Shown here: positions 1 through 64,000 of the stretch, piece after piece
How the letters are laid out: every line of letters begins with the position of its first letter
Numbering within the stretch: the first letter of the stretch is position 1
Virus record (IMG/VR): IMGVR_UViG_3300027834_000005
Span: 186,001-250,000 of that record
Length of the DNA stretch: 64,000 bases
Reading direction: 5' to 3' (one strand)
Program-made: the position numbers and the translations under genes
The notes under the pieces: generated by a model
What the model saw: only the letters and a program-made list of their open reading frames with translations
Databases searched by the model: none
What the model was told of the DNA's origin: nothing

Positions 1-243
1 AAAATCAGAAGACTGAGGCTGATACGTTCCGCGCAATTCGTAAATTTCGTCAGAGTACTTTCTTGATCTGTTTTCTAAAAATAATAAATCATCGATAGTG
101 GTTTCGTCTCCGCCACTTGCGGGACCAATATATTTATGAACATACACGCCCGTTCCACTATGTAAGAAGTAATTTTTTACAATTCTATCTTGGTAGTAGT
201 AGTTATTTCCTTTCTGCGGTTTCCATGTGCTTATACGTGGCAT
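1..243 (-). CDS. Neck protein (T4 gp14-like), N-terminal part; runs off the window
   Basis: Manual translation from ATG at 243: MPRISTWKPQKGNNYYYQDRIVKNYFLHSGTGVYVHKYIGP...LLFLENRSRKYS, which resembles jumbo-myophage gp14-like neck proteins; lies downstream of tail genes. Confidence 0.65.
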   Translation of the reverse strand, partial: MPRISTWKPQKGNNYYYQDRIVKNYFLHSGTGVYVHKYIGPASGGDETTIDDLLFLENRSRKYSDEIYELRGTYQPQSSDF

Positions 244-252
244 AATATTTCC

Positions 253-1857
253 TTAAAATTGCGTTGTTATTAATCTAGGCGCATGGTTAATTGACTTTGA
301 TAACTCATACGTATCGTAATCGTATGAATCCCTGAAACCGTCGAGACTAGAAATGCATTTGAACGGATCACTTGAACCGTCCAAGAAAGAAGTCTCTTTG
401 AAGTCGTGGCTACTCGGAAACATGCGCTCTTCCATAATGGCTAGGCCGCTATTACTAACATAAAGTATGTCGGGTATGCCATGTGAAGTTGTTTCAGGTC
501 TCACCTTCTGTATAGTATAGTTTCCAGAATTTATAGGATTTGTGTCAGTGCTCGTAATAAGAAACCAACCGCCTACGTCACTGGAAACTTCCATTAATAT
601 TTTCTTATCGTCATCGAATACGTGTAAGCGTATATACTGTATGCTAAGAGGTACAGTGGTAAAAGTCACTTCGCTTGTCTCCATGTCGCCTAGGAAACCG
701 ATATAATCAGTCACGTCGTACTCCATTTCCCACTCCAAAACGTTATTAGTGGAAGTGTCTAAACGCGTCATATTAAGTGCGCTTTTATTAGTGTCACTGG
801 ACATCCTTAAACCGTAAATGTAATCCGTATTAGTTGCTTTTCTTCTCATGATGCTGTTAAGACTGAACCATGTCACTGAGTCGGAAGTGGTTGGGTGGTC
901 GTATTGCGTGTAAACCCCATAATCAGCAAACGGGGAACTGATATCTGCTAAGTCCATGTTCGCCCCTTCGTCCTTTCCAAAAGAATATATTGTGCTATTG
1001 CTGTAGTTGGATATCATGATCGTAGCCATGTTAGAAACATCAGCAATAACCACATTATTATCACGTGCTGTGAAAAGTCCAGTTGATGTGTAATTTGGAT
1101 AGAAAAAAGAGAACCCTTGGTGAGTTACACTAGACGCGACACCACCTGAATAATTAATATCGTATGAAGTTGAAATTATACCAGAAGATTCCAAGTCAAT
1201 AGCACCCACCTCGTCCGCCGAAAAAGTCACTGTTATTCCATCGGTGGTTGATCCTTCTAGAGATGTGAAACCCGTTAGTCGCTCAGGTCTTAAATTCGAA
1301 GGCACAGGGCTTCCGTGCCCAGCAAGATTAGTTGTGAAAGTTTTATTCCATGTAGCAGAAGAACCAGACCCACTTTTCTGAAACACGTTTAGTTGTGCTT
1401 GATAGTTGGCAACAGAATCCCCATATGTCTCGACCTTTGTTCCTATGCAAATCCCTGCTATTTCAAAACCTAAGCACGTAATGTCTATGTTCGGTACTAA
1501 GCTAAATGAAATGGTATATATAATAGAACCGTCATTGTTCATGGCTACTCTGGATGCCCTAGAATTAATATAACCGTACGTCCAGCTACCAGGCAAAATC
1601 ACATCATGCTTAGTGGCCCAATTGTCTTCTGTGAAAGTTATAAACAAATCAACTACGTTATTAGTCGCTGTATTATCAGTGTAGTGGGTAGCAAGTACAT
1701 TACCGTCCTTGCTTATGCCAGATTTACCTATATCTAAAGGGTATCTATATTCTGTCGGGCCTAAATTGTTCAAAACCGCAGTCCCATTAGGTGTGCCGGT
1801 GCCGTAATTACTGAGAGGTTGCTGTGAAAGCTCAGCTATGTGTTTAATCGTGCTCAT
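253..1857 (-). CDS. Putative tail fibre / receptor-binding protein
   Basis: 534 aa, S/T/G/N-rich and beta-rich, in a late structural operon. Confidence 0.45.
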   Translation of the reverse strand: MSTIKHIAELSQQPLSNYGTGTPNGTAVLNNLGPTEYRYPLDIGKSGISKDGNVLATHYTDNTATNNVVDLFITFTEDNWATKHDVILPGSWTYGYINSRASRVAMNNDGSIIYTISFSLVPNIDITCLGFEIAGICIGTKVETYGDSVANYQAQLNVFQKSGSGSSATWNKTFTTNLAGHGSPVPSNLRPERLTGFTSLEGSTTDGITVTFSADEVGAIDLESSGIISTSYDINYSGGVASSVTHQGFSFFYPNYTSTGLFTARDNNVVIADVSNMATIMISNYSNSTIYSFGKDEGANMDLADISSPFADYGVYTQYDHPTTSDSVTWFSLNSIMRRKATNTDYIYGLRMSSDTNKSALNMTRLDTSTNNVLEWEMEYDVTDYIGFLGDMETSEVTFTTVPLSIQYIRLHVFDDDKKILMEVSSDVGGWFLITSTDTNPINSGNYTIQKVRPETTSHGIPDILYVSNSGLAIMEERMFPSSHDFKETSFLDGSSDPFKCISSLDGFRDSYDYDTYELSKSINHAPRLITTQF

Positions 1858-2768
1858 TAGTTAAAGTTCCCTATTGCTTGCCATTCTTCGCTGACTAAAT
1901 CTCTTGAACCTAAAGTGAAATATGCAAATCTAAAAGTAGAACCAACAATGTCACTATTTTTATTTACCGTTATTTCAACATCCGATGTGAGAGTTAGAAT
2001 TCCTAAGTCGGCCCCTACTATCTCAAAGTATTTAGTAGTGCTTGCCGCGTTATAATCTATATTTACCGTTATATCTGTACCGGAAGTGAATCTATATCTA
2101 GTATTGTCCACTGGGTCCAATTGGTAAGTTCCGCCATTCTGTGAAATAGACACTACAGTCACGTCGGAGATAGTAGATCTATTCGCTAGTAAGTCTATCG
2201 CATCCCCTACTGTGTCACCAGCAACACTGGAATTATTCACTATGTCGTATGGCGTAGTAGGTATCAAAGAGGATAACTCATATTGCGGAGTCTGTGACGT
2301 GCTGATTTCTGAACCTCGTGTAAGTACGGAAAACTTAACGTCTATATTGTCAGTGTACGTATCTCTCCATCTGTATATCGGGCTACCCAGATCATATGTG
2401 CTATTCTGTGAAGGAATTAAATCTTGTGAAATTCTAGCTAACGTCTGCGTTGAAACGGGTGCCCAATCATCCGAAACTGCCGAGTAATCTGCGCCAGTTA
2501 AAACCTTCATTGTGTTATCTGTTGTGTCAAACCATAACTGTCCGTTTACCGGATTGTGAGGCGGTAAATGATAAGCGTAGTTACCCATTCTCCAAATGAA
2601 AGGTTCAAAAATATCTTTGGAGTAATTAATGAAGTCCGTGCCCGTAAATAAAGGCGTAGTGGCACTGCCATTAGTTTCTCCGTCAATAACGTCAAATTCA
2701 CTGAATGTTATTTCTGGGGGCAAAACTTCCCCATTAACGAACGAAAATCTTTTTACTGTATAGCTCAT
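1857..2768 (-). CDS. Tail fibre/baseplate-associated protein
   Basis: Shared N-terminal module (PHNPVNGQLWFD) and a YDLGSPIYRWRDTY repeat typical of tail fibres. Confidence 0.6.
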   Translation of the reverse strand: MSYTVKRFSFVNGEVLPPEITFSEFDVIDGETNGSATTPLFTGTDFINYSKDIFEPFIWRMGNYAYHLPPHNPVNGQLWFDTTDNTMKVLTGADYSAVSDDWAPVSTQTLARISQDLIPSQNSTYDLGSPIYRWRDTYTDNIDVKFSVLTRGSEISTSQTPQYELSSLIPTTPYDIVNNSSVAGDTVGDAIDLLANRSTISDVTVVSISQNGGTYQLDPVDNTRYRFTSGTDITVNIDYNAASTTKYFEIVGADLGILTLTSDVEITVNKNSDIVGSTFRFAYFTLGSRDLVSEEWQAIGNFN

Positions 2769-3718
2769 ATCTCATAACCTCTAGACACTAGAACATCAAA
2801 AGTGTAAAGTTCATCTGTTTTTAAAATTGTCATTAATAATGGACCGTTATAGATGAGATTATTAAATCTATTAACGTTTCCGTTTATGTAGTTGTAATTA
2901 TACAGCGGAGGTAATACAATACTCATCCCGTATAATGCGGCGTCTTGTAAAATAACCATAAGTTGGGTATCGCCCTCAATGGTACGTTCTCTGAAGTCAA
3001 AAGTAACTTTTGTAATATTTACATCGGTATTTACATCAGTTAGGTTATAAATTAATGTCGTGTTCTTAACTAAATCTGCCTCTTCATATGTGGTTCTGTT
3101 TAACAGAGAGTCATTAATTACGGTTGTCGTCCACGGTGTATCCTGATTCACATTAGTGCCATCAACTAGATCGTCCAGATCTTTCATTAATGTTGTGTTG
3201 GCTGGGATTGCGCCAGACTCTTCATATAGATTGTCAGAGTACACTAAAGAGCTGTTACTATTGAAATCGATGACTATATCTTTTACACTACCGTAAGCAT
3301 TTTCATAATTAAATGTTTCCGTGTATAAACCTCCAGTGTATAAATTGTTATATCTTAAAAGGTCAGTGCCGACATCTGAAGAAATTCCGAAATCAGGATA
3401 CACGGGTGTGTCTACCGCTTCGGTATTTAATATTCCAGTAGTGAGTGGCTGCCAGATATTATCTGTGTTATATACCATAACTACATTATTAACGGAATCA
3501 AACCATGTTTGCCCAACAATAGGATTATCAGGAGATGTACTATTGTAGAAATTACTACTGATCCATATCGCATTCTCTGATAAAGTCTTCGCAAAGTCTT
3601 CGTAACCGTTACCTAAAATGGGTATAGAAAATGAACCTTCATTTAATGTGAAGTCTTGCATCTCCGACCCAGATTTACCATCACGAAATTCGTTATACTG
3701 CCTTATGCTAAAAGTCAT
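2765..3718 (-). CDS. Tail fibre/baseplate-associated protein
   Basis: ILGNGYEDF..SENAIWISSNF..PDNPIVGQTWFD module; likely start MTFSIRQY at 3718. Confidence 0.6.
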   Translation of the reverse strand: MTFSIRQYNEFRDGKSGSEMQDFTLNEGSFSIPILGNGYEDFAKTLSENAIWISSNFYNSTSPDNPIVGQTWFDSVNNVVMVYNTDNIWQPLTTGILNTEAVDTPVYPDFGISSDVGTDLLRYNNLYTGGLYTETFNYENAYGSVKDIVIDFNSNSSLVYSDNLYEESGAIPANTTLMKDLDDLVDGTNVNQDTPWTTTVINDSLLNRTTYEEADLVKNTTLIYNLTDVNTDVNITKVTFDFRERTIEGDTQLMVILQDAALYGMSIVLPPLYNYNYINGNVNRFNNLIYNGPLLMTILKTDELYTFDVLVSRGYEI

Positions 3719-4587
3719 ACAATATCTCCAGTTACTAACCATGTATTATGTGTGCCTTGGTTAAATTTAGTAATGTAAGCCCCACCGTTTATAGTTAATG
3801 TTGTTAATGCCATATCAAAATTAAAATTATCACTTGAACCAACAGGGACATTCATAGTAAAATTCTGTGTACTAGAAACTACAGTAAATGATATAAGATC
3901 GTCGGTGTCTGTTTCTACTAACGGAACGTCAGCATCTAAAGCGCCAATAAAAACATATGATGCATTATTTATAGCCATTATTTCCGTTACGGAATCATCT
4001 AATCTAGTAACCGAGTTTGAGAATTCACTGTTATCATTCACATGATCTAAAACTTCAGTGACAGTTTGGTTCTGTAAGTTACTTCCGACATGTATTACTT
4101 CGTCAGACGTGACTATGAACGATTCCTCTAGTGTTTTAAAATTGCCTGTTACTGGGTCGGTGATGTAAATTATATTTGTACTGATATTATCAACGTATAT
4201 ATTCTCCCATGTGTTTGTACTAAGACCAAAATCGAAACTTACATCAAATTCTGGAATAATACTGGAATCGGACACATCAACTGTGTTAGGATTTAAAACT
4301 ATAGGATTAAATATGTCTTCAGTTTGACCAACTAATACTTTGAGGCTGTTGTTATATATTAACGTGCCAGCTAACATAGAATCTCCTAGATTTTGGGGGG
4401 TACTAGTATTAAAATTCTCCAGCATATACATATGTTGTTGAGCAAGAATAGGTCCATAATTAACGTAGTCCTTACCAATCAACGGCAAAGTTACGTCAGT
4501 GTTTACTGTGTTGTCATCCACGGTAATAGTCGTTCCTTCTGGAATACCAGATCTGTACTCTTTATATGTTAAAGGTTTAAAAGTCAT
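3715..4587 (-). CDS. Tail fibre/baseplate-associated protein
   Basis: LPLIGKDYVNYG...MLENF module, paralogous to neighbours. Confidence 0.6.
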   Translation of the reverse strand: MTFKPLTYKEYRSGIPEGTTITVDDNTVNTDVTLPLIGKDYVNYGPILAQQHMYMLENFNTSTPQNLGDSMLAGTLIYNNSLKVLVGQTEDIFNPIVLNPNTVDVSDSSIIPEFDVSFDFGLSTNTWENIYVDNISTNIIYITDPVTGNFKTLEESFIVTSDEVIHVGSNLQNQTVTEVLDHVNDNSEFSNSVTRLDDSVTEIMAINNASYVFIGALDADVPLVETDTDDLISFTVVSSTQNFTMNVPVGSSDNFNFDMALTTLTINGGAYITKFNQGTHNTWLVTGDIV

Positions 4588-5177
4588 TATATTCTAACCC
4601 AAAGGTCTCCGTTATTTCCGCCCGTTGGGGCACTTGAAGACACGTTAATATTGTAACTTGACGCGCCAGTAGGTCCGGTAGCTCCGGTGGCACCAGTAGC
4701 TCCAGTTGGGCCAATAGGACCAGTAGGCCCATCAGCACCTATAGGTCCAGCAGGACCAGGTACTAAGCTGTCGTCCCCTGTTAAACCTTGTATGCCTTGA
4801 GGTCCAGTAGGACCATCAACACCTTGAATACCTTGAGGCCCAGTGTCACCTTGAACACCTTGCGGTCCTTGTTCACCAGAACTAGAAACTTGTATCCAAT
4901 CCGCAACACCGTTAGACGGAGCAATATTAACCATTAGTGTTGCGTTAATATTATCAAACCATAACTGTCCTTGCACCGGATTAGAAGGTTCAGCGCCACC
5001 AGCAAAATTTTCTAATTGCCATGTTAGTGCTTCCGCTATACTTTCAGGATACGCAACTACCCCTATACCTGTGAGAGGTATATCGGTTTTATCATATGTG
5101 ACTGCGCCGTCATCTACTGTGATGGAACCTGAGTTTCCGTTTAGGTACTCTCTGTAAAATCTTATCTTATAAGACAT
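4587..5177 (-). CDS. Collagen-like tail fibre protein
   Basis: [18 protein letters not shown] module, Gly-X-Y repeats and [13 protein letters not shown]-terminus. Confidence 0.75.
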
Positions 5178-5205
5178 GCTTTAGCCTCGCTTAAATATTT
5201 TTATA

Positions 5206-5739
5206 TTATGTAAATGTTACGGTGTAGGTTTCATATGACGTGAAGAACTGAGTCAAACCAGTAATATGCCAACTGGAAGATCCTCCAGAACTTCCGTATA
5301 CCATACTGGACCTGTCATATGATATGTTTATACCTGGTCCAGTAACTGTCACTGTGTTCCAGTCACTATTACCAGTGCCGCTCATGCTCACCCTGAAATT
5401 GGCAGGGTTATAAGAGGTAGTGGTTAGCCATGTTATTTGTCTACCCGTAGAACCTAGAGCGCTTGGGGTTATTGAACCAGAAAATGCGTTATTAGGTAGG
5501 CCTCTAAAGCCCTTTTCTCCTGGCCCTAAAGGCGTCGGTTCCGCGTACAGCGTATGTACAGAGATAACTCCTTCGTCCCAGAACTGAACTGTGGACCCAT
5601 TGTCTCTAGTCCATGCGTCTTTGACTTCCTGCCAGCCAGATGCCGACTTTCTGTATATATTCTTTACTATTTTCCATGTACCTGAGTCATTTACGTGAAC
5701 CGAGGTAACATTATCTGACTTTGGCATTATGCTCTCCAT
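5206..5739 (-). CDS. Tail fibre-associated protein
   Basis: VNDSGTWKIVK..WQEVK..W repeats; preceded by late-promoter-like TGATAAATA on the minus strand (~5749-5757). Confidence 0.5.
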   Translation of the reverse strand: MESIMPKSDNVTSVHVNDSGTWKIVKNIYRKSASGWQEVKDAWTRDNGSTVQFWDEGVISVHTLYAEPTPLGPGEKGFRGLPNNAFSGSITPSALGSTGRQITWLTTTSYNPANFRVSMSGTGNSDWNTVTVTGPGINISYDRSSMVYGSSGGSSSWHITGLTQFFTSYETYTVTFT

Positions 5740-5806
5740 TAGTTACTACTATTTATCAAACTTTTACTTGACTAATGTTCGAGTTTGAAGTACAATTTGT
5801 GAAAAT

Positions 5807-6283
5807 TTGGAGATAAACATGGATAAAATATACGAAATCGGCGTTGACTTCAGCTGTCCAGACCAGAAAGACTATTTTTCTGTCGTCGAGTCAGTGAATG
5901 ATGCTGAGTTTTTAGGCGGAACCTACGCTACTGACGAATCTGCCTTAGACAGAGGGACTCTTTACGTTCATCGCAAGGCTAGTTCATTGGATGAGGCTTT
6001 TAAAGTCGTTCGCGGAGCATTTACTGGTAATGGTAAAGTAATCAATATGAGAGATATGCGTGTTGAGTCATTTACTTTAGATCGTGTTCAAGCTGGATAT
6101 CTTCCAGATGGATATGTGCATGTATCAGATAGAAACCCGAATGCAACTGGTTTTTATTGGTGTTTATGTAGAACAGGTAGTATTAGTGCTAAGTTATCTT
6201 TTCAGAAAGTCCATTTCAAGAAAGAACATAACTCACGTTGGGTTGCCGGTGATTGGACTACTGTCCTAGCATGGGCAACATAA
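5807..6283 (+). CDS. Hypothetical protein
   Basis: ORF downstream of a TTGACT..TACAAT promoter with GGAG SD; likely start 5819. Confidence 0.6.
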   Translation: MEINMDKIYEIGVDFSCPDQKDYFSVVESVNDAEFLGGTYATDESALDRGTLYVHRKASSLDEAFKVVRGAFTGNGKVINMRDMRVESFTLDRVQAGYLPDGYVHVSDRNPNATGFYWCLCRTGSISAKLSFQKVHFKKEHNSRWVAGDWTTVLAWAT

Positions 6284-6623
6284 TGTACGAATGGTTATGT
6301 AAGTTGTTTGTTGGGCACTTACATAAGTGGGATACGGTAAAAGAAGTTAGAGTGTATAATGAAACGTGGGACGGGAAGACATGTGCGGACGTCATTCATT
6401 TACAGTGTGAAATATGTGGTAAAGTGAAACATACGAAAATTAATTACGGTAATGTTTGACACGAACTTGAAAATCATATATAATGCACAGCATGAAGACT
6501 ATGAGTCGTAGCCACATAAGAGGGTTACGGTTATCAGGTTAGATTCAAGTGGGGAGGAATATGTTCTTTCTAGAAGATCAGAACAATCTCCACGTTTTAT
6601 TTTAAATAAAACAAAAAGAATGG

Positions 6624-6737
6624 TTGACAAGAGTAGCAAGTTGTTATATAATGTGCACCTCAAGTCGAGACAGTAAATAAACGTTTTAAAATAAATATTT
6701 ATTTAGTGTTGACAACCAGTTTAAAGCGTGATATAAT
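6624..6737 (+). promoter_or_regulatory. Tandem sigma70-type promoters (rrn P1/P2-like) driving the ncRNA/tRNA unit
   Basis: TTGACA-N17-TATAAT at ~6624-6652 and ~6708-6737; GC-rich discriminator GCGCCC after the second. Confidence 0.75.
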
Positions 6738-6804
6738 ATGCGCCCTCAGAGACTAAATCAATACGATCTTCGGATCTTAATGATTTGATCTTTGATCAAC
6801 AAGT

Positions 6805-7712
6805 TTAAGGATGTATAATCCTACAGCCGTAGTAATGCGGGGAAGGGCGGATCTACTAACAGACCGTCACCAGTTAACCTTTGGTTTTCGGGTAAATTAT
6901 GCAAGCCGAGTTACCTGTGACTTCGTACAAACGGAGAACATGGTGTAAGCATCAGGGGTAAAATGAGATCAGGGCAACGCTGAGATCTTAGTCGGAGATG
7001 AGAATTTCCTTCACTCATACGCCTTATCGGGCAGATGTGATACCAGCAGTGACAAAGGGTAGGGTAATTGTTTGAGTCAGTGATGACAAGAGCTTTTATT
7101 CATTCTAGAGTGATCCTTCGGGTGACCTTGTTAGATGAACAGGTGTTAAAACTTGGGAGTCTTGAAAGAACGTACGGATTAGCCTCATCGGGTGAAAGTA
7201 CATAGAGATGTTGTGTATTCTGTCGCTAGAAATAGTTATGGAGCATTGTCAGCACACGTCTTGGTTAGATACAACTTAACGGTTTAGCTCAGTTGGTAGA
7301 GCGCTTGATTCAGACTCAAGAGGTCGGTGGTTCAAATCCATTACTCGTTTACTTAATTAAAGTAAAAAAAACGCAAAGTTGTTGACGGCATAGAAGAGAA
7401 AATATCGTAATCCCGTGCATCCTCGGATGAACACGTGGTCAAAGAGAACCTGCAAAGTGATCTTTGGTTTGAAGGATTCTGCACTTTGGGCTGCAACCCT
7501 TAACTGCCTGCGAAGGTAGAAGGAAAGAAGAATTCAGAGTATCTCTATGTGACAGTGGAACCGCCTTTCCACTTAAAATAAGGCCGATATGGTAAGATAC
7601 TGGGATGGACCTACGGGTTGTCTCAGTGGATAAGTTCTTAACCGTGCATGAGCAATGTACGAGGTACGGGAACGTAAAGACTTACCGATTGTACGTATAA
7701 TCTCAACGTATT
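6805..7712 (+). ncRNA. GOLLD-like giant structured RNA (~900 nt) with an embedded tRNA-like domain
   Basis: No ORF of 60 aa or more in any frame; many GNRA/UUCG-capped hairpins; long-range pairing GGTAAG/CTTACC near the 3' end; next to a tRNA cluster; ends TAATCTCAACGTA-T-run. Boundaries are approximate. Confidence 0.6.
7278..7350 (+). tRNA. tRNA-like element (anticodon CAG, short variable loop, no CCA) inside the giant ncRNA
   Basis: AACGGTT-TAGCTCAGTTGGTAGAGC-CTTGA TTCAGAC TCAAG-GGTGG TTCAAAT CCATT-ACTCGTT. Confidence 0.6.
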
Positions 7713-7720
7713 TTTATTTT

Positions 7721-7861
7721 AAAGTTCTTAGTGGTTGGTATTTGAAGAGAAAGGGGATAGGTTAGCTGTCGCAGTGATATGCGGTCCTCAATAAATATCA
7801 TAAACGTCCTACATCTGCTAGGATTTGGCCAACACTGATAGTATCAACCCCTAAGAATTTT
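7721..7861 (+). ncRNA. Putative ~140 nt structured RNA closed by a long terminal stem
   Basis: AAAGTTCTTAGTGGTTGGTAT pairs with GTATCAACCCCTAAGAATTT. Confidence 0.45.
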
Positions 7862-8081
7862 TTACTTTATGTGGATATCGTTATGATAATTACAGCTAGA
7901 GATTTAATGCCGAAGTACGGTGATGACGAAGATGATCTGTCATTATCAGACGTAGGACGTATAGAATCTCAGATAGAGAGTAACTTAGCGCAGTCTAAGC
8001 AAATACTTGAAGATTTGGACACCGTTAAAGAGGAATTAAACTTCCTTCGACGTATAGTTCGCTTCTTACGTTAGATAATAT

Positions 8082-8157
8082 GCTTGCGTAGCTCAGTTGG
8101 TAGAGCAGCTCACTTGTAATGAGCAGGTCACAGGTTCGACTCCTGCCGCAAGCTCCA
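8082..8157 (+). tRNA. tRNA-Thr(TGT)
   Basis: Cloverleaf, GCTCA CTTGTAA TGAGC, CCA end. Confidence 0.95.
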
Positions 8158-8164
8158 TTTTTAC

Positions 8165-8249
8165 GGTGCCCATCTGGGGAAAGGCTTGAGTTGAAACATA
8201 CTCGGTAGGATACTTCGGTATCTGAAGTGGGGATCAGGTCCCGCCACCA
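8165..8249 (+). ncRNA. tRNA-like RNA ending in CCA (non-canonical)
   Basis: GGTG../..CACCA ends, internal hairpins GAGT..ACTC and GGATAC TTCG GTATCT, T-arm-like GTGGG..CCCGC. Confidence 0.4.
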
Positions 8250-8258
8250 TTTTTTAAT

Positions 8259-8333
8259 TCCACAATAGCTCAGCGGTAGAGTAGGTGACTGTTAATCACT
8301 TGGTCCTTGGTTCGATCCCAAGTTGTGGAGCCA
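8259..8333 (+). tRNA. tRNA-Asn(GTT)
   Basis: Cloverleaf, GGTGA CTGTTAA TCACT, CCA. Confidence 0.95.
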
Positions 8334-8350
8334 TTTTTAGAAGGTGTTAT

Positions 8351-8587
8351 ATGACAAGTTATAGCGAACTTAGCGATGTAGCACTTAGTGCCAAAATAAT
8401 GGAACTTGAGTATGACTTACGTAGAGCAAAAGCTGTGCAGAATCGCAGAGTTGGTAGTGCAACGTGGGAATGTGAAGAGTGCGGGTATAGACATACGGAT
8501 GCGGACATAGTAATATCTCATCTTGAGACGGTCCATAAATATCCACGTGAAGATGCGAACTTAAGTACTATTAGGGTACATTCATAA
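8351..8587 (+). CDS. Small C2H2 zinc-finger-like protein
   Basis: CEECG...HLETVH; AAGGTG SD before ATG 8351. Confidence 0.55.
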   Translation: MTSYSELSDVALSAKIMELEYDLRRAKAVQNRRVGSATWECEECGYRHTDADIVISHLETVHKYPREDANLSTIRVHS

Positions 8588-8610
8588 AAGAATTAGTAGA
8601 AAATAAATAT

Positions 8611-8685
8611 GCGGGTGTAACTCAGCGGTAGAGTGTGTGGTTTCCAACCATTTCGTCGCAGGTTCGATCCCTGTCACCCGCTCCA
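8611..8685 (+). tRNA. tRNA-Gly(TCC)
   Basis: GCGGGTG acceptor, TTTCCAA loop, TCCA end. Confidence 0.9.
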
Positions 8686-8699
8686 AATTAAGTATGGGC

Positions 8700-8730
8700 A
8701 GAGAGAGTTCGAACCTCTCCACCCGCTCCA
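8700..8730 (+). pseudogene. 3' remnant of a tRNA (T-arm plus acceptor strand)
   Basis: GAGAG TTCGAAC CTCTC CACCCGCTCCA repeats the 3' end of the tRNA-Gly just upstream. Confidence 0.6.
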
Positions 8731-8752
8731 AATTAAAATACACGGATGTATC

Positions 8753-9100
8753 ATGGACACAGTTAATATTAATCGTTTAGAACTACTAGAAATCGTTAAA
8801 GCGAATCTAGAAACCCACAAGACAGATATTTTATCTGCTAAAACCGCACGTTTAGCACAGTACAAAGCTGATGTGGCTAAGGCGTTAGATGATCCAGAAG
8901 GATTACGGGAAATAACTGTTCCTAAAGTGCCAGATAACACTACTGAGTATGAGAGTACAGTTCGTAAATTAGAATTATCGGTAGATGACGTGATTGCATT
9001 AGAATCACATGAGTTTGACAACTATGTGATGGATAAATGGCACAGTACGCGTTTGTTAAAAGGTATGTTGAACACCTATAGTGCTTCGGGTATGCTTTAA
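8753..9100 (+). CDS. Hypothetical phage protein
   Basis: ORF from ATG 8753 (MDTVNINRLELL...). Confidence 0.65.
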   Translation: MDTVNINRLELLEIVKANLETHKTDILSAKTARLAQYKADVAKALDDPEGLREITVPKVPDNTTEYESTVRKLELSVDDVIALESHEFDNYVMDKWHSTRLLKGMLNTYSASGML

Positions 9101-9104
9101 TAGC

Positions 9105-9566
9105 ATGAAGAGTTTATTATTTGTCTTACTGCTGACATTTAGTGGCATAACAAATGCATCGTATCTGCTTATGCCAATCGATGGTGTGTATGATGGAGAT
9201 ACGATATATACTCACTTTCATGAGAAGAGAATACCTCCACCACTTAATGTATTGCGTGTTAGGGTTCAACACATAGATACACCTGAAATGCCTGCGGCGT
9301 CTTATGTTGAGACTGGCAAGCTTAATAAGGCTAAGTGTGACGCAGAAGCATTACTTGCAACACAAGCTAAGTTTGCATTAGTTAAGATGATTGGTGATTC
9401 AACTACCATGAAGTTAACTAATTTTGACTGGGGTTCATACCCTAGGAGAATTGTAGCCGACGTCAAGATTAATGGTCAAGACGTAGGACAGTTTCTGATA
9501 AATAACGGATATGCCGTCTACGATGATGGCAAAACATCAGTTGATAATAAAGACTGGTGTAAATGA
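9105..9566 (+). CDS. Thermonuclease (SNase) family protein with signal peptide
   Basis: VYDGDTI, RVQHIDTPE and DVGQFLINNGYA motifs. Confidence 0.85.
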   Translation: MKSLLFVLLLTFSGITNASYLLMPIDGVYDGDTIYTHFHEKRIPPPLNVLRVRVQHIDTPEMPAASYVETGKLNKAKCDAEALLATQAKFALVKMIGDSTTMKLTNFDWGSYPRRIVADVKINGQDVGQFLINNGYAVYDDGKTSVDNKDWCK

Positions 9567-9572
9567 TTTAAT

Positions 9573-9650
9573 TGCGCGGTAGTGAAGCTTGGTCATCACG
9601 CAAGGCTCATAACCTTGAGATCGGCGGTTCGAATCCGTCCTGCGCTACCA
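9573..9650 (+). tRNA. tRNA-Met(CAT), initiator-like
   Basis: CAAGG CTCATAA CCTTG; 1:72 mismatch; CCA. Confidence 0.85.
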
Positions 9651-9671
9651 AATTCTATTAGGTCTTAAGAC

Positions 9672-10175
9672 ATGAAAATAGATATTATTGACTTCGAGGC
9701 GTCCGCCTTGCAGTATCCAAGTTTCCCAATACAAGTTGCTATTATAAAAGAAGACGGTTCTACCTTTGATAGGTATATTCGTCCGTCTGATAAATGGATA
9801 GAGACGTATAATTGGGACCCTGCCTCACAAGACATACATAATATACCACTTAATACGTTACTGGACATTGGTAAGCCTTTAAAAGAAGTCGCTGAAGACC
9901 TTAATGAATTCGTCGGTGATGGTACTGTATATTGTGACGGTGGATTGTACGATATTGGCTGGTGTAACGAACTCTATGAAGCGGCTAAAATTAAAAGAAC
10001 ATTTAGGCTAGGTAGTGTCACTGAATTGTATGAGTATCATGCCGGTGATAAACAGTTATGGGAAGTAAAACAGATAGCTGCTGATAAACTAAAACTAAAA
10101 GAGCATGATGCTCTTAATGACGTCAAGATCATACAATTGGCTGTTAATTGGAAGAGAAATAACTACATACCATGA
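9672..10175 (+). CDS. DEDDh 3'-5' exonuclease-like protein
   Basis: IIDFEAS, D..YD..W and HDALND motifs. Confidence 0.75.
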   Translation: MKIDIIDFEASALQYPSFPIQVAIIKEDGSTFDRYIRPSDKWIETYNWDPASQDIHNIPLNTLLDIGKPLKEVAEDLNEFVGDGTVYCDGGLYDIGWCNELYEAAKIKRTFRLGSVTELYEYHAGDKQLWEVKQIAADKLKLKEHDALNDVKIIQLAVNWKRNNYIP

Positions 10176-10436
10176 AGCAGATATTGACAGTGGAGAATAT
10201 ACAGACATTGACGGTTTCTGAGGACGAAATTCTCATAGTTACCGTTGATTGTACTGATATGCCTAGGAGTAAACAAGCGGCATATATGGAAGACGTATTG
10301 AAGTTCGTTAAAGAACAAGTTGATTGTAAGGTAATAGTATTTCCGTCAACCATTAAGGTATCAAAAATAAGTACTGATGCCGATAACTAATGACTTTTAT
10401 TGATAAATAGAACTAAAATATAGGTTCTATTTTATA

Positions 10437-11279
10437 ATGAAACTACAACATATCATTGAAAGCCTTAACGAAGCTCCAATTGGAGATTTCGAAACATCAG
10501 GCGACTTTTCTAAAAATTCATCCTTTAGAAAACCTAAAGATCGTAAGATCATAAACAATCCTAAATCTCAAGAAGTATTCAGAAAGAAATTCAGTAATAC
10601 TGACCACGACTTTAATTTTTATTTCGTAAATAGCCCTGCTGCCAACCGTCATACTGAAGTTGGTATGGTTGATATGAATTGGGTACAAGAAAATTTAGGC
10701 GAAGAAGTTGCCAATATGGTAAATCATGACGGCGATGCAATTAGTATTATCTTTACTAACAATAAAGGTGAAAAAGGTGTTACTATGACACCATGGATTG
10801 TAGCACATAGAATAGCGCATGTACTTACACGTCCAAATGTTAATCCACCGAAGATTTTAGAAGCCTACAGCGACTTCATTAAGCAAATGTCTTTGGAAGT
10901 GTTCCCTTTGTACGGGATTAATGACTTCCCTAGAAATTGGCGCGGATTCATAAGTGATCAACGAGCCATGAAGATTATGCAGTTGTTTATGTATGCAGCG
11001 GGAGACTTTAGATCCGCAAGAGATAAGAACCTGAATAACGGCGCAGAAGCATTCCATGAGATGTTCGCTCAATACCTAACGACTGGTAAAGTGAAGCTTA
11101 AAGAAATACCAAAACAATTCGGAAATAGAAATTTTAGTGCGTCGTTACAAGGTAACGGACAAATACAAGATTTCGAAATGGTAGAATACAACCACGCTCT
11201 ACAGTCAGCAGCTGACACGTTAGAGTGGGGATTAGAAGGTGGGCTAGGTGCCTATTATAATAAAGTATTCGTAATGTAA
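10437..11279 (+). CDS. Late-expressed hypothetical protein (possible head-packaged protein)
   Basis: TGATAAATA upstream; N-terminal MKLQHIIESLNE; HE..AQY metalloprotease-like motif. Confidence 0.55.
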   Translation: MKLQHIIESLNEAPIGDFETSGDFSKNSSFRKPKDRKIINNPKSQEVFRKKFSNTDHDFNFYFVNSPAANRHTEVGMVDMNWVQENLGEEVANMVNHDGDAISIIFTNNKGEKGVTMTPWIVAHRIAHVLTRPNVNPPKILEAYSDFIKQMSLEVFPLYGINDFPRNWRGFISDQRAMKIMQLFMYAAGDFRSARDKNLNNGAEAFHEMFAQYLTTGKVKLKEIPKQFGNRNFSASLQGNGQIQDFEMVEYNHALQSAADTLEWGLEGGLGAYYNKVFVM

Positions 11280-11289
11280 GATATATGGC

Positions 11290-11410
11290 TTGACAGGGAC
11301 GTGATATAGTGATATAATTCGTCCCATATTAAGAAATACTCATTTTGAGATAAAAACTTCTGAAAATGATAAATAAAAGTATTGACAAAGTGTTTAAAGC
11401 ACTGTATAAT
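11290..11410 (+). promoter_or_regulatory. Promoter stack for tRNA cluster 1 (two sigma70 promoters plus a late TGATAAATA)
   Basis: TTGACA-N17-TATAAT at 11290-11318 and 11382-11410; TGATAAATA ~11367. Confidence 0.8.
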
Positions 11411-11448
11411 ACTCAGTATAAATTAAATGACTAATAAGGTCTAGTAAA

Positions 11449-11607
11449 ATGAAAACAATTATCGCAACTACAATCGCTTCCAGTATGCTCTTATCTGCAT
11501 CACAGCGCCAAGTTGTGTCTGAACAATTGTTATCATCTCAGTCGGTTGAACGCCAACTGGAAAGACAGCCTTACGGGTTAATGAGTATCGAAGAGGATTT
11601 TATCTAA
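11449..11607 (+). CDS. Leader peptide 1 of tRNA-cluster attenuator (52 aa, S/L/Q/R/E-rich)
   Basis: MKTIIATTIASSMLLSASQRQVVSEQLLSSQSVERQLERQPYGLMSIEEDFI*; TAAGGT SD; below ORF-track cutoff. Confidence 0.85.
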   Translation: MKTIIATTIASSMLLSASQRQVVSEQLLSSQSVERQLERQPYGLMSIEEDFI

Positions 11608-11635
11608 GTATAGATTAAAATCACAGAGAATTCAG

Positions 11636-11669
11636 AAACCCGATCTAGGCAACTAAATCGGGTTTTTTT
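11636..11669 (+). terminator. Attenuator terminator 1 (alternative antiterminator 11574-11642)
   Basis: AAACCCGATCTAG GCAA CTAAATCGGGTTTTTTT; upstream CGGGTT (11574-79) is complementary to its 5' arm. Confidence 0.85.
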
Positions 11670-11697
11670 ATGCTCGAAGAAAAAGAAAAGAATTAAA

Positions 11698-11772
11698 GCA
11701 CCATTCGACTAGTGGCTAGGTCAACAGGTTTTCAACCTGCAGAAGGGGGATCGAAACCCCCATGGTGTACCA
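11698..11772 (+). tRNA. tRNA-Glu(TTC)
   Basis: ACAGG TTTTCAA CCTGC, CCA. Confidence 0.9.
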
Positions 11773-11777
11773 ACAAA

Positions 11778-11852
11778 TGGGGTGTGGCCAATAGGATAAG
11801 GCAACGGGCTTTGAACTCGTGATAGTGGGATCGTTACCCACCACCCTAGCCA
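11778..11852 (+). tRNA. tRNA-Gln(TTG)
   Basis: ACGGG CTTTGAA CTCGT, GCCA. Confidence 0.9.
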
Positions 11853-11952
11853 ATAAGGTAATAAAAGGTGAAAGATATGAACATGAATAAAGAGGTAAAT
11901 TTGGGGACGATTGTTCCCATAGCTATCCAGACAGCGACTACGACATTGTAAT

Positions 11953-12026
11953 CGCGGATTAGCTAAGTGGTATAGCCTCGCACTTTGACTGCGATGTCGA
12001 GGGTTCGATTCCCTCATCCGCTGCCA
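11953..12026 (+). tRNA. tRNA-Gln(TTG)
   Basis: TCGCA CTTTGAC TGCGA, GCCA. Confidence 0.9.
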
Positions 12027-12178
12027 CGAAAGAAGTAGAAATAAAAGTTGTAAAGAAGTAGAAAACGTGAGAAAATATAGAAGAACAGAGAAGCGGGAAG
12101 GAAATATAGGGCTGGCCTAAGAATCAGATTTGTGCAGTATTGATTGCCTCTCATTAATAAAATAATGAGGACAATATA

Positions 12179-12427
12179 ATGAAAAGTTTATTAAAGAGAC
12201 ATAGAGTAAGAGCGACATTTTATCACGTAGTAGCGATACTATTTGTTTTAAGTGCAGTATGCGCAGAGTCAGGTATTATAAGTATAACGGCTGGTTTCTG
12301 GATAGGAATAGTATTATTCTTTGCAGATTATATCGCAGAGATGTATGACCCGAATCCTGAGAATCCAGGTCCATGGTTTGAATCGCACTTTCATAGATTT
12401 TATGATGGTGACGAAGATGAAGAATAG
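12179..12427 (+). CDS. Small membrane protein
   Basis: Two hydrophobic segments; GAGG SD. Confidence 0.6.
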   Translation: MKSLLKRHRVRATFYHVVAILFVLSAVCAESGIISITAGFWIGIVLFFADYIAEMYDPNPENPGPWFESHFHRFYDGDEDEE

Positions 12428-12430
12428 AAT

Positions 12431-12507
12431 GCGACGGTGATCCAATTGGTAGAGGTGCTAGGTTCAAGTTCTAGTTGTTGAGGGTTCGACTCCCTCTCGT
12501 CGTACCA
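12431..12507 (+). tRNA. tRNA-Leu(CAA), short variable arm
   Basis: CTAGG TTCAAGT TCTAG, ACCA. Confidence 0.8.
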
Positions 12508-12688
12508 TATTAGGTGAGTATATGAAGAACAGAAACAAATGGCTACGTATACCAGAACATATTGAGAAAGAAAGAGTATACAGAGAGGCCGTAGCTCTAT
12601 TTGATCAGTTAGAAAAGAAGAACGGCGTGCTATCTACATCAGTAGCCACGTTAAGAGATAGATTGAAGAAAAGTTTTAAAGGTTAAAT

Positions 12689-12775
12689 GCGGGTGTGGCG
12701 AAGTTGGTATATGCAGCGGTTTTAGAAACCGTAGATCGGAAGATCGTGAGGGTTCGACTCCCTCCACCCGTACCA
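12689..12775 (+). tRNA. tRNA-Leu(TAG)
   Basis: GCGGT TTTAGAA ACCGT, long variable arm. Confidence 0.95.
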
Positions 12776-12790
12776 TATTGGAGAAAGAAG

Positions 12791-13126
12791 ATGGCACATT
12801 ATAGAAAGTTAGAAGTTGGTGGTATTAATTACCAATTTAATATCGGTAAACGTTATGTCGCCATCAAAGGTCCGAACGGAACAGAGCACGTAGAAAAAAG
12901 TGTTGTTGGGTTTGAAGTGCATGCCAGTGCTGCCGTTACGCCCAAGATGATCGCTGATCATATAAAGGGATGTAAAAAAGATGTCAGTGAGTACTTCCCG
13001 TCGTGCGGATGTGAAGGAGTAGAGAAGACACTAGTGGTTAATCCGTACGAAAGTGAAATTCGTGAAAAAACATATTATAACTATTGGTGTAAAAGTTGTT
13101 ATGAAAGTGTAGCGGATGATATTTAA
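12791..13126 (+). CDS. Hypothetical Cys-rich protein
   Basis: ATG 12791 after GGAG; CGC..CKSC motifs. Confidence 0.6.
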   Translation: MAHYRKLEVGGINYQFNIGKRYVAIKGPNGTEHVEKSVVGFEVHASAAVTPKMIADHIKGCKKDVSEYFPSCGCEGVEKTLVVNPYESEIREKTYYNYWCKSCYESVADDI

Positions 13127-13136
13127 AAGTTTTGAA

Positions 13137-13223
13137 GCCATGGTGGCGAAGCAGGAATATGCACCAGACTTAAAATCTGGCGGTCGAAAGATCATGCGGG
13201 TTCGATTCCCGCCCATGGCACCA
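13137..13223 (+). tRNA. tRNA-Leu(TAA)
   Basis: CCAGA CTTAAAA TCTGG, long variable arm. Confidence 0.95.
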
Positions 13224-13311
13224 AATACGTATAGCTGAGGATATAGCATGTTGTCTTCCAAGGCCTGAAAAGGTAGCGCAGCCAGAAGGTTAGGCATGCT
13301 GAGATTTTAAT

Positions 13312-13382
13312 ACGTCGGGCAGCGGATGCAAGAGAGATTACGAATCTTTCTGTCGGTGGTTCGAATCCACCTCGGCGTACCA
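13312..13382 (+). tRNA. tRNA-Arg(ACG) with reduced D-arm
   Basis: AGAGA TTACGAA TCTTT; intact T-arm and acceptor; D-arm only GCA-GCGGA-TGC. Confidence 0.7.
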
Positions 13383-13542
13383 ATTTTTACGGAGAGTTCC
13401 ATGGGAACAGTTATAGACCTAGAATCTTATAGAACATCAAGAATGAGTAAGATGGAATCTCTCAAATACACGGCAGAAAAAGCCAAAAGGCTAGCCGAAA
13501 GGATTGATAGGAAAATCGAGAAAATGAAGAAGTAAGTTTAAT

Positions 13543-13620
13543 GCACTTGTCGTCTAACTGGAATAGGATACCTGACTTTCAATCAGGGGAATGCGGGATC
13601 GAGGCCCGTCAAGTGTACCA
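13543..13620 (+). tRNA. tRNA-Glu(TTC)
   Basis: CCTGA CTTTCAA TCAGG. Confidence 0.9.
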
Positions 13621-13626
13621 TTTTAT

Positions 13627-13760
13627 GGGACTGGCTGAAGGCAGCTAAGGTAGAGGTTCGATTCCTCTTTTAAGTCTGGACAGACGGAGGTTCGATTCCT
13701 CATTACGTCTACTGGTATACTTGCGAGTGTAGATGGGTTCGACTCCCGACAGTTCCAACA
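13627..13760 (+). ncRNA. tRNA-like RNA with three T-loop hairpins
   Basis: GGGACTG/CAGTTCC closing stem; GAGGTTCGATTCCTC twice and GGGTTCGACTCCC. Confidence 0.6.
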
Positions 13761-13864
13761 TTTTAAGGTAGCAAATACCAAACGCTACCTTGGTGAAAAG
13801 GTTGGCCTAGTAGTAAGAGGTGGTACTCTTGTGAAAAGCTGGCCTTAGTAACCTAAATTTTAAT

Positions 13865-13941
13865 GCGTCCTTGGCCAAATTGGATAAGGCACCGGATTTC
13901 TACTCCGACGATTCCAGATTCGAATTCTGGAGGGCGCACCA
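13865..13941 (+). tRNA. tRNA-Arg(TCT)
   Basis: CCGGA TTTCTAC TCCGA, ACCA. Confidence 0.9.
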
Positions 13942-14122
13942 AACATACTGTTAATGGGAAATACTAGTTTCAACCATTGACAGGCAGGGCTGAACTCGCA
14001 AGGTTCTTTCCTTTACTTGCTTAGGCATCAGACAGCGAATCGTGGATGGGTCTGAAGGGTGGCTACGCGGAGTAGTAGTGAGATAAATGATTTCTAAATT
14101 CTCACGGCAGGTAAAAAACACT

Positions 14123-14212
14123 AGCAGATAATCCATGATGGTGATTGGGTGCGCTTGGAAAGCGTTGCGAGGGCTGATACCCCTTTCGGATCGATACCGA
14201 TGTCTGCTACCA
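14123..14212 (+). tRNA. tRNA-Ser(GGA)
   Basis: GCGC TTGGAAA GCGT, long variable arm. Confidence 0.8.
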
Positions 14213-14220
14213 AATTTAAT

Positions 14221-14295
14221 GCTCCTGTCGTCTAATGGCTAGGATATCGCGTTCTCAGCGCGGGGAAGACGGATCGATACCGTCCAGGAGTACCA
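14221..14295 (+). tRNA. tRNA-Glu(CTC)
   Basis: TCGCG TTCTCAG CGCGG. Confidence 0.9.
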
Positions 14296-14301
14296 ATTTA
14301 T

Positions 14302-14390
14302 AGTAGGTTAATTCGTCGGGGACGGACACGGCTTTGAATACCGTTGGAGGGTTAATAGCCCTTGGGGATCGATACCTCAATCTACTGCCA
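14302..14390 (+). tRNA. tRNA-Ser(TGA)
   Basis: ACGGC TTTGAAT ACCGT, long variable arm, GCCA. Confidence 0.8.
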
Positions 14391-14576
14391 ATTAAGGAAA
14401 TATTATGTTTGCCAGATTACAACGTAAATATTTTAAGTATAGGGCCAGACTAGCTCAAGATGATATGTATATGACTATGGGCATGTTCAATGTAAAAGAA
14501 GAGCAGTTGTATGGAAACTATTCATATAATATAAGTAAGGCTAAACGTGATTACTATCTCACTAGGGCCAAGTGGG

Positions 14577-14915
14577 CTATCTAAGTTCGATTGACTTGGA
14601 TTGTTCTTGATCTAAAACATAACCTTGTAGATTGTCTACTTTGTTCTGTACTGCTTGATGTACGCGATGGTAACCGTCTATTAACATAAGACCTTTTTCC
14701 AACTCTACGATAAGCACAGGAGAGTTCTTCTCAGACCCCATGGCGTGGTCGTGATCGACTCTTACAAAACCTAGCATACTAGCTAGGTCTGAGGTGTTAA
14801 ATGTCTCTACGGGAACTCCGTGAGCCTTTACAAGGTCATATCCCTTGTCTACGTCCCATGTCTTTCCGAGCATGGTAAACGTTTCACCTTTGTTGTTAAA
14901 TTCTAATAGTCTCAT
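14577..14915 (-). CDS. ParB/Srx-like N-terminal domain protein, late promoter
   Basis: LIDGYHRV motif; MRLLEF start; TGATAAATA upstream on the minus strand. Confidence 0.6.
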   Translation of the reverse strand: MRLLEFNNKGETFTMLGKTWDVDKGYDLVKAHGVPVETFNTSDLASMLGFVRVDHDHAMGSEKNSPVLIVELEKGLMLIDGYHRVHQAVQNKVDNLQGYVLDQEQSKSIELR

Positions 14916-14934
14916 GACTATATTTATCAGTTAC

Positions 14935-15023
14935 GGTAGATAATCCTGACAGGGTCAGGCACTGTTTCGAAAACAGTAGGAGGACTTGCGTGCCTTGGGG
15001 ATCGTTACCTCTATCTACCTCCA
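14935..15023 (+). tRNA. tRNA-Ser(CGA)
   Basis: ACTGT TTCGAAA ACAGT, long variable arm. Confidence 0.85.
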
Positions 15024-15084
15024 TTCAAGCGTTGACATTAAGTTTAAAGCGGCATAGTATACATTTTTCACTGAGGTCACAGCC

Positions 15085-15417
15085 ATGTTTGAAGTAAGAA
15101 AAGAGTTGATTGATTATAAGGATGGTGATAAGCTCATCTGTGTCATTGGTGAAACGCTAAAGGCCGGAGAGTTGAGATTTCCAACTTATAAGGCTGGTGA
15201 CGTCGCGGTAGCTTACGGAGAACCGTATATTAATGCTGATGGTGCCGAATTCATTAAAGTGGTAGAATCTAGTATTATGACAGGTGACCCAATGGAACCG
15301 AGTTCTAGGTTCCTCGCAAACTTTAACGGTAAGTCTGGTAATTATCTTTTTGTGATTGAGAATAAATTAACAGACGAAGATCGATTCCATGGTAAACTGA
15401 TTGGGTGGAAAGTATGA
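15085..15417 (+). CDS. Hypothetical protein with C-terminal EEExFxxxLxG-type motif
   Basis: Ends TDEDRFHGKLIGWKV. Confidence 0.65.
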   Translation: MFEVRKELIDYKDGDKLICVIGETLKAGELRFPTYKAGDVAVAYGEPYINADGAEFIKVVESSIMTGDPMEPSSRFLANFNGKSGNYLFVIENKLTDEDRFHGKLIGWKV

Positions 15418-15998
15418 ACGAGCTAAACGCGATAAAGATCAAAAAAGATTTTAATATGGGTAGCCTAAGTCCATCATGTATACCTTGGAAAATACACGTA
15501 GGAAGCACGTACCATATAGAGCGTAGAGACGTAGGTAAGTATGTGTTGAGTAGTTATCGTTTTGATAATACAGATCGACGGGAAGCGGTGACCTATCTTT
15601 TAGAACGAGACTTAAACGTATTGTTTGAAGAAGAAGATGTTTTTATGTCAATGATAATGATGGATAATCGCAAAGACGAAGGTAAATTTGCGACTAGGGG
15701 CGTATAATGAGTTTTGCAGGCATTGGCCAGTTCAGAAAAAATCTTGACGCTCTTATGGATTCAGACGCATTTAAGAATGCTAATGAAGGTGAACGTTTGA
15801 GAATGGGCGGCATGCTAGTGAGATCTACCGGCGCTAAGTTAGACAAAAAGAAAACGAGTACCTTGCATCCTATGCACCCAAATAATATTATAAAGAAATA
15901 ACTGGAAAAATAGTTGAATGAATGTGTGAGAGAAAAAATTAGTCCGTGTGACAACCTAGTTTATAAATAGTATAAACGCATTAAAAGGGCATACACAC

Positions 15999-16955
15999 AT
16001 GGATATTCAATATTTGAAAGGACTTATCCTAGCATTAGAAGAAACGTACAGCACTACTCAAACTGTAGATAGAGATCAATTATGCTATGACGTTGTCATG
16101 TTAGACGCTATGACAAAAGCTAATAGAGGTCTGAAGGATGTTATTAAAAAGTATAGTAGTATGCTTATCGTATTAGAGAATCGTGAAAGAACAAAAACGT
16201 ACAAAAATAGACTAGAGCAATTATATGATGGTGTTGGCGTGTACGAAGCCAGTGTTATTACGGCGAGAGCTAAAGTGTTATGTGAAGAATATAAGCAGGA
16301 TAGTGAATTAGGTTTGTTAGCCACAGATAAGACTCTAGACGTGTCTATGCGAGACATAGTGCTTACTACCCAAGAAAAAATAATGAGAAATTTAGAACCT
16401 AAAGATTTCTTAGACGACACTGATATTGCGATAATTACTGACCCAGCTGTAGCCTCAAAAAATGAGAGCTTTAAGCAGAAGTCAGAAGAGCATGCTGCAG
16501 ACGTTAATAGTCAAGTGTGTAAAAACGCACAAGTATATTCTGAGAAGTTAGCCAGTGATATGTCGGTACAAGGTATTGACGTGGTAATTGAGGAAAGTGA
16601 ATTCAGTGTTATCAATCCAAGATACGACAGAGATATGTCTTCTCTACGTGGCAAAATAACTACCGCATCGGACGAAGATAGGATGGATCTAGAGAACGAA
16701 AGACAGCGCTATATGAATAGTACAGATAGAAGCTTGACTCTTAACGAGATATATAATAAGCTTCTTAACTTACGAGAAATACTTATTAGTCCTTCTGATT
16801 TTTCAGGGGTAGATGTCGATATGAAAGCAATTGACGCAATGAGGATTACATTTAGTAGTGGAGTTATGACTCCAGAAGAAACGGTTAGTATGAACGAAGA
16901 AGCATTAGAGATATTGGTGCGATACGGGATTTACGCTGATCGGTATGCCACTTAA
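15999..16955 (+). CDS. Late hypothetical protein
   Basis: 318 aa ORF preceded by TATAAATA (T4 late consensus) at ~15963. Confidence 0.65.
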   Translation: MDIQYLKGLILALEETYSTTQTVDRDQLCYDVVMLDAMTKANRGLKDVIKKYSSMLIVLENRERTKTYKNRLEQLYDGVGVYEASVITARAKVLCEEYKQDSELGLLATDKTLDVSMRDIVLTTQEKIMRNLEPKDFLDDTDIAIITDPAVASKNESFKQKSEEHAADVNSQVCKNAQVYSEKLASDMSVQGIDVVIEESEFSVINPRYDRDMSSLRGKITTASDEDRMDLENERQRYMNSTDRSLTLNEIYNKLLNLREILISPSDFSGVDVDMKAIDAMRITFSSGVMTPEETVSMNEEALEILVRYGIYADRYAT

Positions 16956-16973
16956 ATTAAAGTGATAAAGGTG

Positions 16974-17097
16974 TTGACAACTACTACATAACGTTGTATA
17001 ATAGTCGGCATCAAATGAACGAAAACTTGTTTTAGACAAAAAAAGTTCAAAAATGATAAATAAAAGTATTGACAACGATTGTAATACGTTGTATAAT
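16974..17097 (+). promoter_or_regulatory. Promoter stack for tRNA cluster 2 (two sigma70 promoters plus a late TGATAAATA)
   Basis: TTGACA-N17-TATAAT at 16974-17002 and 17069-17097; AAAATGATAAATAAAAGTATTGACAA is shared with the cluster 1 stack. Confidence 0.8.
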
Positions 17098-17140
17098 ACT
17101 CAGCATAACTTAACTAGATAATATTTCAAGGTGAAATAAC

Positions 17141-17317
17141 ATGAAAACATTGACTGCAAACATCAATACAACAACAAAGCATATTGCTATTAATAGCACG
17201 GCTGCGTGGTGTGTGATTGCGCCTATGTTTAGTGTGATAGCGGATGATAGTAATTTTAATGGCTATCCGAAGCATCAGAATCGGGTTAGAATGAAAGGTG
17301 AGACGAGAGGAATGTAA
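17141..17317 (+). CDS. Leader peptide 2 of tRNA-cluster attenuator (58 aa)
   Basis: MKTLTANINTTTKHIAINSTAAWCVIAPMFSVIADDSNFNGYPKHQNRVRMKGETRGM*; AAGGTG SD. Confidence 0.85.
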   Translation: MKTLTANINTTTKHIAINSTAAWCVIAPMFSVIADDSNFNGYPKHQNRVRMKGETRGM

Positions 17318-17341
17318 ATTCCAAAACTCATAAAGAATTCG

Positions 17342-17374
17342 AAACCCGACCTAGGAAACTACGTCGGGTTTTTT
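17342..17374 (+). terminator. Attenuator terminator 2 (alternative antiterminator 17281-17349)
   Basis: AAACCCGACCTAG GAAA CTACGTCGGGTTTTTT; upstream TCGGGTT (17281-87) is complementary to its 5' arm. Confidence 0.85.
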
Positions 17375-17496
17375 CGTTTCAGGGGTTCGTAAAATCCCAG
17401 ACTACTTTACTCCAGCAGTAAAGCGTTATTTGAAAATTAGATTAGTAAATTGGAAAGCGGGGCATACCATGCCTCGCTATATAAACAAAAGAATTT

Positions 17497-17570
17497 GGGG
17501 CCATAGTATAATGGGATTATGCCTGCCTTGCACGTAGATGATCGGGGTTCGACTCCCCGTGGCTCCACCA
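17497..17570 (+). tRNA. tRNA-Ala(TGC)
   Basis: GGGGCCA acceptor with G3:U70, CTTGCAC loop. Confidence 0.9.
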
Positions 17571-17577
17571 AATTTGT

Positions 17578-17653
17578 GGTCATGTAGCTCAGAGGCAGAG
17601 CACTCCCTTCATACGGGACGAGGTCGGGATCTCAGAATTCCCCATGACTACCA
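17578..17653 (+). tRNA. tRNA-Met(CAT) (elongator, or lysidine Ile2)
   Basis: CTCCC TTCATAC GGGAC, ACCA. Confidence 0.8.
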
Positions 17654-17659
17654 AATTTA

Positions 17660-17690
17660 GCCTCCATAGTGTAGCGGTAGCACAGCTTTA
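17660..17690 (+). pseudogene. 5' half of a tRNA truncated at the HNH cassette
   Basis: GCCTCCA TA GTGT AGCGGTA GCAC; no matching 3' half nearby. Confidence 0.55.
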
Positions 17691-17729
17691 ATAGTGTATG
17701 AGTAGGAAAATGATAAATACTTATAAACT

Positions 17730-18230
17730 ATGGTGAGCAATATGAAAAAAGAGTATTTGAAAAATCTAGTGGGTGAGGGTAAAACTCTGAAAGAGTTGTC
17801 GGAGGCCACTGGTAAAGGACAGACTACGGTAGTCTATTGGATGAAGAAGTACGATCTTAAGACTTCAAATGCGGAAAAAGGCCATGCCACTACTGCTTTT
17901 GTATGTTTATGTGGGGAAGATGATGAGGCTAAATTCTATAAGTCTACTCCGTCTATGTGTAAGCAGTGTCACGGCGAATATTGTGTTGAAAGATATGCCA
18001 AAGTAAAGAAGAAGGCGGTGGAATATAAGGGTGGTTCTTGTGAGAATTGCGGCTATGATAGACATAATGGCTGTTTAGAATTTCATCACCTTGACCCTAC
18101 GCAGAAAGATCCTAATTTTGCTTACTCTAGGGGTTGGGCGTGGGAACGTTTAGCTAAGGAACTAGATAAGTGCGTAATGTTATGCGCAAATTGCCATCGT
18201 GAAGTTCACGGCGGCGTGTTAAAACTTTAA
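17730..18230 (+). mobile_element. Free-standing HNH homing endonuclease (HTH + Zn + HNH)
   Basis: YKGGSCENCGY..LEFHHLDP..ELDKCVMLCANCHREVH; own TGATAAATA promoter. Confidence 0.85.
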
Positions 18231-18232
18231 AT

Positions 18233-18324
18233 GCTTCGATAGCTCAATTGGTAGAGCGACGGATTTATATCCCGTGCAGTAGATAACTGGTCGGTTGGGG
18301 GTTCGAATCCCCCTCGAAGTACCA
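18233..18324 (+). tRNA. tRNA-Ile(TAT) with extended variable arm
   Basis: GCTTCGA/TCGAAGT acceptor; ACGGA TTTATAT CCCGT. Confidence 0.7.
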
Positions 18325-18328
18325 ATTT

Positions 18329-18400
18329 ACGCCAATGGATTTATACCTCGTAACCACAGATAATGGGCTGTCGCAGGTTCGAATCCTGCTAGGTGTACCA
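18329..18400 (+). pseudogene. D-armless degenerate tRNA-Ile(TAT)-like copy
   Basis: GATTTATACC, same AGATAA extra arm, intact T-arm and ACCA, no D-arm. Confidence 0.5.
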
Positions 18401-18405
18401 TTTTA

Positions 18406-18482
18406 GCTCTTGAAACATTTATATGGATGATGTCCCGTTTTGTAATCGGGGGAACGCGGATCGTTACCGTGCTGGAGCACCA
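18406..18482 (+). tRNA. tRNA-Thr(TGT), atypical
   Basis: CCCGT TTTGTAA TCGGG; GATCGTTA T-loop. Confidence 0.7.
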
Positions 18483-18633
18483 AATAGAAAAAGTTGTAAA
18501 AAAAAGATTGACTCCTTATGAAATAGATGATATAATGATAAGGCGCTTACAACAACAGTTAGACATCTGCATTAGGTCTGTATCCCTAATCGAAGAAGCA
18601 GCAGTGAAGGTCTGAAGATACAGTGATTTTTTA

Positions 18634-18721
18634 GGTAGATTGGCAGAGTGGTGAATGCAGCGGGTTGCTAACTCGTGATCCTTAACGGGGTCCATAGGTT
18701 CGAATCCTATATCTACCGCCA
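18634..18721 (+). tRNA. tRNA-Ser(GCT)
   Basis: GCGGG TTGCTAA CTCGT, long variable arm. Confidence 0.95.
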
Positions 18722-18727
18722 TGTTTT

Positions 18728-18802
18728 ACACGGGTAGCTCAGAGGCAGAGCGGTGGTGTTACATACCATAGGTCGAGATTTCGAAATTCTCTCCGTGTAC
18801 CA
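18728..18802 (+). tRNA. tRNA-Val(TAC)
   Basis: GTGGT GTTACAT ACCAT. Confidence 0.9.
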
Positions 18803-18809
18803 ATTTTTT

Positions 18810-18884
18810 GCACTTGTAGCTGAGATGGATTAGCGACGGATTGAAGTCCCGTATAGAAAGGATCGTTACCTTTCAAGTGCACCA
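18810..18884 (+). tRNA. tRNA-Phe(GAA)
   Basis: ACGGA TTGAAGT CCCGT. Confidence 0.85.
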
Positions 18885-19024
18885 AATTTCGCTAGTACTG
18901 GGTTCTGCCCAAGGATCGCAACCTTGGCTTAGTATTAGCGCAATATTTTGACACTACTGTCCCATGGGGGATATCCTCGAAAGAGGCAGCATGCTCTAAG
19001 TGTGCGGTGTCAAAAACTAATCAG

Positions 19025-19076
19025 CTGGCCTGATGAGTCCTAACAGGGACGAAACGAGAGTAAATCTCGTCGCCAG
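19025..19076 (+). ncRNA. Type I hammerhead ribozyme; predicted cleavage after C19071 at tRNA-Tyr +1
   Basis: CTGGC-CTGATGA-GTCC..GGAC-GAAA-CGAGA..TCTCG-TC-GCCAG: complete core and three stems. Confidence 0.95.
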
Positions 19077-19154
19077 AGTAGCAGCGTAATTGGTAGCGCC
19101 CCGCACTGTAAATGCGCATTCCCGTTGTTGGTTCGAATCCAACCTTTGGCACCA
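19072..19154 (+). tRNA. tRNA-Tyr(GTA)
   Basis: GCCAGAG/CTTTGGC acceptor; CCGCA CTGTAAA TGCGC. Confidence 0.85.
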
Positions 19155-19174
19155 AATTAAAAAAAACTAATCAG

Positions 19175-19225
19175 TCCGCCTGATGAGTCTTATTAGAGAC
19201 GAAACATCTTACGAGATGTCGCGGG
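19175..19225 (+). ncRNA. Type I hammerhead ribozyme; predicted cleavage after C19220 at tRNA-Tyr +1
   Basis: TCCGC-CTGATGA-GTCT..AGAC-GAAA-CATCT TACG AGATG-TC-GCGGG. Confidence 0.95.
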
Positions 19226-19303
19226 AGACGTACCACTGGAAGGTATATCGGGCTGTAACCCCGACGCGAAAGCATATAGGTTCGAGTCCTATCTCCCGTA
19301 CCA
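19221..19303 (+). tRNA. tRNA-Tyr(GTA)
   Basis: GCGGGAG/CTCCCGT acceptor; TCGGG CTGTAAC CCCGA. Confidence 0.85.
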
Positions 19304-19345
19304 AATTACATAGGTAAGTAATAGCCTGACATATTACAAAGTTTT

Positions 19346-19421
19346 GGACCCTTAGCTCAATCGGGAGAGCACCGAGCCGATAACTCGGAGGTAGTTGGAT
19401 CGAAACCAACAGGGTCTACCA
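19346..19421 (+). tRNA. tRNA-Ile(GAT)
   Basis: CCGAG CCGATAA CTCGG. Confidence 0.9.
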
Positions 19422-19428
19422 ATTTAAT

Positions 19429-19505
19429 TCCGTGGTGGAGCAGAGAGGTAATGCGCTTGGCTGTTAACCAAGATTTCGCTGGTTCGATCCCAGCCCACGG
19501 AGCCA
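19429..19505 (+). tRNA. tRNA-Asn(GTT)
   Basis: CTTGG CTGTTAA CCAAG. Confidence 0.9.
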
Positions 19506-19546
19506 ACATGAGGAATGTTCACCTCTATAAAAACGAGTGAAGTTTA

Positions 19547-19621
19547 GGTGCTATAGCTCAGAGGCAGAGCAAACCGTTGTCTGCGGTAAGGTCGGGATTT
19601 CGAAATTCCCTAGCATCGCCA
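19547..19621 (+). tRNA. tRNA-Asp(GTC)
   Basis: ACCG TTGTCTG CGGT, GCCA. Confidence 0.8.
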
Positions 19622-19627
19622 ATTTTT

Positions 19628-19703
19628 ACCAGCGTAGCTCAATCGGGAGAGCGGGTCCCTGTCAAGGATCAGGTAGCGAGATCGAAACTCGTCGTTGGTG
19701 CCA
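19628..19703 (+). tRNA. tRNA-Asp(GTC)
   Basis: GGTCC CTGTCAA GGATC, GCCA. Confidence 0.9.
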
Positions 19704-19709
19704 ATTTAT

Positions 19710-19801
19710 GTATCAGAGCAAGTATGGACGTCCATACACTGTGCTGTCTCAAGTCGTCAAGTCATGGGATCGGGTGGTTCAATACCACTGGTGATGCGCC
19801 A
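19710..19801 (+). ncRNA. tRNA-like RNA / degenerate tRNA
   Basis: GTATCA/TGATGC stem, T-arm GTGG TTCAATA CCAC, GCCA end, non-canonical middle. Confidence 0.4.
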
Positions 19802-19807
19802 ATTTAT

Positions 19808-19886
19808 CGGGATATAGCTCAGTCTGGTGTAGAGCGCATGCTTTGGAAGCTTGAGGCCGTAGGTTCGAATCCTACTATCCCGACCA
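19808..19886 (+). tRNA. tRNA-Pro(TGG)
   Basis: CGGGATA acceptor, TTTGGAA loop. Confidence 0.9.
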
Positions 19887-19892
19887 ATTTAA

Positions 19893-19971
19893 CGGAATGT
19901 AACTCAGTCTGGTTTAGAGTGACGGTCTTGGATACCGTTGGCCACTGGTTCGAATCCAGTCATTCCGACCA
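19893..19971 (+). tRNA. tRNA-Pro(TGG)
   Basis: ACGGT CTTGGAT ACCGT. Confidence 0.9.
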
Positions 19972-20269
19972 ATTAGTTGTTGACGTCAACATTAAAAAGC
20001 GTTAGAATACGTCCCTTAGAGGATATTAATATGGATTGTAAGCAGATATGTCATAACATCAGATATAACCACATATATGAGGATGAAGATGGTAATCCCG
20101 TGGATGGTTATGCAAAAGGACATAGGATCGTATCTAGTGAGCCGTATTGTACTGTTTACCAAAACGAGAAAATGAAGCGTAACGGCGATGAAGTTGTTCC
20201 GTTAGCAAAATGTAAAGCCGATGATTATGCTGAGACAATCGTGTTTTATTATGACGGTAAGATGATGGT

Positions 20270-22021
20270 ATGAGATTTGAAGATTTAGCCAGACAGCCAA
20301 TGCGCCACGGTGATGAAAGCGTAAATTATATGTTAGTATATCATGGAGATGAAACATGGGTTCCTAGATTTAAAAGTGGTGCTATAATGACCATTGAGGC
20401 AAATCACGTTGATTATTGGAGTTCTAGTGTAACTCTCTTTAAGTATGAATGTAACGGCGTACCTGCCGATATAAGATGTGCGTCTACGGAAGATCGGTTT
20501 GTAGTTACGACTAAAATGAAAAAAGATATAGTAAGTAGCGTATACGTAAAGTGTTTTTACCCGTTAGATGTAGGCAGTCCGTTTTATAGTGATGAAGATT
20601 TATTTGAAGCCAAGTTATCTGGCGACTATGAAGCGATAAGAAAGACTTTGAGAAAAGAATTTAATGCTTGGAAAAAGGTGAACTAAGTGAAATTTGAAGA
20701 CTTAGCTAATATTAAAATGTGTGACGTCGATACTAATGTGCAGTACCTTTGTGCATACAACTCTAGTTACACTATGTCAAGTAAGCCATGTACATTAAAT
20801 CCCATGGCCATAGATGATTTTTGGTCTCAATATGTATTTGAAAAGGCGCATAAAAATGGCAGTAACTACTCACTTGGCCAAAACGGAAGATTAGTAATAA
20901 CTACTAAGATGAAAACTGAAAACCTTAATGAGCATGGTTATACCTTTTTAAATGGACACTATGTAACGTGTTTTTATCCAATAGTTGCTGATAGTCCTTA
21001 CTATAGTAATGAAGAATTATTCGAAGCTAAATTAACAGATAACTTTGTGCCGTTAATTAAGAAATTACGTAAAGCTTTTTATCATTGGAAAAAGGTGAAC
21101 TAAGTGAAATTTGAAGTATTAGCAAAGACGGAAATGGTACGTGCCGATGAGAGTGTTGATTATATCCTCGTGTACCATTCAAGTGATAAATGGTATCCGA
21201 CCACATATAAAAGAGGGACGATAGTAAAACTATCAACTACTACTGATATATATGCATCGCCATATACGTTTACTCACGTAGTTGAGCCAGACATTATCCA
21301 TACTATATCTGGTCGTAGCCACTCAGATAGATTGATAGTGACTACTAAGATGAAGCGTAGAGTTAGAAATAATATTGGGTGGAGGACATTAGATGAAGAA
21401 TCGGTTAAATGTTTTTATCCTTTAGTTGCTGATAGTCCTTATTATACTGATGAAGATTTGTTTGCCGCTAAGATCAGTAATGATTATGATGTAGTGTTTA
21501 AGAAGTTAAGAAAAGCGTTCAATGATTGGAAAAAAATTAATTGACAACGACCTTAAACTCTTATATTATATTATCTCTTTCAAGAGGTGCACGTTATGGA
21601 CTTTGCAGAATTAGCGGATATAAGAATCAGAAACGCTGACACTATATTGAAGTATATGGTAGTGTATGATTCAGTATGGCAAGAAGGCCGAGACAAGAAT
21701 ATGCCTGATGGTGACGTCGGCACAATCACTAGAACTATAGCCAAGCATACCAACTCGGAAATGTTGACTATTAGTGCCAAGGGATTGAAACATAGCATGC
21801 TTATACCCTCCGTCGTAGACTCATTGGTCGTAACGGCCAAGATTAAAAAAGAACGTAGGGGTGAATATCTGGATGTATCTGCCAAGTGCATATATCCATT
21901 AGTAGAAGGAAGTCCTTACTACGAGGATGAAGAGCTATTTGAGGCCAAGTTGTCCGGTGACTATCGTAAGTTGTACAAGAAGTTAAGAAAAGCATTTAAT
22001 GCTTGGAAGAAAGAAAACTAA
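20270..22021 (+). repeat. Tandem array of four paralogous ~140 aa genes (20270, 20687, 21104, 21587)
   Basis: Shared MxFEDLA start, VTTKMK, KCFYPL..SPYYxDEELFEAKLSGDY..LRKAFNxWKK; variable middles. Confidence 0.85.
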
Positions 22022-22348
22022 TATGATTAATGTATACAGTAGAAGGCATATTAGATCTGACGCAACGCCACATGAAGTTATTGATGCGTACGTTAGTAAG
22101 ATTACCGGATACAAGTGTCTTCTGCTTAAACCACGTGATGGACCTAAATGTGGTATGTACCTTGAGACTCTGTATCAGTTTAACAAGAAAGAAGATATAG
22201 ATGGTATATATGATGCTATAGTAGAACAAGATGAAGAAGCGTTGATGTTCTATGAGTTATCAACGTAGTATAGAATTCTAACGCTGACGTTGTGTTGAGT
22301 GTTACATAGAAAAATTTGTCCTCTATGTGTAAAAGGAAAAGGTTCCAA

Positions 22349-22424
22349 GGGTCTCGACGCATATTGGTACGCGGACGGATTGTGATTCCGTTGGAACTCG
22401 GTTCGAAACCGAGGTGACCCTCCA
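22349..22424 (+). tRNA. tRNA-His(GTG)
   Basis: ACGGA TTGTGAT TCCGT; A-1:U73 instead of G-1:C73. Confidence 0.85.
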
Positions 22425-22440
22425 AATTTAAAGAGTATAG

Positions 22441-22827
22441 GTGATTAAAATGTTTTATGGAGAATTCGATACGTGGGATAATGTATTGTCCCAGTTTGGC
22501 GTAGAAAAGTCGGAAGTTTCCAATGCGGTGCCTATATTTGCAGCATATGATATAGACGGGTATGAAGGAACTGCTTCGGTTGTTTATGTTGAAGATGGAA
22601 AGTTCTGGTTAGTTGACGGATCACATTGTTCTTGCTACGGCTTAGAAGATCAGTGGGAACCTGAAGAGACTCCTTATGAAGTATTGGAGCACTTGGCAGA
22701 AAAAGGAAACTACATGTTCTCTGTGTACAAAAAAGAGTTCATGGCGACGATTAATTTTATTAAGGAAAGCGGTTTCGACAACGTTGACCCTAAAGAATTA
22801 GAATTTGTATTAAAATTATCATTGTGA
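22441..22827 (+). CDS. Hypothetical phage protein
   Basis: 128 aa ORF with GSHCSCYGLEDQWEPE motif. Confidence 0.65.
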   Translation: MIKMFYGEFDTWDNVLSQFGVEKSEVSNAVPIFAAYDIDGYEGTASVVYVEDGKFWLVDGSHCSCYGLEDQWEPEETPYEVLEHLAEKGNYMFSVYKKEFMATINFIKESGFDNVDPKELEFVLKLSL

Positions 22828-22931
22828 TAAAAAATTAAAAATAGGAAGGTAAGATATGAAATCAGGCAAACTTATCGTCTTATAGGATACCCTAATGTGT
22901 TGGTGATCCCGTAAGACGTAAAACAACTTAC

Positions 22932-23007
22932 GGGGTGGTAGCTCAGCGGCCAGAGCAGTTGGCTTTTAACCAATTCGTCGAGGGTTCGAATCCCTCTCGC
23001 CCCACCA
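22932..23007 (+). tRNA. tRNA-Lys(TTT)
   Basis: GTTGG CTTTTAA CCAAT. Confidence 0.95.
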
Positions 23008-23018
23008 AACACACATTA

Positions 23019-23094
23019 GGGATATTAGCTCATCAGGTAGAGCAACTGGCTTTTAACCAGTAGGTGCTCGGTTCGAGACCGAGATATCCCACCA
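23019..23094 (+). tRNA. tRNA-Lys(TTT)
   Basis: ACTGG CTTTTAA CCAGT. Confidence 0.95.
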
Positions 23095-23095
23095 A

Positions 23096-23172
23096 GGGAC
23101 GTTAGCTCACGTTGGTAGAGCAGGGAGCTTTTAACTCTCTGGTAGTCGGATCGTCACCGACACGTCCCACCA
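23096..23172 (+). tRNA. tRNA-Lys(TTT)
   Basis: GGGAG CTTTTAA CTCTC. Confidence 0.9.
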
Positions 23173-23655
23173 AATTTTATTTGACAGCGTCATTAATTCA
23201 TGAGATTATATAGACTCTAAAGATTGGGAGAAGATCATGAACGGATCGTACTGGTAAAATTGTATGAGAAAGACTCAAGCAAATCCATGGGCAGCGTCTG
23301 CGTACAGAGAGCGTGTGGAGAACGGTAGACCTACTGGTGTCATTGTTAAGGATTTCGTAGCTTATCCTAATTGTGAAACCTTTGACTGGAAACATATTGA
23401 GGAGATCACCAAGTGAACACTTTAGAAAACGTGATAGCATATCAAGAGAAAGTCCGCGATACGTTCGGTATAGAAAGCAATTGCGACGTAGGGCAATCGT
23501 ATAAAGAGTTGGGTGAGAAATACGCATATGTATTAGACGTCACCGAAGAAGAAAAGTTACAAGTAAACCATGCCGTATTTGTAGACGGAGTGGTAATAGA
23601 ATTTAAAGCACTTAACCCAAGTATCTGGGAAGAAGTGAATATTTAAAAAGTTTAC

Positions 23656-23729
23656 AGCGCGTTGACAGAGAGGCTATGTGGTCGGCTGCAACCCTTCATA
23701 CGCCGGTTCGAATCCGGCACGCGCTTCCA
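23656..23729 (+). tRNA. tRNA-Cys(GCA)
   Basis: CTGCAAC loop, U73, weak anticodon stem. Confidence 0.8.
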
Positions 23730-23737
23730 ATTTTAAT

Positions 23738-23816
23738 TGCGGTTTTAGTTAGGTCAGGTGACCTTCCGAGGCTCATAACCTCTGGGTGATGCGTTCGATA
23801 CGCGACTCCGCTACCA
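23738..23816 (+). tRNA. tRNA-Met(CAT), degenerate initiator-like
   Basis: GAGG CTCATAA CCTC; mismatched acceptor. Confidence 0.55.
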
Positions 23817-23821
23817 TTTTT

Positions 23822-23893
23822 ACCTCTGGGACATAGGATGTCAGACGGATTCCAAACCCGTCTTACTGGGATCGTTACCTAGCAGGGGTGCCA
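23822..23893 (+). tRNA. tRNA-Trp(CCA)
   Basis: ACGGA TTCCAAA CCCGT; short D-arm; GCCA. Confidence 0.8.
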
Positions 23894-25150
23894 AACACTA
23901 AGGATATACCCATGAACGTTTTAACTATGACAGCAGTTACTAGTCGTTCGTTCGGCACGCAAGACGGGAACCTTATCGAAGAAAAAGAAACGTACCACAT
24001 ACATCCTTACACTGAAAGAAAAGGATTTGATCAGATGTACGGTATACTCGATGAAGACTACGAACATGTAGTCACTGTGTTGTTTCGATCATTATGCGTT
24101 ATATTCGGCGAAGAAGAAATATTTACTAAAGTGCTACTCGGTGAATTGGAACCTAATGTAAATCATGCATAATTCATATAAAGCCGCTAGAGAAGTAGGC
24201 ATGAACTCATTCACGTGCGTATGCACTAAGCCTACTAGATTCTTTTCTTTGAGTCCGTTAAGGGTAATAAAAAAAGATTGTATTTATTTCATTAAGCCTA
24301 GTATTCCTTTTCAGATTGACCTACCAGAGCCGGTAGTGTACGCAGTAGGCGTATTAGAAAAGATACATGGTGACCCAGACAGAAAGTTTTTTAAAGTGTT
24401 ATGTGAAGTGGATTACCAAGGTTTATTAAAAGTGTTTGATGAAGAAGATATATTTCAGCAAGTACTACTCGGTAACGTAGTAGCGGAGTGAGATATGATT
24501 ACAAAAAGAAACGGTTTTTTCATTAAGCGTTGCGCTGATTGTAGTGAAGAGTTATCGCCTACTGAGTATTTTTTCTGTCATGACTGTGAAGAGTGGCATC
24601 GACGGGCGGAAGAGATGGCTATGGAAGCTGACTTCGGCGATGAAGATGATACGTAAGTAGACTTTAATATAAATGTCTGGTATAATTAATGTGTAAAGTG
24701 ATAATCGGTAGGTAAAAAGTATGTGTGATGTTTCTAGTACTATTGAGAGCACTGTTATTCAGTGTGGCGATATTTCATTACAGGACATGGTTGCGATTGT
24801 CGTGGCTGGTTATGTGAATGAAAAAGAAGAAACTTATAGAGGCAGTAATCGCGCCGACGAATATAAAAAAGACGAGTTCTATAGATGCTTATCTAGTCTA
24901 AGTGCCACAATCAGTGACGGGCCAGACTTCGGTGGGCTGGATCGAGTTGTGCATTATCGCGCAGTAGTTGATATTGGACCTCGATTCAGAAGCTTCTTAA
25001 AAATATGTGAAGACATGAACGTGATTGTGACTGTTGATCCACTACGTATGTTAGATCTTACAGTATTGGATCGTAAGATACAGAAGTTCAATGAGTGGGC
25101 AGGCAAGGCAATCCTGACACAAGTACAAGAAGACTATAAGTAAGAACAAC

Positions 25151-25226
25151 GCTGTTGTAGCTCCAAAGGTAGAGCGCGTCTTTGGTAAAGACGAGGTTGC
25201 TGGTTCAAGCCCAGCCTTCAGCACCA
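25151..25226 (+). tRNA. tRNA-Thr(GGT)
   Basis: CGTCT TTGGTAA AGACG. Confidence 0.9.
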
Positions 25227-25230
25227 AATT

Positions 25231-25304
25231 GCGGTATTAGCTCAGAGGCAGAGCGTTGGGCTTCCACCCCATGTGCAGGATTTCGAAATTCCTATACCGC
25301 TCCA
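25231..25304 (+). tRNA. tRNA-Gly(TCC)
   Basis: TGGG CTTCCAC CCCA, TCCA. Confidence 0.85.
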
Positions 25305-25467
25305 AAATTACATTGGCATACTCTTAGCGTTAAAACTGGGCGGACAAATATACGCTTTGCCTAAAGAGACGATATGTAATATACTGTGCCTCGGACGGTT
25401 CCTAGAGGATAAAACACAAGGGTTATTAAGCGTAATTGCAGTCCCTAATTGGAGCCACCATTTTTAT

Positions 25468-25544
25468 GCGGTATTAGCTCACGTTGGTAGAGCACCGGCT
25501 TGCCAAGTCGGAGGTAGTGGGATCGTCACCCACATACCGCTCCA
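25468..25544 (+). tRNA. tRNA-Gly(GCC)
   Basis: CCGGC TTGCCAA GTCGG. Confidence 0.95.
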
Positions 25545-25754
25545 ATTTTAGAACAGGTCTACGCATGATCAAGATCATTAAGAGTATAGATGGGTATCAT
25601 ACTGACTATGTTACTAGTATGGTGAATGAGTTGGAAACTAACGGATATAACGTCACCTCGATCATGCGCATTGAAAAAATGGTTCTGGGCATATTCGGGG
25701 AAGATATAACCCATATTACCTATGAACCTTCACGTGAGACGTGCTGAAAATTAT

Positions 25755-25968
25755 GCGGGTATAGCTCCAATGGTAGAGCAGTAGGTTTCAGATGAAGATT
25801 AAAAGTTTCGATCTATCATGTCTGTACGCGTCCTATCTAGGATGACTATACATGGTAAGATAAGAAAGGTAGATGCTCAGAGTCGGGTGTCTGTGAGAGT
25901 TAGCTTATGCTGGTAAAGCGGTCAACTTAAGTGGGGGCTGTGCGGCGGTTCGATTCCGGCCCTCTCTA
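25755..25968 (+). pseudogene. Two tRNA remnants (5' half of tRNA-Gly-like at 25755; degenerate tRNA at ~25894-25968)
   Basis: GCGGGTATAGCTCCAATGGTAGAGCAGTAGGTTTCA breaks at the anticodon; TAGCTTATGCTGGTAAAGC...GGTTCGATTCC has no CCA. Confidence 0.5.
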
Positions 25969-27308
25969 ATTATTAAAATCCGGTAGGTATCAACATGATC
26001 ATAGAATGGAAACTTGAAGGTGGTGCAGTGGCACCCATGATGCACTATTCGTTGAATAGAGTGTACGATATGTTTTATCCTGTCGGCGAAAAGTTCACTA
26101 TCGAAAAGATAGGTGATGACCTATATAAGGTTACTGATCCAGATGGCAGATACGGCAAGTGGATGTTATGCCACCTAACCTCATTCTTCTCTAATGAAGA
26201 TTTATTCTTAGCTACGCTAGAAGGATTTGAATCATGACACGTGAAGACCTATTAGTCCTACTAAGAGAAGAGCTGAGTATAGATATAACTATGCCGCCAT
26301 CGAGTGGGTTCTGTTCTCCCAATATACAAATAGAGTTGCGCCTAGGTGAAGATGTAATATCCGAAGTTCAGCTTTCCGGTGATGAAATAAGAGATGCTTT
26401 GGGAGATTACTAATGTCACTAGCTGATGATTGGTTCGAAAAGGCCATGGACAGTAGTTTTGATGCGTTTAATGCTACCGCAGTAAATACTATAGGTGAGA
26501 TATTGAGTGGCGTAGATTATGTCATCAAAGCGCACTATAAGTTTAGGTTTCCGGCTGGAGTCACACCGGAATGTATAAGGTATCGAGTGTCTAGGATAGG
26601 TCCAGTGTCACATCATGTTAATAAGGGAAACCAGATTTATAATATTTGTGATATAGACTATACAGACCTGTGTTATTATTTCGGCGAAGAAGAAATATTC
26701 ACGCAGACACTGAAAGGGAACGTTATTCCCTTTTCAGAATAAACCAAATTACTAATTGACATTTTTCAAATAATGACATACTATTCCTTTTCCAACAGAG
26801 GACATCAACATGTTAGATCTAATAGACCGCCACGCAGTTTTCTTCGCAGTGTTATATTTTTCAGTTAGGGATTATTTCTCAGCAGGTAGTTCCTTGGAAG
26901 TATACATGTGGATGTTTGCTATATGTGGGTCAGTATTCTATGCTGTCACTCTTCTTCTTACGTATGTGTCTGCCAACATGGACGACGTCGAAGTGGAAGC
27001 TGAAAATAAAGACTTCGCTCTCGAATATATAACCAAGATCTTTCTAAGGTCATCTTACCAAGTAAAAGAATTCCTATGGGCGTATACCGCCGTTATGTGT
27101 GGGGCTATATTTGTCTTAATCCATAATGAGTACGTCTTCCTTCCTATTATATTGGCCATGGTGTATTCGTTCGGGGTATCAGTTAAGCTTTACTTATGTA
27201 AGGTAGTGGTACATCTAGTGACGACTGGCGTCATCAAGGTAGAATCCGATAATCAAGAAACCTAATTGACTTTAGGTTTAATTTCTCATATAATTAAGTT
27301 CAATTTAC

Positions 27309-27434
27309 GTCCTGATGGGAGTAATAGTAAGTAAGGTCCAGCGTAATAATCTGCAGATAAAGGCAGGACTGAAAGCTAAGGTAACTCCACCCCACTGAAG
27401 GGGACATTGCGTTTCGAGAGCGCTCAGGGCACCA
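27309..27434 (+). ncRNA. ~126 nt tRNA-like RNA with its own promoter
   Basis: GTCCTGA/TCAGGGC-ACCA acceptor-like stem, TTCGAGA T-loop; TTGACT..TATAAT upstream. Confidence 0.55.
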
Positions 27435-30246
27435 TTATTCTAAGAGTGACAGTTATGATACGTATGACCGCTAAAGTAGATATGTGCAAAGGCGATGTTA
27501 ATGGTTTTTGTACTGTTAGTAAAGGGTACGTATATAAGGTAACTAGTCGCAGAGCAAGCTCCAAGACCTCGCGTAAGGTTTATAGTATTCTCGCAAGTGG
27601 AAAATTCTTGGGAGAAGTATCTCATGTGCAACTGGCAATGCTGTTTGACGAGAAAGAAATATTCGAAGAGAAGTTAAAAGGGAATTTATAATCGTGCATT
27701 CATATGATAGTGGAAATATAGATAACGCTGAATCTGAAATGGGAAATATTGTCCATAGTGTAGTAATAGACATTCTAGAGACGTATGGTCCTAGAAACCT
27801 TACTGATGAAGAAATAGCTGAATTGGCTAAAAAAGTCAAGAATGATTACTCCGGTGACATCCAAGAATCCATGCATACGATCACACAGATGTGTGAGAAG
27901 ATGGAAACTGATTTTGAAGATGTAGAAACACAAAAAGAAGAATGGGAAGAGCAATGCACTTCTCAAGAAGAAGAAATAACAGCGCTACAGAATGAAAACG
28001 AAGAGTTATTATTGGTGGCTAGCGTACTGAGTAGGGAATAGTGTACAGTAGACACTCATTTCCATTAGCAGGGCACGTAGCGATGAATATGGCTGAAACA
28101 AGATCAAAAACGGCATTTAAAATCTATAAGTTTATTTGTAAGGACGTAGACGGTGAATGGCATTTCTTTAAGGAAATTTTTTGCGTTGAGAAATGCACTA
28201 CCGCCATGAGAGATCATTCTTGGCGTGAACTTGTAGTCGTTAGTCGTGCGTATATGGTAGAGGAAGAAGTGTTCAGAAGAAAATTATTAGGTACTATTGA
28301 CGAGGTATATTATGACGGATATAACAGACCCAGCAGATGCAGAACAAGGCCCAAAAGGCCCATCGGACAGCAGTAGACCTTTCCGTAATCGCAGAAAAGA
28401 AGAATTCTTCAAAAAGTTTGAAGAGATGGTTTTCTATGATATGTTGTGTGGTAACGAATGGTGGCTTGAGGGTGACGAAGATGGCGAAAGTTAGTTTTGA
28501 TGGATACGATGATGGCACTACGCCATTCGGGAGACCATTGATGAGCAGTAAACCCGTCATGCCCAAACCAGCCAAGGTCCCTAATATGTGGATTAAAGAC
28601 CATATGTTAATTGGTAAAGTAAACGGTAAGTGGGTTTTCAATGCTACGGTGTATAAGAAAATCGTAGGTATCATTGAGAGAGACTATCCTATGGAGGCTG
28701 TAGAACCTCTTGAAGTTATTATCGAAGAAGAATATTTCTTAAGAAAGCTACAGGGAACTTTATGACAACTACATTCGCGGATCTTAGAAATAAACAATCA
28801 AAAGAACGATTCCTTGCTGAGAGAAAAAGACTAGATGGAATGTATATTAGAAAATATGTCAAATGGACATATACTGATAACTGTGGCTTAGTTAAGGAGC
28901 AATACGTTTATATACGTTATGATTGTATAGCGTTCTCTGATCCTCCAGTCTTCGGCACTGCTAACAGTGTACTGACTGAAGAAGAATTCTTTATTAAGAA
29001 ATTGGCTGATGAAGTATATGAATACATAGAAGGCGGAGAAAAATAATGCTATTGCAAAAAAAAGATGCACATGTTGGCGCAGTGTTGATATGCGTGAAGG
29101 CTAGGGTTTTAGAGGACACCGACGATGAGGTGTATTATAGTCTAGGCAAAGAATATAATATCCTAGATATTAATACTAATGCAGTCACGGAAGAGCAGAT
29201 GTTACTCGATGATGATACCGGAGAAGGATTCCATTGTTGGGGCGTGAAGGAATTAACTAACCCAAATTACTCTACCTTATTCGTATTGAAGCAAGATATG
29301 TGTGAAAAAACTTTATTTCATTATAGCATTGCTAAAGACGTAAGCATCATGGAAAAATATGTGGACGACTTAAAGTCCAAGAGTAAAAAGTAATGCAAGT
29401 AATAAACAAGACTACGGTCATCATCAAAATAAAAGAATTGACTGAGTTGTTAAAGGTGTGTAAGATACCACAACACAGAGATAGGATTGAAGTTGACCTA
29501 AGATCGTATAGAGCAATAAGAAAGTTGTTCGAGGAATCAGAATGACATACACTATTGAAGTTGAATACCAAACTGGTGATAGCTTTAGTTCTGAGGTATG
29601 TACTGAGACGATTGGTCATGTATGGGAAGACAAAACACTCGCACGTAAAGCGTTACAATGCCTAAAAGAGCATTACGAATTGTTTATTGAGCACGAAGAG
29701 CATAACAGGCCTAGACGGCATATGCGTTCATACTTAGACGTCCGTATAGATGCTAAGTCCAGAGAATGGCATAATGGCGATAAAGACATGTATAGATGCT
29801 GCGACGTGGAGATGGACGATGGTAGTAAAAGAACATTACCGACCTGTATGTGGTGCGGATACTTTGAAAAACTTCATCATGCCAAAATCGTATGTGAGCA
29901 AGATGACGAAGACTATGTGAGTTTCTGATGGGGAATGAATATAATAACCAAACTTTCTTCTTGACCTTAAAACGAAAAACTAGTACTATATACGTAATGT
30001 AAATGAGACCACGAACATGAAAGAATGGACACGGCTAATTGGTGCTAATGGGTATAACTCTAGTAATGAGCCTACTGAAGCAGGCACCTATGAAGTTCGT
30101 TTAGAGTGGTATGCCGACGAAAGTAATTTTCAAAATGTCCTTTGTGTTCTTTCGTACGATGAAGAAGGCGCTGAATGGCGACTTGCGGACGGAATGGGCG
30201 AAATTAGTTATAGTTGGAATATAGCCGCATGGCGAAAGGTGTAGAT

Positions 30247-30588
30247 ATGTCTGATAAAAAAGAGGGTTACGAATTATCTTTTAAGGAACAGATGGAAGGT
30301 CTGATCGAAGGTAATATGCAGAACTTCCCAGACGCTATGGCGTGGGTAAGAAAGCAATTAGATAGAACTGATGTTACAAAAATCTACACTGAGCTTGAAT
30401 TATTCCAGCAAGCTTTGGACGGTACTAGTGAATGGGCCGGTCATCCAGACCCTAATGAATTTGGTAAGGTTGAACTTATCAAATGGTACAGAAATAAGCA
30501 CGGAGTAGGTTTGAAACAGGCAAAGGATAAATGTGATCAATACATGATTATCCATTACCCAGTATACACCTTCTCTTACAGATCGTAA
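30247..30588 (+). CDS. Protein with ribosomal bL12 C-terminal-domain-like motif
   Basis: KVELIKWYRNKHGVGLKQAKDKCD resembles L7/L12 KIxVIKxVRxxTGLGLKEAKDxVE. Confidence 0.55.
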   Translation: MSDKKEGYELSFKEQMEGLIEGNMQNFPDAMAWVRKQLDRTDVTKIYTELELFQQALDGTSEWAGHPDPNEFGKVELIKWYRNKHGVGLKQAKDKCDQYMIIHYPVYTFSYRS

Positions 30589-31830
30589 TTGATATGAAAA
30601 ATTTTATTTTAGTTGCTATTAAATCAAGTTGGTGGGATGGTACAAACTTCACACTCGAAGTTATCGATACCGCAACAGCAATGCCAAGCGAAAATGGTGG
30701 CGAGCACTGGACACGTATTGATAGGGAAGGGGGGTTCATAATCCCTTATAAAACTTCAGATGCTCAATATCCTTTTTGGATAGAAGATTCTGATGAAGGT
30801 AGATCATTAGCCACTGTGTTAATTTTAGAATCGTGGGAAAAAAGAGTGGCAGAAAAAGAAGATGGTCTAGTGAAAGAAAGAGAATCTTTGGATGAGCAGA
30901 TAGAACGTATTGAAGTATTAAGGAATTCTGTTTGTGATGTGATACCTTTACCTGACGAATAAAACTTTTTACGGGCATACCATATGGGATGGCAAGCTGA
31001 GGGGAAACCTAACACGCGTCTGGCTCGATACCAGATATGTCCACTTATTTTTTGACTTAACCTTAACCATACGGAGAAAAAGTATGAAAAAAAGTCGTGA
31101 AGAACGTCGCATTGAAGCGGCAGGTCGTGCCAAGTCTTATACTTGGGCAAACTCTAAGGCTAAACGCCTTGGCACATCAACTGAGAAGGAGTGGAGTGAG
31201 AGAAACTCACAAATCTCTGCGTAACAGTTACAAATGGGGTATCTTAGGGTGCCCCTGAAATTTTCTATAATGTTGGTGACGGCAATGAGCACAGAAACAA
31301 TTTTTAAAACCTACAGAGGTGTAAAATATACGTTAGATAAGTCTGACAGAGGATTTATGCTTTCTACATGGTATTCATTGACCTCAGAGTACATTTTCGA
31401 ACGTACTATCACAGATATTTCTAAGTCTGATGAAAACATTGAACAGCTAATACGTGATGGTTTTGTATTGCCTGTTGGTGAAGAAAGCGAACCCGAATAA
31501 TGGCCAGATATCCAAGAAAAGAAGACATTGTGATAGGTGGAAAATCCGTCAATATAAATCCTAAAGATATTTATTTTGGTAAAGGTGCATCTCAACAATA
31601 TGGTGCTGAATATCTCATTGAAGAGATGAGTAGTGATAAGCCCTTCTCCGGTAACGTAAAAGTTCGCAGAGTTGATGATATTGCCAAGGGATATTGGTTA
31701 AGTAAGACATTTTATTGCCTAACACATCTAATCCTCGAAGAGGAAGAAAGATTCATGATAGAACTCATGGGCGGCGACACTAACAACATTAAGATAGACA
31801 ACATCCCTCTAACCGAAGAAGAGATGAGAA

Positions 31831-32703
31831 ATGAAAACAAATAGCATACGAGTACGTTTAGATCAAGATCACGTCCATGTCACCAGTAAGGTGTTTAGTG
31901 GCGGCGAGATTCATGTCGATATCGATAGTCTTCCGGCTAAATGTCATGATTATACGATCAAAGCGCGTTTACAAAGCAGCGAAGACATTATGCACTTCCT
32001 TACTCTCTGTGATGCTATGTGGCGTCGTTATCCAGAGGCCCATGGAAAGGTAACCATTCCGTATTTGCCATATGCAAGACAAGATCGCATGTGTTCTAAA
32101 GGACAGCATTTCGGTTTACATGTCATGTCCCAATTATTATCTACTATACCACAAAAAACAATCACTACCTATGACCTTCATAGTAAAGTGGCGTCATCTT
32201 TGTTAGCGGAAGACGGTTTTGGTGTAATAGACATCCAGCAATATGATATCTTAATGAAGCATAGCTTAGGCGAAGACCTTGCAGACGGACGATTACGTCT
32301 AGTGTCACCGGATAAGGGCGCTAAGGATAAAACTGCACAGGTAAGTTCATTTTGTAACAGTAAAATGTCTACCATCGTGGGCGGTAAGACCAGAGATCCT
32401 AAGACTGGTAAGATTACCGAGTTCACAGTTGATGAAGATGACCTATGCGGTCAAGATTTACTCATTGTTGACGATATTTGTGATGGTGGCGGCACATTCA
32501 TTGGTCTTGCTGATGAATTGAAGAAACGTGGAGCTGGAGAAATCAGCTTATTCGTAACACACGGAATCTTCTCTAGAGGGTTCGACGGATTCTCTGGGCT
32601 TATTGATCATATCTATACGACTGACTCGTTCCGACGTAGTTCAGATTTACCATTTAATGGCGTAGTGGCGGAGAATGTAACTCTGACCACTATTAAGGTG
32701 TAG
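31831..32703 (+). CDS. prs: Ribose-phosphate pyrophosphokinase-like protein (Adps of NARP1-like pathway)
   Basis: FSGGE, PYLPYARQDR, DLHS, SPDKGA, LIVDDICDGGGTF, VTHGIFS motifs. Confidence 0.9.
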   Translation: MKTNSIRVRLDQDHVHVTSKVFSGGEIHVDIDSLPAKCHDYTIKARLQSSEDIMHFLTLCDAMWRRYPEAHGKVTIPYLPYARQDRMCSKGQHFGLHVMSQLLSTIPQKTITTYDLHSKVASSLLAEDGFGVIDIQQYDILMKHSLGEDLADGRLRLVSPDKGAKDKTAQVSSFCNSKMSTIVGGKTRDPKTGKITEFTVDEDDLCGQDLLIVDDICDGGGTFIGLADELKKRGAGEISLFVTHGIFSRGFDGFSGLIDHIYTTDSFRRSSDLPFNGVVAENVTLTTIKV

Positions 32704-32827
32704 TTATGGCTATGTTACGACGGGTTAAAGTGTTTATGGCGTCATATTGTGGTTGGGGTTGTGCCAGTTACAATCCTTTATGTGATGCTTGTGATGCTAC
32801 TAGAAACGATAATTAAAGGAGACTACC

Positions 32828-34495
32828 ATGACGGTACGATTACTAACAAAACCAGCATTTGAAGAAAAAGAGATTATCCAAGCACCCGCTTTATTGGATT
32901 TTTATAAAGCATTCCATCATCTTGCCTATCAAGACGGTGTGGAAGAGGTTGTTATCAACTTCACGGGTCGCAGCGGTAACCACAGTAACATCAAAGGCGG
33001 ATCTACGTACATGTGGGCCGGTCTTCAATCATTTATCAATGAAATCATTGTAGGTGAATGGAATAAGTTCTTTGCGGCAACTAAAGAACAGGCAGTAGCT
33101 GATTATAAGCGTGTTAATGAAGCCGGTTTAGGCGTAGTATGCGATACTAGCCATCTTGAAGCACTACATGACCTTGGATATATGCCTTTAGAGTTTAGAG
33201 GTCTATTGGAAGGGGTAGAAGTGCCATACGGCGTGGCAGCAATGACTTGCCGCAACACAATTGCCGAGTTTTACTTCCTACCGAACATGATTGAGACTAT
33301 CATGTCTGATGAAATCTGGCCAGTTCAGACTTCATTGACTACTGCGACTGAGTACATGCGTACTTTGAGTGAATTTGCCGCAATCGATGGTACTCCAGAA
33401 GGGTTACTTGGGTTCCTTATCCATGATTTCTCTATGCGCGGCATGATGGGTGGCAGAATGACAGGTGGTGCTGCATTATCTGGCATGGGACACTTGATGT
33501 CTGGCTTTGTAGGAAGCGACACAGTGCCTGCTGCATTGGCTCTGGAGAAGAACTACGGCGCTTACCTAGGCTTAGATCGTCCTTACGAAACAATCGCCTC
33601 AGTGAACGCTACGGAGCACAGTGTGCAGTGTTCTTTCAATAACAATGACTTGGCTTACTACCGTCACTGTATGAAAGTATCGCCTACTGGCATCCTTAGC
33701 TTAGTATCTGACGGTTATGACTTCTGGAAGCTTATTGCTGAAGTATTACCGGCACTTAAAAACGAGATTATGTCTCGTGACGGTAAAATCGTTATCCGTC
33801 CAGATAGCGGTGACCCAGCAGACGTGATTTGTGGTCTTCGTGAGAATATTGACTACCGTCGTACCAAAGATGGTAAGGCATACGCGATGAAATACTGGAA
33901 AGGTAGCGCCTTTATGGGTGCTGAGCAGACCGAATACGGTAAAGTAGTTAAAGAAGCAGCTCCTACTATCCCTGATATGGAAGTGAAAGGTTTAATTCAA
34001 GTATTATGGGAAATGTTTGGTGGTACTGAGTCTGGTGTTGTTGGCGGTAAGGTCTATAAGTTCTTAGACTCTCATATCGGCGCGATTTACGGCGATTCTA
34101 TCACTCTTGAGCGTCAACGTGACATTTATACACGTTTACACGCAAAAGGCTTCGCGGTAGGTAACATTGTATTGGGTGTTGGTTCTTTTACTTACCAATA
34201 TGTTACTCGTGATACTCATGGGTCTGCTGTTAAAGCGACTAATATGATTTTGAAAGGCGTAGATACTCCTATCAGCAAAGAAGTTAAGGGTGATGCGGTT
34301 AAAAAGTCTGCGAAAGGTCGTTTAGTTGTTAAGCGTATCGATAATAAGTACGTTCAATTCGATGAAGCTACTCCTGCGGGTGTTGAGGCTGACGATAATC
34401 AGCACCAACGAGTATGGATGGACGGTGAATGGATCAGAATCCAAACACTTAAGGACGTTCGTACTAATGTTAAGGAAACTTTAGAACCAGCTTGA
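32828..34495 (+). CDS. nadV: Nicotinamide phosphoribosyltransferase-like protein (Nampt/Namat)
   Basis: DFYK..H, HDFSMRG, GSDT, ATEHS, VSDGYD, IRPDSGDP, IYGDSIT, KKSAKG motifs. Confidence 0.92.
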   Translation: MTVRLLTKPAFEEKEIIQAPALLDFYKAFHHLAYQDGVEEVVINFTGRSGNHSNIKGGSTYMWAGLQSFINEIIVGEWNKFFAATKEQAVADYKRVNEAGLGVVCDTSHLEALHDLGYMPLEFRGLLEGVEVPYGVAAMTCRNTIAEFYFLPNMIETIMSDEIWPVQTSLTTATEYMRTLSEFAAIDGTPEGLLGFLIHDFSMRGMMGGRMTGGAALSGMGHLMSGFVGSDTVPAALALEKNYGAYLGLDRPYETIASVNATEHSVQCSFNNNDLAYYRHCMKVSPTGILSLVSDGYDFWKLIAEVLPALKNEIMSRDGKIVIRPDSGDPADVICGLRENIDYRRTKDGKAYAMKYWKGSAFMGAEQTEYGKVVKEAAPTIPDMEVKGLIQVLWEMFGGTESGVVGGKVYKFLDSHIGAIYGDSITLERQRDIYTRLHAKGFAVGNIVLGVGSFTYQYVTRDTHGSAVKATNMILKGVDTPISKEVKGDAVKKSAKGRLVVKRIDNKYVQFDEATPAGVEADDNQHQRVWMDGEWIRIQTLKDVRTNVKETLEPA

Positions 34496-34977
34496 TGTTA
34501 AGTTGAAGATTAGGTATAGTTATCCCACTTAAACAAGCGGGGTAACTATTATGAGAGACAAACCTAATCATTACACAGAAGCTTGGTTTAGAGATTACAA
34601 TATTTCGAATGGCACAGAAAGTAAGTTCTATACGTGCCATTTAGAATACTGTAAATTGAACAAAATACCGCCCTCTCGTTGGGTTAAACAGAACAACCAC
34701 ATTAATAGTGAGTGTATTGACATGTCAGAAGATAAACAAGAAACAACTGGTGAACTCGTAACACGTATGATGGACTTAGCCCAGTCCGACATTAACATTA
34801 GTATTGCCGGTAGTGTGGGCCGCTCGCGTGTTAGCACTAGTGAAGAGGTATTCGCCGCGCATGCAGCTGTCAAGTCGGGTATTGAACGCTCTACAACTGA
34901 ATTCGTTAATGAATGTGAACGTATTAGCTCTACTCTGGTTCCATTTGTAAACTAGAGATAGATAAAAGTTTTTTATT

Positions 34978-35097
34978 GGGGCAAAGTCATGGTTTGACGT
35001 TATTGACTGGATCGGGTGAAGTGGAAGCATTGCGCACACTGCCCCACCTGTACCGTACCAGAGAGCTTAAGGGTTCGATTCCCGTGCCGCCCCGCCA
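34978..35097 (+). ncRNA. ~120 nt tRNA-like RNA (tmRNA-TLD-like ends) followed by a terminator
   Basis: GGGGC..GCCCC-GCCA, T-arm GGGTTCGATTCCC; terminator AAACCAG..CTGGTTTTTTT at ~35107-35129. Confidence 0.55.
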
Positions 35098-35480
35098 AAT
35101 TCACGAAACCAGTTGACGCTGGTTTTTTTATGTCTGTTATTTACGTTGACTTAACGTCGAAATGGGAGTATACTCATGGGAAAGGAGAATATGAATGTTT
35201 GAAATAATGGATCATAGCTGGTCGAAAAGAAGAATCCCTGATCAGGCAGAAACTGTCGAATCTGTTGAGGTTACCGACTTCATAAAAGAAAATGGTCATA
35301 TATGTGAGATGTCTGCGACTGTTGATGGCGTGGAGTTAGTGCTTAGAGCGAGAGTGTACGCCATAGAGACGTATGAATTCACTGAGGACGGCGGGTACGC
35401 CACGGTACATCATGGGTGGGGCGTTCAAGGAACAGACTCTAACGGAAATTCAGTAGTATTGAGATGTAAAGAGGATTAAT

Positions 35481-37420
35481 ATGAAACCTGTAGCACGGAG
35501 AGCGTGGCGTTCTGACTACGACAACAAAACCACGTATGAAGTTTTAGTTGATGGGTCTGAAACGGGTCTATGGGCTTTCCAGACTAATCAACGAATATTG
35601 GATGCCACCACTTCTGACTCACTTCCGTATTCGGAAGGAGATCATTCTGGATTCCCGTGTCTGTATAGAGTAGTCACTGATGAAGTGGGTATGTTCAGAC
35701 TTCACGGTATTGGCTCCGGTAATTTAAGCCCAAGTGCTATGCGTAGCTTAGCTAGGAAAATATTTCCTAATATTACAAAAAGTTCTTGGAGAACGAACAA
35801 AAATACAGTAAGATTAATGGAAGAAGAAGATAAAATGTTATATCAACTAACTTATGGCGGTGCGCATGTTACATAGAACTAAGAATATAATTTTTGTTAA
35901 AGCAAGTGAAGCATGGGATGGCAAACCGTCAGACTATAAAGAGACTGGTCCGTATAAAATGATTCTGGGTGAGAGAGATAATGGCCACTTCTTCGTTGTC
36001 GCCAATATCAGTAAAGAATCACCTATTGAATTGATCTCGGAAGACATCCCTTCGTTCCCTCCTGAACTATGGGACTACCAAGCTGAGTATGGCGTAAGAA
36101 TCTTAAAGTTAAAAACAGAAGAAGATAGATTCCTCTTTAAGTTGGTGCAGTAATGGAAGGCGGTACGTACGCGGAATGCGTTAAAGCAGGCTTCACATCG
36201 GATCAAGCAGGTATTATTGCTAGATTCGGTGGTGAAATTAAAGATGAAGCTGAAGAAAGAATACTGAAAACTATCGCTGAAAGAAAAATAATTCCTGACC
36301 ACTTTGCATTACCAGTATCATACGTTATCAATTGTCTTTTCATGATAGCAGGCGCAACAGTTATGTATTTTTGCATGGTGTAGCCATGAGTGATTATAAT
36401 GTTCTCAGTGTCGTGAGTACTGATGATTTGTCGGCAGTATGTGTCCACTTGGAATCAGACGCTGCAGTATCATTGGCAAAAGTGTACATGATAATCGGGT
36501 TTCAATTTGAATATGTATTCACTACGTACTCAAAAAGACCAAACGTGTTTAATGCAGTGAGTAAGCCCACAGAAGCCAAAATACCTGACATAAAAAAATC
36601 AATTGTGTCTTTGTATCCGAACTTCGGTGATGATGCGTGGAGAGTATTTCCTAAATTCGCAGTTCTTAAAGATCCTAGAGATGTAATGTTGATGAGGCTA
36701 AGTTATTGATATGGGCATGTTAAAATTTAGAATATTTAAAGAAGAGATAGACCATCCTAAGTGCGTATACTCAAGTGACGACGGTAAATTCGTCATAATT
36801 GAGAATCAACTGGAAAAGTCTGGGTACGAGAACTTCTATGTCGGAGGCCTAACGAAGGTAATCCAGAATGCCGATTTCGTAGTGATAAGAAATGCGAAAA
36901 ATAACGCCTTCACCTTTAAGGTGACAAAGAATAGATGTGAGTGGCCATCCAGAGCAGCACGTGTATTACATAAGTACATGGGCGATGACGTGGTCATTCG
37001 AGTTCATGATGTAGATTTTTTATCTGTGGATGACGAACAAGATCAGATGTATCTTAAGTTGGCATTGGGAATATAAACATGGCAAATTACCGTATGCCTA
37101 TAAAAGCTACTTTATTAGCGAGTGTCGGAAAAACAAACGTTATTGGCGTTGAATCCGACCATGTAGTCGATGTCCTAAACATTAAAACTGATTGGTCTAC
37201 GAGGGTACTTTATGGTAGTGAGCTATTATTTGTTAAATACCATAATAGCGACGTCTTTTTCGTAAAAAAAGATAGATATCAATCAGAAGAATTTACCCGT
37301 GGAGAGATGGGAAAATTATTTCCACTTATCCCCGTGTCTGCATGGGAAATACGTGGTGGTATGGTCTCGCTACTTGAAGATGAAGATAAAATGCTATTGA
37401 AATTGGCATATAACATATAA
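35481..37420 (+). repeat. Cluster of loosely related small ORFs ending in E(D/E)EDxMLxxLxY-type motifs
   Basis: 35481 EEEDKMLYQLTYG; 35866 TEEDRFLFKL; 36386 DPRDVMLMRLSY; 36711 DEQDQMYLKLALG; 37079 EDEDKMLLKLAYN. Confidence 0.6.
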
Positions 37421-37715
37421 AAAAATAATAAGGAAGGATAATGGAAGTTGCAATTTATATAATGTTAGGTATGATTGGGTGGGTGTTCTGCGGAATGTTG
37501 GCTTTGCTGTTGGGTATGTGCTATGAGCACGTATATCTAAGCGGTAGATATCCTCTGACCGTAGATGCGGATAGAGATAGGTTCATAAGTAATAACGCGC
37601 CAGCGTTTTTAATACTTGGAATGACGGTGTTGGTAGTTATGTTGTGCGCGTGGGTGGTTACTCCGGTGGTGGATGCCTATGTGTGGATCGTTAAAAAAAT
37701 ATTTAGGGTAGAGTA

Positions 37716-38048
37716 ATGAGTAAAAAAATATTTATCAGTTTGCCCTATACCCATGACGACAAAGAAGTTATGTATTGGCGAGCTAATCACGCAAGAGATA
37801 TGATGGTGCAGATTACTAGAGATGGTAATTCGCCTGTGTGTCCTGTGGTGATCGGCCTAGATATTTTAAGACATGACCCTCAGATAACGATGAGTTATGA
37901 CGAATGGTTAGATTTCTCCTTGACATATATGCAAGGATGTGATGAAATGTGGTTATTGTGCATTGATGGCCATGAAAAATCAGTTGGTGTTAGTGAAGAG
38001 ATAAAACTAGCTATTTCCATGGGTATTAATATTGTAAAAGTAATGTAG
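37716..38048 (+). CDS. DUF1937 / nucleoside 2-deoxyribosyltransferase-like protein
   Basis: KIFISLPYT, CDEMW, SVGVSEEI..A..GI motifs. Confidence 0.65.
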   Translation: MSKKIFISLPYTHDDKEVMYWRANHARDMMVQITRDGNSPVCPVVIGLDILRHDPQITMSYDEWLDFSLTYMQGCDEMWLLCIDGHEKSVGVSEEIKLAISMGINIVKVM

Positions 38049-38057
38049 GAGAGTAAA

Positions 38058-38516
38058 ATGTCAATAGCAACTAAGCAAGTTGTAGTGGTGAGAACCGATG
38101 TGTTCTCTAAAAAAAATGAACAAGGAAAGATGGAATTAGATCCATCTCTCATTGGTAAAATTGGCATTCAAATGACACATGCTTCCAAGGCAGTCATACT
38201 CAATCAATTGAGGGATTCCAAATGGGTCCTCGTTAATAACATCCCCCGCACACTCGAACTTGCTGGTAAACCTGAAGAAGATCCAGTGTACCAATGGTGC
38301 ACGGGACCATTCACAGGCATAGCTCTTAAATGTAAAAGTGAAGTTAAACTCCAAAAACTTTACGACGAAGCTATAGCTGCCGGTCTACCATGTTCATACA
38401 TTGTGGATAGAGGGCTAACAGTATTCAATGGTGTGCCAACTGCTACGTGCATGGCTATTGGCCCAGCGAAATCCGAAGACATCGATAAAATTACTGGTAA
38501 GTTGAGATTGCTATGA
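38058..38516 (+). CDS. pth2: Peptidyl-tRNA hydrolase, Pth2 family
   Basis: KQVVVVRTD, GKI..Q..HA, DRGLT, TCMAIGP..IDKITGKLRLL. Confidence 0.9.
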   Translation: MSIATKQVVVVRTDVFSKKNEQGKMELDPSLIGKIGIQMTHASKAVILNQLRDSKWVLVNNIPRTLELAGKPEEDPVYQWCTGPFTGIALKCKSEVKLQKLYDEAIAAGLPCSYIVDRGLTVFNGVPTATCMAIGPAKSEDIDKITGKLRLL

Positions 38517-38872
38517 TTTCTATTTTTGGCAAAGATCCTTACCGTTATGTTGATAACTTTGAGCTAGCTAGTACTGCGTGCGCTAAATTACTCGCAACGA
38601 CCTCTCGCAACCATGGGTGGGTTATTGATTTCAATAAAAGCGTTACTGACTGCCTTAATGAAGATTGTTCAGTTAATGATTTATTAGTTGAAGGGTATGC
38701 TGTGCCAGTAGATAGCATTATGAATCTTATGCACAAGCACAACATAGGCATCCATCCTTTAGGCAATAACAAATGGAAAGCTGTGCACGAATCTACCCAT
38801 GTCGAATACAAAGATAGAGATCCTGACAGAGCAGTTCTAATTGTTTTTGCAGAGATAACTGGCGGTGTATAA
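38513..38872 (+). CDS. NinX/DUF2591-like hypothetical protein
   Basis: LMHKHNIGI..W.A..PDRAVLIVF pattern. Confidence 0.35.
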   Translation: MISIFGKDPYRYVDNFELASTACAKLLATTSRNHGWVIDFNKSVTDCLNEDCSVNDLLVEGYAVPVDSIMNLMHKHNIGIHPLGNNKWKAVHESTHVEYKDRDPDRAVLIVFAEITGGV

Positions 38873-39244
38873 TGATTAAAATAGGCATGGTATTCAAAAA
38901 TACTACGTATTCACCAATGCTTGATGTGGACGAAAATGCGCACCTCTTTATTTCTGACATCTATCATAGTGATGTTCATGGTGAGAAAGTAATTTGGTTC
39001 ACTAATGAGCACGGAAAGAGACTTGGTTATTTTAGATACGAAGCTCTTGTCATTGCCCTTGATGATGACGGTAACTTGGATAGTTTATCCTCGGATTTCT
39101 ACGCGTTCAAATACATAGGTACATTAACAGATGAAGACATGTTCCAATATCATTTATCTGGTAAAATATGCATTTAGGATATTAGTGGACAACAAGTTAA
39201 ACTTCACATATACTATATCACTTACATAAATCAACGGAGTAAAC

Positions 39245-40669
39245 ATGAATATTAATTCAATTCATAATTCTAACGAAAAAACAGACACTATCGTCATTCT
39301 GGTAGATTCATCATACGTCGGCGACAAGATCATTGCGGCTCTTATTGAGAGCAAAGATTTCAAAGTGGAAACGGCAGGAACTACACATTTAACTGTAGAA
39401 ACTTCCGAAGACGATGTTTTACAGAAAACATTATACGTGGCTACTGGTTCGTTAGATGAATTCAATGAATCCACAGGTAATATCGACGTAGTGGCTAAAT
39501 CTATTGTCGCGTATCTTAAAGGTTCACCATCTGACATATTAACAGTGGCTGCAGAAAACAATGCAGTACGCGATTGTGGCCTTGAAGCTTTATGTTCATC
39601 ATTGGTCATTGCTGACTATAACTTTTCCCTAGAAGATAAGCCATCGCCGCTTACTATCAATATTTTGTTTGATGACGAAGCAAGCGCTACTCAGGCAGGC
39701 CCTTCAGTGAGTGATGGGGTAGATGCCGGTAATGCAATCAATTATACGCGTCGTTTAGGTGACCTACCAAGTAATGTCTGTACACCTACATACATGGCGC
39801 GTCAGGCGGTGTCCCAATTCAAGCAAGATAATGTGCGTGTTAGTGTCATTGGCGAAAGTGAAGCAAAAGAGCTTAACATGGGCGGTTTCATGAGTGTTAC
39901 TCAGGGTTCCGATGAAGAAGGCAAAATCATCATCTTCGAATATACCGGCGATGCGAATAACTCAGATACGGTTGCGTTAGTTGGTAAAGCGGTTACATTT
40001 GACAGCGGTGGTATCAGTATTAAGCCAAGTGCATCAATGGAAGAAATGAAATATGACATGTGTGGCGGTGCTACGGTATTTGGTGTGATTAAAGCTGCGG
40101 CTGATATGCAATTGCCTGTTAACCTTATTGGTGTCGTAGGCGCGGTAGAAAATATGCCATCTGGCAACGCTACTCGTCCAGGTGATATCATCAATATGAT
40201 GTCCGGTAAAACTGTTGAAGTTACTAATACGGATGCCGAAGGTCGTATGGTGCTGGCTGATCTTTTAACCTATGTTGGTGAAAATTATAAGCCTACTACG
40301 GTTCTAGATTTAGCAACGTTAACTGGTGCGTGCTGCGTAGCTTTAGGTGAACATGCCGCTGGTATCTTTACTGAAGATGATGCTCTGGCCACAAGCCTAT
40401 ACGATTCTGGTCAGAAAGTGAATGACCGTGTGTGGCGCTTACCAATGTGGGAAGACTACAACAAGCAAATGGATAGTGATTTTGCAGACATGGGTAACTC
40501 AGGTAAACGTGGTGCCGGTGCTAGTACAGCTGCGTGCTTCCTTAACCGTTTTGCTAGCGACTACGACTACAAATGGGCACATATTGACATTGCTGGCGTA
40601 GCGTGGAAAGGTAAAGCTACTGGTCGTCCTGTTAAGATGTTGCTTGACTACTTGACTACGGGTAAGTAA
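39245..40669 (+). CDS. pepA: Leucyl aminopeptidase (M17)
   Basis: VGKAVTFDSGG, MKYDMCGG, ENMPSG, NTDAEGR, DLATLTGA, WAHIDIAG. Confidence 0.95.
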   Translation: MNINSIHNSNEKTDTIVILVDSSYVGDKIIAALIESKDFKVETAGTTHLTVETSEDDVLQKTLYVATGSLDEFNESTGNIDVVAKSIVAYLKGSPSDILTVAAENNAVRDCGLEALCSSLVIADYNFSLEDKPSPLTINILFDDEASATQAGPSVSDGVDAGNAINYTRRLGDLPSNVCTPTYMARQAVSQFKQDNVRVSVIGESEAKELNMGGFMSVTQGSDEEGKIIIFEYTGDANNSDTVALVGKAVTFDSGGISIKPSASMEEMKYDMCGGATVFGVIKAAADMQLPVNLIGVVGAVENMPSGNATRPGDIINMMSGKTVEVTNTDAEGRMVLADLLTYVGENYKPTTVLDLATLTGACCVALGEHAAGIFTEDDALATSLYDSGQKVNDRVWRLPMWEDYNKQMDSDFADMGNSGKRGAGASTAACFLNRFASDYDYKWAHIDIAGVAWKGKATGRPVKMLLDYLTTGK

Positions 40670-40670
40670 T

Positions 40671-42261
40671 ATGAGCCTCATGGATTTTACGAATTTCATG
40701 GGGCTAATAGAGACATATCTTATTGAGTATTTTGGGCATGCGTGGTGGGCATTTTTTCCCGCCATTCTGGTCATGATAGGAATGTTCTTTATTAGACTTC
40801 GATGTACGTATTTGTATTACGTAGAGACAGGCGAGTGGTTTCATGAGTCCAACTACAATAACAGTGAGACTTTTAATATATGGACTGCGAATCTGCCAAT
40901 AGGATTTATGCATATATTGTTCTCAGGGGTATTCACGGTCATAGCTCTTGTTTTTATAGCGATCATGTTACAGTTTCCTGTTGTGTTGGTTAGTATAATT
41001 ATTTTTGTTTTATCGACGTGGGGATTCTTTTATGTTTGCGCACGAGGAAGAAATAAAAAGTTGTTTCACGATAAATTGAGTGGTGAAGATGATGGAAATG
41101 ATTGAACTGTTTTTAATAACTCACGTAGGTAAAGGGTGGGCGTTTTTAATCCCATGGTATATGTTTATAACGTGCATGGTAGTGTGGCGTTTCAAAATTA
41201 CTCATGATTACTATGTTAAGTGCGGTGAATGGCATGACGCTTGTGATTTATTGCACGAGTTTACCGATATTAGAACAGCTAACATCTTTACCGGAATACT
41301 ACATGTAATGTTAGGGAGTATAGCTTTCATTCTTACTGCTGCGTTCTTAAAAATGTTATATACTAACCCTCCTGTGTTTTTCACTATGGCGGTGACATTC
41401 ATAGTGTTGTCATTGTTCGCTATGCTTTGTAAGCGTAATAGAAATAAATTATTATTTGTTGAAAAATTAAGCGGGAGATAACCATGGACAATTTTACTCT
41501 TTATATGGTAGATGCGTTAGGAAAAGATTGGTACGCATTACTAGGTTTATGGTTTGGTTTTGCCATTGGTATTATTATTAGATTAGTAGTGACCTATCAT
41601 AATTTCGTAAAGGACGGTGAGTGGTTTAGTGGCGCGGACGACGGCACAAATCTGCGCACGAATAACCAATTTCTAGGGTTTGTGCATGTGATATGCGTAG
41701 GATTGGTATCTATGGCGCTAGTTTCCATAATCCACTCATTCATAATGTATCCAATGGCACTTTTAGTTACTGGCTCAGTTATACTGTTCATGGTGTTATA
41801 TGTGCTAATGTGTTTGCGCGAGAGGAAGAGGCAACTGTTTGAAGATTCTTTAAAAGGTAAGGTGGGCTAATATGGAAATCTCACATGAAGTAGGAGTAAT
41901 GATAATAACAGTGCCAGCATCAATTGTGCTAGTTCTATTAATCATTAACAGAATACGTGTACATTTTAATAATTTCGTCAATGACGGTGAGTGGTTCATG
42001 AGTGAACATGACGATCTCGAAAATATTTATAATGTATTTAACAGTAGAGATACCTTCACTGGAACATTTTTTACTATAGTTATTCCTTTCGGTGTTTTTC
42101 TGATGGGCATAGCCGTGTTGTTACTATTGCGGTTTCCTATTGTCATGGGTTGCGTGTTAGGCGGAGGTGTCATAGTAGCGTTGTTTATGTGCGCATTAGT
42201 ATACTTTGGTAAACGAGAAAGAAACAAGAAGTTGTTCGAAGATAAATTGCGCGGCAAATAG
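40671..42261 (+). repeat. Four tandem paralogous membrane proteins (40671, 41080, 41484, 41872)
   Basis: Each has TM helices, a GEW(F/H) motif and a C-terminal K(K/L/RQ)LFxxxLxG. Confidence 0.8.
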
Positions 42262-42540
42262 GAAGGTATCTGATGAAGGCGTATGATTGTTTTGGGTCTA
42301 AATGTAATGGGTGTGCAGAGTACGCCGAGTATTGCAACTGCGAGATAGATAGTAATGGCAATCTTATCGATCCACAACCTATCGTATGTCCGTTTTGCGG
42401 AATCAAACCCGACATGGGCGGCAGAATGCTATCTAGAGACCAAAAAAGTACAGCCCAGATAGTTAGTCACCAAGACACTGGGAAATGTTCTCTTGATATG
42501 CTCGTGTTTAGACTTCCAGAATGGAATACTAGGCATTCAC

Positions 42541-42762
42541 ATGATTGAGATAGATTTTCATGGATGGCTTCCTGCTGCTGCCGAAGATAAGATCCATTCG
42601 ATGATAGGCGAAGCCAGACACGTAGGTGTCCCTACCCATATCAAGTTCATAACTGGGAATGGTAAAATAAAACAGATTGTTATTGATATAGCCAATACTT
42701 ATGGTGTTCACTGTCAAGAGCAACTAGGAAATAGAGGCGCTTTAATAGCGTTAATAGAATGA
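42541..42762 (+). CDS. Stand-alone Smr-domain protein
   Basis: IDFHG, FITGNG, N.GALIA motifs. Confidence 0.75.
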   Translation: MIEIDFHGWLPAAAEDKIHSMIGEARHVGVPTHIKFITGNGKIKQIVIDIANTYGVHCQEQLGNRGALIALIE

Positions 42763-43325
42763 AAGAATCAGAAGAGATACCAAAGCACGACAATTATTTA
42801 GTATTTGATTTAGAAGCTACTTGTTGCAATAAAGACAGTTTGGATCGTGACTCTATGGAAATCATAGAGATAGGCGCGGTTATGGTTGACGGTAAAACTT
42901 TCGAAATAATAGATGAGTTCTGTACATTTATTAAGCCGGTGAGAAATCCAACTCTCACTCCGTTTTGCAAAAGGTTGACGACAATCACACAGATAGAAGT
43001 TGACACTGCGCCAGAATATAAAGAAGCATTAGAATTATTCAAAAACTGGTACGCTGGTTACGAAGATGTGCTAATATGTTCTTGGGGTAACTATGACAAG
43101 AAACAATTTTCGCAAGATTCTCGTTTCCATGGTGTTGAGTCCCCAACAGCGGATAACCACTGTAATATGAAAAGAATATTCTCATTAGTGAAAGGTGTAA
43201 AAAGACGCTTCGGCGTTAAGAATGCCCTTCTTGAACTGGGGATGGAATTTGACGGTACTGCCCATCGCGGAATAGATGACGCTAGAAATACAGCGAGGTT
43301 GGCAAAGTACACATTTGGTGACTAG
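42759..43325 (+). CDS. ERI1/KapD-like DEDDh 3'-5' exonuclease
   Basis: FDLEATC, EIIEIGAV, LTTITQ, SWGNYD, HRGIDDARN. Confidence 0.9.
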   Translation: MKESEEIPKHDNYLVFDLEATCCNKDSLDRDSMEIIEIGAVMVDGKTFEIIDEFCTFIKPVRNPTLTPFCKRLTTITQIEVDTAPEYKEALELFKNWYAGYEDVLICSWGNYDKKQFSQDSRFHGVESPTADNHCNMKRIFSLVKGVKRRFGVKNALLELGMEFDGTAHRGIDDARNTARLAKYTFGD

Positions 43326-43759
43326 ATATGTCGTACAAGAAAAACGAAATTCACCCGTGGACAGTGATAGGAATGACGCTCACTATGCCCATTATGCTAT
43401 CTGTTATCGTGACAGGAAGTAATATATTACTGCATTTATGGGCGGTACTTGGGATGGTCACCGTTCTGGCATACGGCGTGTGTAGTAGGAAGTATATAGG
43501 GAAAGAACCATATAACGCAGAAGCGGACATCACAGTGGCGTTTAGTGTTATTTTCGTATGTTATATGTGTGGGCCAGCTTTTGGGTGCCAATTTTTCTAT
43601 GATAACCGCATGGAATTTAAGTCATACGCCAGAATAGCTAACAGGGGATATATATTCCCTACCAAAAAGAATAAAGAAATACATTTCCTAAAAAGATTAA
43701 ATGGGGAATTAAAAGAATAAACATTTGCATGTGATATGAAATGTATGTTATAATGCTCA

Positions 43760-44090
43760 GCATGAAAAGAATTTTTCTCTATAATAAGAGAAATGAAAGA
43801 ATAACTGTATGAAACTAGGATGAGCAAGGAGACACGCGGGTTCGACTCCCGCCGCTTCCACCAAAGTGATATTAAACGTGAAGTTTTTTGGATCTGTTAT
43901 GGGGGCGTTTTGGATTCGACCTTCTTGTGATTTGAGGTGGACAGTTCGGCAAATGTGAAAGTCGTTAAGAGAAACCCTTTTGGGTAAACTCTCATAGAAA
44001 CACTAAATATAATTGCTAATGAAGAATTATACGCTCAAGCTGCCTAATCGCGCTTGATGAGGTTAGAGTCACCTTATTATCCAACGACAC
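43760..44090 (+). ncRNA. ssrA: Two-piece (circularly permuted) tmRNA; tag (A)ANEELYAQAA*
   Basis: 3' TLD piece GCGGGTTCGACTCCCGCCGCTTCCACCA ends at 43863; 5' piece GGGGGCG..GGATTCGAC starts at 43901; tag ORF 44015-44047; terminator hairpin 44093-44117. Confidence 0.9.
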
Positions 44091-44130
44091 ACGAATGGGG
44101 ACTTAATGTCCCCATTCACTTATCAGGGAT

Positions 44131-44481
44131 TTGATAATGGACAAGCACGGCCCAGTTTTAATTAATATGATACGTAGAACAGTACCGAAATTGATAGCGG
44201 AAGATCTAGTGGGTGTACAGCCTATGATATCACCTATTGCCCGATGGGAAAAATATCATGTAGTTTGGGTAATCACGACAAGCGGTGAGTTGGTATGTAA
44301 TGGCGATGTGTATATGCTAGCGAATTACGTCAACGACAAATTCACATGTAACCTAGGTGAAGTGCTAAGCGAAGAAGAGTATTTCCTAAGAGAGCTTGAT
44401 GGCTCCAATAAAGAATTAGATAATATTACTGACGTAGGTAAGGTTTTTTCCCTAAAGACTAGATATAACAGAAACATATAG
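44131..44481 (+). CDS. Small protein carrying a T4 gp23 Gol-region-like segment
   Basis: PVLINMIRRTVPKLIAEDLVGVQPMISP ... GKVFSLKTRY. Confidence 0.65.
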   Translation: MIMDKHGPVLINMIRRTVPKLIAEDLVGVQPMISPIARWEKYHVVWVITTSGELVCNGDVYMLANYVNDKFTCNLGEVLSEEEYFLRELDGSNKELDNITDVGKVFSLKTRYNRNI

Positions 44482-44534
44482 TCACACATAATATGGCATC
44501 TCTGACTCATAAATAGAGGACAAGGAGATGTAAT

Positions 44535-45413
44535 ATGAAAGATAGTTATATATTAAACTGTGGTCCTAGTGATAAGAACGGGACCGATTGGGTATATCCA
44601 GTAGGCGCTGCGCCTTCCGAGTTACCAGAGAATTTTTCTAGAAGAAAATTTACCAGAAACGTATCCAATCAAGGAACCGTAGGTTCGTGTGTAGGCCAAA
44701 CATTAAGCGTGGTATTTAATGATACTACCCAATGTGAGTCAGTTAGTCTTTCTCCTATGTGGATATATAAGAGAGCAAAAAGGCATGACTATTGGGCAGG
44801 CGAAGATTACTCCGGCACGTCCATCTCAGGGGCCTGTTTGGCGCTTAAGAAGGAAGGCGCGTGTAAGGAGGAGTTCTATCCTTATCATGGCTCTACGGAG
44901 GATTACGAGCCTCTGACGGGTGCTATAGCTGACGCAGATAGAAGAAAGGTAATAGCGTTTTATAATTTGGCTGTTCACAGAATAGACGAGATAAAGAATC
45001 TATTACTCAAAGAATCACTGGCTTGTTCCATTGCCGTACATTCTGGATTCTATGCCGCTAAAGATGATGGGATAGTTGTTGAAGCAGGGTACGAAGCGAG
45101 TAAGTATCAAGGCGGTCATGCAATGGCCATAGTCGGATGGAAAGTTATAGACGGTATACTACATTGGGAATTCCAGAATTCATGGGGTGATAATTGGGGA
45201 GACGATGGTTTCTGTTTCATTCCTCATACGTTATTAGAGAATATAAAATCGTCTAACGTGTATTATCTAGTGACTGAAAATGAAGACAATGTTAGAATTG
45301 AAAAAGAGAAAAGAAAACGTAGTAAGTTAATGAGTATAATCGCGTATGTGCCGGAGCTGTTAGTTGAAGGCATGAGGTACTGCATTACTTATATAAAGAA
45401 TAAGTTTTCATAA
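44535..45413 (+). CDS. Papain-family (C1) cysteine peptidase
   Basis: NQGTVGSCVG, GGHAMAIVGW, QNSWGDNWGDDG. Confidence 0.9.
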   Translation: MKDSYILNCGPSDKNGTDWVYPVGAAPSELPENFSRRKFTRNVSNQGTVGSCVGQTLSVVFNDTTQCESVSLSPMWIYKRAKRHDYWAGEDYSGTSISGACLALKKEGACKEEFYPYHGSTEDYEPLTGAIADADRRKVIAFYNLAVHRIDEIKNLLLKESLACSIAVHSGFYAAKDDGIVVEAGYEASKYQGGHAMAIVGWKVIDGILHWEFQNSWGDNWGDDGFCFIPHTLLENIKSSNVYYLVTENEDNVRIEKEKRKRSKLMSIIAYVPELLVEGMRYCITYIKNKFS

Positions 45414-45498
45414 AGGTGCGGGGAGTCATGCTCCCCATAACATACCTTAATTATTTTATACCGATAAATACATATAACAAAACAAACATAAAGATATT

Positions 45499-45855
45499 AT
45501 GAGACTATTAGAATTTAACACAACAGATCCGCAAGGTCTGCTACAGAAAGTAGCCAATGACATCAAGACAGCTGAACGTAGAGATTGTCATGGTACGTGT
45601 GCGGCTGCGATTCGAACAGGTCAAGTGGAAGATGAAGATGTTGTGGTTATCGTTGGACCCAAAGGTAATGGCGGGAAGCACGGATTCCATTCAGTTATAA
45701 TTGATAGTACAGGCAACATAAAAGTAGATTCATATAGTGAACATATGACAAACTACGACAAAGAAAATGGCATATTTTATTACGACATAGGCGGGAAAGA
45801 AGTCCCAATGTCGTATAAATCGTTTGCCAAAGTAGGCAAGCTCAAAAACGCGTAA
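45499..45855 (+). CDS. Late protein (MRLLEF start), possible Cys-His-Asp fold
   Basis: GATAAATA upstream; DCHGTC..HSVI..VDS. Confidence 0.4.
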   Translation: MRLLEFNTTDPQGLLQKVANDIKTAERRDCHGTCAAAIRTGQVEDEDVVVIVGPKGNGGKHGFHSVIIDSTGNIKVDSYSEHMTNYDKENGIFYYDIGGKEVPMSYKSFAKVGKLKNA

Positions 45856-45878
45856 GCAAGTAAAAACTAGCAAACGTT

Positions 45879-45907
45879 AAAAAAGGAGACAATGTCTCCT
45901 TTTTTTA
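45879..45907. terminator. Bidirectional intrinsic terminator
   Basis: AAAAAAGGAGAC AAT GTCTCCTTTTTTT. Confidence 0.8.
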
Positions 45908-45946
45908 TACCCGTAATTATGGTATACTACACAGAAGAGGTTCATT

Positions 45947-46498
45947 ATGAAAAGGTTCAAAGAGAAAAAAATAGATTTTGAGGCATTGAAGCAATATATC
46001 AAAGACTCTAGTGAGAGTTCTGGTGTGTATATCGGTGGAGACTCAAAAACATTCAAGCATGACGGTGAGAGATACTGTGCATATTGCATTTCTGTAATTG
46101 TACATAAAGACTCTAAGCATGGCGGTAAAGGTTTCTATCATGAGATCATCGAAAGGGACTATGGCGACATTAAAGCCCCTAGAGCAAGACTTATGAATGA
46201 AGTGTATAAGGTAGTTGACGTTGCTAATGAGCTTGTAGAGTATATTGGCGATAGAAAGTTCGAAATACATTTGGACATCAATGCTTCTGAGAAGTATAAG
46301 TCTAATACAGCTATGAATGAGGCCTGTGGTCTTGTTAAAGGTGTATTTGGTGTTGAGCCAAAGATTAAGCCAGAGGCATGGGCTGCATCGACTATTTCTG
46401 ATAAATATGCTGTGAGAACTGCAAAAAGTTCAAAAAACACAGTTAAAAAGAAGAAGGCTACCAATCGTGAAAATAGAACAAGTGCTAAACGAAAATAG
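45947..46498 (+). CDS. RNase H-like protein (YkuK/DUF458 family)
   Basis: YIGGDS, RLMNEV, EIHLDIN, IKPEAWAAS..D. Confidence 0.75.
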   Translation: MKRFKEKKIDFEALKQYIKDSSESSGVYIGGDSKTFKHDGERYCAYCISVIVHKDSKHGGKGFYHEIIERDYGDIKAPRARLMNEVYKVVDVANELVEYIGDRKFEIHLDINASEKYKSNTAMNEACGLVKGVFGVEPKIKPEAWAASTISDKYAVRTAKSSKNTVKKKKATNRENRTSAKRK

Positions 46499-46913
46499 AC
46501 AGACCCTATTCCATGGGACAAACGCTAAGAGCGCGTATAATATTCTCAGTAGCGGAAAGATAGAACCGCGAACCGAACAAGTATTAGACGGCAGGAAAAT
46601 AAAAGGTGTGAGTACCAGTAGAAGTAAGAAGTTTTCTTCTGATTGGGGCGAAGTTATATTTGAATTTGATGCTGATCGTCTCAAGCACCATAACAAAGTG
46701 GTGCCTGTAGATTTCCTTCATAACTCCCCTCAGTACGATGTTGAAAAAAGGCATTGTAGTGAGGAATTTGTTATTGGAGAGTTGAACGACGTGAAAAGAT
46801 GCCTTAAAGCCATCTATCTTAAAAGCACCGTTAGGCAGAGTCCGTACTACGATGACTTGCTGGATTTGCTGTATAGTGAATATAGAGATGCCGAAATGGT
46901 GGAGATGTATTGA
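46467..46913 (+). CDS. Putative ADP-ribosyltransferase-fold protein
   Basis: LFHGT..ILSSG..GVSTS..EEFV pattern; MKIEQVLNE start. Confidence 0.55.
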   Translation: MKIEQVLNENRQTLFHGTNAKSAYNILSSGKIEPRTEQVLDGRKIKGVSTSRSKKFSSDWGEVIFEFDADRLKHHNKVVPVDFLHNSPQYDVEKRHCSEEFVIGELNDVKRCLKAIYLKSTVRQSPYYDDLLDLLYSEYRDAEMVEMY

Positions 46914-46962
46914 CGTACTAATTTCTTTGTGCTATAATACAGCTCGTTAAAAGGAATTAACT

Positions 46963-47550
46963 ATGAAACTAAGTGATAATTTTTACTTGAGTGAGTTTCT
47001 TGAATCAGAAACCGCCGTAGAACTAGGCGTGGAAGATGAGCAGAATAACCCACCACAAAATGTAATAGAAAATCTTACATATCTTGCAAAAACAACACTG
47101 CAGCCATTACGTAGCTATCTCAACTATGGGGTAGGCCTCAATAGTGGCTGGCGTTGTAAAGCTGTTAATGACGAAGTCGGTTCTTCCGATGTGTCTCAGC
47201 ACTTACACGGTGAAGCGAGCGATATTGATATCAGTGACGCTATGCTAACTGATACTGATGCTGTTGTCAAGCATGTTATTGAAGATTTAAACCGACGCAT
47301 AGAACGTATATGCGGGAAAAGACCAAGAGCGGACGTAAATTCTAATTACTACGCATGGGCTTACTACTGTATCCATCTGGATGAGCTTGATATCGATCAA
47401 GTGATTCATGAGTATGGAAGTGATGGTAAACCTAGTTGGATACACGTAGCCTCTTCAGGCTCAAAAGACAGACGCAGAATCACCATCAAACGATCAGGTG
47501 ATAGATATGTGGATATGACATTAGAGCACGCCTTATTGTTAGGCTGCTAA
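46963..47550 (+). CDS. Peptidase M15A (endolysin-like)
   Basis: LSDNFYLSEF, NSGWRC..VN..VG, SQHLHGEASDI, WIHV. Confidence 0.85.
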   Translation: MKLSDNFYLSEFLESETAVELGVEDEQNNPPQNVIENLTYLAKTTLQPLRSYLNYGVGLNSGWRCKAVNDEVGSSDVSQHLHGEASDIDISDAMLTDTDAVVKHVIEDLNRRIERICGKRPRADVNSNYYAWAYYCIHLDELDIDQVIHEYGSDGKPSWIHVASSGSKDRRRITIKRSGDRYVDMTLEHALLLGC

Positions 47551-47602
47551 GTCCCCGCACTATCTTATGGAATAAAAACTGGAAATACTAAAGGAAATTG
47601 TT

Positions 47603-48361
47603 ATGGAAGACAACAGGGAAATTGATGCGCTTGGCGAAATTGAAGCCTTGAGAACCAGTGGGAAATCGGTTATGGATATAGCCAAAGAGCTTGACATCCC
47701 AGTGGATATCGTAGCTAATAAACTTCACGAACAGGGCAGCATCAAAGTGAGCAATAAATATTTAGATAACGACGCTAATAAACTTAAAGTCATCGACATG
47801 AAAAGCGAAGGCATGAAATATCAAGACATCGCGGATATAGTGGGACTTAGTAAAAGTGCCGTATCTAGATTCTTGAGAAAAGCCACACATAAAGATTGGT
47901 GGGCAACTCAGGATGCAGTTAAGCCTGTGTTAACTGAAGGTCCTACTAGATCTGAAGTCAAAAGCCAGTCCACGACTTCGAAAAGACCATCTTCTCCGCC
48001 GTCTCCTAAAGCAACTGAAACACTAAACAGTGATTTAGTTAAAGAGACTGTAGCCGCCTTAAATGATGAAGGTAAGACGTATAACGAGATTAGTGATGTG
48101 ACCGGCGTGACCTATCATAACGTACGTAACTTCCTTTTGGGGAATACCTACAAAACGTGGTGGGATAAACGAGTGGTTGCTGAATCAAAAGTCGAAGACA
48201 TAATCGATGAATTGCTTGAAGAAGTTGAAAGTGAAGTGGAAGATGTGATAGAAGCAACACGTCACACTGATTTGAATGGTATGGCTAGAGGGTCTGCCAA
48301 GATTGTAATCGGTTTGGCATTGGGCGCACTAGCAATCACCGCAGCAATAATTTTGGTATAA
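47603..48361 (+). CDS. Multi-HTH protein with C-terminal TM anchor
   Basis: Three HTH-like units (e.g. IA..GLSKSAVSRFL..WW); hydrophobic C-terminus. Confidence 0.6.
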   Translation: MEDNREIDALGEIEALRTSGKSVMDIAKELDIPVDIVANKLHEQGSIKVSNKYLDNDANKLKVIDMKSEGMKYQDIADIVGLSKSAVSRFLRKATHKDWWATQDAVKPVLTEGPTRSEVKSQSTTSKRPSSPPSPKATETLNSDLVKETVAALNDEGKTYNEISDVTGVTYHNVRNFLLGNTYKTWWDKRVVAESKVEDIIDELLEEVESEVEDVIEATRHTDLNGMARGSAKIVIGLALGALAITAAIILV

Positions 48362-48371
48362 GGGAGTCATT

Positions 48372-50351
48372 ATGCGCAATAATAATGATTTCACAGACAC
48401 CAGAAAGGTAAGGGCGATTCAGCTAAGACAGGAAGGTTCAAGCTTTAGTGAGATATCTAGAGATTTGGGCATTCCGTCTACTACTGTGCGTTACTTTATC
48501 AACCGTAAAACCCACGTTGAGTGGTGGAAGAAGTACAATAAAGGTAGTTTTTCCAAGATTTGCAATACTATGGGCTTTGTGTCAACCGCTATACCACAGC
48601 CTATCCCTGCAGACGCTAACGACTATACCTTATGTAACGACAGCATAAAGAAATTAGCTGTTGATATGAAAGAAAATATGTATATGTCCAATGCTAAGAT
48701 AGCTAAAGAGCTTAATTTGGAAGAAACATGTGTCAGACGCTTCTTTTCCAAGATAACTTATCAGGAATGGTGGGAAAATCTAGGGGATGCGAGTGGAACA
48801 GGTTCATTAAGTGATGATGCGGTAGTTGATGACGGCGCTGAGATCCCAGAAGAGCCTGTATTTATGGGCGAAATGGACGAAATCCAGTATGACCATAACT
48901 ATCTTGACAAAAACACAGTTTTTGTGATAAGCTCAGCACAGAATAACACCCATGTTAATATTGAATTCATGGATGCGCTTGAATCTTACTGTTCTCATAA
49001 TGATGCGGAGCTGTTGATATCGCCATTCTACTACAATACCAGTGGTATGTTAGGTAATAAAACGGACGAAGCTGTATATGACGACAGAGTGGAACCTTAT
49101 TTAGTTAAGGAACCTATTAAATTGTGTGATTATTTAGGCGGATTGGTATTTTGTGCTGAATTGGATATTTTACCAACGGCAGTAAACCCATTTTCAGGCC
49201 TACATACGTATACTAAGCTGGCTAGTAGTATTATCCCTCATACTAGAATGCAGTTAGAGTCTGTGGTCACGCCTAAGTCAGATGTGTGTAGAATGTTGTA
49301 TTCTACGGGCACTACGACCATGCGTAACTATGTGCAGCGTAAAGCTGGGCAAAAGGCTAGTTTCCATCACGTGTTCGGAGCGTTAGTCGTTGAGATTGAC
49401 CATAAGAACCAGTGCTGGTACGTGAGACAGCTTAATTCAGATAAAGACGGGTCTATCCAAGACCTAGATACGGTTTATATGCCAGACGGATCTGTTAGAA
49501 GCGGAGAAATTGAAGCTATTAACTGGGGTGATCTTCATGCTGAGAAGTGTGAACAGGAACAGATGGATCTTTGTTTCGGTGAAAAGGGCATTCTTAACTC
49601 TTTACAGCCAAGATACCAATTTGCGCATGATTTAAGTGACTTCACACCACGTAATCATCACAATAGGAAAGATCCTCACTTCTTGTATAAGACATCTAAC
49701 AGTGCTATACGTACTGTAGAGGATGGTTTGGTTCAAGCAGCTGATGTTATCAAAGAAATGTCTCGTGATTGGTGTGAAACTGTAATAGTAAACTCAAATC
49801 ATGATAATGCTCTTGTTAAATGGTTAAAAGAAGCCGATTATAGAACAGATCCAGACAACGCCAAGTTCTTCTTGACCGCGCAGCTGGAATGTTACGACGC
49901 TATTGACAGAAATGACAATAACTTCAGTATATTCGAGAAGTCTTTGACTGAATTAATCAGAGATCCAGTGGATATGTCCGCAGCCAACGTTAAATTCTTG
50001 AGAGAGGATGAATCTTTCAAAATTTGCACGTCAAAGATGGATGATTCTATAGAATGTGGATTCCACGGGCACACAGGTAATAACGGAGCGCGTGGGTCAG
50101 TAATGTCCTACCAACGTCTTAGTAGCAGAGTGAATATAGGCCATTCTCACTCAGCAACGATCAAAGACGGTGTTTATCAAGCCGGTGTGACAGGTAACCT
50201 AGACATGGGTTATAATATTGGTGCTAGTAGCTGGAGCCACTCACATATCGTGACTTATGCTAACGGTAAACGTACTATTATAACTACGCACGGTGAAGGA
50301 TGGAGACTACAGGCAGATGATAGTCAAAATTCTTTACATGTGGGTACTTGA
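48372..50351 (+). CDS. T5 A1-like metallophosphoesterase nuclease with N-terminal HTH repeats
   Basis: ISSAQNNT, WGDLH, SNHD, HGH.G.NG.RGS, GHSHS, LDMGYN.G.SSWSHSH. Confidence 0.75.
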   Translation: MRNNNDFTDTRKVRAIQLRQEGSSFSEISRDLGIPSTTVRYFINRKTHVEWWKKYNKGSFSKICNTMGFVSTAIPQPIPADANDYTLCNDSIKKLAVDMKENMYMSNAKIAKELNLEETCVRRFFSKITYQEWWENLGDASGTGSLSDDAVVDDGAEIPEEPVFMGEMDEIQYDHNYLDKNTVFVISSAQNNTHVNIEFMDALESYCSHNDAELLISPFYYNTSGMLGNKTDEAVYDDRVEPYLVKEPIKLCDYLGGLVFCAELDILPTAVNPFSGLHTYTKLASSIIPHTRMQLESVVTPKSDVCRMLYSTGTTTMRNYVQRKAGQKASFHHVFGALVVEIDHKNQCWYVRQLNSDKDGSIQDLDTVYMPDGSVRSGEIEAINWGDLHAEKCEQEQMDLCFGEKGILNSLQPRYQFAHDLSDFTPRNHHNRKDPHFLYKTSNSAIRTVEDGLVQAADVIKEMSRDWCETVIVNSNHDNALVKWLKEADYRTDPDNAKFFLTAQLECYDAIDRNDNNFSIFEKSLTELIRDPVDMSAANVKFLREDESFKICTSKMDDSIECGFHGHTGNNGARGSVMSYQRLSSRVNIGHSHSATIKDGVYQAGVTGNLDMGYNIGASSWSHSHIVTYANGKRTIITTHGEGWRLQADDSQNSLHVGT

Positions 50352-50670
50352 CATTAGGTTTACAATGTTATAATATAAAAGGGCTGAAATGCCCTTTTTT
50401 TATGGGTAGTCCATAAATAAAGATATATGAAAGAGAGGCAGTATGGATTTTTTCACTAAGGTTGACGGTGTTTGTGAGAAGTGTGAAGTAATACAGGTTG
50501 CATGGGAGGAAAAGGAAGCCAAAGTGCGCATTGAAGATAGCGATGAGAAGAGGACTACGTCCTTATATAACATGGCTATGCAAACTTCATTGCATAATAA
50601 GGTTCCTTTTGAAGAAGTCGTGGAATACCTCCACGACATAATGGGCGAAAGCCCTTAAAAAGGAAATAAA

Positions 50671-52833
50671 ATGTTAAAAGTAATGAAGGGTATGATATTT
50701 GTAATATTCTGCTCTGTTATATTGTCAGGTTGTATATCAGGCATGGAGAATCCGTTCTCTAAATATTTAGTCGTTAGTCCTATCATGTTCGACATGATTA
50801 CGCAAGAAGATATAGACTCAGGATTTGAAGTAGTCATAAAGACTCCTGATGATACTGTCGTGCCTATATATTTTAATGGACAAAACGTAACGTCATGCTT
50901 TACGTGGAGCGGAGTTATTGCCTCCTCGGACATCACGTGTATGAGTGACTATATCAGGCAAGATAGAAATACTATCTCTGTTAATCCACAAAGTTTATTC
51001 GGTGGAACGACTCGTTATTTCACTATGGACACTGAAGGACCGTCAGTTAGTATTAAAACTGTGTGTTATTTGGCGTCAGGCGATTGTACGCTTTCTAATA
51101 CTGGTGACGTGGCGATAACTGTTCAGTATATTGATCCGTCTGAAGTATTATCGACTACGGTTAACGGAATTACCCCTCATGCGGAGAATGGCACCGTGAG
51201 AACCTACATTATTGGCGTGTCAGATAAGTACACGTTCGACTCTGTTGATTCTTTAGGTTACACTAGCACTCACTACTTTAAAAGTGAAGGTCAAAGGCTT
51301 GATGAGATCGTCAACGTACGTATTGATGAGACTATGCTTGGAGCTTTGATACCTCTAATAAACGAGGGAGCGTCCGCTAAAGAGTTTGGTGCATTAGATA
51401 AGAGTGATCCTATAATGGAAGGCGTAGAAGCTCAAATTCTCGGTCTTTCTAACATGCTAATCACTGTGCATTACATGAAGGTCGGATCTTTCAAGATTAA
51501 AGAGATATCTATAAACGACTCTAACGCTGATCTTGAAACTAGAATGACCATGGAGCCTTTAGGTACTAATTGGGTCAATAATAACGATATAGTTGAGACT
51601 CCCTCAGACGTCGGTGTCGAAGTGTTCATGACTATGCAAGATGTGTTGTGGTGTTATGATCCATTGGGATGGATACCAGCTTGTCAACCATGTGCTCATT
51701 CTGCGTTTGATATGTGTCAGAATGGTCTTATAAAAACGGACATGCACATGTTCATTGAGAAAATGAATGTTAATGCCCGTGTTAACGACGATATTGTCAC
51801 TAATGGCAACTTCCACATCAAATTGGAAAAACTAGCTAGTGGGCAAGACGTTCTGGTGATGAAAGATACTTGCGCTGATAACTGTGTTGCTGGTGAACCT
51901 GCTGACGAAGGTATCATGGGATGGTTAATTTCGTCTTCGATTCTTAGAGGAATGATTCTGACTATTGTTGAAGATACTGTCAATCGTAACTTGAATGAAA
52001 TCGAACTAGGTTCTAATTTCAAGTTTGATTCTGGATCGGAAGCTGAATTGAGTGTCCGTGTAGATACATTAACCACTGATATTGGTAGCGGAGATAACAT
52101 CGGTAATATGAATATTGGTTTGTCCGGTATATTTGATACAATCGTGCCTGATCCAACCATAGCACCTGCATTAGGCTCATATCATATTGAAGATGATCCG
52201 TTACCTAGTACAGAGGATGATGGTTCTGCAATGGCTGTCGTACTGAATAGTAACGCGGTAAACCAAGCGTTCTTGGCAATGTACAATACTGGAGCTACCC
52301 ATTTAACGTTGCTTAATGGTGAGGTCCATACTGGATTGGGAGTAACTGATGATCTTGGGAAAGCTGGAGATTTGAGAATAGAAATGAATCCCTCAAGTCC
52401 AGGTGGATTCCATTTGGCACAAGGCACTACTAATAACTTGGCATTCTTATCCTTTAGAGGCGCAGAGGCTATTGTGGCGGCTAAGCAGAGTGATGGCACG
52501 TGGTCTAAAGTTACAAGAATAGACATGGACATCAAAGCTGGTGTTATGATGGGTGTAGAGGGCGGTTATCTGAAGATGACTATAGCTAATACTCCTGAGT
52601 TCACAATAAACCACATGGATGATATAAACTATAAAGGGCAGAACTTAGCTTTCTTCCTAAATCACGGTTTTATTGAGAAGCTGTTGGAAGTTAGTCTTGA
52701 ATGGCTCATCCCGTATGTAGCGGATAGTCGTTTGACCATTGATGTTGGTAAGTTAGGCATAGATAAACTTTATACTGATAAAGTAGATACTAAGTCAGGA
52801 CATTTACATTTCCAAAACGGAATAAGTCAATAA
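50671..52833 (+). CDS. Large lipoprotein, possible BPI/LBP (TULIP)-like lipid-binding C-terminal region
   Basis: Lipobox LSGC; LNSNAVNQAFLAMYNTG motif. Confidence 0.5.
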   Translation: MLKVMKGMIFVIFCSVILSGCISGMENPFSKYLVVSPIMFDMITQEDIDSGFEVVIKTPDDTVVPIYFNGQNVTSCFTWSGVIASSDITCMSDYIRQDRNTISVNPQSLFGGTTRYFTMDTEGPSVSIKTVCYLASGDCTLSNTGDVAITVQYIDPSEVLSTTVNGITPHAENGTVRTYIIGVSDKYTFDSVDSLGYTSTHYFKSEGQRLDEIVNVRIDETMLGALIPLINEGASAKEFGALDKSDPIMEGVEAQILGLSNMLITVHYMKVGSFKIKEISINDSNADLETRMTMEPLGTNWVNNNDIVETPSDVGVEVFMTMQDVLWCYDPLGWIPACQPCAHSAFDMCQNGLIKTDMHMFIEKMNVNARVNDDIVTNGNFHIKLEKLASGQDVLVMKDTCADNCVAGEPADEGIMGWLISSSILRGMILTIVEDTVNRNLNEIELGSNFKFDSGSEAELSVRVDTLTTDIGSGDNIGNMNIGLSGIFDTIVPDPTIAPALGSYHIEDDPLPSTEDDGSAMAVVLNSNAVNQAFLAMYNTGATHLTLLNGEVHTGLGVTDDLGKAGDLRIEMNPSSPGGFHLAQGTTNNLAFLSFRGAEAIVAAKQSDGTWSKVTRIDMDIKAGVMMGVEGGYLKMTIANTPEFTINHMDDINYKGQNLAFFLNHGFIEKLLEVSLEWLIPYVADSRLTIDVGKLGIDKLYTDKVDTKSGHLHFQNGISQ

Positions 52834-52849
52834 ATAATAGGAAGACGTA

Positions 52850-53305
52850 ATGTCTGATAAAAAAGTTGTGTATATAGATTTAGATGATACAACGTGTGAT
52901 TATACATTAAGGAAGAATGAGTTCACTGAACTTTTCCCAGAGGTTACATACCCACAGTCAACGATAGGTTTCTTTGAAGATTTGGAACCTATCGACTATT
53001 CTCTATGCTGTATTGCCCAGATCATAGACTGTGGTAAATATGACGTATGGATAGCGACTGCTCCTAGTGTAAAAAATCTGCATTGTTATTCTGAAAAAGC
53101 CAAGTGGGTACTTGATTATCTTGGCGAAGAAATGCAAGAAAAAATGATCATCATAAATGACAAGAGTAAGCTTAAAGGCGACTTTCTTATCGATGATCTA
53201 GAAGCCGGTAAAGGACAAGAAAACTTTGAGGGTGAACTCATCGTGTACGGTTCTGATAAATGGCAGACATGGATAGACATAACTGTTTATTTGGTTAATT
53301 TATAA
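52850..53305 (+). CDS. 5'(3')-deoxyribonucleotidase (HAD, NT5C)
   Basis: YIDLDDT, ATAP, EKAKWV, GDFLIDD. Confidence 0.85.
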   Translation: MSDKKVVYIDLDDTTCDYTLRKNEFTELFPEVTYPQSTIGFFEDLEPIDYSLCCIAQIIDCGKYDVWIATAPSVKNLHCYSEKAKWVLDYLGEEMQEKMIIINDKSKLKGDFLIDDLEAGKGQENFEGELIVYGSDKWQTWIDITVYLVNL

Positions 53306-53686
53306 GGAATGAAATATGATTCAATGTATAGAGTGTAACGATACTGGGTTCGTAATAGATATAACATATTGGGACACCGACATTGGAGAATATAAGCATG
53401 AAGAAAGGCCATGCGAGGATTGTGAAAAACACGCGGAGTTAAGAGAACAAGAAGGTAACAAAACATTAGTTTATTATGCTATCGTTCTAGAATTTCGTGG
53501 AATCACAAGATACTGGCAAGGTGATACTTGGCGTGATGTGTGCGGGATTCAATTCAGCACCTCAGTCAAGGCTCTAAATTATGCATCTGTGAACTTGCAG
53601 AGAATGCTAAAATGCAGTAACATGTGCAAAGACAATATTAAAGTAAGAGAATGTATTGTTAATACAACCGGAGTTGAGTTTTCTTT

Positions 53687-53878
53687 ATGATAGCATGTAT
53701 ATGTAACAACATAAAACAAAGTGACGTAGTGGAAGCCTTAGAGGGTTTAGATAACCCTGAAGATTTACACGAAGCATTGGGCACGAGTGTCCAGTGCGGG
53801 TCATGCCTTACACACATTAAAGAGGTCTTCGATGGCATTGCAGCAAACCGAGTGCAAAAAATTCGTATTGTACAATAA
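53687..53878 (+). CDS. bfd: Bacterioferritin-associated ferredoxin-like protein
   Basis: MIACICN....QCGSC [2Fe-2S] motif. Confidence 0.8.
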   Translation: MIACICNNIKQSDVVEALEGLDNPEDLHEALGTSVQCGSCLTHIKEVFDGIAANRVQKIRIVQ

Positions 53879-54067
53879 CGATACAGGAAAATTTAGATCA
53901 AGTAAAACCAGTAAGCGTTCCTATGGTAAATTCTCCATGGCTAATGTTTACAAGTATGAACATCTAGCCAGAAAAGCTAAGAACAACGACGACGTTATAA
54001 TCCCTATCACTATAAAAATAGATGAAGCGGATATATTCATGACTGTTCTCGCAGGAGACAAGAAGTC

Positions 54068-54556
54068 ATGATGTGGTTAAAAATGTTAACCAGTAAGGCT
54101 GGTCTGTCCATCATCGCCATTACTATTTTGTCTCTGGCTGCGTATGGCGGATATAAGTATGTCACCCATCTCCAGTATACTGTCGCTGAACAATCTGAAG
54201 AGATTACGGGACTCAAGAAAGATCTCAAGGACAAGGAGACCATCATCGTTAAGATGAAGGCTGACTACACCGCACAGAACAAACTGAAGAAGAAGCTAAG
54301 TCGAGATAAGACGGCACTGAATAGTCAGTTGGTAGAGCTATCAAAGTCTTTTAATAAGGTAAGAGCGAACGGCACCAAGAGAGATCTTGGGGCTTTAGCG
54401 TTAGGCAAGCCAAAATTAGTGGAGAATATCATCAACGCTGCCACTAGAAATGTCATAAGGTGCGCAGAGATGGCATCAGGTTCTGTCCCCTTAGAGGGAG
54501 AGAAGAATAGTAAATGTCAGCATATAGTTGATTCATTTAAGGTGGCAGAACAGTGA
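54068..54556 (+). CDS. Inner-membrane spanin (Rz-like)
   Basis: N-terminal TM, coiled coil, KPKLVENIIN; overlaps a downstream lipoprotein. Confidence 0.7.
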   Translation: MMWLKMLTSKAGLSIIAITILSLAAYGGYKYVTHLQYTVAEQSEEITGLKKDLKDKETIIVKMKADYTAQNKLKKKLSRDKTALNSQLVELSKSFNKVRANGTKRDLGALALGKPKLVENIINAATRNVIRCAEMASGSVPLEGEKNSKCQHIVDSFKVAEQ

Positions 54557-54915
54557 AAAATATATTTATATGTATGATGTTGTCGGTATTTCTTAGTGGG
54601 TGTTTTTGGGTCCGTGACTGTGACGTGCCATATGAAAAGGCACCTATAGAGCTAGATGGCATACCTCCATTAGAACTTAGAGAATTAAGATTCACTGAGA
54701 TAACCGAGAGAAACCAAGCTGAAATTTTTAAGATGTTGAGAGATAAAGGTATAGACCCAGTACTTATGGGACTAACTGATGTTATGTACGAGAATTTGTC
54801 CTTCAATCATGCAGAAAAGGTAAATATCATCTTTATGCAGAGACGCCAGATAGAAACTCTTAAAGAGTACTATAAAAGCGATAAGAAACCAACGGAAGAC
54901 AAAGAAGATGAGTAG
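54553..54915 (+). CDS. Outer-membrane spanin (Rz1-like lipoprotein)
   Basis: Lipobox LSGC, Pro-rich segment, YENLS.N motif. Confidence 0.7.
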   Translation: MKNIFICMMLSVFLSGCFWVRDCDVPYEKAPIELDGIPPLELRELRFTEITERNQAEIFKMLRDKGIDPVLMGLTDVMYENLSFNHAEKVNIIFMQRRQIETLKEYYKSDKKPTEDKEDE

Positions 54916-55460
54916 AGGTTCACTAAAGCATATGTTGCAAGTGGCAAGTAAGAAAGCCGCGTTAGGCACCATAGTAGATTCCATAGAAGAATATACTGAT
55001 GCGGACATAGACGCTATAGTTACTCAGCCGGTATGGGTCAGAAAAAGATTAAAAGAACATCGTGAAAATATATTGCGTGCGAAACGAATGAGTGCTATGA
55101 TCATTCCAGAAGTTACAGAAGAGTGCCATTTATTGTACCCAGTAAGAAGATACGTTGGTAACACGACGCAGACTCTTTCTAACGGTAAAGGGTTTTCTCT
55201 GGAAATAGACCCGATGGATATCATGACAATTATTGGTGATGATAAACTAAAGGTTAATAGTACTAACATTATAGTAACTTCCGATGAATACAATTTTTTG
55301 ATGGATAATTCAGAATTTGTTGACATCATGTCAATTACTGACTATAATGAGTACTTACAAAATGTACTTGAAGAGAAATTCGGCACATCAAGTAAGGAAA
55401 CTGATCAACGCGACACTGAGTATGGGTATATGTCTGCTATTAGATTTGATAAATAGCTGT

Positions 55461-55811
55461 ATGAATATATTCGAGATAGTAGACCGAGAAGATCCAGTTG
55501 ACGAGTTTGAAGCTGAAGAGCAGGAAGATGAAAACACTGACGGTGATGTGAGTCCCGTAAAGAAGGCATTTAGAAGCGCACTTAACAAGTACAAACAGTT
55601 GGCTAAGAAAAACACCAAGAACCCAGTTGCATCTACGTGGATTGCTGATCTTGACTATGACCATGCTGCGAAAGAATGCACCATGAGGTTGAGTGACGGT
55701 AAGAATTACCGCATACAAGGTATGCAACCAGACGTATATTATAGCTGGGTGAAAGCACCATCAAAAGGTAAGTTTTTCCACCAACATATTAAAGACAACT
55801 ATTACGTATAA
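55461..55811 (+). CDS. KTSC-domain protein
   Basis: VASTWIADLDYD..Y.....P.VY..W..APSKGKFFHQHIK; TGATAAATA upstream. Confidence 0.8.
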   Translation: MNIFEIVDREDPVDEFEAEEQEDENTDGDVSPVKKAFRSALNKYKQLAKKNTKNPVASTWIADLDYDHAAKECTMRLSDGKNYRIQGMQPDVYYSWVKAPSKGKFFHQHIKDNYYV

Positions 55812-56820
55812 AACCAAAGGTGATCACTATGCAAGACACAATCATTGCGCAAATTTTAAGCTTCGACGATGAAATTAAAGATGGCGTTTCTCAAGAGAAA
55901 TTCCTTGAAGCCACTCGCCAGTTATCAGAGCAGATGCCAATCTCCGCTGAGATGGACGATCAGCAAAAGCGTGTGGTGTTAGCCAGTCGTATCAAGCATC
56001 TTACCGACAACAACATGTTGACGTATGATTTCACCATGACCTTAATGAAAACAGTCAGCGAAAAGCCGATTGAATATCTTGAAGAGTACATGTGCTTCTA
56101 AGCACGTGTATAACAGGGATATTCCCGCTAAAATAACAATTTTGTTGGAACATGCTATGCAGCACGTTTATATTGTCACGGAAGATATGTATTTTTTAAA
56201 TTTAAGATCTTCGAATACTATCACGGATGTCCACACGAATCCTGACAGCGCAGATCAAGAAATACATACTTTCATGGTCAAGAACGACTTGATCGATGGG
56301 TATAAGATTCGAACTGATGAATGGAACGGGACCACTCACGAGATGGTCCTAGTTAAATGGTTCGGTATATTAAGACGTGTTATTTCAGTAAAAAAGATGA
56401 CTATGCATGAAAAAAAGGCTATAGTGGAATCTGACACTGACATAGACTCGGAGCTTACAGATGGATCTTACGGAAACATCGTACACTAGCATGAAAGACA
56501 TCTCTATCGGTATGTTAGATGGAGATCCTGTTGCATTTGCACTAGCAAAGCGCATCTCTGATGAACAAAAAAGAAAATACATTACTGTGTATGATAAGGA
56601 CCATAGGCTTTTCTATGGTTTTTATTCTTTTAGTTATTCTGAATGTAAAGCTAAATCTGTAGCTTTTTTCAAGTACACCACTCATTGTCGAGCTAATAAC
56701 TACGCTTCTATGGATTATTGTGAATTTAAGAACATGGTTAAATTTGTTTCTAGATCAGAGTATATGGAAGCTGAAAAGACTATAGGTTCAAGATTCAAAG
56801 ATTTGTAGAAATACAGACGA

Positions 56821-56849
56821 AAAAAAAGGTGACCTAAGTCACCTTTTTT
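56821..56849. terminator. Bidirectional intrinsic terminator
   Basis: AAAAAAAGGTGAC CTAA GTCACCTTTTTT between convergent genes. Confidence 0.85.
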
Positions 56850-56862
56850 AGTTGTGTTCCGA

Positions 56863-57669
56863 TTAAGGAGCTGCAACTGTTACTGTAGGATTAGCAACAT
56901 AACCTGCGCCAGCATTACCGACAGAGATTGTGTCAACTACGTCACCGATAAGGGCAGAAGTAGCTGTAGCTTGAGTCTTGGTAACTGCAGAAATAGTAAC
57001 TGTCTCATCACCAACATAGTCAGTGTTACCGCCAGAAGCAGTGATAGAAGTAACCACACCGTTAGTTAGAACAGCTGTGAATGTAGCGCCAGTACCAGTA
57101 CCGCCAGATTGAGTTACTGTAGGTGCAGATGCATAGCCAGAACCGCCGTTAGAGATAAGGGCAGATTGGTCAGCGTCAGGGTCAGCAGCAGTTTGTGCAA
57201 CGAAACCAGATACGGTAGCGTCAGTCGCGTCAGGCGCAGACAACGTAACTACTGGAGCACCAGCATATCCGCCGCCGCCATCAGTTACTGTGATAGCATC
57301 AACAGTGTACGATGCAGTAATAGATGCAGAAGCAGTAGCAGGACCGAATCCTTCAACAGTTAACGCAGGAACTAATGTACCAACTACGTTACCGGCACCA
57401 TCTCTCCACACGCCACTTTCAGTACCGTCGAAGTAATACATTCTGTATTGGGTGATTTTACTTACATTTTTACCGTTGTGAGTCAATTGACCTTCAGTGG
57501 CAGTTGCAGGAACGCCATCAGTAAGGGTAACTCTGCCAGATGCAACGTCATATTTGCGTGATCCAGTCTGTTTGATAATTGGCTCGTCGCCAGATGTAGT
57601 TGTTAGTGTTAGGTCACCTGTAGCGCCGTCTTTGGCAGTGAACCATTTTTTCTTAATTGGTCTTCCCAT
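56863..57669 (-). CDS. Virion structural protein (Ala/Thr-rich repeats)
   Basis: MGRPIKKKWF start; GGxGY..APxVT repeats; late promoter upstream. Confidence 0.7.
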   Translation of the reverse strand: MGRPIKKKWFTAKDGATGDLTLTTTSGDEPIIKQTGSRKYDVASGRVTLTDGVPATATEGQLTHNGKNVSKITQYRMYYFDGTESGVWRDGAGNVVGTLVPALTVEGFGPATASASITASYTVDAITVTDGGGGYAGAPVVTLSAPDATDATVSGFVAQTAADPDADQSALISNGGSGYASAPTVTQSGGTGTGATFTAVLTNGVVTSITASGGNTDYVGDETVTISAVTKTQATATSALIGDVVDTISVGNAGAGYVANPTVTVAAP

Positions 57670-58019
57670 GGGGGATTCTCCTGTTTATTTAGTTACATGG
57701 AGAAACATGTGAATTTTGACTTCTCCAGTTATGGATACGTGGTCGCAATATCGGAGATATGCTTACGTATATGCATCTATTTATCAGAATTGTAATATTG
57801 TGTTTTTTTATGAATATGATAAGTATAGGTATAGTTCCAAATATTTGACTGTCACCGGAAGAGATGTTATAATGAATAGAATATGTACTGCTACTAAGTT
57901 AGAGTTTAGCGAGTATAGTTATGCCAAAGTTTTATGGGAGAGAGATCCTGTGCGTATCTGTCCCCATTGCAGAATCGCAGTAAATGTCGGGTTCTTCAAT
58001 ACGCATCCAAACATGAATA

Positions 58020-58745
58020 GTGAAAAGAAGAATGAATGATGTGAGAGTTACTAGAGTACTACATAGAAAAAGTAATACGCCTCGGTCTGCTGAGTCTAAG
58101 TCTTTTGTTGAGAGATCTGCCAAATATTCTAATATGGCTTATCTTCCTGAAGAGAACATCAGAAATAGACTGACATCTGAGGGCGCTACTAAGATCTTTA
58201 TATATTCATATGAGGGTATGTTGGCTTTCATGGCAGAACTCGAACACGATATAGTCGTATCCTTCAGGGGCGTAGATACGGCTGCAGAATTCAAGACTAT
58301 AATGAAATTCTGGAAACGCGATCAGTGCGGTGTCCAAGTTCATTCTGGATTTGCAGAGAGCGTAGATAAGTTCTCCAGATTCATAATCCACGATATAAAC
58401 GTCATGTCTAAGAACAAAAAAATACTTTATACCGGCCATTCTTTTGGCGGGGCAATGGCATTACTCTTGACATTAAACCATAAACCTGATATTATATGCA
58501 CATTCGGTGCCCCTAAAGCTGGGGGAGGAATAGGCTTTACTAAGCTATTCGAAGGCATAGAGGTCCATAGAGTACAGACTAAGTCTGATTTTGTTACCTT
58601 GTTGCCGCCTAGCATACCTATGTTGATGGAATATGATCATGTGGGTGACTTGGTACAGCTCGATGGCATTGTCCATCCGTATGAGACGCACAGGATGCGT
58701 ATCTACACAAAAGCGGTCATAAGGAAAGAAAGAAATGTCACGTAG
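58020..58745 (+). CDS. Class 3 lipase
   Basis: VSFRG, VHSGF, TGHSFGGA, TFGAP, D.V..LP motifs. Confidence 0.85.
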   Translation: MKRRMNDVRVTRVLHRKSNTPRSAESKSFVERSAKYSNMAYLPEENIRNRLTSEGATKIFIYSYEGMLAFMAELEHDIVVSFRGVDTAAEFKTIMKFWKRDQCGVQVHSGFAESVDKFSRFIIHDINVMSKNKKILYTGHSFGGAMALLLTLNHKPDIICTFGAPKAGGGIGFTKLFEGIEVHRVQTKSDFVTLLPPSIPMLMEYDHVGDLVQLDGIVHPYETHRMRIYTKAVIRKERNVT

Positions 58746-59137
58746 TGGATTTTTTGATGAGGACGATGGAATGAGAAAATATAGTAGTAAAGACGATTTC
58801 TTATATGAAATGTTAAAGAGTAATGTGAGCGGTCATACGATCAAGAGCGCAACAAAGAAGAGAACATCTCCGATGCAAGAAACTAGTAAAAGAAAACGTG
58901 ATACCCTCCAAGAGAGAAACTATTACATGATGCCCACCAAGATAGAGCAATACGCGGATCTGGCAGTTATCAAAGCTTTCTATACCGGACAGGCAACTGG
59001 CAAGGTCGTTCCTGTGGCCATTGGTGGTTACCTTACTATGGCCTTTGAGGTTGAAGCAGACGCCTTTTTGCATAAGGCTAGTGGCTGGGAAGGTATGATT
59101 ATGGAATTACTTGATTATTAAGACTGGGGAATAGAAC

Positions 59138-60253
59138 ATGGCTAGGACTAAGAAAAGATATGAAGAGCCGTTGCCTGAGTATAGTCTTATGGTGGTTGGC
59201 AGTAAAGATTATGCCCATCACTATCATAGTGCCATGGCGTATGCGAATTATGACGTAGACATTAAGAAATTAGTGAAAGCGACTAAGACGTGGACCGCCA
59301 AAAACACTGATCATGACCCTAAAATATTATTCAGTTTGCCTGATAATACGTTTGGGTCCATTGGTAAGTTCTGCTTTATTATGAATAAGGGTGGTCAATT
59401 TGACGAACGTCATATGGCATCTATAAGAGAACATATTAAGCATTTGTACAATAAGGCCGAATTAACATATTCTTCCAAAATTGATGCAGACAGCGAAGCA
59501 GAAAACAGTGCAAAGAAGAAGATAGGTGTTCAAGAACACATGAAAAATAGAGCTTGTGAAGTTGCAGGCGAGATTGAATATTTGATAGATTTGTTCATTG
59601 ATGATTCTAAAGCTAATAGTTTTAAAAAGTTTAACTTGGAAGCATTCTTTGAAAGACAAGAAATAAAAGGCGGTCATTACAGATACATAGCGAGTTTCTA
59701 CGAAGTGGATCTTGCTGAGTTTCAGATGGCCTTGGAAGGTAAAGACGCATACTCAGTAGAAGCATATAGCTTCCTGAAGAAATCAGAATTAAAAGAACTG
59801 GTGAGTTTCCTATCGTTGGTAGTAGAAACCGCAGATAAATTGAAAGGTAAAACGTCTTACAAACCAAGGAAGAAGAAAGCTATCAGTAAAGGTAGAAGAG
59901 TATCTAAACTTACGTACCTCGCTAAATGCGAGATGACTAAGTTGGAATCCGTGAGTCCTATACATATTCTAGGTGCTAGTGCGCTGTGGGTATATAATAC
60001 CAAGACGCGAAAACTGGGCCACTACACTTCTATAGATGGTGATGGGTTGGATATATCAGGGACATCTCTGAGGAACTATGAGTCCGGCAGTAGTGAATGT
60101 ATAATACTGCGGAGTAGTAAAATAGACTTGAGTAAGCTCAAGGCGCTGTCAGAAAAGGTCAGGACCAAGCGGTTTGATGACCTAACGTCAGTTAAAACAT
60201 CTTTGAAGGGAAGGATAAACGAACATGTTCTTCTCTTGTGTGTGGAGAAATAG
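59138..60253 (+). CDS. Hypothetical phage protein
   Basis: 371 aa ORF; SVSPIHILGASALWVYNTKTRKL..GRINE. Confidence 0.6.
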   Translation: MARTKKRYEEPLPEYSLMVVGSKDYAHHYHSAMAYANYDVDIKKLVKATKTWTAKNTDHDPKILFSLPDNTFGSIGKFCFIMNKGGQFDERHMASIREHIKHLYNKAELTYSSKIDADSEAENSAKKKIGVQEHMKNRACEVAGEIEYLIDLFIDDSKANSFKKFNLEAFFERQEIKGGHYRYIASFYEVDLAEFQMALEGKDAYSVEAYSFLKKSELKELVSFLSLVVETADKLKGKTSYKPRKKKAISKGRRVSKLTYLAKCEMTKLESVSPIHILGASALWVYNTKTRKLGHYTSIDGDGLDISGTSLRNYESGSSECIILRSSKIDLSKLKALSEKVRTKRFDDLTSVKTSLKGRINEHVLLLCVEK

Positions 60254-60915
60254 AATGGGTGTAGACGCAGCAGATTATATCATGAGGACAAAGAGCCTCA
60301 TGTTACTGACTGAATGGTTACGTAGTGAAGACGACATCGATATTGAGATAGCGGTCATAGATGATATGAAATCCGTTGTAGGGGCTTTCTTGGCCGTTGT
60401 CGTGGCACCTCATGTCGAAGACATAGTTGATACATTCAACGCGTATGATATCAAGACCAGCGTAGATTTAAAGTTGGCCTTGGGTGACATTATAATGAAG
60501 GTTATAGCCGTAGATATGGCAGACCAACTAGGAGTGTGATATGGAACAGAATAAACCAGTAGGACGTCGAGATAGACATACCGTGCACGAAAATGTTGAA
60601 GATGACAAAGTGGTAGAGGAAGAGATCGAGATTACGCCAGAATCACTTAAGAATTTGGTGAGTATTTCAGGTGGATTTTTAAAAGATAATGTTAAGCCAG
60701 CTTCTCTAGTTGAGTTTTTGAAACATAAAGATTCAATTGATGAGATAGAGGACTTAGCGTTGTTAATAGGTAAGGCAGTCATCAACGACATCATCATTGA
60801 CGCACTTCAAGCTGCGATTAATGCTCACGATGCTCAAGATACGGCTGATAGCTCAGATAATGAACAAAATGGTTGAATAATCTGATAAATAGTGGTAAAA
60901 TAAAGAGACTTTATT

Positions 60916-61671
60916 ATGACTGCTACTGTTACGCCTAGAACTAAGCTTGTAAAGCAGCTAAGGCTGTTATTGGGTGACCAAATGGTCGATGTTGAATTAG
61001 ACATTGAGCATTATGAGCTGGCTGTGGATATGGCATTGGAAAGATTCAGACAACGTTCTGATTCATCCATGCAAGAAAAGGATATTTTCATAGATCTGCA
61101 ACCAGACCAAAATGTATATAAATTGCCTGAGAATATTCAGACTGTTTGGAAAGTTCATAGACGTGGCGTCGGTACATCTATTGGTGGTAGCGGTGTTAAC
61201 TTCGATCCGTTCGAAGCCAGCTTCGCTAATCAATATATGGTGCAAGGCGCACAGCAAGGTGGATTAGCTACATGGGAATTATTTGGTGAGTATAAAGAAA
61301 CTCTTGGAAGATTATTTGCATCTCAAATTAACTTTAATTGGAATGCGGATAATAAAGAGTTAACTATTCTTACTAGGGCAGAAGGGCAAGAAACGGTAAT
61401 GATCACGGCGTACGCCGAAAAGGATGAGCAAAGCATATTAACTAACGCTTACTCTGGTCCGTGGATGAGGGATTATTCGTTAGCTCAATGTAAGTTCATG
61501 CTCGGAGAGGCGAGATCAATGTTCACTTCTGGCTTTGCAGGACCTCAAGGTTCTATCATGTTAAATGGTGATCAGCTCAAGCAAGAAGCTATGCAGGAAA
61601 TGGAAAGGTTAGAAACTGAAATACAAAACTTTGTAACATCAGATAGCGGGTATCCTTTTATTATCGGGTAA
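60916..61671 (+). CDS. Neck protein (T4 gp13-like)
   Basis: LLGDQMVDVELD, WMRDYSLA..K..LGEARS.F..GPQG...LNG motifs; late promoter. Confidence 0.85.
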   Translation: MTATVTPRTKLVKQLRLLLGDQMVDVELDIEHYELAVDMALERFRQRSDSSMQEKDIFIDLQPDQNVYKLPENIQTVWKVHRRGVGTSIGGSGVNFDPFEASFANQYMVQGAQQGGLATWELFGEYKETLGRLFASQINFNWNADNKELTILTRAEGQETVMITAYAEKDEQSILTNAYSGPWMRDYSLAQCKFMLGEARSMFTSGFAGPQGSIMLNGDQLKQEAMQEMERLETEIQNFVTSDSGYPFIIG

Positions 61672-61904
61672 CCAATTGATGAATGGACTAAAATAAAAAT
61701 GGAATATAAAAAAGTGGACAAACAACAGAAAACTGCAGTATTCGCCATGTGCGGTACTTTAGTAGCTATGGTTGCCTCAGTTGAATACGTGCTGTATAAA
61801 GTATCTTCTGAAGTGATGTATGGTTTCGCCGTAGTACCTTACTAATGCTCGTCGGGTTACTTAGGTGACCCACGTTCAAAAACAACACACATACAAGGAA
61901 CGTT

Positions 61905-62543
61905 ATGATAGTTGGTGTCATGGGTTTAATTGGTGCGGGAAAGGATACCGTATCTGACATCTTCGTCAGGGAACATGGCTTTGAAAAAATAAGCTTTGCT
62001 GACTCTGTGAAGGATGTCGTGTCCACAGTCTTTGACTGGGACAGAGAAATGATGGAAGGCGCAACGCCTGAGTCAAGAGAATTTAGGGATGCAGTCGATC
62101 AAGACTGGTCCGATATGTTAGGCGTAGAAATGTTTTCTCCTAGAAAAGCCATGCAGATGGTTGGCACGGATACGTTTAGAAATCACTTTAATAATAATAT
62201 CTGGGTTTATAATACGATGCGTCGTGCGTCAAAGTACGAAAATACAGTAATCAGTGACGTAAGATTCGTCAATGAAGCTAACGCAATATTAGATGCCGGT
62301 GGAGTTTTGATAAGAGTGTTTGGCAGCAAGACACCGTCGTGGTATGATGTGGCTCAAATGGCTGCTGAAGGCGACGAGATCTCTGAAATGTACATGGAGT
62401 CCCACTATCCACACGTGCACAGAAGTGAATGGGATTGCGCAGCAGTAGAGGCCAATTACGTGATTGAGAACACCGGCACCAAGGATGATCTTAATAGTGT
62501 AGTACTTGAAGTGCACGAAAGTGTGGAGGCTGTTAGACAATAA
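61905..62543 (+). CDS. Deoxynucleoside monophosphate kinase (T4 gp1-like)
   Basis: G..GAGKDT, SFAD..K, SPR..MQ..GT, ISDVRF.NE, H.SE. Confidence 0.9.
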   Translation: MIVGVMGLIGAGKDTVSDIFVREHGFEKISFADSVKDVVSTVFDWDREMMEGATPESREFRDAVDQDWSDMLGVEMFSPRKAMQMVGTDTFRNHFNNNIWVYNTMRRASKYENTVISDVRFVNEANAILDAGGVLIRVFGSKTPSWYDVAQMAAEGDEISEMYMESHYPHVHRSEWDCAAVEANYVIENTGTKDDLNSVVLEVHESVEAVRQ

Positions 62544-62620
62544 CCTATTCTGTTTGGGGTAGGTTTGAAGACCATTATGATAAATACCTGTAGATTTTAT
62601 AAACTATTAGGAGATTATCA

Positions 62621-64000
62621 ATGGCAAATCTTGTGTCACCAGGTTCACTGGTAACAGTCACCGATGAAAGCTTTACGGTTGGTACAGGTCCAGGCACTGT
62701 TCCACTTATCTTTATGGCTACGGGCCAAGATAAATTGAACTCTGCTGGGGACGGTATCGCTGAAGGAACAACAAAGCAAAATGCCGGTAAATTATTCTTA
62801 ATTTCTTCTCAGAGGGAATTATTACAAACATACGGACTACCCGACTTCAATGAAGTAGGCGGTAATTCACTAAACGCATTCCCATTAAATGAATACGGTC
62901 TTTTGGCTGCGCATTCATATATGGGCATTGCAAACAGAGCTTATTGCTTAAGAGCAGACGTAGATCTAGACCAAATGGTGCCTTCTGATGTGCCACCTAC
63001 TTCATCGCCTACAAGCGGAACTTACTGGTTAGATGCTAATGGCGTCGATGCTGGAATGTTCGTTAGAGCTTCTGGAACATGGGTTAAAACTTCCGTTTAC
63101 ATGTACGATGGGATCGTTGACGAAAATACTGGTGCCCCTTTAGCTGCGCCTAACAACGAAGAATATGTAATGGTTGTCGGTAAAGTGGATATCACTACCG
63201 AAATTATTGAAAACCAAATCTGGAGACAGGTTGCTGGTGTTGGATACGTTAGAATGAACGACCAAACTATCTCTGAAGATCTTCAGTATAGTAAAGTTTG
63301 GCCTTCACTTCGTAGCAACGCAACTGCTCTTGTTGACGGTGACTACTGGATTAGCACGGACATTGCTGAGTACGACTTAAGCGTTTATAGCGCGACAAGT
63401 GGTAGTTTTGTAATTCAAACTGCTCCATTATTCGAAACAACTGCATTAGCTAATGACTTCTACGGAACTCCGGTAGCTGGCGATTTGTTCGTACAGTACA
63501 ACTCTGAAGATTTAGATCCAGCAACTTCTACAGTTTTCCAACATGCTATTCGTAGACATAACGGTAAAGCTACAGTTGAAGTTATTTCTACTCATCAGTT
63601 CTCTGTAACAAACCCAATGATCGCATCTGTTAGTTTTAACGGTGGCGCACCTATCGCTATCAACGAAATTACTGCACAAGCTGCGGCATTATATATTAAC
63701 CAAGCCTTAGTAACTCAAGGTAGCACAAACATCGAAGCTAGAGATGCAAACGGAACATTAGTTATTGCTGAACTGAATGGTGATGATTTAGATATTGACG
63801 TTACAAGCGGAAGCATGGGTATCCCATCAGACGTATATAGTAACTGGGAATCTTTATCTTATGAAGCTTCTTTATCTGCTCCTATTGGTGACCTTCCAGA
63901 AGGTACGCTTTGGTATAGCGCTGATTTTAAAGCTGATGTTATCATTGCTAACAATGGTGCTTGGGAAGAACTTCCATGGCCTGTACATGTACAGCCTGAC
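62621..64000 (+). CDS. Tail sheath protein (gp18-like), truncated by window end
   Basis: Manual translation MANLVSPGSLVTVTDESF..SSQRELLQTYG.P..LNEYGLLAAHSYMG.ANRAY..RADVDL; AGGAG SD; late promoter. Confidence 0.9.
   Translation, partial: MANLVSPGSLVTVTDESFTVGTGPGTVPLIFMATGQDKLNSAGDGIAEGTTKQNAGKLFLISSQRELLQTYGLPDFNEVGGNSLNAFPLNEYGLLAAHSYMGIANRAYCLRADVDLDQMVPSDVPPTSSPTSGTYWLDANGVDAGMFVRASGTWVKTSVYMYDGIVDENTGAPLAAPNNEEYVMVVGKVDITTEIIENQIWRQVAGVGYVRMNDQTISEDLQYSKVWPSLRSNATALVDGDYWISTDIAEYDLSVYSATSGSFVIQTAPLFETTALANDFYGTPVAGDLFVQYNSEDLDPATSTVFQHAIRRHNGKATVEVISTHQFSVTNPMIASVSFNGGAPIAINEITAQAAALYINQALVTQGSTNIEARDANGTLVIAELNGDDLDIDVTSGSMGIPSDVYSNWESLSYEASLSAPIGDLPEGTLWYSADFKADVIIANNGAWEELPWPVHVQPD

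Follow-up and report, generated by a model that had tools for sequence, protein, structure and literature searches.

Leader-peptide attenuators control amino acid operons such as those preceded by thrL (with Thr and Ile codons), ilvL/ivbL (with Leu, Val and Ile codons), trpL, hisL, leuL and pheL. In these systems, a short translated leader follows the promoter, its regulatory codons are cognate to what the operon supplies, and the position of the ribosome chooses between mutually exclusive antiterminator and terminator hairpins. The pheST (pheM leader) attenuator of the E. coli chromosome applies this mechanism to a component of the translation machinery: it controls an aminoacyl-tRNA synthetase and senses a single amino acid through the availability of charged tRNA as read by the ribosome. 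T-box riboswitches also link tRNA status to transcription read-through by competition between an antiterminator and a terminator, but they bind uncharged tRNA directly, have no ORF, are specific for one tRNA and control synthetase or amino acid genes, mainly in Firmicutes. Accessory tRNA arrays can themselves be regulated. For example, the bacterial trn tRNA-array operon of Anabaena is kept off and induced by translational stress (PMC8421152), but control is by a ribbon-helix-helix repressor, TrcR, at the promoter (PMC10272220), and the words leader, attenuator and terminator do not occur in the main text of the 2021 paper. Phage tRNAs that act as counter-defence against anticodon nucleases (PMC10264068; PARIS preprint 10.1101/2024.01.02.573894) provide a physiological setting in which sensing the loss of particular host tRNAs would pay off. 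Judging by a term search of the first paper and the title and abstract of the second, these studies concern the tRNAs themselves; the first has no occurrence of promoter or terminator and no small-ORF control of expression.

Here we describe a locus of a giant marine phage in which tRNA genes follow a predicted attenuator. The sequence analyzed (the window) is a stretch of 64,000 nucleotides from IMG/VR virus record IMGVR_UViG_3300027834_000005, and the two modules and their tRNA arrays are on the + strand. In contrast to the amino acid operon attenuators, the genes downstream are tRNA genes rather than biosynthetic enzymes, the element is carried by a phage, and its leader samples up to 16 amino acid classes (19 tRNA species), mostly with single codons instead of runs of codons for 1-3 amino acids. 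No description of such a system was found in full-text literature searches. No T-box or any other Rfam family matches 11400-11670 or 17100-17375, even at E-values up to 5.

The leader ORF (bp 17141-17317) is 58 codons in length, starts with MKT and is preceded by a Shine-Dalgarno sequence, AAGGTG (bp 17128-17133), 8 nt upstream of the ATG, which lies about 36 nt after the predicted transcription start site. It has also been called by gene callers in public data (P0002). Upstream is a tandem pair of sigma-70-type promoters that each match TTGACA-17-TATAAT at 12 of 12 positions (bp 16974-17002 and 17069-17097). The -35 of the proximal promoter lies within a 26-nt block (bp 17050-17075) that occurs exactly twice in the window, the other copy being at bp 11363 in a second tandem pair of 12/12 promoters (bp 11290-11318 and 11382-11410). 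In a natural variant of this module, L011, the ORF is kept and the block and proximal promoter are identical, while the distal promoter stretch is not conserved and the Shine-Dalgarno sequence is AAGGCG.

The tRNA genes downstream of the leader are as listed in the original prediction. The proximal part of this array (bp 17497-19971) encodes Ala, Met, an HNH ORF (bp 17730-18230), Ile(tat), a possible Thr(tgt), Ser(gct), Val, Phe, two Tyr, Ile(gat), Asn, two Asp and two Pro tRNAs. The distal part (bp 22349-25544) encodes His, three Lys, Cys, Met, Trp, Thr(ggt), Gly(tcc) and Gly(gcc) tRNAs interleaved with small ORFs. Most of these were found using ARAGORN with default settings. Met(cat) at bp 17578 was identified by Rfam, while Tyr at bp 19072, Thr(tgt) at bp 18406 and Trp(cca) at bp 23822 appear only at relaxed ARAGORN thresholds, although inspection of the Trp gene by eye showed a 7-bp acceptor stem, a CCA anticodon and a 3' GCCA. 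No strong terminator hit lies between bp 17375 and 25544. However, the extent of the operon is inferred. Promoter-like sites at bp 18508 (11 of 12), 19980, 21541 and 23181 (10-11 of 12) could drive the distal tRNAs independently, and the His, Lys, Cys, Trp and Gly codons of the leader have cognate tRNAs only in this distal part.

Codons 5-45 of the leader (bp 17153-17275) contain no Leu, Gln, Glu, Arg or TCN-Ser codons and include all 16 other classes, which are those of the downstream array; Ser is present only as AGC or AGT and a single ATA is present. Over codons 2-47, 96% of codons are readable by downstream tRNAs and 19 of 19 downstream tRNA species have a cognate codon. The original prediction assumed that the excluded classes make up about 30% of codons and estimated the probability of such a run at 1e-6 to 1e-7. 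In 14,091 codons from 75 ORFs of the window, these classes make up 24.9%, giving p = 8e-6 for a fixed stretch of 41 codons and 3e-5 for any run of 41 or more in a 57-codon ORF. The earlier estimate is therefore too optimistic, but the result remains far beyond chance; the longest such run in the real ORFs is 34. The exclusion is not absolute across the ORF: codon 4 is Leu (TTG) and codons 46-58 contain Gln (codon 46), three Arg and Glu, and from codon 48 on these overlap the antiterminator strand and hairpin.

A companion module lies upstream. Its leader ORF (bp 11449-11607, 52 codons) is rich in Leu, Ser(TCN), Gln, Arg and Glu at codons 14-40, and it precedes a tRNA array (bp 11698-14390) encoding three Glu, two Gln, three Leu and Arg(tct) tRNAs as well as, at relaxed threshold only, Arg(acg), Ser(gga) and Ser(tga). 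In the region upstream of CGGGTT (bp 11574-11579 in this leader), a boundary set by the structure, 24 of 40 codons in leader 1 belong to the Leu/Gln/Glu/Arg/TCN-Ser class compared to 2 of 46 in leader 2 (Fisher 1e-8; whole ORFs, Fisher 2e-6). Nine of 10 tRNA species downstream of leader 1 have a cognate codon, and Ser is split by codon box exactly as the Ser tRNAs are split between the arrays. The proposal that the two leaders mirror complementary tRNA sets is thus supported, but the complementarity is asymmetric, as leader 1 is only about 60% made of its own classes, with 40% of its sensor codons (including three Val) belonging to the other class.

The leader 2 ORF runs through TCGGGTT (bp 17281-17287, codons 47-49), which can pair with the 5' arm of a strong intrinsic terminator (bp 17341-17374; -17.6 kcal/mol) consisting of a 10-bp stem plus an inner 3-bp stem, followed by T6. 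When the terminator 3' arm is absent, bp 17281-17287 are predicted to pair with bp 17343-17349 (-22.9 kcal/mol), enclosing a hairpin (hairpin P, bp 17289-17340) with an apical GGAAT/ATTCC stem and the TAA stop codon (bp 17315-17317) in its loop. This helix is only 7 bp in the window, although it stacks on hairpin P. An antiterminator helix that excludes the terminator forms in both leaders and in two natural variants. In L011, the sensor is retained apart from Asn38 to Asp, which stays within the class, while hairpin P is rewritten with indels and the C-terminal tail is frameshifted, yet a hairpin still folds inside the same helix. In a further natural variant, L012, Ser16 is changed to Leu by two nucleotide changes, which also stays within the class. 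No convincing pause or protector (1:2) hairpin was found: the only candidate, pairing of the 5' UTR with GGGTTA in the minimum-energy folds, is disrupted by both substitutions in L012. The element may therefore be on by default when untranslated, although this feature belongs to the trp type and is not shared by all attenuators.

The terminator of leader 1 (bp 11635-11669) is near-identical to that of leader 2, with a compensatory C-G / T-A change. In a scan of the + strand from 6.5 to 27 kb for hairpins followed by T-runs (RNAfold energy -9 kcal/mol or lower), these two terminators were the two strongest hits and lay between the strongest promoters and the tRNAs; the five weaker hits, read by eye, were taken to be tRNA 3' ends or sequence inside ORFs. 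Only 29 nt separate terminator 1 from tRNA-Glu, which leaves no room for a separate promoter. The spacer following terminator 2 (bp 17375-17496) contains two small hairpins as read by eye, and no promoter-like site starts within it; L011 carries a 21-nt insertion here.

To determine if this arrangement is found elsewhere, viral contigs were searched for the antiterminator/terminator core. Of 99 distinct hits, 47 have a tRNA array starting within 200 nt downstream, compared to 1 of 120 in bacterial genomes and 5 of 122 for viral terminators of the same core taken without requiring the upstream strand. Forty-six of these 47 loci have an ORF through CGGGTT. Because these are metagenomic contigs that are partly related to one another, the number of independent cases is nearer 10-20 than 47. 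Leader amino acids match their own array (0.645) more than permuted arrays (0.408 +/- 0.032; 0 of 200,000 permutations, p below 5e-6), and this is also the case when the window is left out (0.626 compared to 0.395). At the codon level, the match is 0.594 compared to 0.367, and the coverage of tRNA species is 0.915 compared to 0.62. The antiterminator helix covaries, with duplex energies of -17.4 kcal/mol for own partners and -13.4 +/- 0.4 kcal/mol for swapped partners (p 2e-5). Sixteen out-of-sample modules with other terminator cores repeat the match (0.424 compared to 0.151, p 1e-5), and in 11 of 12 of those selected as clear, 6-10 nt of the terminator 5' arm pair with an upstream strand around a hairpin.

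Based on these results, and in the absence of any RNA data for this phage, we consider the locus to be best explained as a ribosome-mediated transcription attenuator that gates a phage tRNA operon and senses the supply of the very tRNAs that it controls (probability approximately 0.85). In this model, host RNA polymerase starts at the tandem promoters and a ribosome loads on the leader. If every sensor codon is decoded promptly, the ribosome would follow the polymerase through TCGGGTT to the stop codon inside hairpin P, within the loop that the antiterminator helix would have to close, so that the terminator forms and transcription ends at bp 17374. If any one of the roughly 19 tRNA species is scarce (because of host tRNA cleavage or degradation, codon-usage mismatch or heavy demand), the ribosome would stall upstream, TCGGGTT would pair with AACCCGA around hairpin P, and the polymerase would read into the array. 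New phage tRNAs would then restore leader translation and shut the operon down again in a negative feedback loop. Leader 1 is predicted to do the same for Leu, Gln, Glu, Arg and TCN-Ser tRNAs, such that the two modules split the code between them. The direction of regulation, the ribosome geometry and the physiological trigger are inferred, and because sensor codons occur mostly once rather than in runs as in trp or his, sensitivity to a partial shortage is uncertain.

Three other explanations are unlikely. The first is that the terminator is constitutively leaky or depends on a phage antitermination protein or RNA, with leader translation mattering only indirectly (for example, for RNA stability). 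Phage antitermination systems are common, the antiterminator helix in the window is short, and no expression data exclude a temporal switch. However, this does not explain why the codons of each leader track its own array, why the ORF stop sits at a fixed distance inside the antiterminator loop or why an upstream strand covaries with each terminator arm. The second, slightly less likely, is opposite polarity, in which efficient leader translation promotes read-through (for example, by the ribosome melting the terminator or blocking Rho) so that tRNA genes are expressed only when translation is healthy. Although the direction of regulation has been inferred rather than measured, over the 45 family loci in which the ORF stop lies past the start of CGGGTT, the stop codon falls 24-44 nt upstream of the terminator 5' arm (median 29; about 28 and 32 in the window) and 13-44 nt after CGGGTT. 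This is beyond the downstream reach of a ribosome but inside the antiterminator loop, a geometry that matches the classical attenuators in which completed translation favours termination. The least likely is that the promoter, ORF and terminator form a self-contained early gene for a small peptide, with the tRNAs transcribed from other, possibly phage-specific, promoters and the codon pattern a by-product of peptide function: leader 1 begins like a signal peptide by our reading, gene callers treat the leader 2 ORF as an ordinary gene and promoter-like sites exist inside array 2, but this is argued against by the 29-nt gap before tRNA-Glu, by the recurrence of the codon-to-tRNA match across the family, by the split of Ser codons by box (a property of codons and not of the peptide), by the frameshifted and thus unconserved C-terminal tail in L011 and by the reading of CGGGTT in all three frames across the family.

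The region analyzed here is part of a 347-kb viral contig from a marine metagenome (IMGVR_UViG_3300027834_000005), and the same phage is also represented by a 410-kb JGI contig. It has no close cultured relative: blastn of both leader regions and tblastn of a 720-aa protein against a cultured-phage collection found nothing, and the A1-like protein was similar only to proteins of distant marine gammaproteobacterial phages. Searches with single neighboring proteins returned only the source contig, and a metagenome scan with the promoter block (see below) found the phage itself plus three chance hits. On the + strand between 7 and 26 kb there are about 45 tRNA genes in three groups. Six perfect TTGACA-17-TATAAT promoters occur in this stretch, all on the + strand and arranged as three tandem pairs. 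The first pair (6624, 6709) drives a GOLLD-like RNA that matches the Rfam GOLLD model over its full length (7205-7709; 122 bits, E-value: 3e-32, below the gathering score of 150) and has a tRNA-Leu(cag) gene (7278-7350) embedded in it, and we therefore rejected the possibility of a third leader in front of the first tRNA group (7278-9650). Each of the other two pairs (11290/11382 and 16974/17069) is followed by a short ORF (leader 1 and leader 2, respectively), a strong hairpin with a T-run and then tRNA genes. These two units share an identical 26-nt block, the MKT start, a CGGGTT element late in the ORF and near-identical terminators in which one C-G / T-A difference is compensatory.

All of the coordinates and sequence features in the original prediction, which proposed that leader 2 is an attenuator whose codons mirror the downstream tRNA set and complement those of a first leader, were found to be correct. 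Codons 5-45 of the leader 2 ORF (17141-17317) contain no Leu, Gln, Glu, Arg or TCN-Ser codon and contain at least one codon of each of the 16 remaining classes. The downstream array (17497-25544) holds tRNAs for exactly those 16 classes and none for the excluded ones, while the upstream array (11698-14390) holds Glu, Gln, Leu and Arg tRNAs, plus Arg(acg), Ser(gga) and Ser(tga) at a relaxed threshold. Among 14,091 codons from 75 ORFs of the window, the excluded classes make up 24.9% of codons, such that a fixed 41-codon stretch without them has a p-value of 8e-6 and a run of 41 or more anywhere in a 57-codon ORF has a p-value of 3e-5. The longest such run in the real ORFs is 34. Given 41 codons of the non-excluded class, coverage of all 16 classes has a p-value of 0.058. 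The original estimate of 1e-6 to 1e-7 was therefore too small by one to two orders of magnitude, but the observation stands. Tests that do not depend on the choice of a stretch give the same picture: Fisher's test gives 2e-6 for the whole ORFs of leader 1 against leader 2 and 1e-8 for the regions upstream of CGGGTT (24 of 40 codons against 2 of 46), a boundary that is set by the RNA structure. At the codon level, 19 of 19 tRNA species of the downstream array and 9 of 10 of the upstream array have a cognate codon in their own leader, and Ser is split by codon box exactly as the Ser tRNAs are split between the arrays.

Several other elements lie in or near these arrays. A piece resembling the 5' half of a tRNA (17660-17700) is followed by an HNH endonuclease ORF (17730-18230; PHROG E-value: 4e-30), which looks like a mobile endonuclease inserted in the tRNA array. 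Hammerhead ribozyme cores (CUGAUGAG...CGAAAC...GUC) lie directly 5' of both tRNA-Tyr genes (19024-19077 and 19174-19226). Stem I is formed with the first bases of the tRNA, so self-cleavage after GUC would create the mature tRNA 5' end without RNase P, although the Rfam Hammerhead_1 scores (20.8 and 16.7 bits) are below the gathering score. The tRNA-like elements at 18327-18400, 13625-13709 and 14935-15023 have good T arms but poor D arms or acceptor stems and are reported by ARAGORN only at relaxed thresholds, so it is unclear whether they are functional. Four tandem paralogues of about 140 aa (20270-22021) share a C-terminal motif of the form EE[DE]LF..KL, and further small ORFs that appear to have a related tail (23888-24491, 25995-26742) are interleaved with the tRNAs. 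A profile of this paralogous family found relatives only on short metagenomic contigs (loci L014-L018), where the ORFs again sit among tRNAs of the classes found downstream of leader 2 (Pro, His, Met, Cys, Gly, Trp, Ile, Ser-gct) and no leader was within reach. None of the family members listed with precomputed Pfam domains has a hit.

Both leader transcripts fold more stably than shuffled sequences (z -3.4 and -3.8). The terminators are stable (-17.6 and -15.8 kcal/mol) and are the two strongest hits in a hairpin-plus-T-run scan of the + strand over 6.5-27 kb; upon inspection, the five weaker hits were interpreted as tRNA 3' ends or sequence inside ORFs. When the terminator 3' arm is left out, as it is during transcription, the minimum-energy fold pairs (T)CGGGTT inside the ORF with AACCCG(A) of the terminator 5' arm, and this helix stacks on an intervening hairpin (hairpin P) that holds the stop codon (-22.9 and -21.6 kcal/mol). 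The leader 1 terminator ends 29 nt before tRNA-Glu, so that tRNA can only be made by reading through the terminator.

Marine-sediment sequencing runs contain relatives that are 90-95% identical, and two contigs carrying natural variants were recovered through protein clusters. In the first of these (L011, a variant of leader 2), the promoter block, the sensor stretch and the terminator are identical except for Asn38 to Asp, which stays within the class. Hairpin P is rewritten with indels and the peptide tail is frameshifted, yet the region still folds as a hairpin inside the same antiterminator helix. This pattern fits an RNA constraint on the 3' part and a codon constraint on the 5' part rather than a conserved protein. 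In the second (L012, a variant of leader 1), Ser16 to Leu requires two nucleotide changes and also stays within the class. A long-range pairing of the 5' UTR with GGGTTA, seen in the minimum-energy folds, was considered as a protector helix but was rejected because L012 breaks it. The 318-aa ORF just upstream of leader 2 (15999-16955) has no homologue anywhere except itself and is absent from the related strains in sediment metagenomes, whose leader 2 has a different upstream neighbor.

To determine if the element occurs elsewhere, viral contigs were searched for CGGGTT, 40-70 nt, AACCCG, 10-18 nt, CGGGTTTTT. This search gave 114 hits and 99 distinct sequences. In 47 of the 99, a same-strand tRNA array starts within 200 nt (median 26 nt), and in 46 of those 47 an ATG ORF runs through CGGGTT. 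The geometry is tight: over the 45 loci where the ORF stop lies past the start of CGGGTT, the stop lies 13-44 nt after CGGGTT, 24-44 nt before the terminator arm and 51-72 nt before the terminator end, with leaders 1 and 2 in the middle of these ranges. CGGGTT is read in all three frames across the family, so it is an RNA signal and not a peptide signal. Of the 45 loci, 39 have an upstream TAnnTTTG motif that appears to be of the Bacteroidota promoter type, and one locus has a ribonucleotide reductase closest to that of uncultured huge phages of 460-635 kb. In contrast, the same pattern in bacterial and archaeal genomes gave 1 of 120 hits with a tRNA downstream. Similarly, of 122 viral terminators with the same core taken without requiring the upstream strand, only 5 precede tRNAs; one of the five has CGGGTT upstream and three of the other four have, as judged by eye, a CGGGTG-type strand, while none of the other 117 has an upstream CGGGTT. 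Searches of cultured phages with two family leaders (from loci L126 and L028) using blastn and tblastn found no match, and no cultured model carrying the element was identified.

The leaders of this family spell their own arrays. For example, a leader reading ..TYYQPKQTQGGKP.. precedes Pro, Gln, Tyr, Thr, Gly and Lys tRNAs, ..LVALLWVDDAEE.. precedes Asp, Glu, Val, Leu, Ala and Trp, and ..NLNINLTLNVLCLRR.. precedes Arg, Leu, Asn, Val, Cys and Thr. One representative was taken from each of 18 leader groups that have at least four tRNA classes downstream, and arrays were permuted among leaders. The fraction of sensor residues whose amino acid is in their own array was 0.645, compared to 0.408 +/- 0.032 following permutation (reached in 0 of 200,000 permutations), and without leaders 1 and 2 these values were 0.626 and 0.395 (0 of 200,000). 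The codon-level match was 0.594 against 0.367 (p 5e-5; 0 of 20,000), and the fraction of downstream tRNA species with a cognate codon in the leader was 0.915 against 0.62 (p 5e-5; 0 of 20,000). Furthermore, the antiterminator strand pairs better with its own terminator region than with those of other loci (-17.4 against -13.4 +/- 0.4 kcal/mol, p 2e-5).

As an out-of-sample test, every start of a tRNA array or sub-array was listed in the retrieved loci. Of 221 starts, 67 have an intrinsic terminator within 130 nt upstream, and 18 of these have terminator sequences unrelated to the search pattern. For the 16 of these with a short ORF, the match of leader to own array is 0.424 against 0.151 +/- 0.036 permuted (p 1e-5). 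For example, ..IAIIGGGAGAG.. precedes Ile, Gly, Ala, Ala and ..IQPVPQQHPQMP.. precedes Pro, His, Gln. A different short ORF type (MKKPS.VTSDRAF..) with a terminator precedes Glu tRNAs in two viral loci, L110 (about 3783) and L076 (about 9559), and does not match its array; it may be another kind of leader or unrelated. The 12 modules whose leaders looked clearly matched were selected for folding, and in 11 of the 12, 6-10 nt of the terminator 5' arm pair with an upstream strand around a hairpin before the 3' arm exists. Based on these results, the design appears to be general and modular, with one leader per sub-array.

The anatomy of the element is that of classical ribosome-mediated attenuation. 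We predict that a ribosome decoding the sensor without delay reaches the stop codon, which lies inside the loop that the antiterminator helix must close, such that the helix is prevented and the terminator forms. A ribosome stalled on any sensor codon would instead leave CGGGTT free to capture the terminator 5' arm, and the polymerase would continue into the tRNA genes. Because the sensed codons are those read by the regulated tRNAs, the loop would be a negative feedback on tRNA supply, with possible triggers including cleavage or degradation of host tRNAs during infection, codon-usage mismatch or high late demand (the context is discussed in PMC10264068). There are no expression data, and the direction of regulation, the steric argument and the trigger are inferred. 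The extent of the unit to 25544 is likewise inferred, on the basis that no strong terminator hit lies between 17375 and 25544 and that the tRNAs for the His, Lys, Cys, Trp and Gly codons of leader 2 are found only in the distal part of its array. There are further weak points: sensor codons mostly occur once each rather than in runs, the antiterminator helix in the window is only 7 bp, no protector hairpin was found, leader 1 is only 60% made of its own classes and there are promoter-like sites inside the downstream array. Nevertheless, the proposed interpretation is supported, and we estimate the probability of the attenuator explanation at roughly 0.85.

The closest mechanistic relatives are probably the multivalent thr and ilv attenuators and the pheST leader. 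T-boxes share the logic of reading tRNA status but work without an ORF, and none was detected here; no Rfam family covers the element. The closest functional analogue is the Anabaena trn tRNA array, which is induced by translational stress but is controlled by the repressor TrcR, with no mention of a leader or attenuator (PMC8421152, PMC10272220). Full-text literature searches found no paper describing leader-peptide control of phage tRNA genes. While the kind of mechanism is known, the target (tRNA genes), the setting (phages) and the far wider sensor appear to be new. It is likely, though less certain than attenuation itself, that phages carry a widespread, modular homeostat for tRNA supply, in which each tRNA sub-array is preceded by its own leader peptide that spells the amino acids of that sub-array and gates it by attenuation. 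In this reading, the phage studied here shows the extreme form: two near-identical modules divide the whole genetic code, and leader 2 monitors 16 amino-acid classes (19 tRNA species) in 41 codons, compared to the one to three amino acids typical of classic attenuators. The design appears in phages with putative Bacteroidota-type promoters and, in this phage, with sigma-70-type promoters.

Why phages carry tRNAs, and how they use them, has been debated for some 50 years, with proposals including codon compensation, replacement of degraded host tRNAs and escape from anticodon nucleases (PMC10264068). A built-in sensor that turns each tRNA array on when the ribosome lacks exactly those tRNAs would show that phages treat tRNA supply as a regulated quantity, and would extend leader-peptide attenuation from amino-acid metabolism to tRNA genes and from 1-3 to 16 amino acids. 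It would also provide practical handles, as the codons of a leader predict which tRNAs belong to one transcription unit and the leaders could serve as compact reporters for depletion of specific tRNAs, for instance by defence nucleases. With its consensus sigma-70 promoters and Shine-Dalgarno site, the element in the window is directly amenable to study in E. coli.

Further along the window, a phage-encoded tmRNA with the tag peptide ANEELYAQAA (43770-44138) was identified that matches both the beta-type and the permuted tmRNA models. A ribosome-rescue RNA next to stall-sensing leaders may be functionally connected to them. The window also encodes a nicotinamide phosphoribosyltransferase (32828-34495; PHROG 448, E-value: 2e-149), an NAD salvage gene.

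Follow-up and report, generated by a model that had tools for sequence, protein, structure and literature searches.

The tRNA-Tyr region of a marine viral contig

The window analysed is a stretch of 64,000 nucleotides (positions 186,001 to 250,000) of IMGVR_UViG_3300027834_000005, a 347-kb marine viral contig attributed to a jumbo phage. It carries 35 tRNAs called by ARAGORN and a permuted tmRNA, and its principal features are listed in Table 1. Two units of the same design lie one after the other and each comprises, in order, a 12-nt box (AAAACTAATCAG), a 5-nt strand, the core CTGATGA, a 14-nt stem-loop II, GAA, a stem-loop III of 16-17 nt beginning with A and ending with T, a C and a tRNA-Tyr(GUA) whose first five bases are complementary to the 5-nt strand. 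This is the full anatomy of a type I hammerhead ribozyme, with stems II and III closed by loops and stem I open, and the predicted cuts after the C at position N17 would release both tRNAs at +1. The initial annotation had described these two elements as complete hammerheads placed to cut at the first tRNA nucleotide, and this observation is confirmed.

Table 1. Coordinates of the features in the window and in related loci (L numbers designate loci fetched by the pattern scan described below)
Feature	Position	Strand	Details
Upstream box, copy 1	19013-19024	+	AAAACTAATCAG; AUCAG at 19020-19024
Hammerhead HH1	19025-19071	+	type I
HH1 stem I 5' strand	19025-19029	+	CTGGC
HH1 core	19030-19036	+	CTGATGA; CUGAU at 19030-19034
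HH1 stem-loop II	19037-19050	+
HH1 GAA	19051-19053	+
HH1 stem-loop III	19054-19070	+
HH1 C17	19071	+	predicted cut after this nucleotide
tRNA-Tyr-1 (GUA)	19072-19154	+	CCA encoded; GCCAG at 19072-19076 is the 3' strand of HH1 stem I
Upstream box, copy 2	19163-19174	+	AAAACTAATCAG; in the A-rich spacer after tRNA-Tyr-1
Hammerhead HH2	19175-19220	+	type I
HH2 stem I 5' strand	19175-19179	+	TCCGC
HH2 core	19180-19186	+	CTGATGA
HH2 stem-loop II	19187-19200	+
HH2 GAA	19201-19203	+
HH2 stem-loop III	19204-19219	+
HH2 C17	19220	+	predicted cut after this nucleotide
tRNA-Tyr-2 (GUA)	19221-19303	+	long variable arm, CCA encoded; GCGGG at 19221-19225 is the 3' strand of HH2 stem I
Box-core complementarity	19020-19034; 19170-19184	+	AUCAG with CUGAU
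Folding elements between tRNA-Phe and HH1	18885-19013	+	long hairpin at about 18889-18941; cloverleaf-like four-way junction at 18948-19013
GOLLD RNA match (RF02032)	7205-7709	+	tRNA-Leu(CAG) at 7278-7350 lies inside it
tRNA found by Rfam	17578-17650	+	39.4 bits; missed by ARAGORN
tRNA-Ile(UAU)	18233-18324	+	unusually long, 92 nt
SNase-like ORF, weak	9081-9566	+	inside the tRNA region
RNase T-like ORF, weak	9672-10175	+	inside the tRNA region
Peptidyl-tRNA hydrolase PTH2	38058-38516	+
RNase T-family exonuclease	42759-43325	+	90.7 bits; just upstream of the tmRNA
Permuted tmRNA	43760-44138	+	tag ANEELYAQAA
PRPP-synthetase-like and NAPRTase	31831-34495	+	NAD salvage
M17 leucyl aminopeptidase	39245-40669	+	405 bits
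Papain-family protease	44535-45413	+
T4 gp1-like dNMP kinase	61905-62543	+	not a polynucleotide kinase
DUF7230 small ORF, L003	8287-8442	+	runs into the hammerhead
DUF7230 small ORF, L010	4329-4484	-	runs into the hammerhead
Hammerhead before YrlA, L017	6031-6224	+	RF02553, 69.7 bits, at threshold
Hammerhead before YrlA, L012	9774-9965	-	RF02553, 57.7 bits
Hammerhead before YrlA (probable), L007	41-160	-
Second hammerhead, L009	1435-1491	+	followed by GGGGAAGAGAG...; tRNA-Met-like gene at 1597-1682

All core nucleotides (C3 U4 G5 A6 N7 G8 A9 and G12 A13 A14), the closing pairs G10.1-C11.1 and A15.1-U16.1 and a non-G N17 are present in both copies, and the minimum-free-energy fold of each ribozyme alone is the canonical three-way junction. 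The core pattern occurs twice in the window against 0.08 expected. The two copies differ by compensatory changes, being CTGGC/GCCAG against TCCGC/GCGGG in stem I, GTCC/GGAC against GTCT/AGAC in stem II and unrelated sequences in stem III. Rfam Hammerhead_1 (RF00163) aligned both copies end to end but with scores of 20.8 and 16.7 bits, below the gathering threshold of 34; the consensus of this family has a much shorter stem III, and 10-11 nucleotides of the window's stem III are unaligned insertions there. The tRNA-Tyr-2 gene was called by ARAGORN at default settings, whereas tRNA-Tyr-1 was called only at a relaxed threshold, starting exactly at cut+1, and had a partial match of 33.6 bits to Rfam tRNA. 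The latter is a non-canonical tRNA with a short variable region and extra nucleotides before the D stem.

The 129 nt that precede HH1 fold strongly (z = -4.5) and have no Rfam match. Elsewhere in the window the match to GOLLD RNA is full length (122.4 bits, E 9.5e-32) but below the gathering score of 150, and looks like a divergent GOLLD in a marine jumbo phage. The window also encodes a set of translation-maintenance functions (the tmRNA, PTH2, the RNase T-family exonuclease and the two weaker ORFs of the tRNA region) and some auxiliary metabolic genes.

Recurrence, covariation and cut register

Viral, metagenome and genome collections were scanned with a pattern that demands only the hammerhead core and a tRNA T-loop 65-95 nt downstream, blind to isotype and to the stems. 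A narrower form of this pattern gave 10 loci in IMG/VR and the scan fetched 303 loci. A strict parser (at least 3 bp in stems II and III, at least 4 bp in stem I and a non-G N17) identified 36 hammerheads in 2.04 Mb, 32 of them distinct, with N17 being C in 22, A in 9 and U in 1. Controls gave 0 hits on reversed or complement-only sequences and 1-2 hits when the stem I 5' strand was taken at offsets 11, 15 or 20; the exception is offset 7 with 10 hits, possibly due to a repeated motif in one closely related subfamily. The core nucleotides are invariant columns in the 32 aligned examples, although the MAFFT alignment misplaced the 3' strand and covariation was therefore counted on a model-guided alignment.

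The covariance model R1, built from eight hammerheads of other phage contigs and none from the window, identified both window copies at 52.2 and 52.3 bits (E about 1e-12) and no other site in the 64 kb. On the 30 hammerheads aligned by the model all three stems covary: 98.9% of cells form standard pairs against 72% in shuffles, 14 of 16 pairs change on both sides, no shuffle of 500 reaches the observed covariation score and sliding the partners drops pairing to 27-47%. The only invariant pairs are G10.1-C11.1 and A15.1-U16.1, the two that hammerheads require. The alignment was fitted to the structure and stem I was pre-selected by the parser, so these figures lean towards the structure.

The position of the tRNA is not imposed by the parser. 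Nevertheless, ARAGORN placed the tRNA start at cut+1 for every Tyr example found (the two window copies, L002, L003, L006, L010, L019, L026, L036, L185, L240, L269, L290, L292 and L300) and Rfam did the same for L009. In the hammerhead-bearing loci the cut is flush for 13 of 17 default-called tRNA-Tyr against 3 of 284 other tRNAs (Fisher 6e-17); some of these sequences are related, which overstates independence, but 23 different stem I sequences are represented. Two of those three are tRNA-His (L004 and L296), where the tRNA starts at cut+2 and the cut leaves exactly the G-1 characteristic of tRNA-His, and one tRNA-Gly keeps a U-1. Other exceptions are His, Leu, Ser and Arg examples with leaders of 10-15 nt; L017, L012 and probably L007, where type I hammerheads are placed 0-11 nt before YrlA Y-RNA-like genes; the second hammerhead of L009, which is not followed by a tRNA start and lies about 110 nt before a tRNA-Met-like gene; and four tRNA-Tyr that lack a hammerhead. 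The association is strongly enriched for Tyr but not exclusive, in contrast to the Tyr-specific maturation inferred in the initial annotation.

Close relatives were identified in Logan contigs from three marine-sediment DNA runs. In run X2 the segment upstream of HH1 (18857-19017) holds about 30 substitutions and indels, whereas the 413 nt from 19018 to 19430 hold a single substitution, G19213A, in the loop of HH2 stem III. This is consistent with purifying selection on the ribozyme-tRNA block next to a fast-changing spacer. The first box is not conserved in close relatives (changes at 19014, 19015 and 19017 and a deletion at 19019), while no base change other than G19213A was found across 19149-19430, with one A inserted behind 19158 in the spacer upstream of the second box. 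In the structured element that precedes HH1, the closing stem shows paired changes in run X2 (A18953-U19008 to G-C and C18954-G19007 to U-A), and one X4 contig lacks 18941-19017 entirely. In run X3 the segment 18933-19148, with HH1 and tRNA-Tyr-1, is replaced by 143 unrelated letters while HH2 and tRNA-Tyr-2 are identical, the first unit being therefore a variable cassette. The only RNA library with a hit, an oligo-dT sediment run, holds one contig of an L003-like relative that spans the uncut junction; it may be DNA carry-over and says nothing either way about cleavage.

In cultured phages the fusion was not identified. Searches by blastn with the region, the ribozyme-tRNA block and an L010-type module against 50,697 phage records found only tRNA pieces, and three cultured jumbo phages whose tRNA-Tyr T-arms matched have no hammerhead by model R1.

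Proposed maturation of the tRNA 5' ends

The best explanation is that both elements are functional type I hammerheads embedded in a polycistronic tRNA transcript, and that co-transcriptional self-cleavage makes the mature 5' end without RNase P. The RNase P-independent maturation inferred in the initial annotation is supported by this comparative evidence and is considered likely, although cleavage itself, the 5'-OH end and the order of events are inferred. In the proposed order, the first five nucleotides of each tRNA-Tyr pair with the leader strand as they emerge from RNA polymerase and complete stem I, the three-way junction folds and the 2'-OH of C17 attacks the next phosphate. The upstream piece would keep the ribozyme and end in a 2',3'-cyclic phosphate, and the tRNA would be released starting at G1 with a 5'-OH, either used as such or phosphorylated later. 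When the acceptor 3' strand is transcribed about 70 nt later, the 7-bp acceptor stem would replace the 5-bp stem I. The 3' ends, with an encoded CCA followed by an A/U-rich spacer, are left to host or phage nucleases.

The full-length precursors fold with the acceptor stem formed and the leader as a hairpin in which AUCAG of the box pairs with CUGAU of the core. Such complementarity of 4 bp or more was identified in 5 of 32 hammerheads against 0.23 expected; L240 has GUCAG opposite CUGAC, the base change that preserves the pairing, and L004 has a 6-bp version. This is possibly a post-cleavage or off-state hairpin, but it is not universal. The thermodynamically best full-length precursor is not the active fold, and uncut molecules would be ordinary RNase P substrates, so the ribozyme may be dispensable. 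The pairing between CTAAT and the loop II ATTAG of HH2 proposed in the initial annotation is not supported: 23% of shuffles do as well, HH1 has no such pairing and the family shows no excess (mean best helix of 3.59 bp against 3.52 bp in shuffles). An AG dinucleotide precedes the 5-bp stem I in 18 of 30 hammerheads and also follows the 3' strand in many of the sequences listed, and loop II has a recurrent UAxxRG; together these may form the tertiary contact that natural hammerheads need. With a stem I of only 5 bp and no loop II tertiary partner demonstrated, the rate at cellular Mg2+ is uncertain.

An alternative is that the hammerheads act mainly as transcript separators, detaching tRNA-Tyr from whatever lies upstream or defining the 3' end of the upstream RNA, with the flush tRNA end being secondary and within the reach of RNase P. 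In one subfamily (L003, L010, L019, L026, L036, L185, L292 and L300) a small basic ORF with a Shine-Dalgarno site (Pfam DUF7230, 35-45 bits, above threshold) runs straight into the hammerhead with no in-frame stop before the cut in 8 of 8 cases, the first stop lying 15-48 nt inside tRNA-Tyr, and self-cleavage would leave a non-stop mRNA. No ArfA match was found for this ORF in a profile search of PDB chains at E up to 10, tblastn against cultured phages found nothing and the window has no homologue. In other loci a protein gene ends just before the hammerhead, in the window the strongly structured RNA precedes HH1, and some hammerheads leave 10-15-nt leaders that still need RNase P. However, the upstream partners are heterogeneous (an ORF, a structured RNA, a tRNA at 0-6 nt or nothing recognisable) whereas the downstream partner and the exact +1 or G-1 register are constant, and a simple separator would not need stem I to be made from the acceptor strand. 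This reading is considered unlikely. That the motifs are inactive relics or chance look-alikes and RNase P makes the 5' ends is very improbable: the scores below the Rfam threshold and the lack of expression data would favour it, but the cores are perfect, three stems covary, the independent model detects both copies, the block is conserved and the fusion recurs in dozens of unrelated contigs.

A further, doubtful possibility is that the 5'-OH end itself, or ribozyme-gated timing, is what matters. A 5'-hydroxyl tRNA-Tyr or tRNA-His would escape 5'-monophosphate-dependent decay or a host anti-phage nuclease aimed at these tRNAs, or would be a substrate for a phage kinase or ligase pathway. The isotype bias, to Tyr and then His, and the phage's investment in its own translation maintenance are in agreement with this, as would be the GUN anticodon of both tRNAs, apparently the target set of colicin E5-type nucleases, and the possible targeting of tRNA-Tyr by a retron-associated effector. 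Nevertheless, nothing in the sequence bears on end chemistry after cleavage, and the Gly, YrlA and leader-type cases do not fit a Tyr/His defence story. No polynucleotide kinase, RtcB or RNA ligase was identified by Pfam among 50 of about 103 window ORFs, the other 283 kb of the contig being outside this search; against the proposed maturation itself, HisRS of E. coli may require the 5' phosphate of G-1, which would make a 5'-OH awkward without a kinase. In its broadest form, which remains doubtful, phages from many environments would carry a dedicated RNA-only system in which a hammerhead fused in register to selected structured RNAs, above all tRNA-Tyr but also tRNA-His at G-1 and YrlA, makes them independent of host RNase P and gives them a 5'-hydroxyl end that matters in itself.

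Relation to known ribozymes and tRNA processing

RNase P is regarded as the near-universal maker of tRNA 5' ends, and no report of a natural hammerhead fused to a tRNA 5' end was found in the literature searched, which was incomplete. A natural and recurrent bypass by a small ribozyme would give many phage and bacterial hammerheads, whose roles are largely unknown, a concrete biological function. The ribozyme class is known and what is new is its conserved and mechanistically specific role. Phage and prophage hammerheads flanking genes, with unknown roles, were described previously (PMC3088659), a term search of that text finding tRNA only in its reference list. The elements of the window share with type I hammerheads (RF00163) the catalytic core, the open stem I topology and a GUCC...GGAC stem II close to the Rfam consensus, and differ in that the 3' strand of stem I is the first five nucleotides of a tRNA, so that the predicted product is a mature tRNA 5' end.

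Theta ribozymes (PMC10879173) are also small self-cleaving ribozymes fused directly to phage tRNA genes and proposed to replace a host processing step, but they have an HDV-like fold, lie 3' of the tRNA, trim the trailer, occur in gut phages and are linked to suppressor tRNAs. That paper states that 5' ends come from RNase P and does not mention hammerheads. No HDV-like family was identified in Rfam scans at E up to 10 over 18850-19350 or up to 0.5 over the whole window, and the present case, a different ribozyme class at the 5' end of sense tRNA-Tyr in a marine phage, would be the 5' counterpart of the theta ribozymes. In Nanoarchaeum equitans mature tRNA 5' ends appear to be made without RNase P as well, by initiation of transcription at +1 and with a triphosphate, whereas here the end would be set by RNA self-cleavage inside a polycistronic transcript and be a hydroxyl. 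The closest in design are apparently the engineered hammerhead-tRNA fusions for in vitro transcription ('transzymes', Fechter et al. 1998), in which a cis hammerhead whose stem I pairs with the acceptor 5' strand releases a tRNA with a 5'-OH at +1; those are laboratory constructs, and the window shows the same solution arising naturally and maintained by selection.

What the first reader, a model, noticed from the sequence alone, without database searches (positions are those of the whole stretch)
43760..44117. Circularly permuted two-piece tmRNA in a phage
Seen: the acceptor/T-arm piece with CCA (ends 43863) precedes the 5' GGGGGCG piece (43901) across a 37-nt spacer; G3:U70 is present; tag ANEELYAQAA. 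Established: permuted tmRNAs are typical of Alphaproteobacteria and of some cyanobacteria and betaproteobacteria. Its presence here is informative about origin or host.
Basis: partly seen in the sequence, partly recalled or inferred. Interest (0 to 1): 0.6.

Follow-up and report, generated by a model that had tools for sequence, protein, structure and literature searches.

The report
Two-piece tmRNA gene in jumbo phage
A 347-kb marine jumbo phage carries an intact, circularly permuted (two-piece) tmRNA gene for rescuing stalled ribosomes; the call is correct, but marine phages are already known to carry such genes, and it says little about the host.

Summary
ARAGORN calls a permuted tmRNA at 43770-44138 with tag ANEELYAQAA. 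Rfam matches tmRNA_permuted (81.6 bits, cut-off 47) and beta_tmRNA (85.5 bits, cut-off 84).

- CCA ends at 43863.
- A 37-nt spacer follows.
- GGGGGCG starts at 43901.
- G3:U70 is 43903:43857.

An unguided fold recovers the acceptor stem, T arm and P2 (z = -2.99). Most helices are kept through changes on both strands.

The genome is a complete ~347.1-kb marine jumbo phage with 37 tRNAs. It is distantly related to Pseudomonas phage PA5oct. It has no SmpB, so the RNA must use the host's SmpB, AlaRS, EF-Tu and RNase P.

Phage two-piece tmRNAs are already documented, mostly from marine phages. My own scan found 60 IMG/VR contigs with the permuted signature. This is therefore a new, very divergent member of a known kind.

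It is beta-like, but at most 55% identical to any bacterial or viral tmRNA aligned here. The exact tag occurs in none of 185,579 species genomes.

The host inference is weak. Bacterial beta-type tmRNAs found here sit mainly in high-GC Rhodocyclaceae, whereas this phage is marine and 40% GC.

The phage also encodes ClpX and ClpP, and its ClpX differs at residues that read the ssrA tag in E. coli.

The parts
43725..43754 (+). Putative sigma-70-type promoter: TTGCAT (43725-43730), 18-nt spacer, extended -10 TGnTATAAT (43746-43754). The predicted transcript start is about 43760-43762.
   Evidence: Read from the sequence and a pattern match. The consensus scan did not list it because the -35 hexamer matches only 3 of 6 bases. 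This is inference and no transcript start was mapped.
43774..43793 (+). 5' leader hairpin of the acceptor piece (7-bp stem 43774-43780 with 43787-43793).
   Evidence: Present in both the MFE and centroid folds. The 3' half of the stem is partly kept in the related phage seen in run X2, which has a shorter loop (loose end at 43780). Its role as a 5'-end stabiliser is inferred.
43803..43831 (+). 5' strand of helix P2, which holds the two pieces together: 43803-43808, 43814-43816 and 43824-43831.
   Evidence: Co-fold of the two pieces and the Rfam structure alignment.
43836..43852 (+). T arm: 5-bp stem GCGGG/CCCGC with loop UUCGACU.
43853..43863 (+). 3' strand of the acceptor stem (43853-43859), discriminator A (43860) and encoded CCA (43861-43863). 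This is the 3' end of the acceptor piece.
43864..43900 (+). 37-nt intervening segment that must be removed from the precursor.
   Evidence: Its removal is inferred from how two-piece tmRNAs are known to mature.
43901..43928 (+). 5' tRNA-like domain, the start of the coding piece. It holds the acceptor 5' strand GGGGGCG (G3 = 43903), the D-loop analogue UUUUGGAUUCGAC, and the P2a 3' strand 43921-43928.
43929..43946 (+). Rest of the P2 3' strand (43932-43933, 43936-43938, 43941-43946).
43947..43993 (+). PK1 region. It holds the 4-bp stem CGGC/GUCG (43947-43950 with 43961-43964), then a nested hairpin (43968-43992) of about 27 nt that the family consensus lacks.
   Evidence: The Rfam RF04321 alignment shows the stem and the insertion, and the fold shows the hairpin. 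The X2 relative keeps the hairpin and turns the G-U pair of the stem into G-C (loose end at 43991). The second stem of the pseudoknot could not be identified.
44015..44047 (+). Tag reading frame: resume codon GCU (44015-44017), ten codons giving ANEELYAQAA, and stop UAA (44045-44047).
   Evidence: The frame aligns codon for codon, without gaps, to the 10-codon beta consensus.
44058..44092 (+). Post-tag stem-loop region. It carries the loop motif CCUUAUUAUCCAA (44072-44084), which matches the beta-family loop consensus CCUUGuuACcaAA.
   Evidence: The stem is weak: 2 of 6 model pairs are non-canonical, and the MFE fold draws a different stem.
44093..44117 (+). Terminal 10-bp hairpin at the likely 3' end of the coding piece. 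No U-tract follows it.
   Evidence: The terminator scan found no intrinsic terminator.

Best explanation
This is a real and probably functional phage ssrA gene of the circularly permuted, two-piece form.

Shown:
- The gene order is acceptor piece, then a 37-nt spacer, then the coding piece.
- It has a complete tRNA(Ala)-like domain: a 7-bp acceptor stem with G3:U70, a T arm, and an encoded ACCA end.
- Helix P2 joins the two pieces.
- It has a 10-codon tag frame with an Ala resume codon and a stop.
- The phage genome is complete and has no SmpB.

Inferred mechanism:
1. One precursor is transcribed from a sigma-70-like promoter at 43725-43754.
2. Host RNase P cuts between 43900 and 43901, which makes the 5' end of the coding piece.
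3. The 37-nt trailer left on the acceptor piece is trimmed back to CCA by 3'-5' exonucleases. These could be host enzymes or the phage DEDD exonuclease encoded 450 bp upstream.
4. The two pieces stay paired through the acceptor stem and P2.
5. Host AlaRS charges the RNA, and host SmpB and EF-Tu deliver it to stalled ribosomes.
6. Translation resumes on GCU and adds (A)ANEELYAQAA.
7. The Ala-Ala-COO- end of the tag marks the product for Clp-type proteolysis.

The likely benefit is to keep ribosomes free in a cell whose mRNAs are being destroyed while a 347-kb genome with its own 37 tRNAs is expressed.
For: Two independent detectors agree: ARAGORN and two Rfam models above their cut-offs.

The unguided fold recovers the tRNA-like domain and P2, with z = -2.99.

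In the Rfam alignment, helices are kept through changes on both strands relative to the family consensus:
- 5 of 7 pairs in P2a.
- 3 of 5 pairs in outer P2.
- Acceptor pair 6 (U-A in the consensus, C-G here).
- The outer pairs of the terminal hairpin.

The gene is 41% GC, like its phage, against 53-63% for bacterial beta-type genes. That fits long residence in a phage with the structure maintained.

Related phages keep a tmRNA too:
- A related phage in another marine sample (X2) keeps the T arm and acceptor end, the PK1 stem and the region from 43991 onward, with no indels listed across the tag.
- The more distant relative L139 (4 shared proteins, 31-57% identity) carries a strong beta-type permuted tmRNA at 146 bits.

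The genome is complete. The JGI contig wraps round with a 347,087-bp period, and an independent ENA assembly is 347,153 bp. It has no SmpB, RF-1/ArfB or SspB.

Precedent: two-piece tmRNAs are reported in many marine phages (PMC9004378), and tmRNAs in huge phages (PMC7162821).
Against: - There are no RNA data. No RNA run holds the locus, so expression, cleavage into two pieces, charging and tagging are all untested.
- The Rfam permuted-model score (81.6 bits) is about half that of bacterial genes (139-167 bits).
- Six pairs of the middle part of P2 in the beta model are not formed.
- The second stem of PK1 could not be found.
- No intrinsic terminator follows the gene.
- The promoter is a sequence reading only.
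- The tag differs from every other tag seen here at position 3 (E in place of D, Q, S, T, P or A) and at the third residue from the end (Q in place of the usual L, I, V or M).
- The compensatory-change counts come from an alignment fitted to the model structure, which leans towards that structure.
Confidence: 0.8

Rival explanations
1. The gene marks the host. On this view the phage infects a bacterium of the beta-type two-piece tmRNA lineage (Rhodocyclaceae and kin) and captured the host's ssrA recently.
For: Of the three subtype models, only the beta model matches full length and above its cut-off. The tag has the same 10-codon frame as the bacterial ANDE[RQ]FA[LIV]AA tags. The post-tag loop motif is shared with the beta family.
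Against: - Identity to 115 bacterial beta-type genes is only 48-55%.
- The beta score beats the general permuted model by only 4 bits, so little of it comes from beta-specific parts.
- The exact tag is in none of 185,579 species genomes.
- The bacterial carriers found are mostly high-GC Rhodocyclaceae, named largely from freshwater, wastewater and groundwater samples. The phage is marine and 40% GC.
- CCA is encoded here, whereas the beta consensus has ACCc.
- Melnitz shows that a phage's tmRNA type can differ from its host's.
Confidence: 0.12
2. The gene is a decaying passenger: a host gene picked up once and no longer used.
For: The model score is low compared with bacterial homologues. The middle part of P2 is not formed. 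The tag is atypical. The acceptor-piece leader and P2 5' strand diverge faster than the flanking genes in the X2 relative.
Against: Every essential element is intact, and helices are kept by changes on both strands. The tag frame is open with a proper resume codon and stop. The gene's GC content has drifted to the phage's level without loss of structure. Relatives also carry a tmRNA.
Confidence: 0.07
3. The RNA is active but has been repurposed. In one version it rescues ribosomes while its changed tag escapes or redirects proteolysis, for example towards the phage's own ClpXP. In the other it competes with the host tmRNA for SmpB.
For: - The tag is unique among about 175 tags seen here, with E at position 3 and Q at the third residue from the end.
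- The phage encodes ClpX above both NCBIfam equivalog cut-offs, and a ClpP.
- The phage ClpX differs at 3 of the 6 residues that read the ssrA tag in E. coli: T199 aligns to G, R228 to N and H230 to Q (residue roles from PMC7652416).
- A phage tmRNA-like RNA that inhibits host tmRNA is on record, from phage DS6A (PMC11915505).
Against: [quoted passage not shown] It may therefore be an ordinary degron.
- PA5oct ClpX has also lost the RKH motif although PA5oct has no permuted tmRNA. The ClpX change is therefore not tied to this tag.
- The DS6A RNA lacks a tag frame, whereas this gene has one.
Confidence: 0.1

Closest known systems
Betaproteobacterial two-piece tmRNA (Rfam RF01850; found here in Rhodocyclaceae such as Azonexus/Dechloromonas, Thauera and Accumulibacter)
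   Same: - The same permuted order and the same joining helices.
- A 10-codon tag that aligns without gaps.
- A shared post-tag loop motif and a terminal hairpin.
- Full-length match above the cut-off.
   Different: - Only 48-55% identical.
- 41% GC against 53-63%.
- The middle part of P2 is not formed, and there is a 27-nt extra hairpin before the tag.
- CCA is encoded rather than ACCc.
- The acceptor stem is GGGGGCG with an extra G4:U69 wobble pair.
- The tag is ANEELYAQAA against ANDE[RQ]FA[LIV]AA.
- It is carried by a phage.
Two-piece tmRNAs of marine phages (OM43 phage Melnitz, Pelagibacter phage Mosig and others; PMC9004378)
   Same: A phage-borne permuted ssrA in a marine phage, with no stated phage SmpB. 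The same proposed role of keeping the hijacked translation machinery running.
   Different: - Melnitz's gene is alpha-like and carries a glutamine riboswitch. This one is beta-like, and Rfam finds no riboswitch in the window.
- This phage is a 347-kb PA5oct-related jumbo phage, not a T4-like pelagimyophage.
- It is at most 55% identical to any of the viral permuted tmRNAs from the 60 IMG/VR contigs found here.
Permuted tmRNA of viral contig L139 (IMGVR_UViG_3300046001_006998)
   Same: It belongs to a related phage, with 4 shared proteins at 31-57% identity. It is also a beta-type permuted tmRNA.
   Different: - L139's gene is much closer to the bacterial consensus (146 bits although cut by the contig end).
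- It lies beside homologues of genes that sit 3-7 kb into this genome, not at the same locus.
- Its tag begins AKANTGEVTVSGKNVKL and runs off the contig.
Two-piece tmRNA of Caulobacter (Keiler, Shapiro and Williams 2000, as cited in PMC9004378)
   Same: The functional precedent that a permuted gene yields two base-paired RNAs active in trans-translation.
   Different: It is the alpha type. The alpha model matches only the T-arm region here, at 22 bits against a cut-off of 50.
tmRNAs and SmpB in huge phages (PMC7162821); one-piece tmRNAs of mycobacteriophages
   Same: Large phages that carry many tRNAs also carry ribosome-rescue genes.
   Different: This phage has the RNA but no SmpB, and the gene is permuted rather than standard.

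Membership tests
tmRNA, permuted (two-piece) form (Rfam RF04321) | Covariance-model score at or above the curated cut-off | tested here: met
   81.6 bits against a cut-off of 47, E = 4.5e-14, all 213 model positions matched.
tmRNA, permuted (two-piece) form (Rfam RF04321) | Permuted gene order: the 3' tRNA-like half ending in CCA lies upstream of the 5' half, with an intervening segment between them | tested here: met
   43824-43863, then a 37-nt spacer, then 43901-43928.
tmRNA, permuted (two-piece) form (Rfam RF04321) | tRNA(Ala)-like domain: 7-bp acceptor stem with G3:U70, a T arm with a GUUCGAnUC-type loop, and discriminator A plus CCA | tested here: met
   G3 43903 pairs with U 43857. The T arm is 43836-43852. 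ACCA is 43860-43863.
tmRNA, permuted (two-piece) form (Rfam RF04321) | Helix P2 joining the two pieces | tested here: met
   8 bp (43824-43831 with 43921-43928) and 6 bp (43803-43808 with 43941-43946) in the unguided co-fold. 5 of 7 P2a pairs differ from the consensus on both strands.
tmRNA, permuted (two-piece) form (Rfam RF04321) | Tag reading frame with an Ala resume codon, a stop codon and a C-terminal Ala-Ala | tested here: met
   GCU at 44015 and UAA at 44045; the tag ends AQAA. The third residue from the end is Q, not the usual hydrophobic residue.
tmRNA, permuted (two-piece) form (Rfam RF04321) | Pseudoknot PK1 upstream of the resume codon | tested here: inconclusive
   The first stem is present (43947-43950 with 43961-43964). 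No convincing second stem was found, and an extra hairpin occupies the region.
tmRNA, permuted (two-piece) form (Rfam RF04321) | Maturation into two RNAs, alanine charging, and tagging activity with SmpB | not testable with these tools
   No RNA run holds the locus. The phage has no SmpB of its own.
Beta subtype (Rfam RF01850) | Score at or above the curated cut-off, and better than the other subtype models | tested here: met
   85.5 bits against a cut-off of 84, full length. The alpha model scores 22 bits (cut-off 50) and the cyano model 23.4 bits (cut-off 70). The margin over the cut-off is only 1.5 bits.
Beta subtype (Rfam RF01850) | Subtype-specific structure: the middle sub-helices of P2, the post-tag hairpin and the terminal hairpin | tested here: inconclusive
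   The terminal hairpin and the post-tag loop motif are present. Six middle-P2 pairs and 2 of 6 post-tag stem pairs are non-canonical.
Beta subtype (Rfam RF01850) | Close sequence kinship with bacterial members | tested here: not met
   48-55% identity to 115 bacterial genes, which are about 72-81% identical to each other in the sampled pairs.

The most novel reading that the evidence does not exclude
The phage may run a private tag-and-degrade system. In this reading, a tmRNA whose tag (E at position 3, Q at the third residue from the end) is found in no bacterial genome searched is matched to the phage's own ClpXP. The phage ClpX has changed at three of the six residues that read the ssrA tag in E. 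coli. Rescued products would then be handled differently from host ssrA-tagged proteins: either spared from host ClpXP and SspB, or fed preferentially to the phage protease and on to the neighbouring aminopeptidase for amino-acid recycling.
Probability: 0.08. Interest if true: 0.65.

Novelty: new member of a known kind. Interest (0 to 1): 0.3.

Why it matters
The finding adds a very divergent, beta-like two-piece tmRNA to the known set of phage tmRNAs. It lies in a complete 347-kb marine jumbo phage that also carries 37 tRNAs, ClpX and ClpP but no SmpB.

It is a further caution that a phage's tmRNA subtype is a poor guide to its host.

The pairing of a unique tag with a ClpX that differs at ssrA-reading residues is cheap to test in vitro. 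It is the only part that could become more than routine annotation.

Tried and rejected
Searches that led nowhere:
- **Isolated phages:** blastn of the locus and of 20 kb around it against 50,697 phage records gave no match. The tool may leave out near-identical records.
- **Exact tag:** a degenerate DNA pattern for the tag gave 0 hits in IMG/VR and 0 in 185,579 species genomes.
- **Syntenic relatives through neighbouring proteins:** this gave nothing useful. One distant hit, L015, has tRNAs but no tmRNA in the fetched 10 kb.
- **Word search with the downstream 114-aa ORF:** it found only itself.
- **Metagenome scan with the acceptor-stem signature:** it returned only this same phage. That result did show that the assembly wraps round.
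- **Reads:** only DNA contigs were available, so processing could not be examined. Run X2 holds a relative, but its full tmRNA sequence could not be retrieved.
- **Taxonomy of genomes reached through loci:** it is not reported, so the order-level survey shows only that strong permuted matches are rare (4 of 151 genomes), not which families have them.
- **Atlas look-up of the PepA-like gene for a host hint:** uninformative, returning Bacteroidota or Pseudomonadota.

Ideas rejected:
- **attP-type tmRNA fragment from an integrating phage:** the whole gene is present, not just a 3' piece.
- **8-bp pairing of 43781-43788 with the post-tag loop 44073-44080:** the 5' partner is absent in the X2 relative.
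- **Bacteroidota host:** Shine-Dalgarno-like motifs precede 50% of long ORFs against 11% background.
- **ClpX loop change co-evolved with the tag:** PA5oct ClpX also lacks RKH and PA5oct has no permuted tmRNA.

No alternative genetic code was used.

Full report
**Observation**

ARAGORN finds 35 tRNA genes on the + strand of the window and one permuted tmRNA at 43770-44138 with tag peptide ANEELYAQAA. Its detailed output gives:
- the 3' tRNA-like domain at 43824-43863, ending ACCA;
- a 37-nt intervening segment at 43864-43900;
- the 5' tRNA-like domain at 43901-43928, starting GGGGGCG;
- the tag frame at 44015-44047.

The raw sequence shows that G 43903 pairs with U 43857, so G3:U70 is present. 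G 43904 with U 43856 is a second wobble pair.

Rfam matches beta_tmRNA (RF01850) at 43760-44118 with 85.5 bits against a cut-off of 84, E = 2.5e-24. It matches the general tmRNA_permuted model (RF04321) at 43803-44047 with 81.6 bits against a cut-off of 47.

**More than chance**

Folding 43760-44120 with no constraints gives -99.2 kcal/mol against -83.1 +/- 5.4 for shuffles. That is z = -2.99, and none of 100 shuffles folds as well. The fold contains the acceptor stem, T arm and P2.

Co-folding the two presumed pieces gives the same helices:
- acceptor stem, 43853-43859 with 43901-43907;
- T arm, 43836-43840 with 43848-43852;
- P2a, 43824-43831 with 43921-43928;
- outer P2, 43803-43808 with 43941-43946.

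In the Rfam alignment, several helices differ from the family consensus on both strands and still pair:
- 5 of the 7 P2a pairs;
- 3 of the 5 outer P2 pairs;
- acceptor pair 6;
- the outer pairs of the terminal hairpin.

That alignment is fitted to the model, so these counts lean towards the structure. The independent fold agrees with them.

**The genome**

The window is bases 186001-250000 of a 347,232-bp IMG/VR virus record. The source JGI contig of 410,284 bp holds the tmRNA locus twice, 347,087 bp apart and 100% identical. The assembly therefore wraps round and the genome is closed at about 347.1 kb. An independent ENA assembly is 347,153 bp.

The genome has these features:
- It is 40% GC.
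- It has 37 tRNAs for 19 amino acids (all but Trp) and this one tmRNA.
- Its tail sheath is closest to the Pseudomonas phage PA5oct group (42% identity over the 459 residues that lie in the window) and then to Rak2-like jumbo phages.
- It comes from a marine metagenome. A relative at 80-95% identity is present in a marine sediment metagenome.
- Shine-Dalgarno-like motifs precede half of its long ORFs against 11% background. That fits a proteobacterial rather than a Bacteroidota host.

**Subtype and relatives**

The alpha model matches only the T-arm region (22 bits) and the cyano model scores 23.4 bits. Only the beta model fits, but by just 1.5 bits over its cut-off and only 4 bits more than the general model.

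Beta-specific likenesses are the gap-free 10-codon tag alignment, the post-tag loop motif (44072-44084) and the terminal hairpin. The differences are unformed middle-P2 pairs, an extra hairpin of about 27 nt before the tag, and an encoded CCA where the beta consensus has ACCc.

Most are Rhodocyclaceae: Azonexus/Dechloromonas, Thauera, Accumulibacter, Propionivibrio, Sterolibacterium. Their tags are ANDE[RQ]FA[LIV]AA, and their genes are 48-55% identical to this one and 53-63% GC.

In a sample of 151 genomes of the same order, only 4 had a strong permuted match.

In IMG/VR, 60 contigs carry the permuted signature. Most are 36-49% GC with tags beginning AND, and none is more than 55% identical to this gene.

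One of them, L139, shares four proteins with this phage (31-57% identity). It carries a strong beta-type tmRNA (146 bits) that is cut by the contig end. A beta-like tmRNA therefore seems to have been in this phage lineage for some time, and the copy in the window is the more diverged one.

**The tag**

No tag among the roughly 175 bacterial and viral tags collected here has E at position 3 or Q at the third residue from the end. ARAGORN reports "Tag not identified". The exact tag is absent from IMG/VR and from the species genomes.

It does keep the terminal Ala-Ala. This is reported as the element most important for ClpXP degradation of ssrA-tagged proteins (PMC7652416).

**Partners**

The complete genome has no SmpB, no RF-1-domain rescue factor and no SspB. 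The RNA must therefore work with host SmpB, AlaRS, EF-Tu and RNase P. This is inferred.

The phage does encode:
- ClpX: 404 aa, scoring 429 bits on NF003745 (cut-off 359) and 393 bits on TIGR00382 (cut-off 370.75);
- ClpP: 193 bits to PF00574. It scores above the prohead-protease models but below the ClpP equivalog cut-offs.

In the alignment to E. coli ClpX, the pore-1 GYVG motif is kept. T199 aligns to G, R228 to N and H230 to Q. These three are among the six residues reported as critical for ssrA recognition.

PA5oct ClpX (42% identical) has also lost the RKH motif, and PA5oct has no permuted tmRNA. Lak phage ClpX keeps RKH and Atu_ph07 ClpX has RKN. The loop change therefore belongs to this phage ClpX lineage and is not tied to the tag.

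**Neighbourhood**

Genes near the tmRNA:

| Coordinates | Product |
|---|---|
| 39245-40669 | Leucyl aminopeptidase |
| 42759-43325 | DEDD (RNase_T/KapD-like) 3'-5' exonuclease |
| 44535-45413 | Papain-family peptidase |
| 45947-46498 | RNaseH_like protein |

The exonuclease could help trim the 37-nt trailer and the many tRNA precursors. This is a suggestion only, because the family is broad.

**Expression signals**

These are inferred:
- TTGCAT, an 18-nt spacer and TGnTATAAT at 43725-43754, which the consensus scan did not list.
- A leader hairpin at 43774-43793.
- A terminal hairpin at 44093-44117 with no U-tract. A ribosome-binding site and the ATG of the next ORF follow at 44137, so read-through is likely.

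**Known or new**

Permuted tmRNAs in phages are documented:
- 53 of 133 unique phage tmRNA structures were two-piece by ARAGORN, and 50 of those came from marine or aquatic phages (PMC9004378).
- The tmRNA database lists 79 bacteriophage sequences (PMC11915505).
- Huge phages are reported to carry tmRNAs and SmpB (PMC7162821).

This locus is a new and unusually divergent member of that known kind.

Its value for host assignment is low. The beta-type carriers found are mostly high-GC, and largely from non-marine samples by their record titles. The Melnitz case also shows a phage's tmRNA type differing from its host's.

**Limits**

- There are no RNA data, so processing and activity are untested.
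- The relative's full tmRNA could not be fetched.
- The covariation evidence rests on a model-fitted alignment plus an independent fold.

Noticed in passing
G000:C1:292024-293238 (L228:1492-2706) and G000:C1:303592-304236 (L230:3592-4236), outside the window: The phage encodes a full ClpX, above both NCBIfam equivalog cut-offs, and a ClpP-like protease. ClpX keeps GYVG, but E. coli T199, R228 and H230 align to G, N and Q. PA5oct ClpX also lacks RKH, Lak phage ClpX keeps it, and Atu_ph07 ClpX has RKN.
   Followed up: partly
JGI contig JGI24723J26617_10000007 (L143, L144); ENA contig ERZ27237540:k141_2081355 (L235): The 410,284-bp source contig repeats about 63 kb of itself with a 347,087-bp period. 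The genome that IMG/VR labels 'linear, 94% complete' is therefore a closed assembly of about 347.1 kb. An independent assembly is 347,153 bp.
   Followed up: yes
window 42759-43325 (+): A DEDD 3'-5' exonuclease (Pfam RNase_T 90.7 bits; best NCBIfam model KapD, below its cut-off) lies 450 bp upstream of the tmRNA and downstream of the tRNA arrays. It is a candidate for 3' trimming of tRNA and tmRNA precursors.
   Followed up: partly
window 39245-40669 (+), 44535-45413 (+), 46963-47550 (+): Three peptidase genes lie close to the tmRNA: a leucyl aminopeptidase (482 bits, above the equivalog cut-off), a papain-family C1 peptidase, and an M15 peptidase.
   Followed up: no
window 44137-44481 (+): A 114-aa ORF starts 19 nt after the tmRNA terminal hairpin. 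Only its first ~35 residues match the N-terminus of T4 major capsid protein Gp23 (PF07068). It has no other homologue in the word search.
   Followed up: partly
window 7278-25544 (+); also G000:C1:100979-101298: There are 35 tRNA genes in an 18-kb stretch and 37 in the genome, covering 19 amino acids (no Trp). tRNA-Ile(UAU) at 18233-18324 is 92 nt, unusually long for a class I tRNA. A partial tRNA-like match lies at 19083-19143.
   Followed up: no
window 32828-34495 (+): A nicotinamide phosphoribosyltransferase gene (PHROG 448, E = 2e-149).
   Followed up: no
L139:8392-8667 (IMGVR_UViG_3300046001_006998): The related phage contig has a beta-type permuted tmRNA with a clear TTGACA / TATATA-type promoter. 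Its atypical long tag begins AKANTGEVTVSGKNVKL and runs off the contig end.
   Followed up: partly
L055, L077, L093 (genome contigs): Three genomes not labelled Rhodocyclaceae (a Comamonadaceae MAG, an unnamed betaproteobacterial MAG and Pseudaquabacterium terrae) carry permuted tmRNAs with odd tags: ANDDVYLVTGTRG, ANQDVYHVQAYG and ANQDVYHVEQMPLAA. They are the most divergent of the set.
   Followed up: no
G001:C1:3974388-3974971 (Dechloromonas sp. ARDL1): Two permuted-tmRNA matches lie about 150 bp apart on opposite strands, at 159.9 and 113.2 bits.
   Followed up: no
window 43834-43866, run X1: The source marine sample holds other contigs, one of 1,015 nt and several very deep 31-33-mers. 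They match the T arm, acceptor end and CCA-AAG with one mismatch and then diverge. Another tmRNA with nearly the same 3' domain is therefore abundant in the sample. It could be the host's or another phage's.
   Followed up: no
L231 (Pseudomonas phage PA5oct, MK797984.1 166751-173929): In PA5oct, clpX lies next to genes annotated as ribosomal protein S21 and ClpS adaptor. No permuted tmRNA was found in that genome.
   Followed up: partly

What the first reader, a model, noticed from the sequence alone, without database searches (positions are those of the whole stretch)
44131..44481. Stand-alone mimic of the capsid Gol peptide next to tmRNA
Seen: PVLINMIRRTVPKLIAEDLVGVQPMISP matches the T4 gp23 segment AVMGMVRRAIPNLIAFDICGVQPMNSPTG. 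The following gp23-like stretch (GKVFSLKTRY) resumes after an insert that carries the EEExF tag. Established: this Gol region binds EF-Tu and triggers the Lit protease. Inference: a decoy for capsid-sensing defences, an EF-Tu modulator, or a capsid-assembly regulator.
Basis: partly seen in the sequence, partly recalled or inferred. Interest (0 to 1): 0.68.

Follow-up and report, generated by a model that had tools for sequence, protein, structure and literature searches.

The report
Stand-alone capsid "Gol" peptide gene in huge phage
A 114-residue gene of an uncultivated ~350 kb phage carries, at its start, a copy of the most conserved 25 residues of the T4-type major capsid protein (the Gol peptide, which binds elongation factor Tu in T4); the gene is conserved and under selection, many other small phage proteins carry the same module on unrelated tails, and its function is still untested.

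Summary
The gene at window 44137-44481 (+) encodes 114 aa. Residues 5-36 match T4 gp23 residues 92-123 (17/32 identical; Pfam Gp23 E 2e-9, but only profile positions 3-35 of 376). The C-terminal VGKVFSLKTRY matches the gp23 strand that follows Gol. Between them lie 67 residues that gp23 does not have. A permuted tmRNA gene ends 19 nt upstream.

It is not a decayed capsid fragment. Seven diverged small homologues exist. Three relatives are collinear with the window and keep the ORF intact at about 40% identity. One homologue pair gives dN/dS 0.20.

The module is portable. Of the 120 best short hits to the family profile, 48 carry it at their N terminus. Conservation starts and stops sharply at T4 positions 93-117. 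The tails fall into 15 groups with no BLAST similarity between them. Related loci also hold small proteins built on the gp23 spine-helix segment.

The tmRNA adjacency holds in one clade only. Function is untested. My best guess (about 0.35) is a flexible docking peptide for the partner that recognises Gol in trans, and EF-Tu is the only such partner shown by experiment. Capsid assembly and immune-decoy readings remain open. A co-fold with E. coli EF-Tu gave no verdict.

The parts
43760..44118 (+). Permuted (two-piece) tmRNA gene, tag peptide ANEELYAQAA; immediate upstream neighbour on the same strand
   Evidence: Rfam RF01850 85.5 bits and RF04321 81.6 bits; ARAGORN 43770-44138. A tmRNA lies 0-600 bp upstream of the homologous gene in L007/L008, L019 and L020.
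44125..44129 (+). Shine-Dalgarno-like AGGGA, 7 nt before the ATG
   Evidence: Read from the sequence. The homologues have comparable purine-rich sites, for example AGGAG in L019.
44137..44481 (+). Gene for the 114-aa small protein (P0001), stop codon included
   Evidence: ORF list. Called as 114 aa on five public contigs of the same phage. Homologues P0002, P0003, P0004, P0006, P0007, P0008 and P0010. dN/dS 0.20 for the P0003/P0006 pair.
44149..44235 (+). Gol-like module, residues 5-33, equivalent to T4 gp23 92-120; the conserved core is residues 6-30 (T4 93-117)
   Evidence: BLASTP 17/32 identical; Pfam and PHROG hits. R13, P17, A21, G26, Q28, P29 and M30 are invariant in 35 small proteins. 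Conservation has sharp boundaries at T4 positions 93 and 117.
44236..44436 (+). 67-residue region absent from gp23 (residues 34-100): predicted beta hairpin 36-62 and helix 79-87, which contains SEEEYF
   Evidence: AlphaFold2 model, low confidence, mean pLDDT 56. Conserved in P0002, P0007, P0003 and P0006. dN/dS 0.17 outside the module in the P0003/P0006 pair. No Pfam or PHROG family.
44437..44466 (+). C-terminal gp23-like strand GKVFSLKTRY (residues 101-110), equivalent to T4 gp23 122-131
   Evidence: 18.8 bits against the capsid-derived matrix, top of 23,224 window positions; BLAST E 0.2. Partly kept in P0002 and P0007.

Best explanation
The gene encodes an expressed small accessory protein, maintained by selection, of a huge T4-related phage. 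It is not a capsid subunit. About 43 residues derive from the major capsid protein: the 25-residue Gol core plus the next beta strand. A lineage-specific 67-residue region lies between the two pieces. I propose that the Gol core is an autonomous, flexible docking peptide. It presents to a trans partner the same surface that nascent gp23 presents. The only partner shown by experiment is EF-Tu (domains II/III, GDP form). On this view the protein docks on host EF-Tu. It then either occupies the Gol site, which would blunt Lit-type capsid-triggered suicide proteases, or tunes EF-Tu use during infection. Shown here: the homology, the module boundaries, conservation, selection, the accessory-gene context, and reuse of the module on unrelated tails. 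Inferred: binding to EF-Tu and any consequence of it.
For: The module is homologous to T4 gp23 92-123. In 49 small proteins conservation is at least 3 bits at most of T4-equivalent positions 93-117 (99-100% identity at R100, P104, G113, Q115 and P116) and falls to 1.6 bits or less just outside. In capsid proteins it stays at roughly 2-4 bits across the flanks (87-92 and 118-131). That window lies inside the 29-residue peptide that defines Gol function. Gol binds EF-Tu domains II/III and is noted as the most conserved part of gp23 (review PMC3014915). The module sits 3-24 residues from the N terminus and is joined to 15 tail types with no BLAST similarity between them, as expected of a self-sufficient peptide ligand. 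In the better AlphaFold2 model (relative P0033) the tail folds confidently (pLDDT 77-93) and the module does not (about 50). The genes lie among early or accessory-type genes, not head genes: a PTH2 / M17 peptidase / RNase T / tmRNA block here, arrays of small genes elsewhere, between nrdA and nrdB, and between two endonuclease genes in phage X1. Selection: dN/dS 0.20, and the ORF is intact in three collinear relatives at about 40% identity.
Against: There is no direct evidence of binding. The co-fold with E. coli EF-Tu plus GDP scored 0.00, which the tool says is neither for nor against. The module may be conserved in capsid proteins for assembly reasons: T4 residues 66-105 probably contact the scaffold, and the length mutants A94V and G97S map there (PMC9546572). 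Sibling small proteins carry a different gp23 segment, the spine helix. That points to capsid mimicry in general rather than to EF-Tu. In T4 a Gol peptide alone activates Lit, so a plain mimic should trigger that defence rather than block it. The conservation profile comes from sequences selected with a profile that contains the module, which is an ascertainment bias. The tmRNA/PTH2 link to translation is confined to one clade.
Confidence: 0.35

Rival explanations
1. Head-assembly factor or prohead-targeted cargo. The module copies the part of the capsid protein that contacts the scaffolding core or neighbouring subunits. The small protein would therefore bind scaffold or capsid protein. It could regulate nucleation or head length, or it could be carried into the prohead in the way an N-terminal capsid-targeting sequence works.
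For: T4 gp23 residues 66-105 are flexible in the unexpanded head, point inward and probably contact gp22. The length mutants A94V and G97S lie in the module, and after expansion the region makes intercapsomer contacts (PMC9546572). The module is always near the N terminus. Small proteins carrying the gp23 spine-helix segment co-occur, and in L012 one directly follows the Gol-type gene. The window protein also keeps the next gp23 strand. The phage has T4-type morphogenesis genes (gp15-like).
Against: None of the genes examined lies in a head-gene cluster. Conservation stops at position 117, although the adjoining strand is as conserved as the module in real capsid proteins. The diversity of tails and the several copies per genome look like accessory genes rather than core assembly genes.
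Confidence: 0.2
2. Decoy for capsid-sensing immunity that does not involve EF-Tu. Small early proteins display the most conserved capsid epitopes (Gol core, spine helix) to titrate or jam host sensors that recognise unassembled capsid protein.
For: Two different conserved gp23 segments are displayed on small proteins. In the relatives many copies sit in arrays of fast-evolving small paralogues typical of counter-defence regions. Distribution is patchy: full-length tblastn searches with three of these small proteins matched only capsid genes in 50,697 cultured phage records, and the Xanthomonas phage X1/BUDD pair came to light only through a second motif hit.
Against: No sensor of this epitope other than Lit/EF-Tu is known to me. 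A faithful mimic would be expected to activate an abortive-infection sensor rather than silence it. No defence or counter-defence gene was identified next to the window gene.
Confidence: 0.15
3. Dedicated partner of the phage tmRNA, for example a factor that helps load or deliver the two-piece tmRNA with EF-Tu during trans-translation.
For: The gene starts 19 nt after the tmRNA. A permuted tmRNA lies 0-600 bp upstream on the same strand in four lineages (window, L007/L008, L019, L020) whose proteins are only 36-41% identical. PTH2 is directly upstream in L012. EF-Tu delivers tmRNA to the ribosome (established knowledge).
Against: The window, L007/L008 and L019 are collinear over the whole region, so their adjacency is shared ancestry. 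P0010 sits between the nrdA and nrdB genes. Broader family members have no tRNA or tmRNA within 8 kb. There is no SmpB-like or RNA-binding family hit.
Confidence: 0.05
4. Neutral remnant of a duplicated capsid gene with no function of its own.
For: About 43 residues are clearly capsid-derived. In L012 a Gol-type ORF and a spine-helix ORF lie side by side in capsid order, as pieces of a broken copy would.
Against: The ORF is intact in three collinear relatives at about 40% identity while neighbouring proteins range from 26 to 76%. dN/dS is 0.20 overall and 0.17 in the part not derived from the capsid protein. All homologues examined have ribosome-binding sites. The module is found on at least 15 different tails.
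Confidence: 0.05

Closest known systems
Gol region of T4 major capsid protein gp23 (the Gol-Lit-EF-Tu exclusion system)
   Same: Homologous sequence: window residues 5-36 match gp23 92-123 with 17/32 identical. The conserved core in the small proteins (T4 93-117) lies inside the 29-residue peptide that defines Gol function (PMC3014915).
   Different: Here the segment is the N terminus of a free 114-aa protein rather than an internal part of a 521-aa capsid precursor. It is followed by a 67-residue region that gp23 lacks. EF-Tu binding and Lit activation are untested.
Pfam PF07068 Gp23 / PHROG 138 major head proteins of T4-like phages (including RaK2 and cyanophage capsid proteins)
   Same: The HMM score is above the curated cut-off, and the N-arm helix, the GVQPM motif and the first strand are shared.
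   Different: Only profile positions 3-35 of 376 are matched. There is no P or A domain and no propeptide, and the gene is not in the head-gene cluster. It cannot form an HK97-type shell subunit.
Small phage proteins ending in F.L[RK]W[S/A] (uncharacterised multigene family seen in L013, L015 and L017), some with an N-terminal Gol module
   Same: Same N-terminal Gol module and similar size. A short resemblance exists around LSEEEYFLREL versus [IV]SEELLxWLxLRWS.
   Different: The window protein lacks the terminal motif, and profile-profile comparison of the tails is not significant (probability 0.4%). With confidence, only the module is shared.
N-terminal capsid-targeting sequences of the T4 internal proteins (from my own knowledge, not tested)
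   Same: A short N-terminal peptide on small proteins that could direct them to the scaffold or prohead.
   Different: No sequence relation. Packaging of the window protein has not been examined.

Membership tests
Major capsid protein, Pfam PF07068 (Gp23) | HMM score above the gathering cut-off | tested here: met
   37.6 bits against 24.4, E 2.2e-9, but the match covers only 33 residues.
Major capsid protein, Pfam PF07068 (Gp23) | Full HK97-type body (spine helix, P and A domains), about 350-520 aa | tested here: not met
   114 aa. Only profile positions 3-35 of 376 align. tblastn with T4 gp23 and the RaK2 capsid protein finds nothing else in the window.
Major capsid protein, Pfam PF07068 (Gp23) | Located in the head-morphogenesis cluster (portal, scaffold, protease) | tested here: not met
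   The neighbours are PTH2, an M17 peptidase, RNase T, the tmRNA, a C1 peptidase and an RNase H-like gene.
Gol peptide (functional element of T4 gp23) | Sequence homology to gp23 94-122 | tested here: met
   17/32 identical, E 2e-10. Every position that is invariant in capsid proteins is kept.
Gol peptide (functional element of T4 gp23) | Binds EF-Tu domains II/III | tested here: inconclusive
   The co-fold with E. coli EF-Tu plus GDP scored ipSAE 0.00. The tool states this is no evidence either way.
Gol peptide (functional element of T4 gp23) | Activates Lit cleavage of EF-Tu at Gly59-Ile60 | not testable with these tools
   Needs a biochemical or in vivo assay.
Small-protein family ending in F.L[RK]W[S/A] | C-terminal F.F...D...F.L[RK]W[S/A] motif | tested here: not met
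   None of 135 plus-strand window ORFs ends this way. P0001 ends in ...KTRYNRNI.
Small-protein family ending in F.L[RK]W[S/A] | Profile-profile similarity of the tail | tested here: not met
   hhalign A5 against A6 gives probability 0.4%, and A5 against A7 gives 0.4%. As a positive control, A6 against A7 gives 47%, E 2e-4.
SmpB (protein partner of tmRNA) | SmpB family HMM match | tested here: not met
   No such hit at E up to 1 in Pfam.
Pseudogene or decayed capsid fragment | No conservation and relaxed selection | tested here: not met
   Homologues are found in at least 6 lineages. dN/dS is 0.20. The ORF is intact in the collinear relatives.

The most novel reading that the evidence does not exclude
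The Gol core is a portable peptide ligand. T4-related and huge phages graft it repeatedly, and likewise the capsid spine-helix segment, onto unrelated small domains. This would make a class of capsid-epitope display proteins that act in trans on the host: by docking on EF-Tu, by jamming immune sensors that read unassembled capsid protein, or both. On this reading the Gol-EF-Tu contact is a function the phage itself selects for, not merely a liability that Lit exploits.
Probability: 0.2. Interest if true: 0.85.

Novelty: new variant of a known kind. Interest (0 to 1): 0.62.

Why it matters
Why T4-type capsid proteins conserve the Gol segment, and why it binds EF-Tu, has been open since the Lit work. 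The usual view is that the host simply exploits an assembly constraint. Finding the same 25 residues, with sharp boundaries, on many otherwise unrelated small proteins says the segment works as a unit outside the capsid fold. That makes the question testable with small soluble proteins. One example sits in cultured Xanthomonas phages. If the proteins bind EF-Tu or block capsid-triggered suicide systems, they would be a new kind of phage host-takeover or counter-defence factor. If they enter proheads, they would reveal a capsid-derived targeting signal.

Tried and rejected
- **DNA searches:** megablast of window 43000-46000 against 50,697 phage records found nothing. blastn of the module against E. 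coli genomes found nothing.
- **Word-indexed protein search and viral-contig scans with the single protein:** these returned only the same phage. The 20 kb around the gene are 100% identical in the ENA and JGI contigs, so those copies give no divergence information.
- **Co-fold with E. coli EF-Tu plus GDP:** no verdict, ipSAE 0.00, controls not run. This is not evidence either way.
- **AlphaFold2 of the window protein:** mean pLDDT 56, too weak for a fold search.
- **Fold searches with the better model of relative P0033:** Foldseek against PDB gave nothing at E 0.001 or better. BFVD gave only uncharacterised proteins of uncultured phages. VIA-align wide gave a best Z of 4.3, which is generic.
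- **Homology of the window protein's tail to the F.L[RK]W[S/A] domain:** not supported by hhalign.
- **The phage's own capsid gene:** not in the window and not in the 10 kb to its left. I therefore could not compare the module with the phage's own capsid protein.
- **T4 late-promoter motif TATAAATA:** absent within 3 kb upstream of all ten genes checked. It is also nearly absent from a 40 kb stretch of phage X1 that includes structural genes, so the test is uninformative. The sigma-70 and terminator scan showed nothing above the shuffle expectation.
- **Terminase Walker-A likeness in two paralogues of the small-gene arrays:** not significant, E 4.5.
- **Literature:** the held library has no description of stand-alone Gol-like proteins. 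The original Lit/Gol papers are not held, so I could not map the 13 residues reported as important for Gol activity.

Full report
**1. What is there**

The maximal ORF runs from 44131 to 44481. The likely start is ATG 44137: AGGGA lies 7 nt upstream, and gene callers on five public contigs also report 114 aa.

Residues 5-36 align with T4 gp23 residues 92-123, 17/32 identical, E 2e-10 pairwise. Pfam Gp23 scores 37.6 bits (cut-off 24.4), but over profile positions 3-35 of 376 only. PHROG 138 'major head protein' agrees. tblastn hits the same short segment in the capsid genes of 2552 phage records.

The last residues, VGKVFSLKTRY, align with gp23 122-134, which is exactly where the first alignment stops. 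BLAST alone gives E 0.2. A position matrix built from 49 capsid-protein fragments gives 18.8 bits. That is the best of 23,224 positions in all window ORFs, and no other position reaches 8 bits.

The protein is therefore gp23(92-120), then 67 residues that gp23 lacks (34-100), then gp23(122-131). A permuted tmRNA, above the Rfam gathering scores, ends at 44118, 19 nt before the ATG.

**2. Which genome**

The same 20 kb is 100% identical on contigs of 347,153 bp (ENA) and 410,284 bp (JGI), and the identical gene lies on a 347,232 bp IMG/VR contig. The window carries 35 tRNA genes. A T4 gp15-like gene lies just to its left. This is an uncultivated huge phage with T4-type morphogenesis genes. Its own capsid gene is not in the window or in the 10 kb to the left.

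**3. Not a decayed fragment**

- An exhaustive phmmer search of 1.8 billion representatives found three small homologues of 100-121 aa. A profile search added four more.
- Loci L007/L008 (P0002) and L019 (P0007) are collinear with the window over the whole region. Neighbouring proteins are 26-76% identical, and this gene is intact at about 40%.
- The closer pair P0003/P0006 gives dN 0.105, dS 0.526 and dN/dS 0.20. The ratio is 0.27 in the module and 0.17 in the rest.
- All homologues have purine-rich ribosome-binding sites, and several overlap the stop codon of the preceding gene.

**4. The tmRNA link**

A permuted tmRNA lies on the same strand 0-600 bp upstream in the window, L007/L008, L019 and L020. 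L011 begins with the tRNA-Gly gene that follows the tmRNA in L020, so the contig is probably cut there. In L012 the gene directly follows PTH2.

However, three of these loci are simply collinear. P0010 lies between the two ribonucleotide reductase subunit genes. Six loci of the wider group have no tRNA or tmRNA at all. The adjacency is real, but it is best read as synteny within one clade.

**5. The module is portable**

The family profile found 774 short proteins (63-200 aa). Of the 120 listed:

- 72 look like N-terminal pieces of true capsid proteins on short contigs.
- 48 carry the motif 3-24 residues from their own N terminus. The three looked up on long contigs (P0033, P0014, P0021) are complete genes flanked by other small genes.

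In these small proteins conservation switches on at T4-equivalent position 93 and off after 117, with 98-100% identity at P97, R100, P104, A108 and G113-M117. In capsid proteins it continues on both sides. Caveat: the sequences were retrieved with a profile that contains the module.

The regions after the module fall into 15 clusters with no BLASTP link at E 1e-3. The window protein clusters with P0002, P0003, P0006 and P0007.

Full-length tblastn searches with three of the small proteins (P0001, P0021, P0033) matched only capsid genes in the 50,697 cultured phage records. Following up a second motif hit in one record then showed that Xanthomonas phages X1 and BUDD encode a 72-aa hypothetical protein with the module, lying between two endonuclease genes.

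**6. Related observations in the relatives**

In L013, L015 and L017, 20 of 61, 15 of 43 and 5 of 48 plus-strand ORFs end in F.L[RK]W[S/A]. This paralogous family has no Pfam or PHROG entry. Several Gol-type proteins belong to it (hhalign A6 against A7, E 2e-4).

AlphaFold2 of one member, P0033, gives a confident small alpha/beta tail (pLDDT 77-93) and an unstructured module (about 50). The tail has no informative structural relative.

Other small proteins carry a different gp23 segment, the end of the E-loop plus the spine helix:

- L015:11906-12226 matches Pfam Gp23 positions 142-203, E 7e-10.
- L012:784-1050 matches positions 148-188, directly after the Gol-type gene.
- A profile of these finds 26 clusters.

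The tail of the window protein could not be tied to the F.L[RK]W[S/A] domain.

**7. Mechanism**

From the literature:

- A 29-residue gp23 peptide defines Gol. It binds EF-Tu domains II/III, prefers the GDP form, and allows Lit to cut EF-Tu. It is the most conserved part of gp23 (PMC3014915).
- In T4 proheads residues 66-105 are flexible and probably touch the scaffold. The head-length mutations A94V and G97S lie there. After expansion the region makes contacts between capsomers (PMC9546572).

The module has sharp boundaries, an N-terminal position, many unrelated tails, and accessory-gene contexts. From these I infer a self-sufficient peptide that meets a partner in trans.

EF-Tu is the only trans partner shown by experiment, so docking on EF-Tu is my leading model (0.35). 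Two possible outcomes follow: blocking Lit-type sensing, or tuning translation. The spine-helix siblings and the scaffold data keep an assembly or prohead-targeting role (0.2) and an EF-Tu-independent decoy role (0.15) in play. A tmRNA-specific role (0.05) and a neutral remnant (0.05) are unlikely. The single co-fold with EF-Tu gave no verdict.

**8. Comparison and novelty**

The protein passes the Pfam Gp23 threshold, yet it fails the features that make a capsid protein: body domains, length and gene context. It shares sequence with the Gol element, but Gol's defining activities are untested. I found no description of stand-alone Gol-like proteins in the held literature. I rate it a new variant of a known kind, namely the known Gol/N-arm segment in a new free-standing and recurrent architecture. 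Interest is moderate to high because it makes the long-open question of what Gol is for directly testable.

Noticed in passing
L013 1754-10882; L015 5381-12709; L017 6317-8309: Large arrays of co-directional small genes, often with overlapping stop and start codons, whose products end in F.F...D...F.L[RK]W[S/A]: 20 of 61, 15 of 43 and 5 of 48 ORFs. None of the ten members scanned has a significant Pfam or PHROG family. AlphaFold2 gives a confident small beta-beta-alpha-beta-beta-alpha domain with no informative PDB relative.
   Followed up: partly
L015:11906-12226; L012:784-1050; L013:10613-10882: Small proteins that carry the gp23 spine-helix segment (Pfam Gp23 positions 142-203) rather than the Gol segment. 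One ends in ...FILRWSSD. In L012 it directly follows the Gol-type gene. A profile search finds 26 clusters, mostly 103-113 aa.
   Followed up: partly
L022 26646-26864 (Xanthomonas phage X1, OQ427096.1 57562-57780); BUDD ON758385.1 31459-31665: A cultured phage encodes a 72-aa hypothetical protein with a Gol-like module (residues about 19-44) between two endonuclease genes. It is 54% identical between the two phages and offers an experimental handle.
   Followed up: partly
window 44535-45413 (+): A papain-family (Peptidase_C1, E 4e-15) cysteine protease gene directly follows the Gol-like gene. It is absent at this position in the collinear relatives L007/L008 and L019, which have an unrelated 115-aa ORF instead.
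   Followed up: partly
window 7278-25544 and 38058-43325: 35 tRNA genes lie in about 18 kb. A separate block holds peptidyl-tRNA hydrolase PTH2, an M17 aminopeptidase and an RNase T-like exonuclease just before the tmRNA. The block is conserved in the relatives.
   Followed up: partly
window 18233-18324 (+): ARAGORN reports a 92-nt tRNA-Ile with anticodon TAT, unusually long for this tRNA type. It may have an insertion or intron, or be a miscall.
   Followed up: no
window 31831-34495 (+): Ribose-phosphate pyrophosphokinase and nicotinamide phosphoribosyltransferase genes lie side by side (PHROG 619 and 448), an NAD-salvage pair.
   Followed up: no
L011 145-966 (-): A DUF559 endonuclease gene on the opposite strand sits between the tRNA-Gly gene and the 91-aa ORF that precedes the Gol-like gene. 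It is absent in the close relative L020 and is probably a mobile insertion.
   Followed up: no
L013:9683-10120; L015:5925-6329: Two paralogues of the F.L[RK]W[S/A] family share an N-terminal part with a G-x-x-T-G-K-S motif. BLAST aligns it to the Walker A site of T4 terminase gp17, but not significantly (E 4.5).
   Followed up: partly
public contigs of this phage (L001-L003): The same phage appears as contigs of 347,153, 347,232 and 410,284 bp in three collections, with 20 kb 100% identical in the ENA and JGI copies compared. The longer contig may contain a terminal repeat or a concatemer junction.
   Followed up: no
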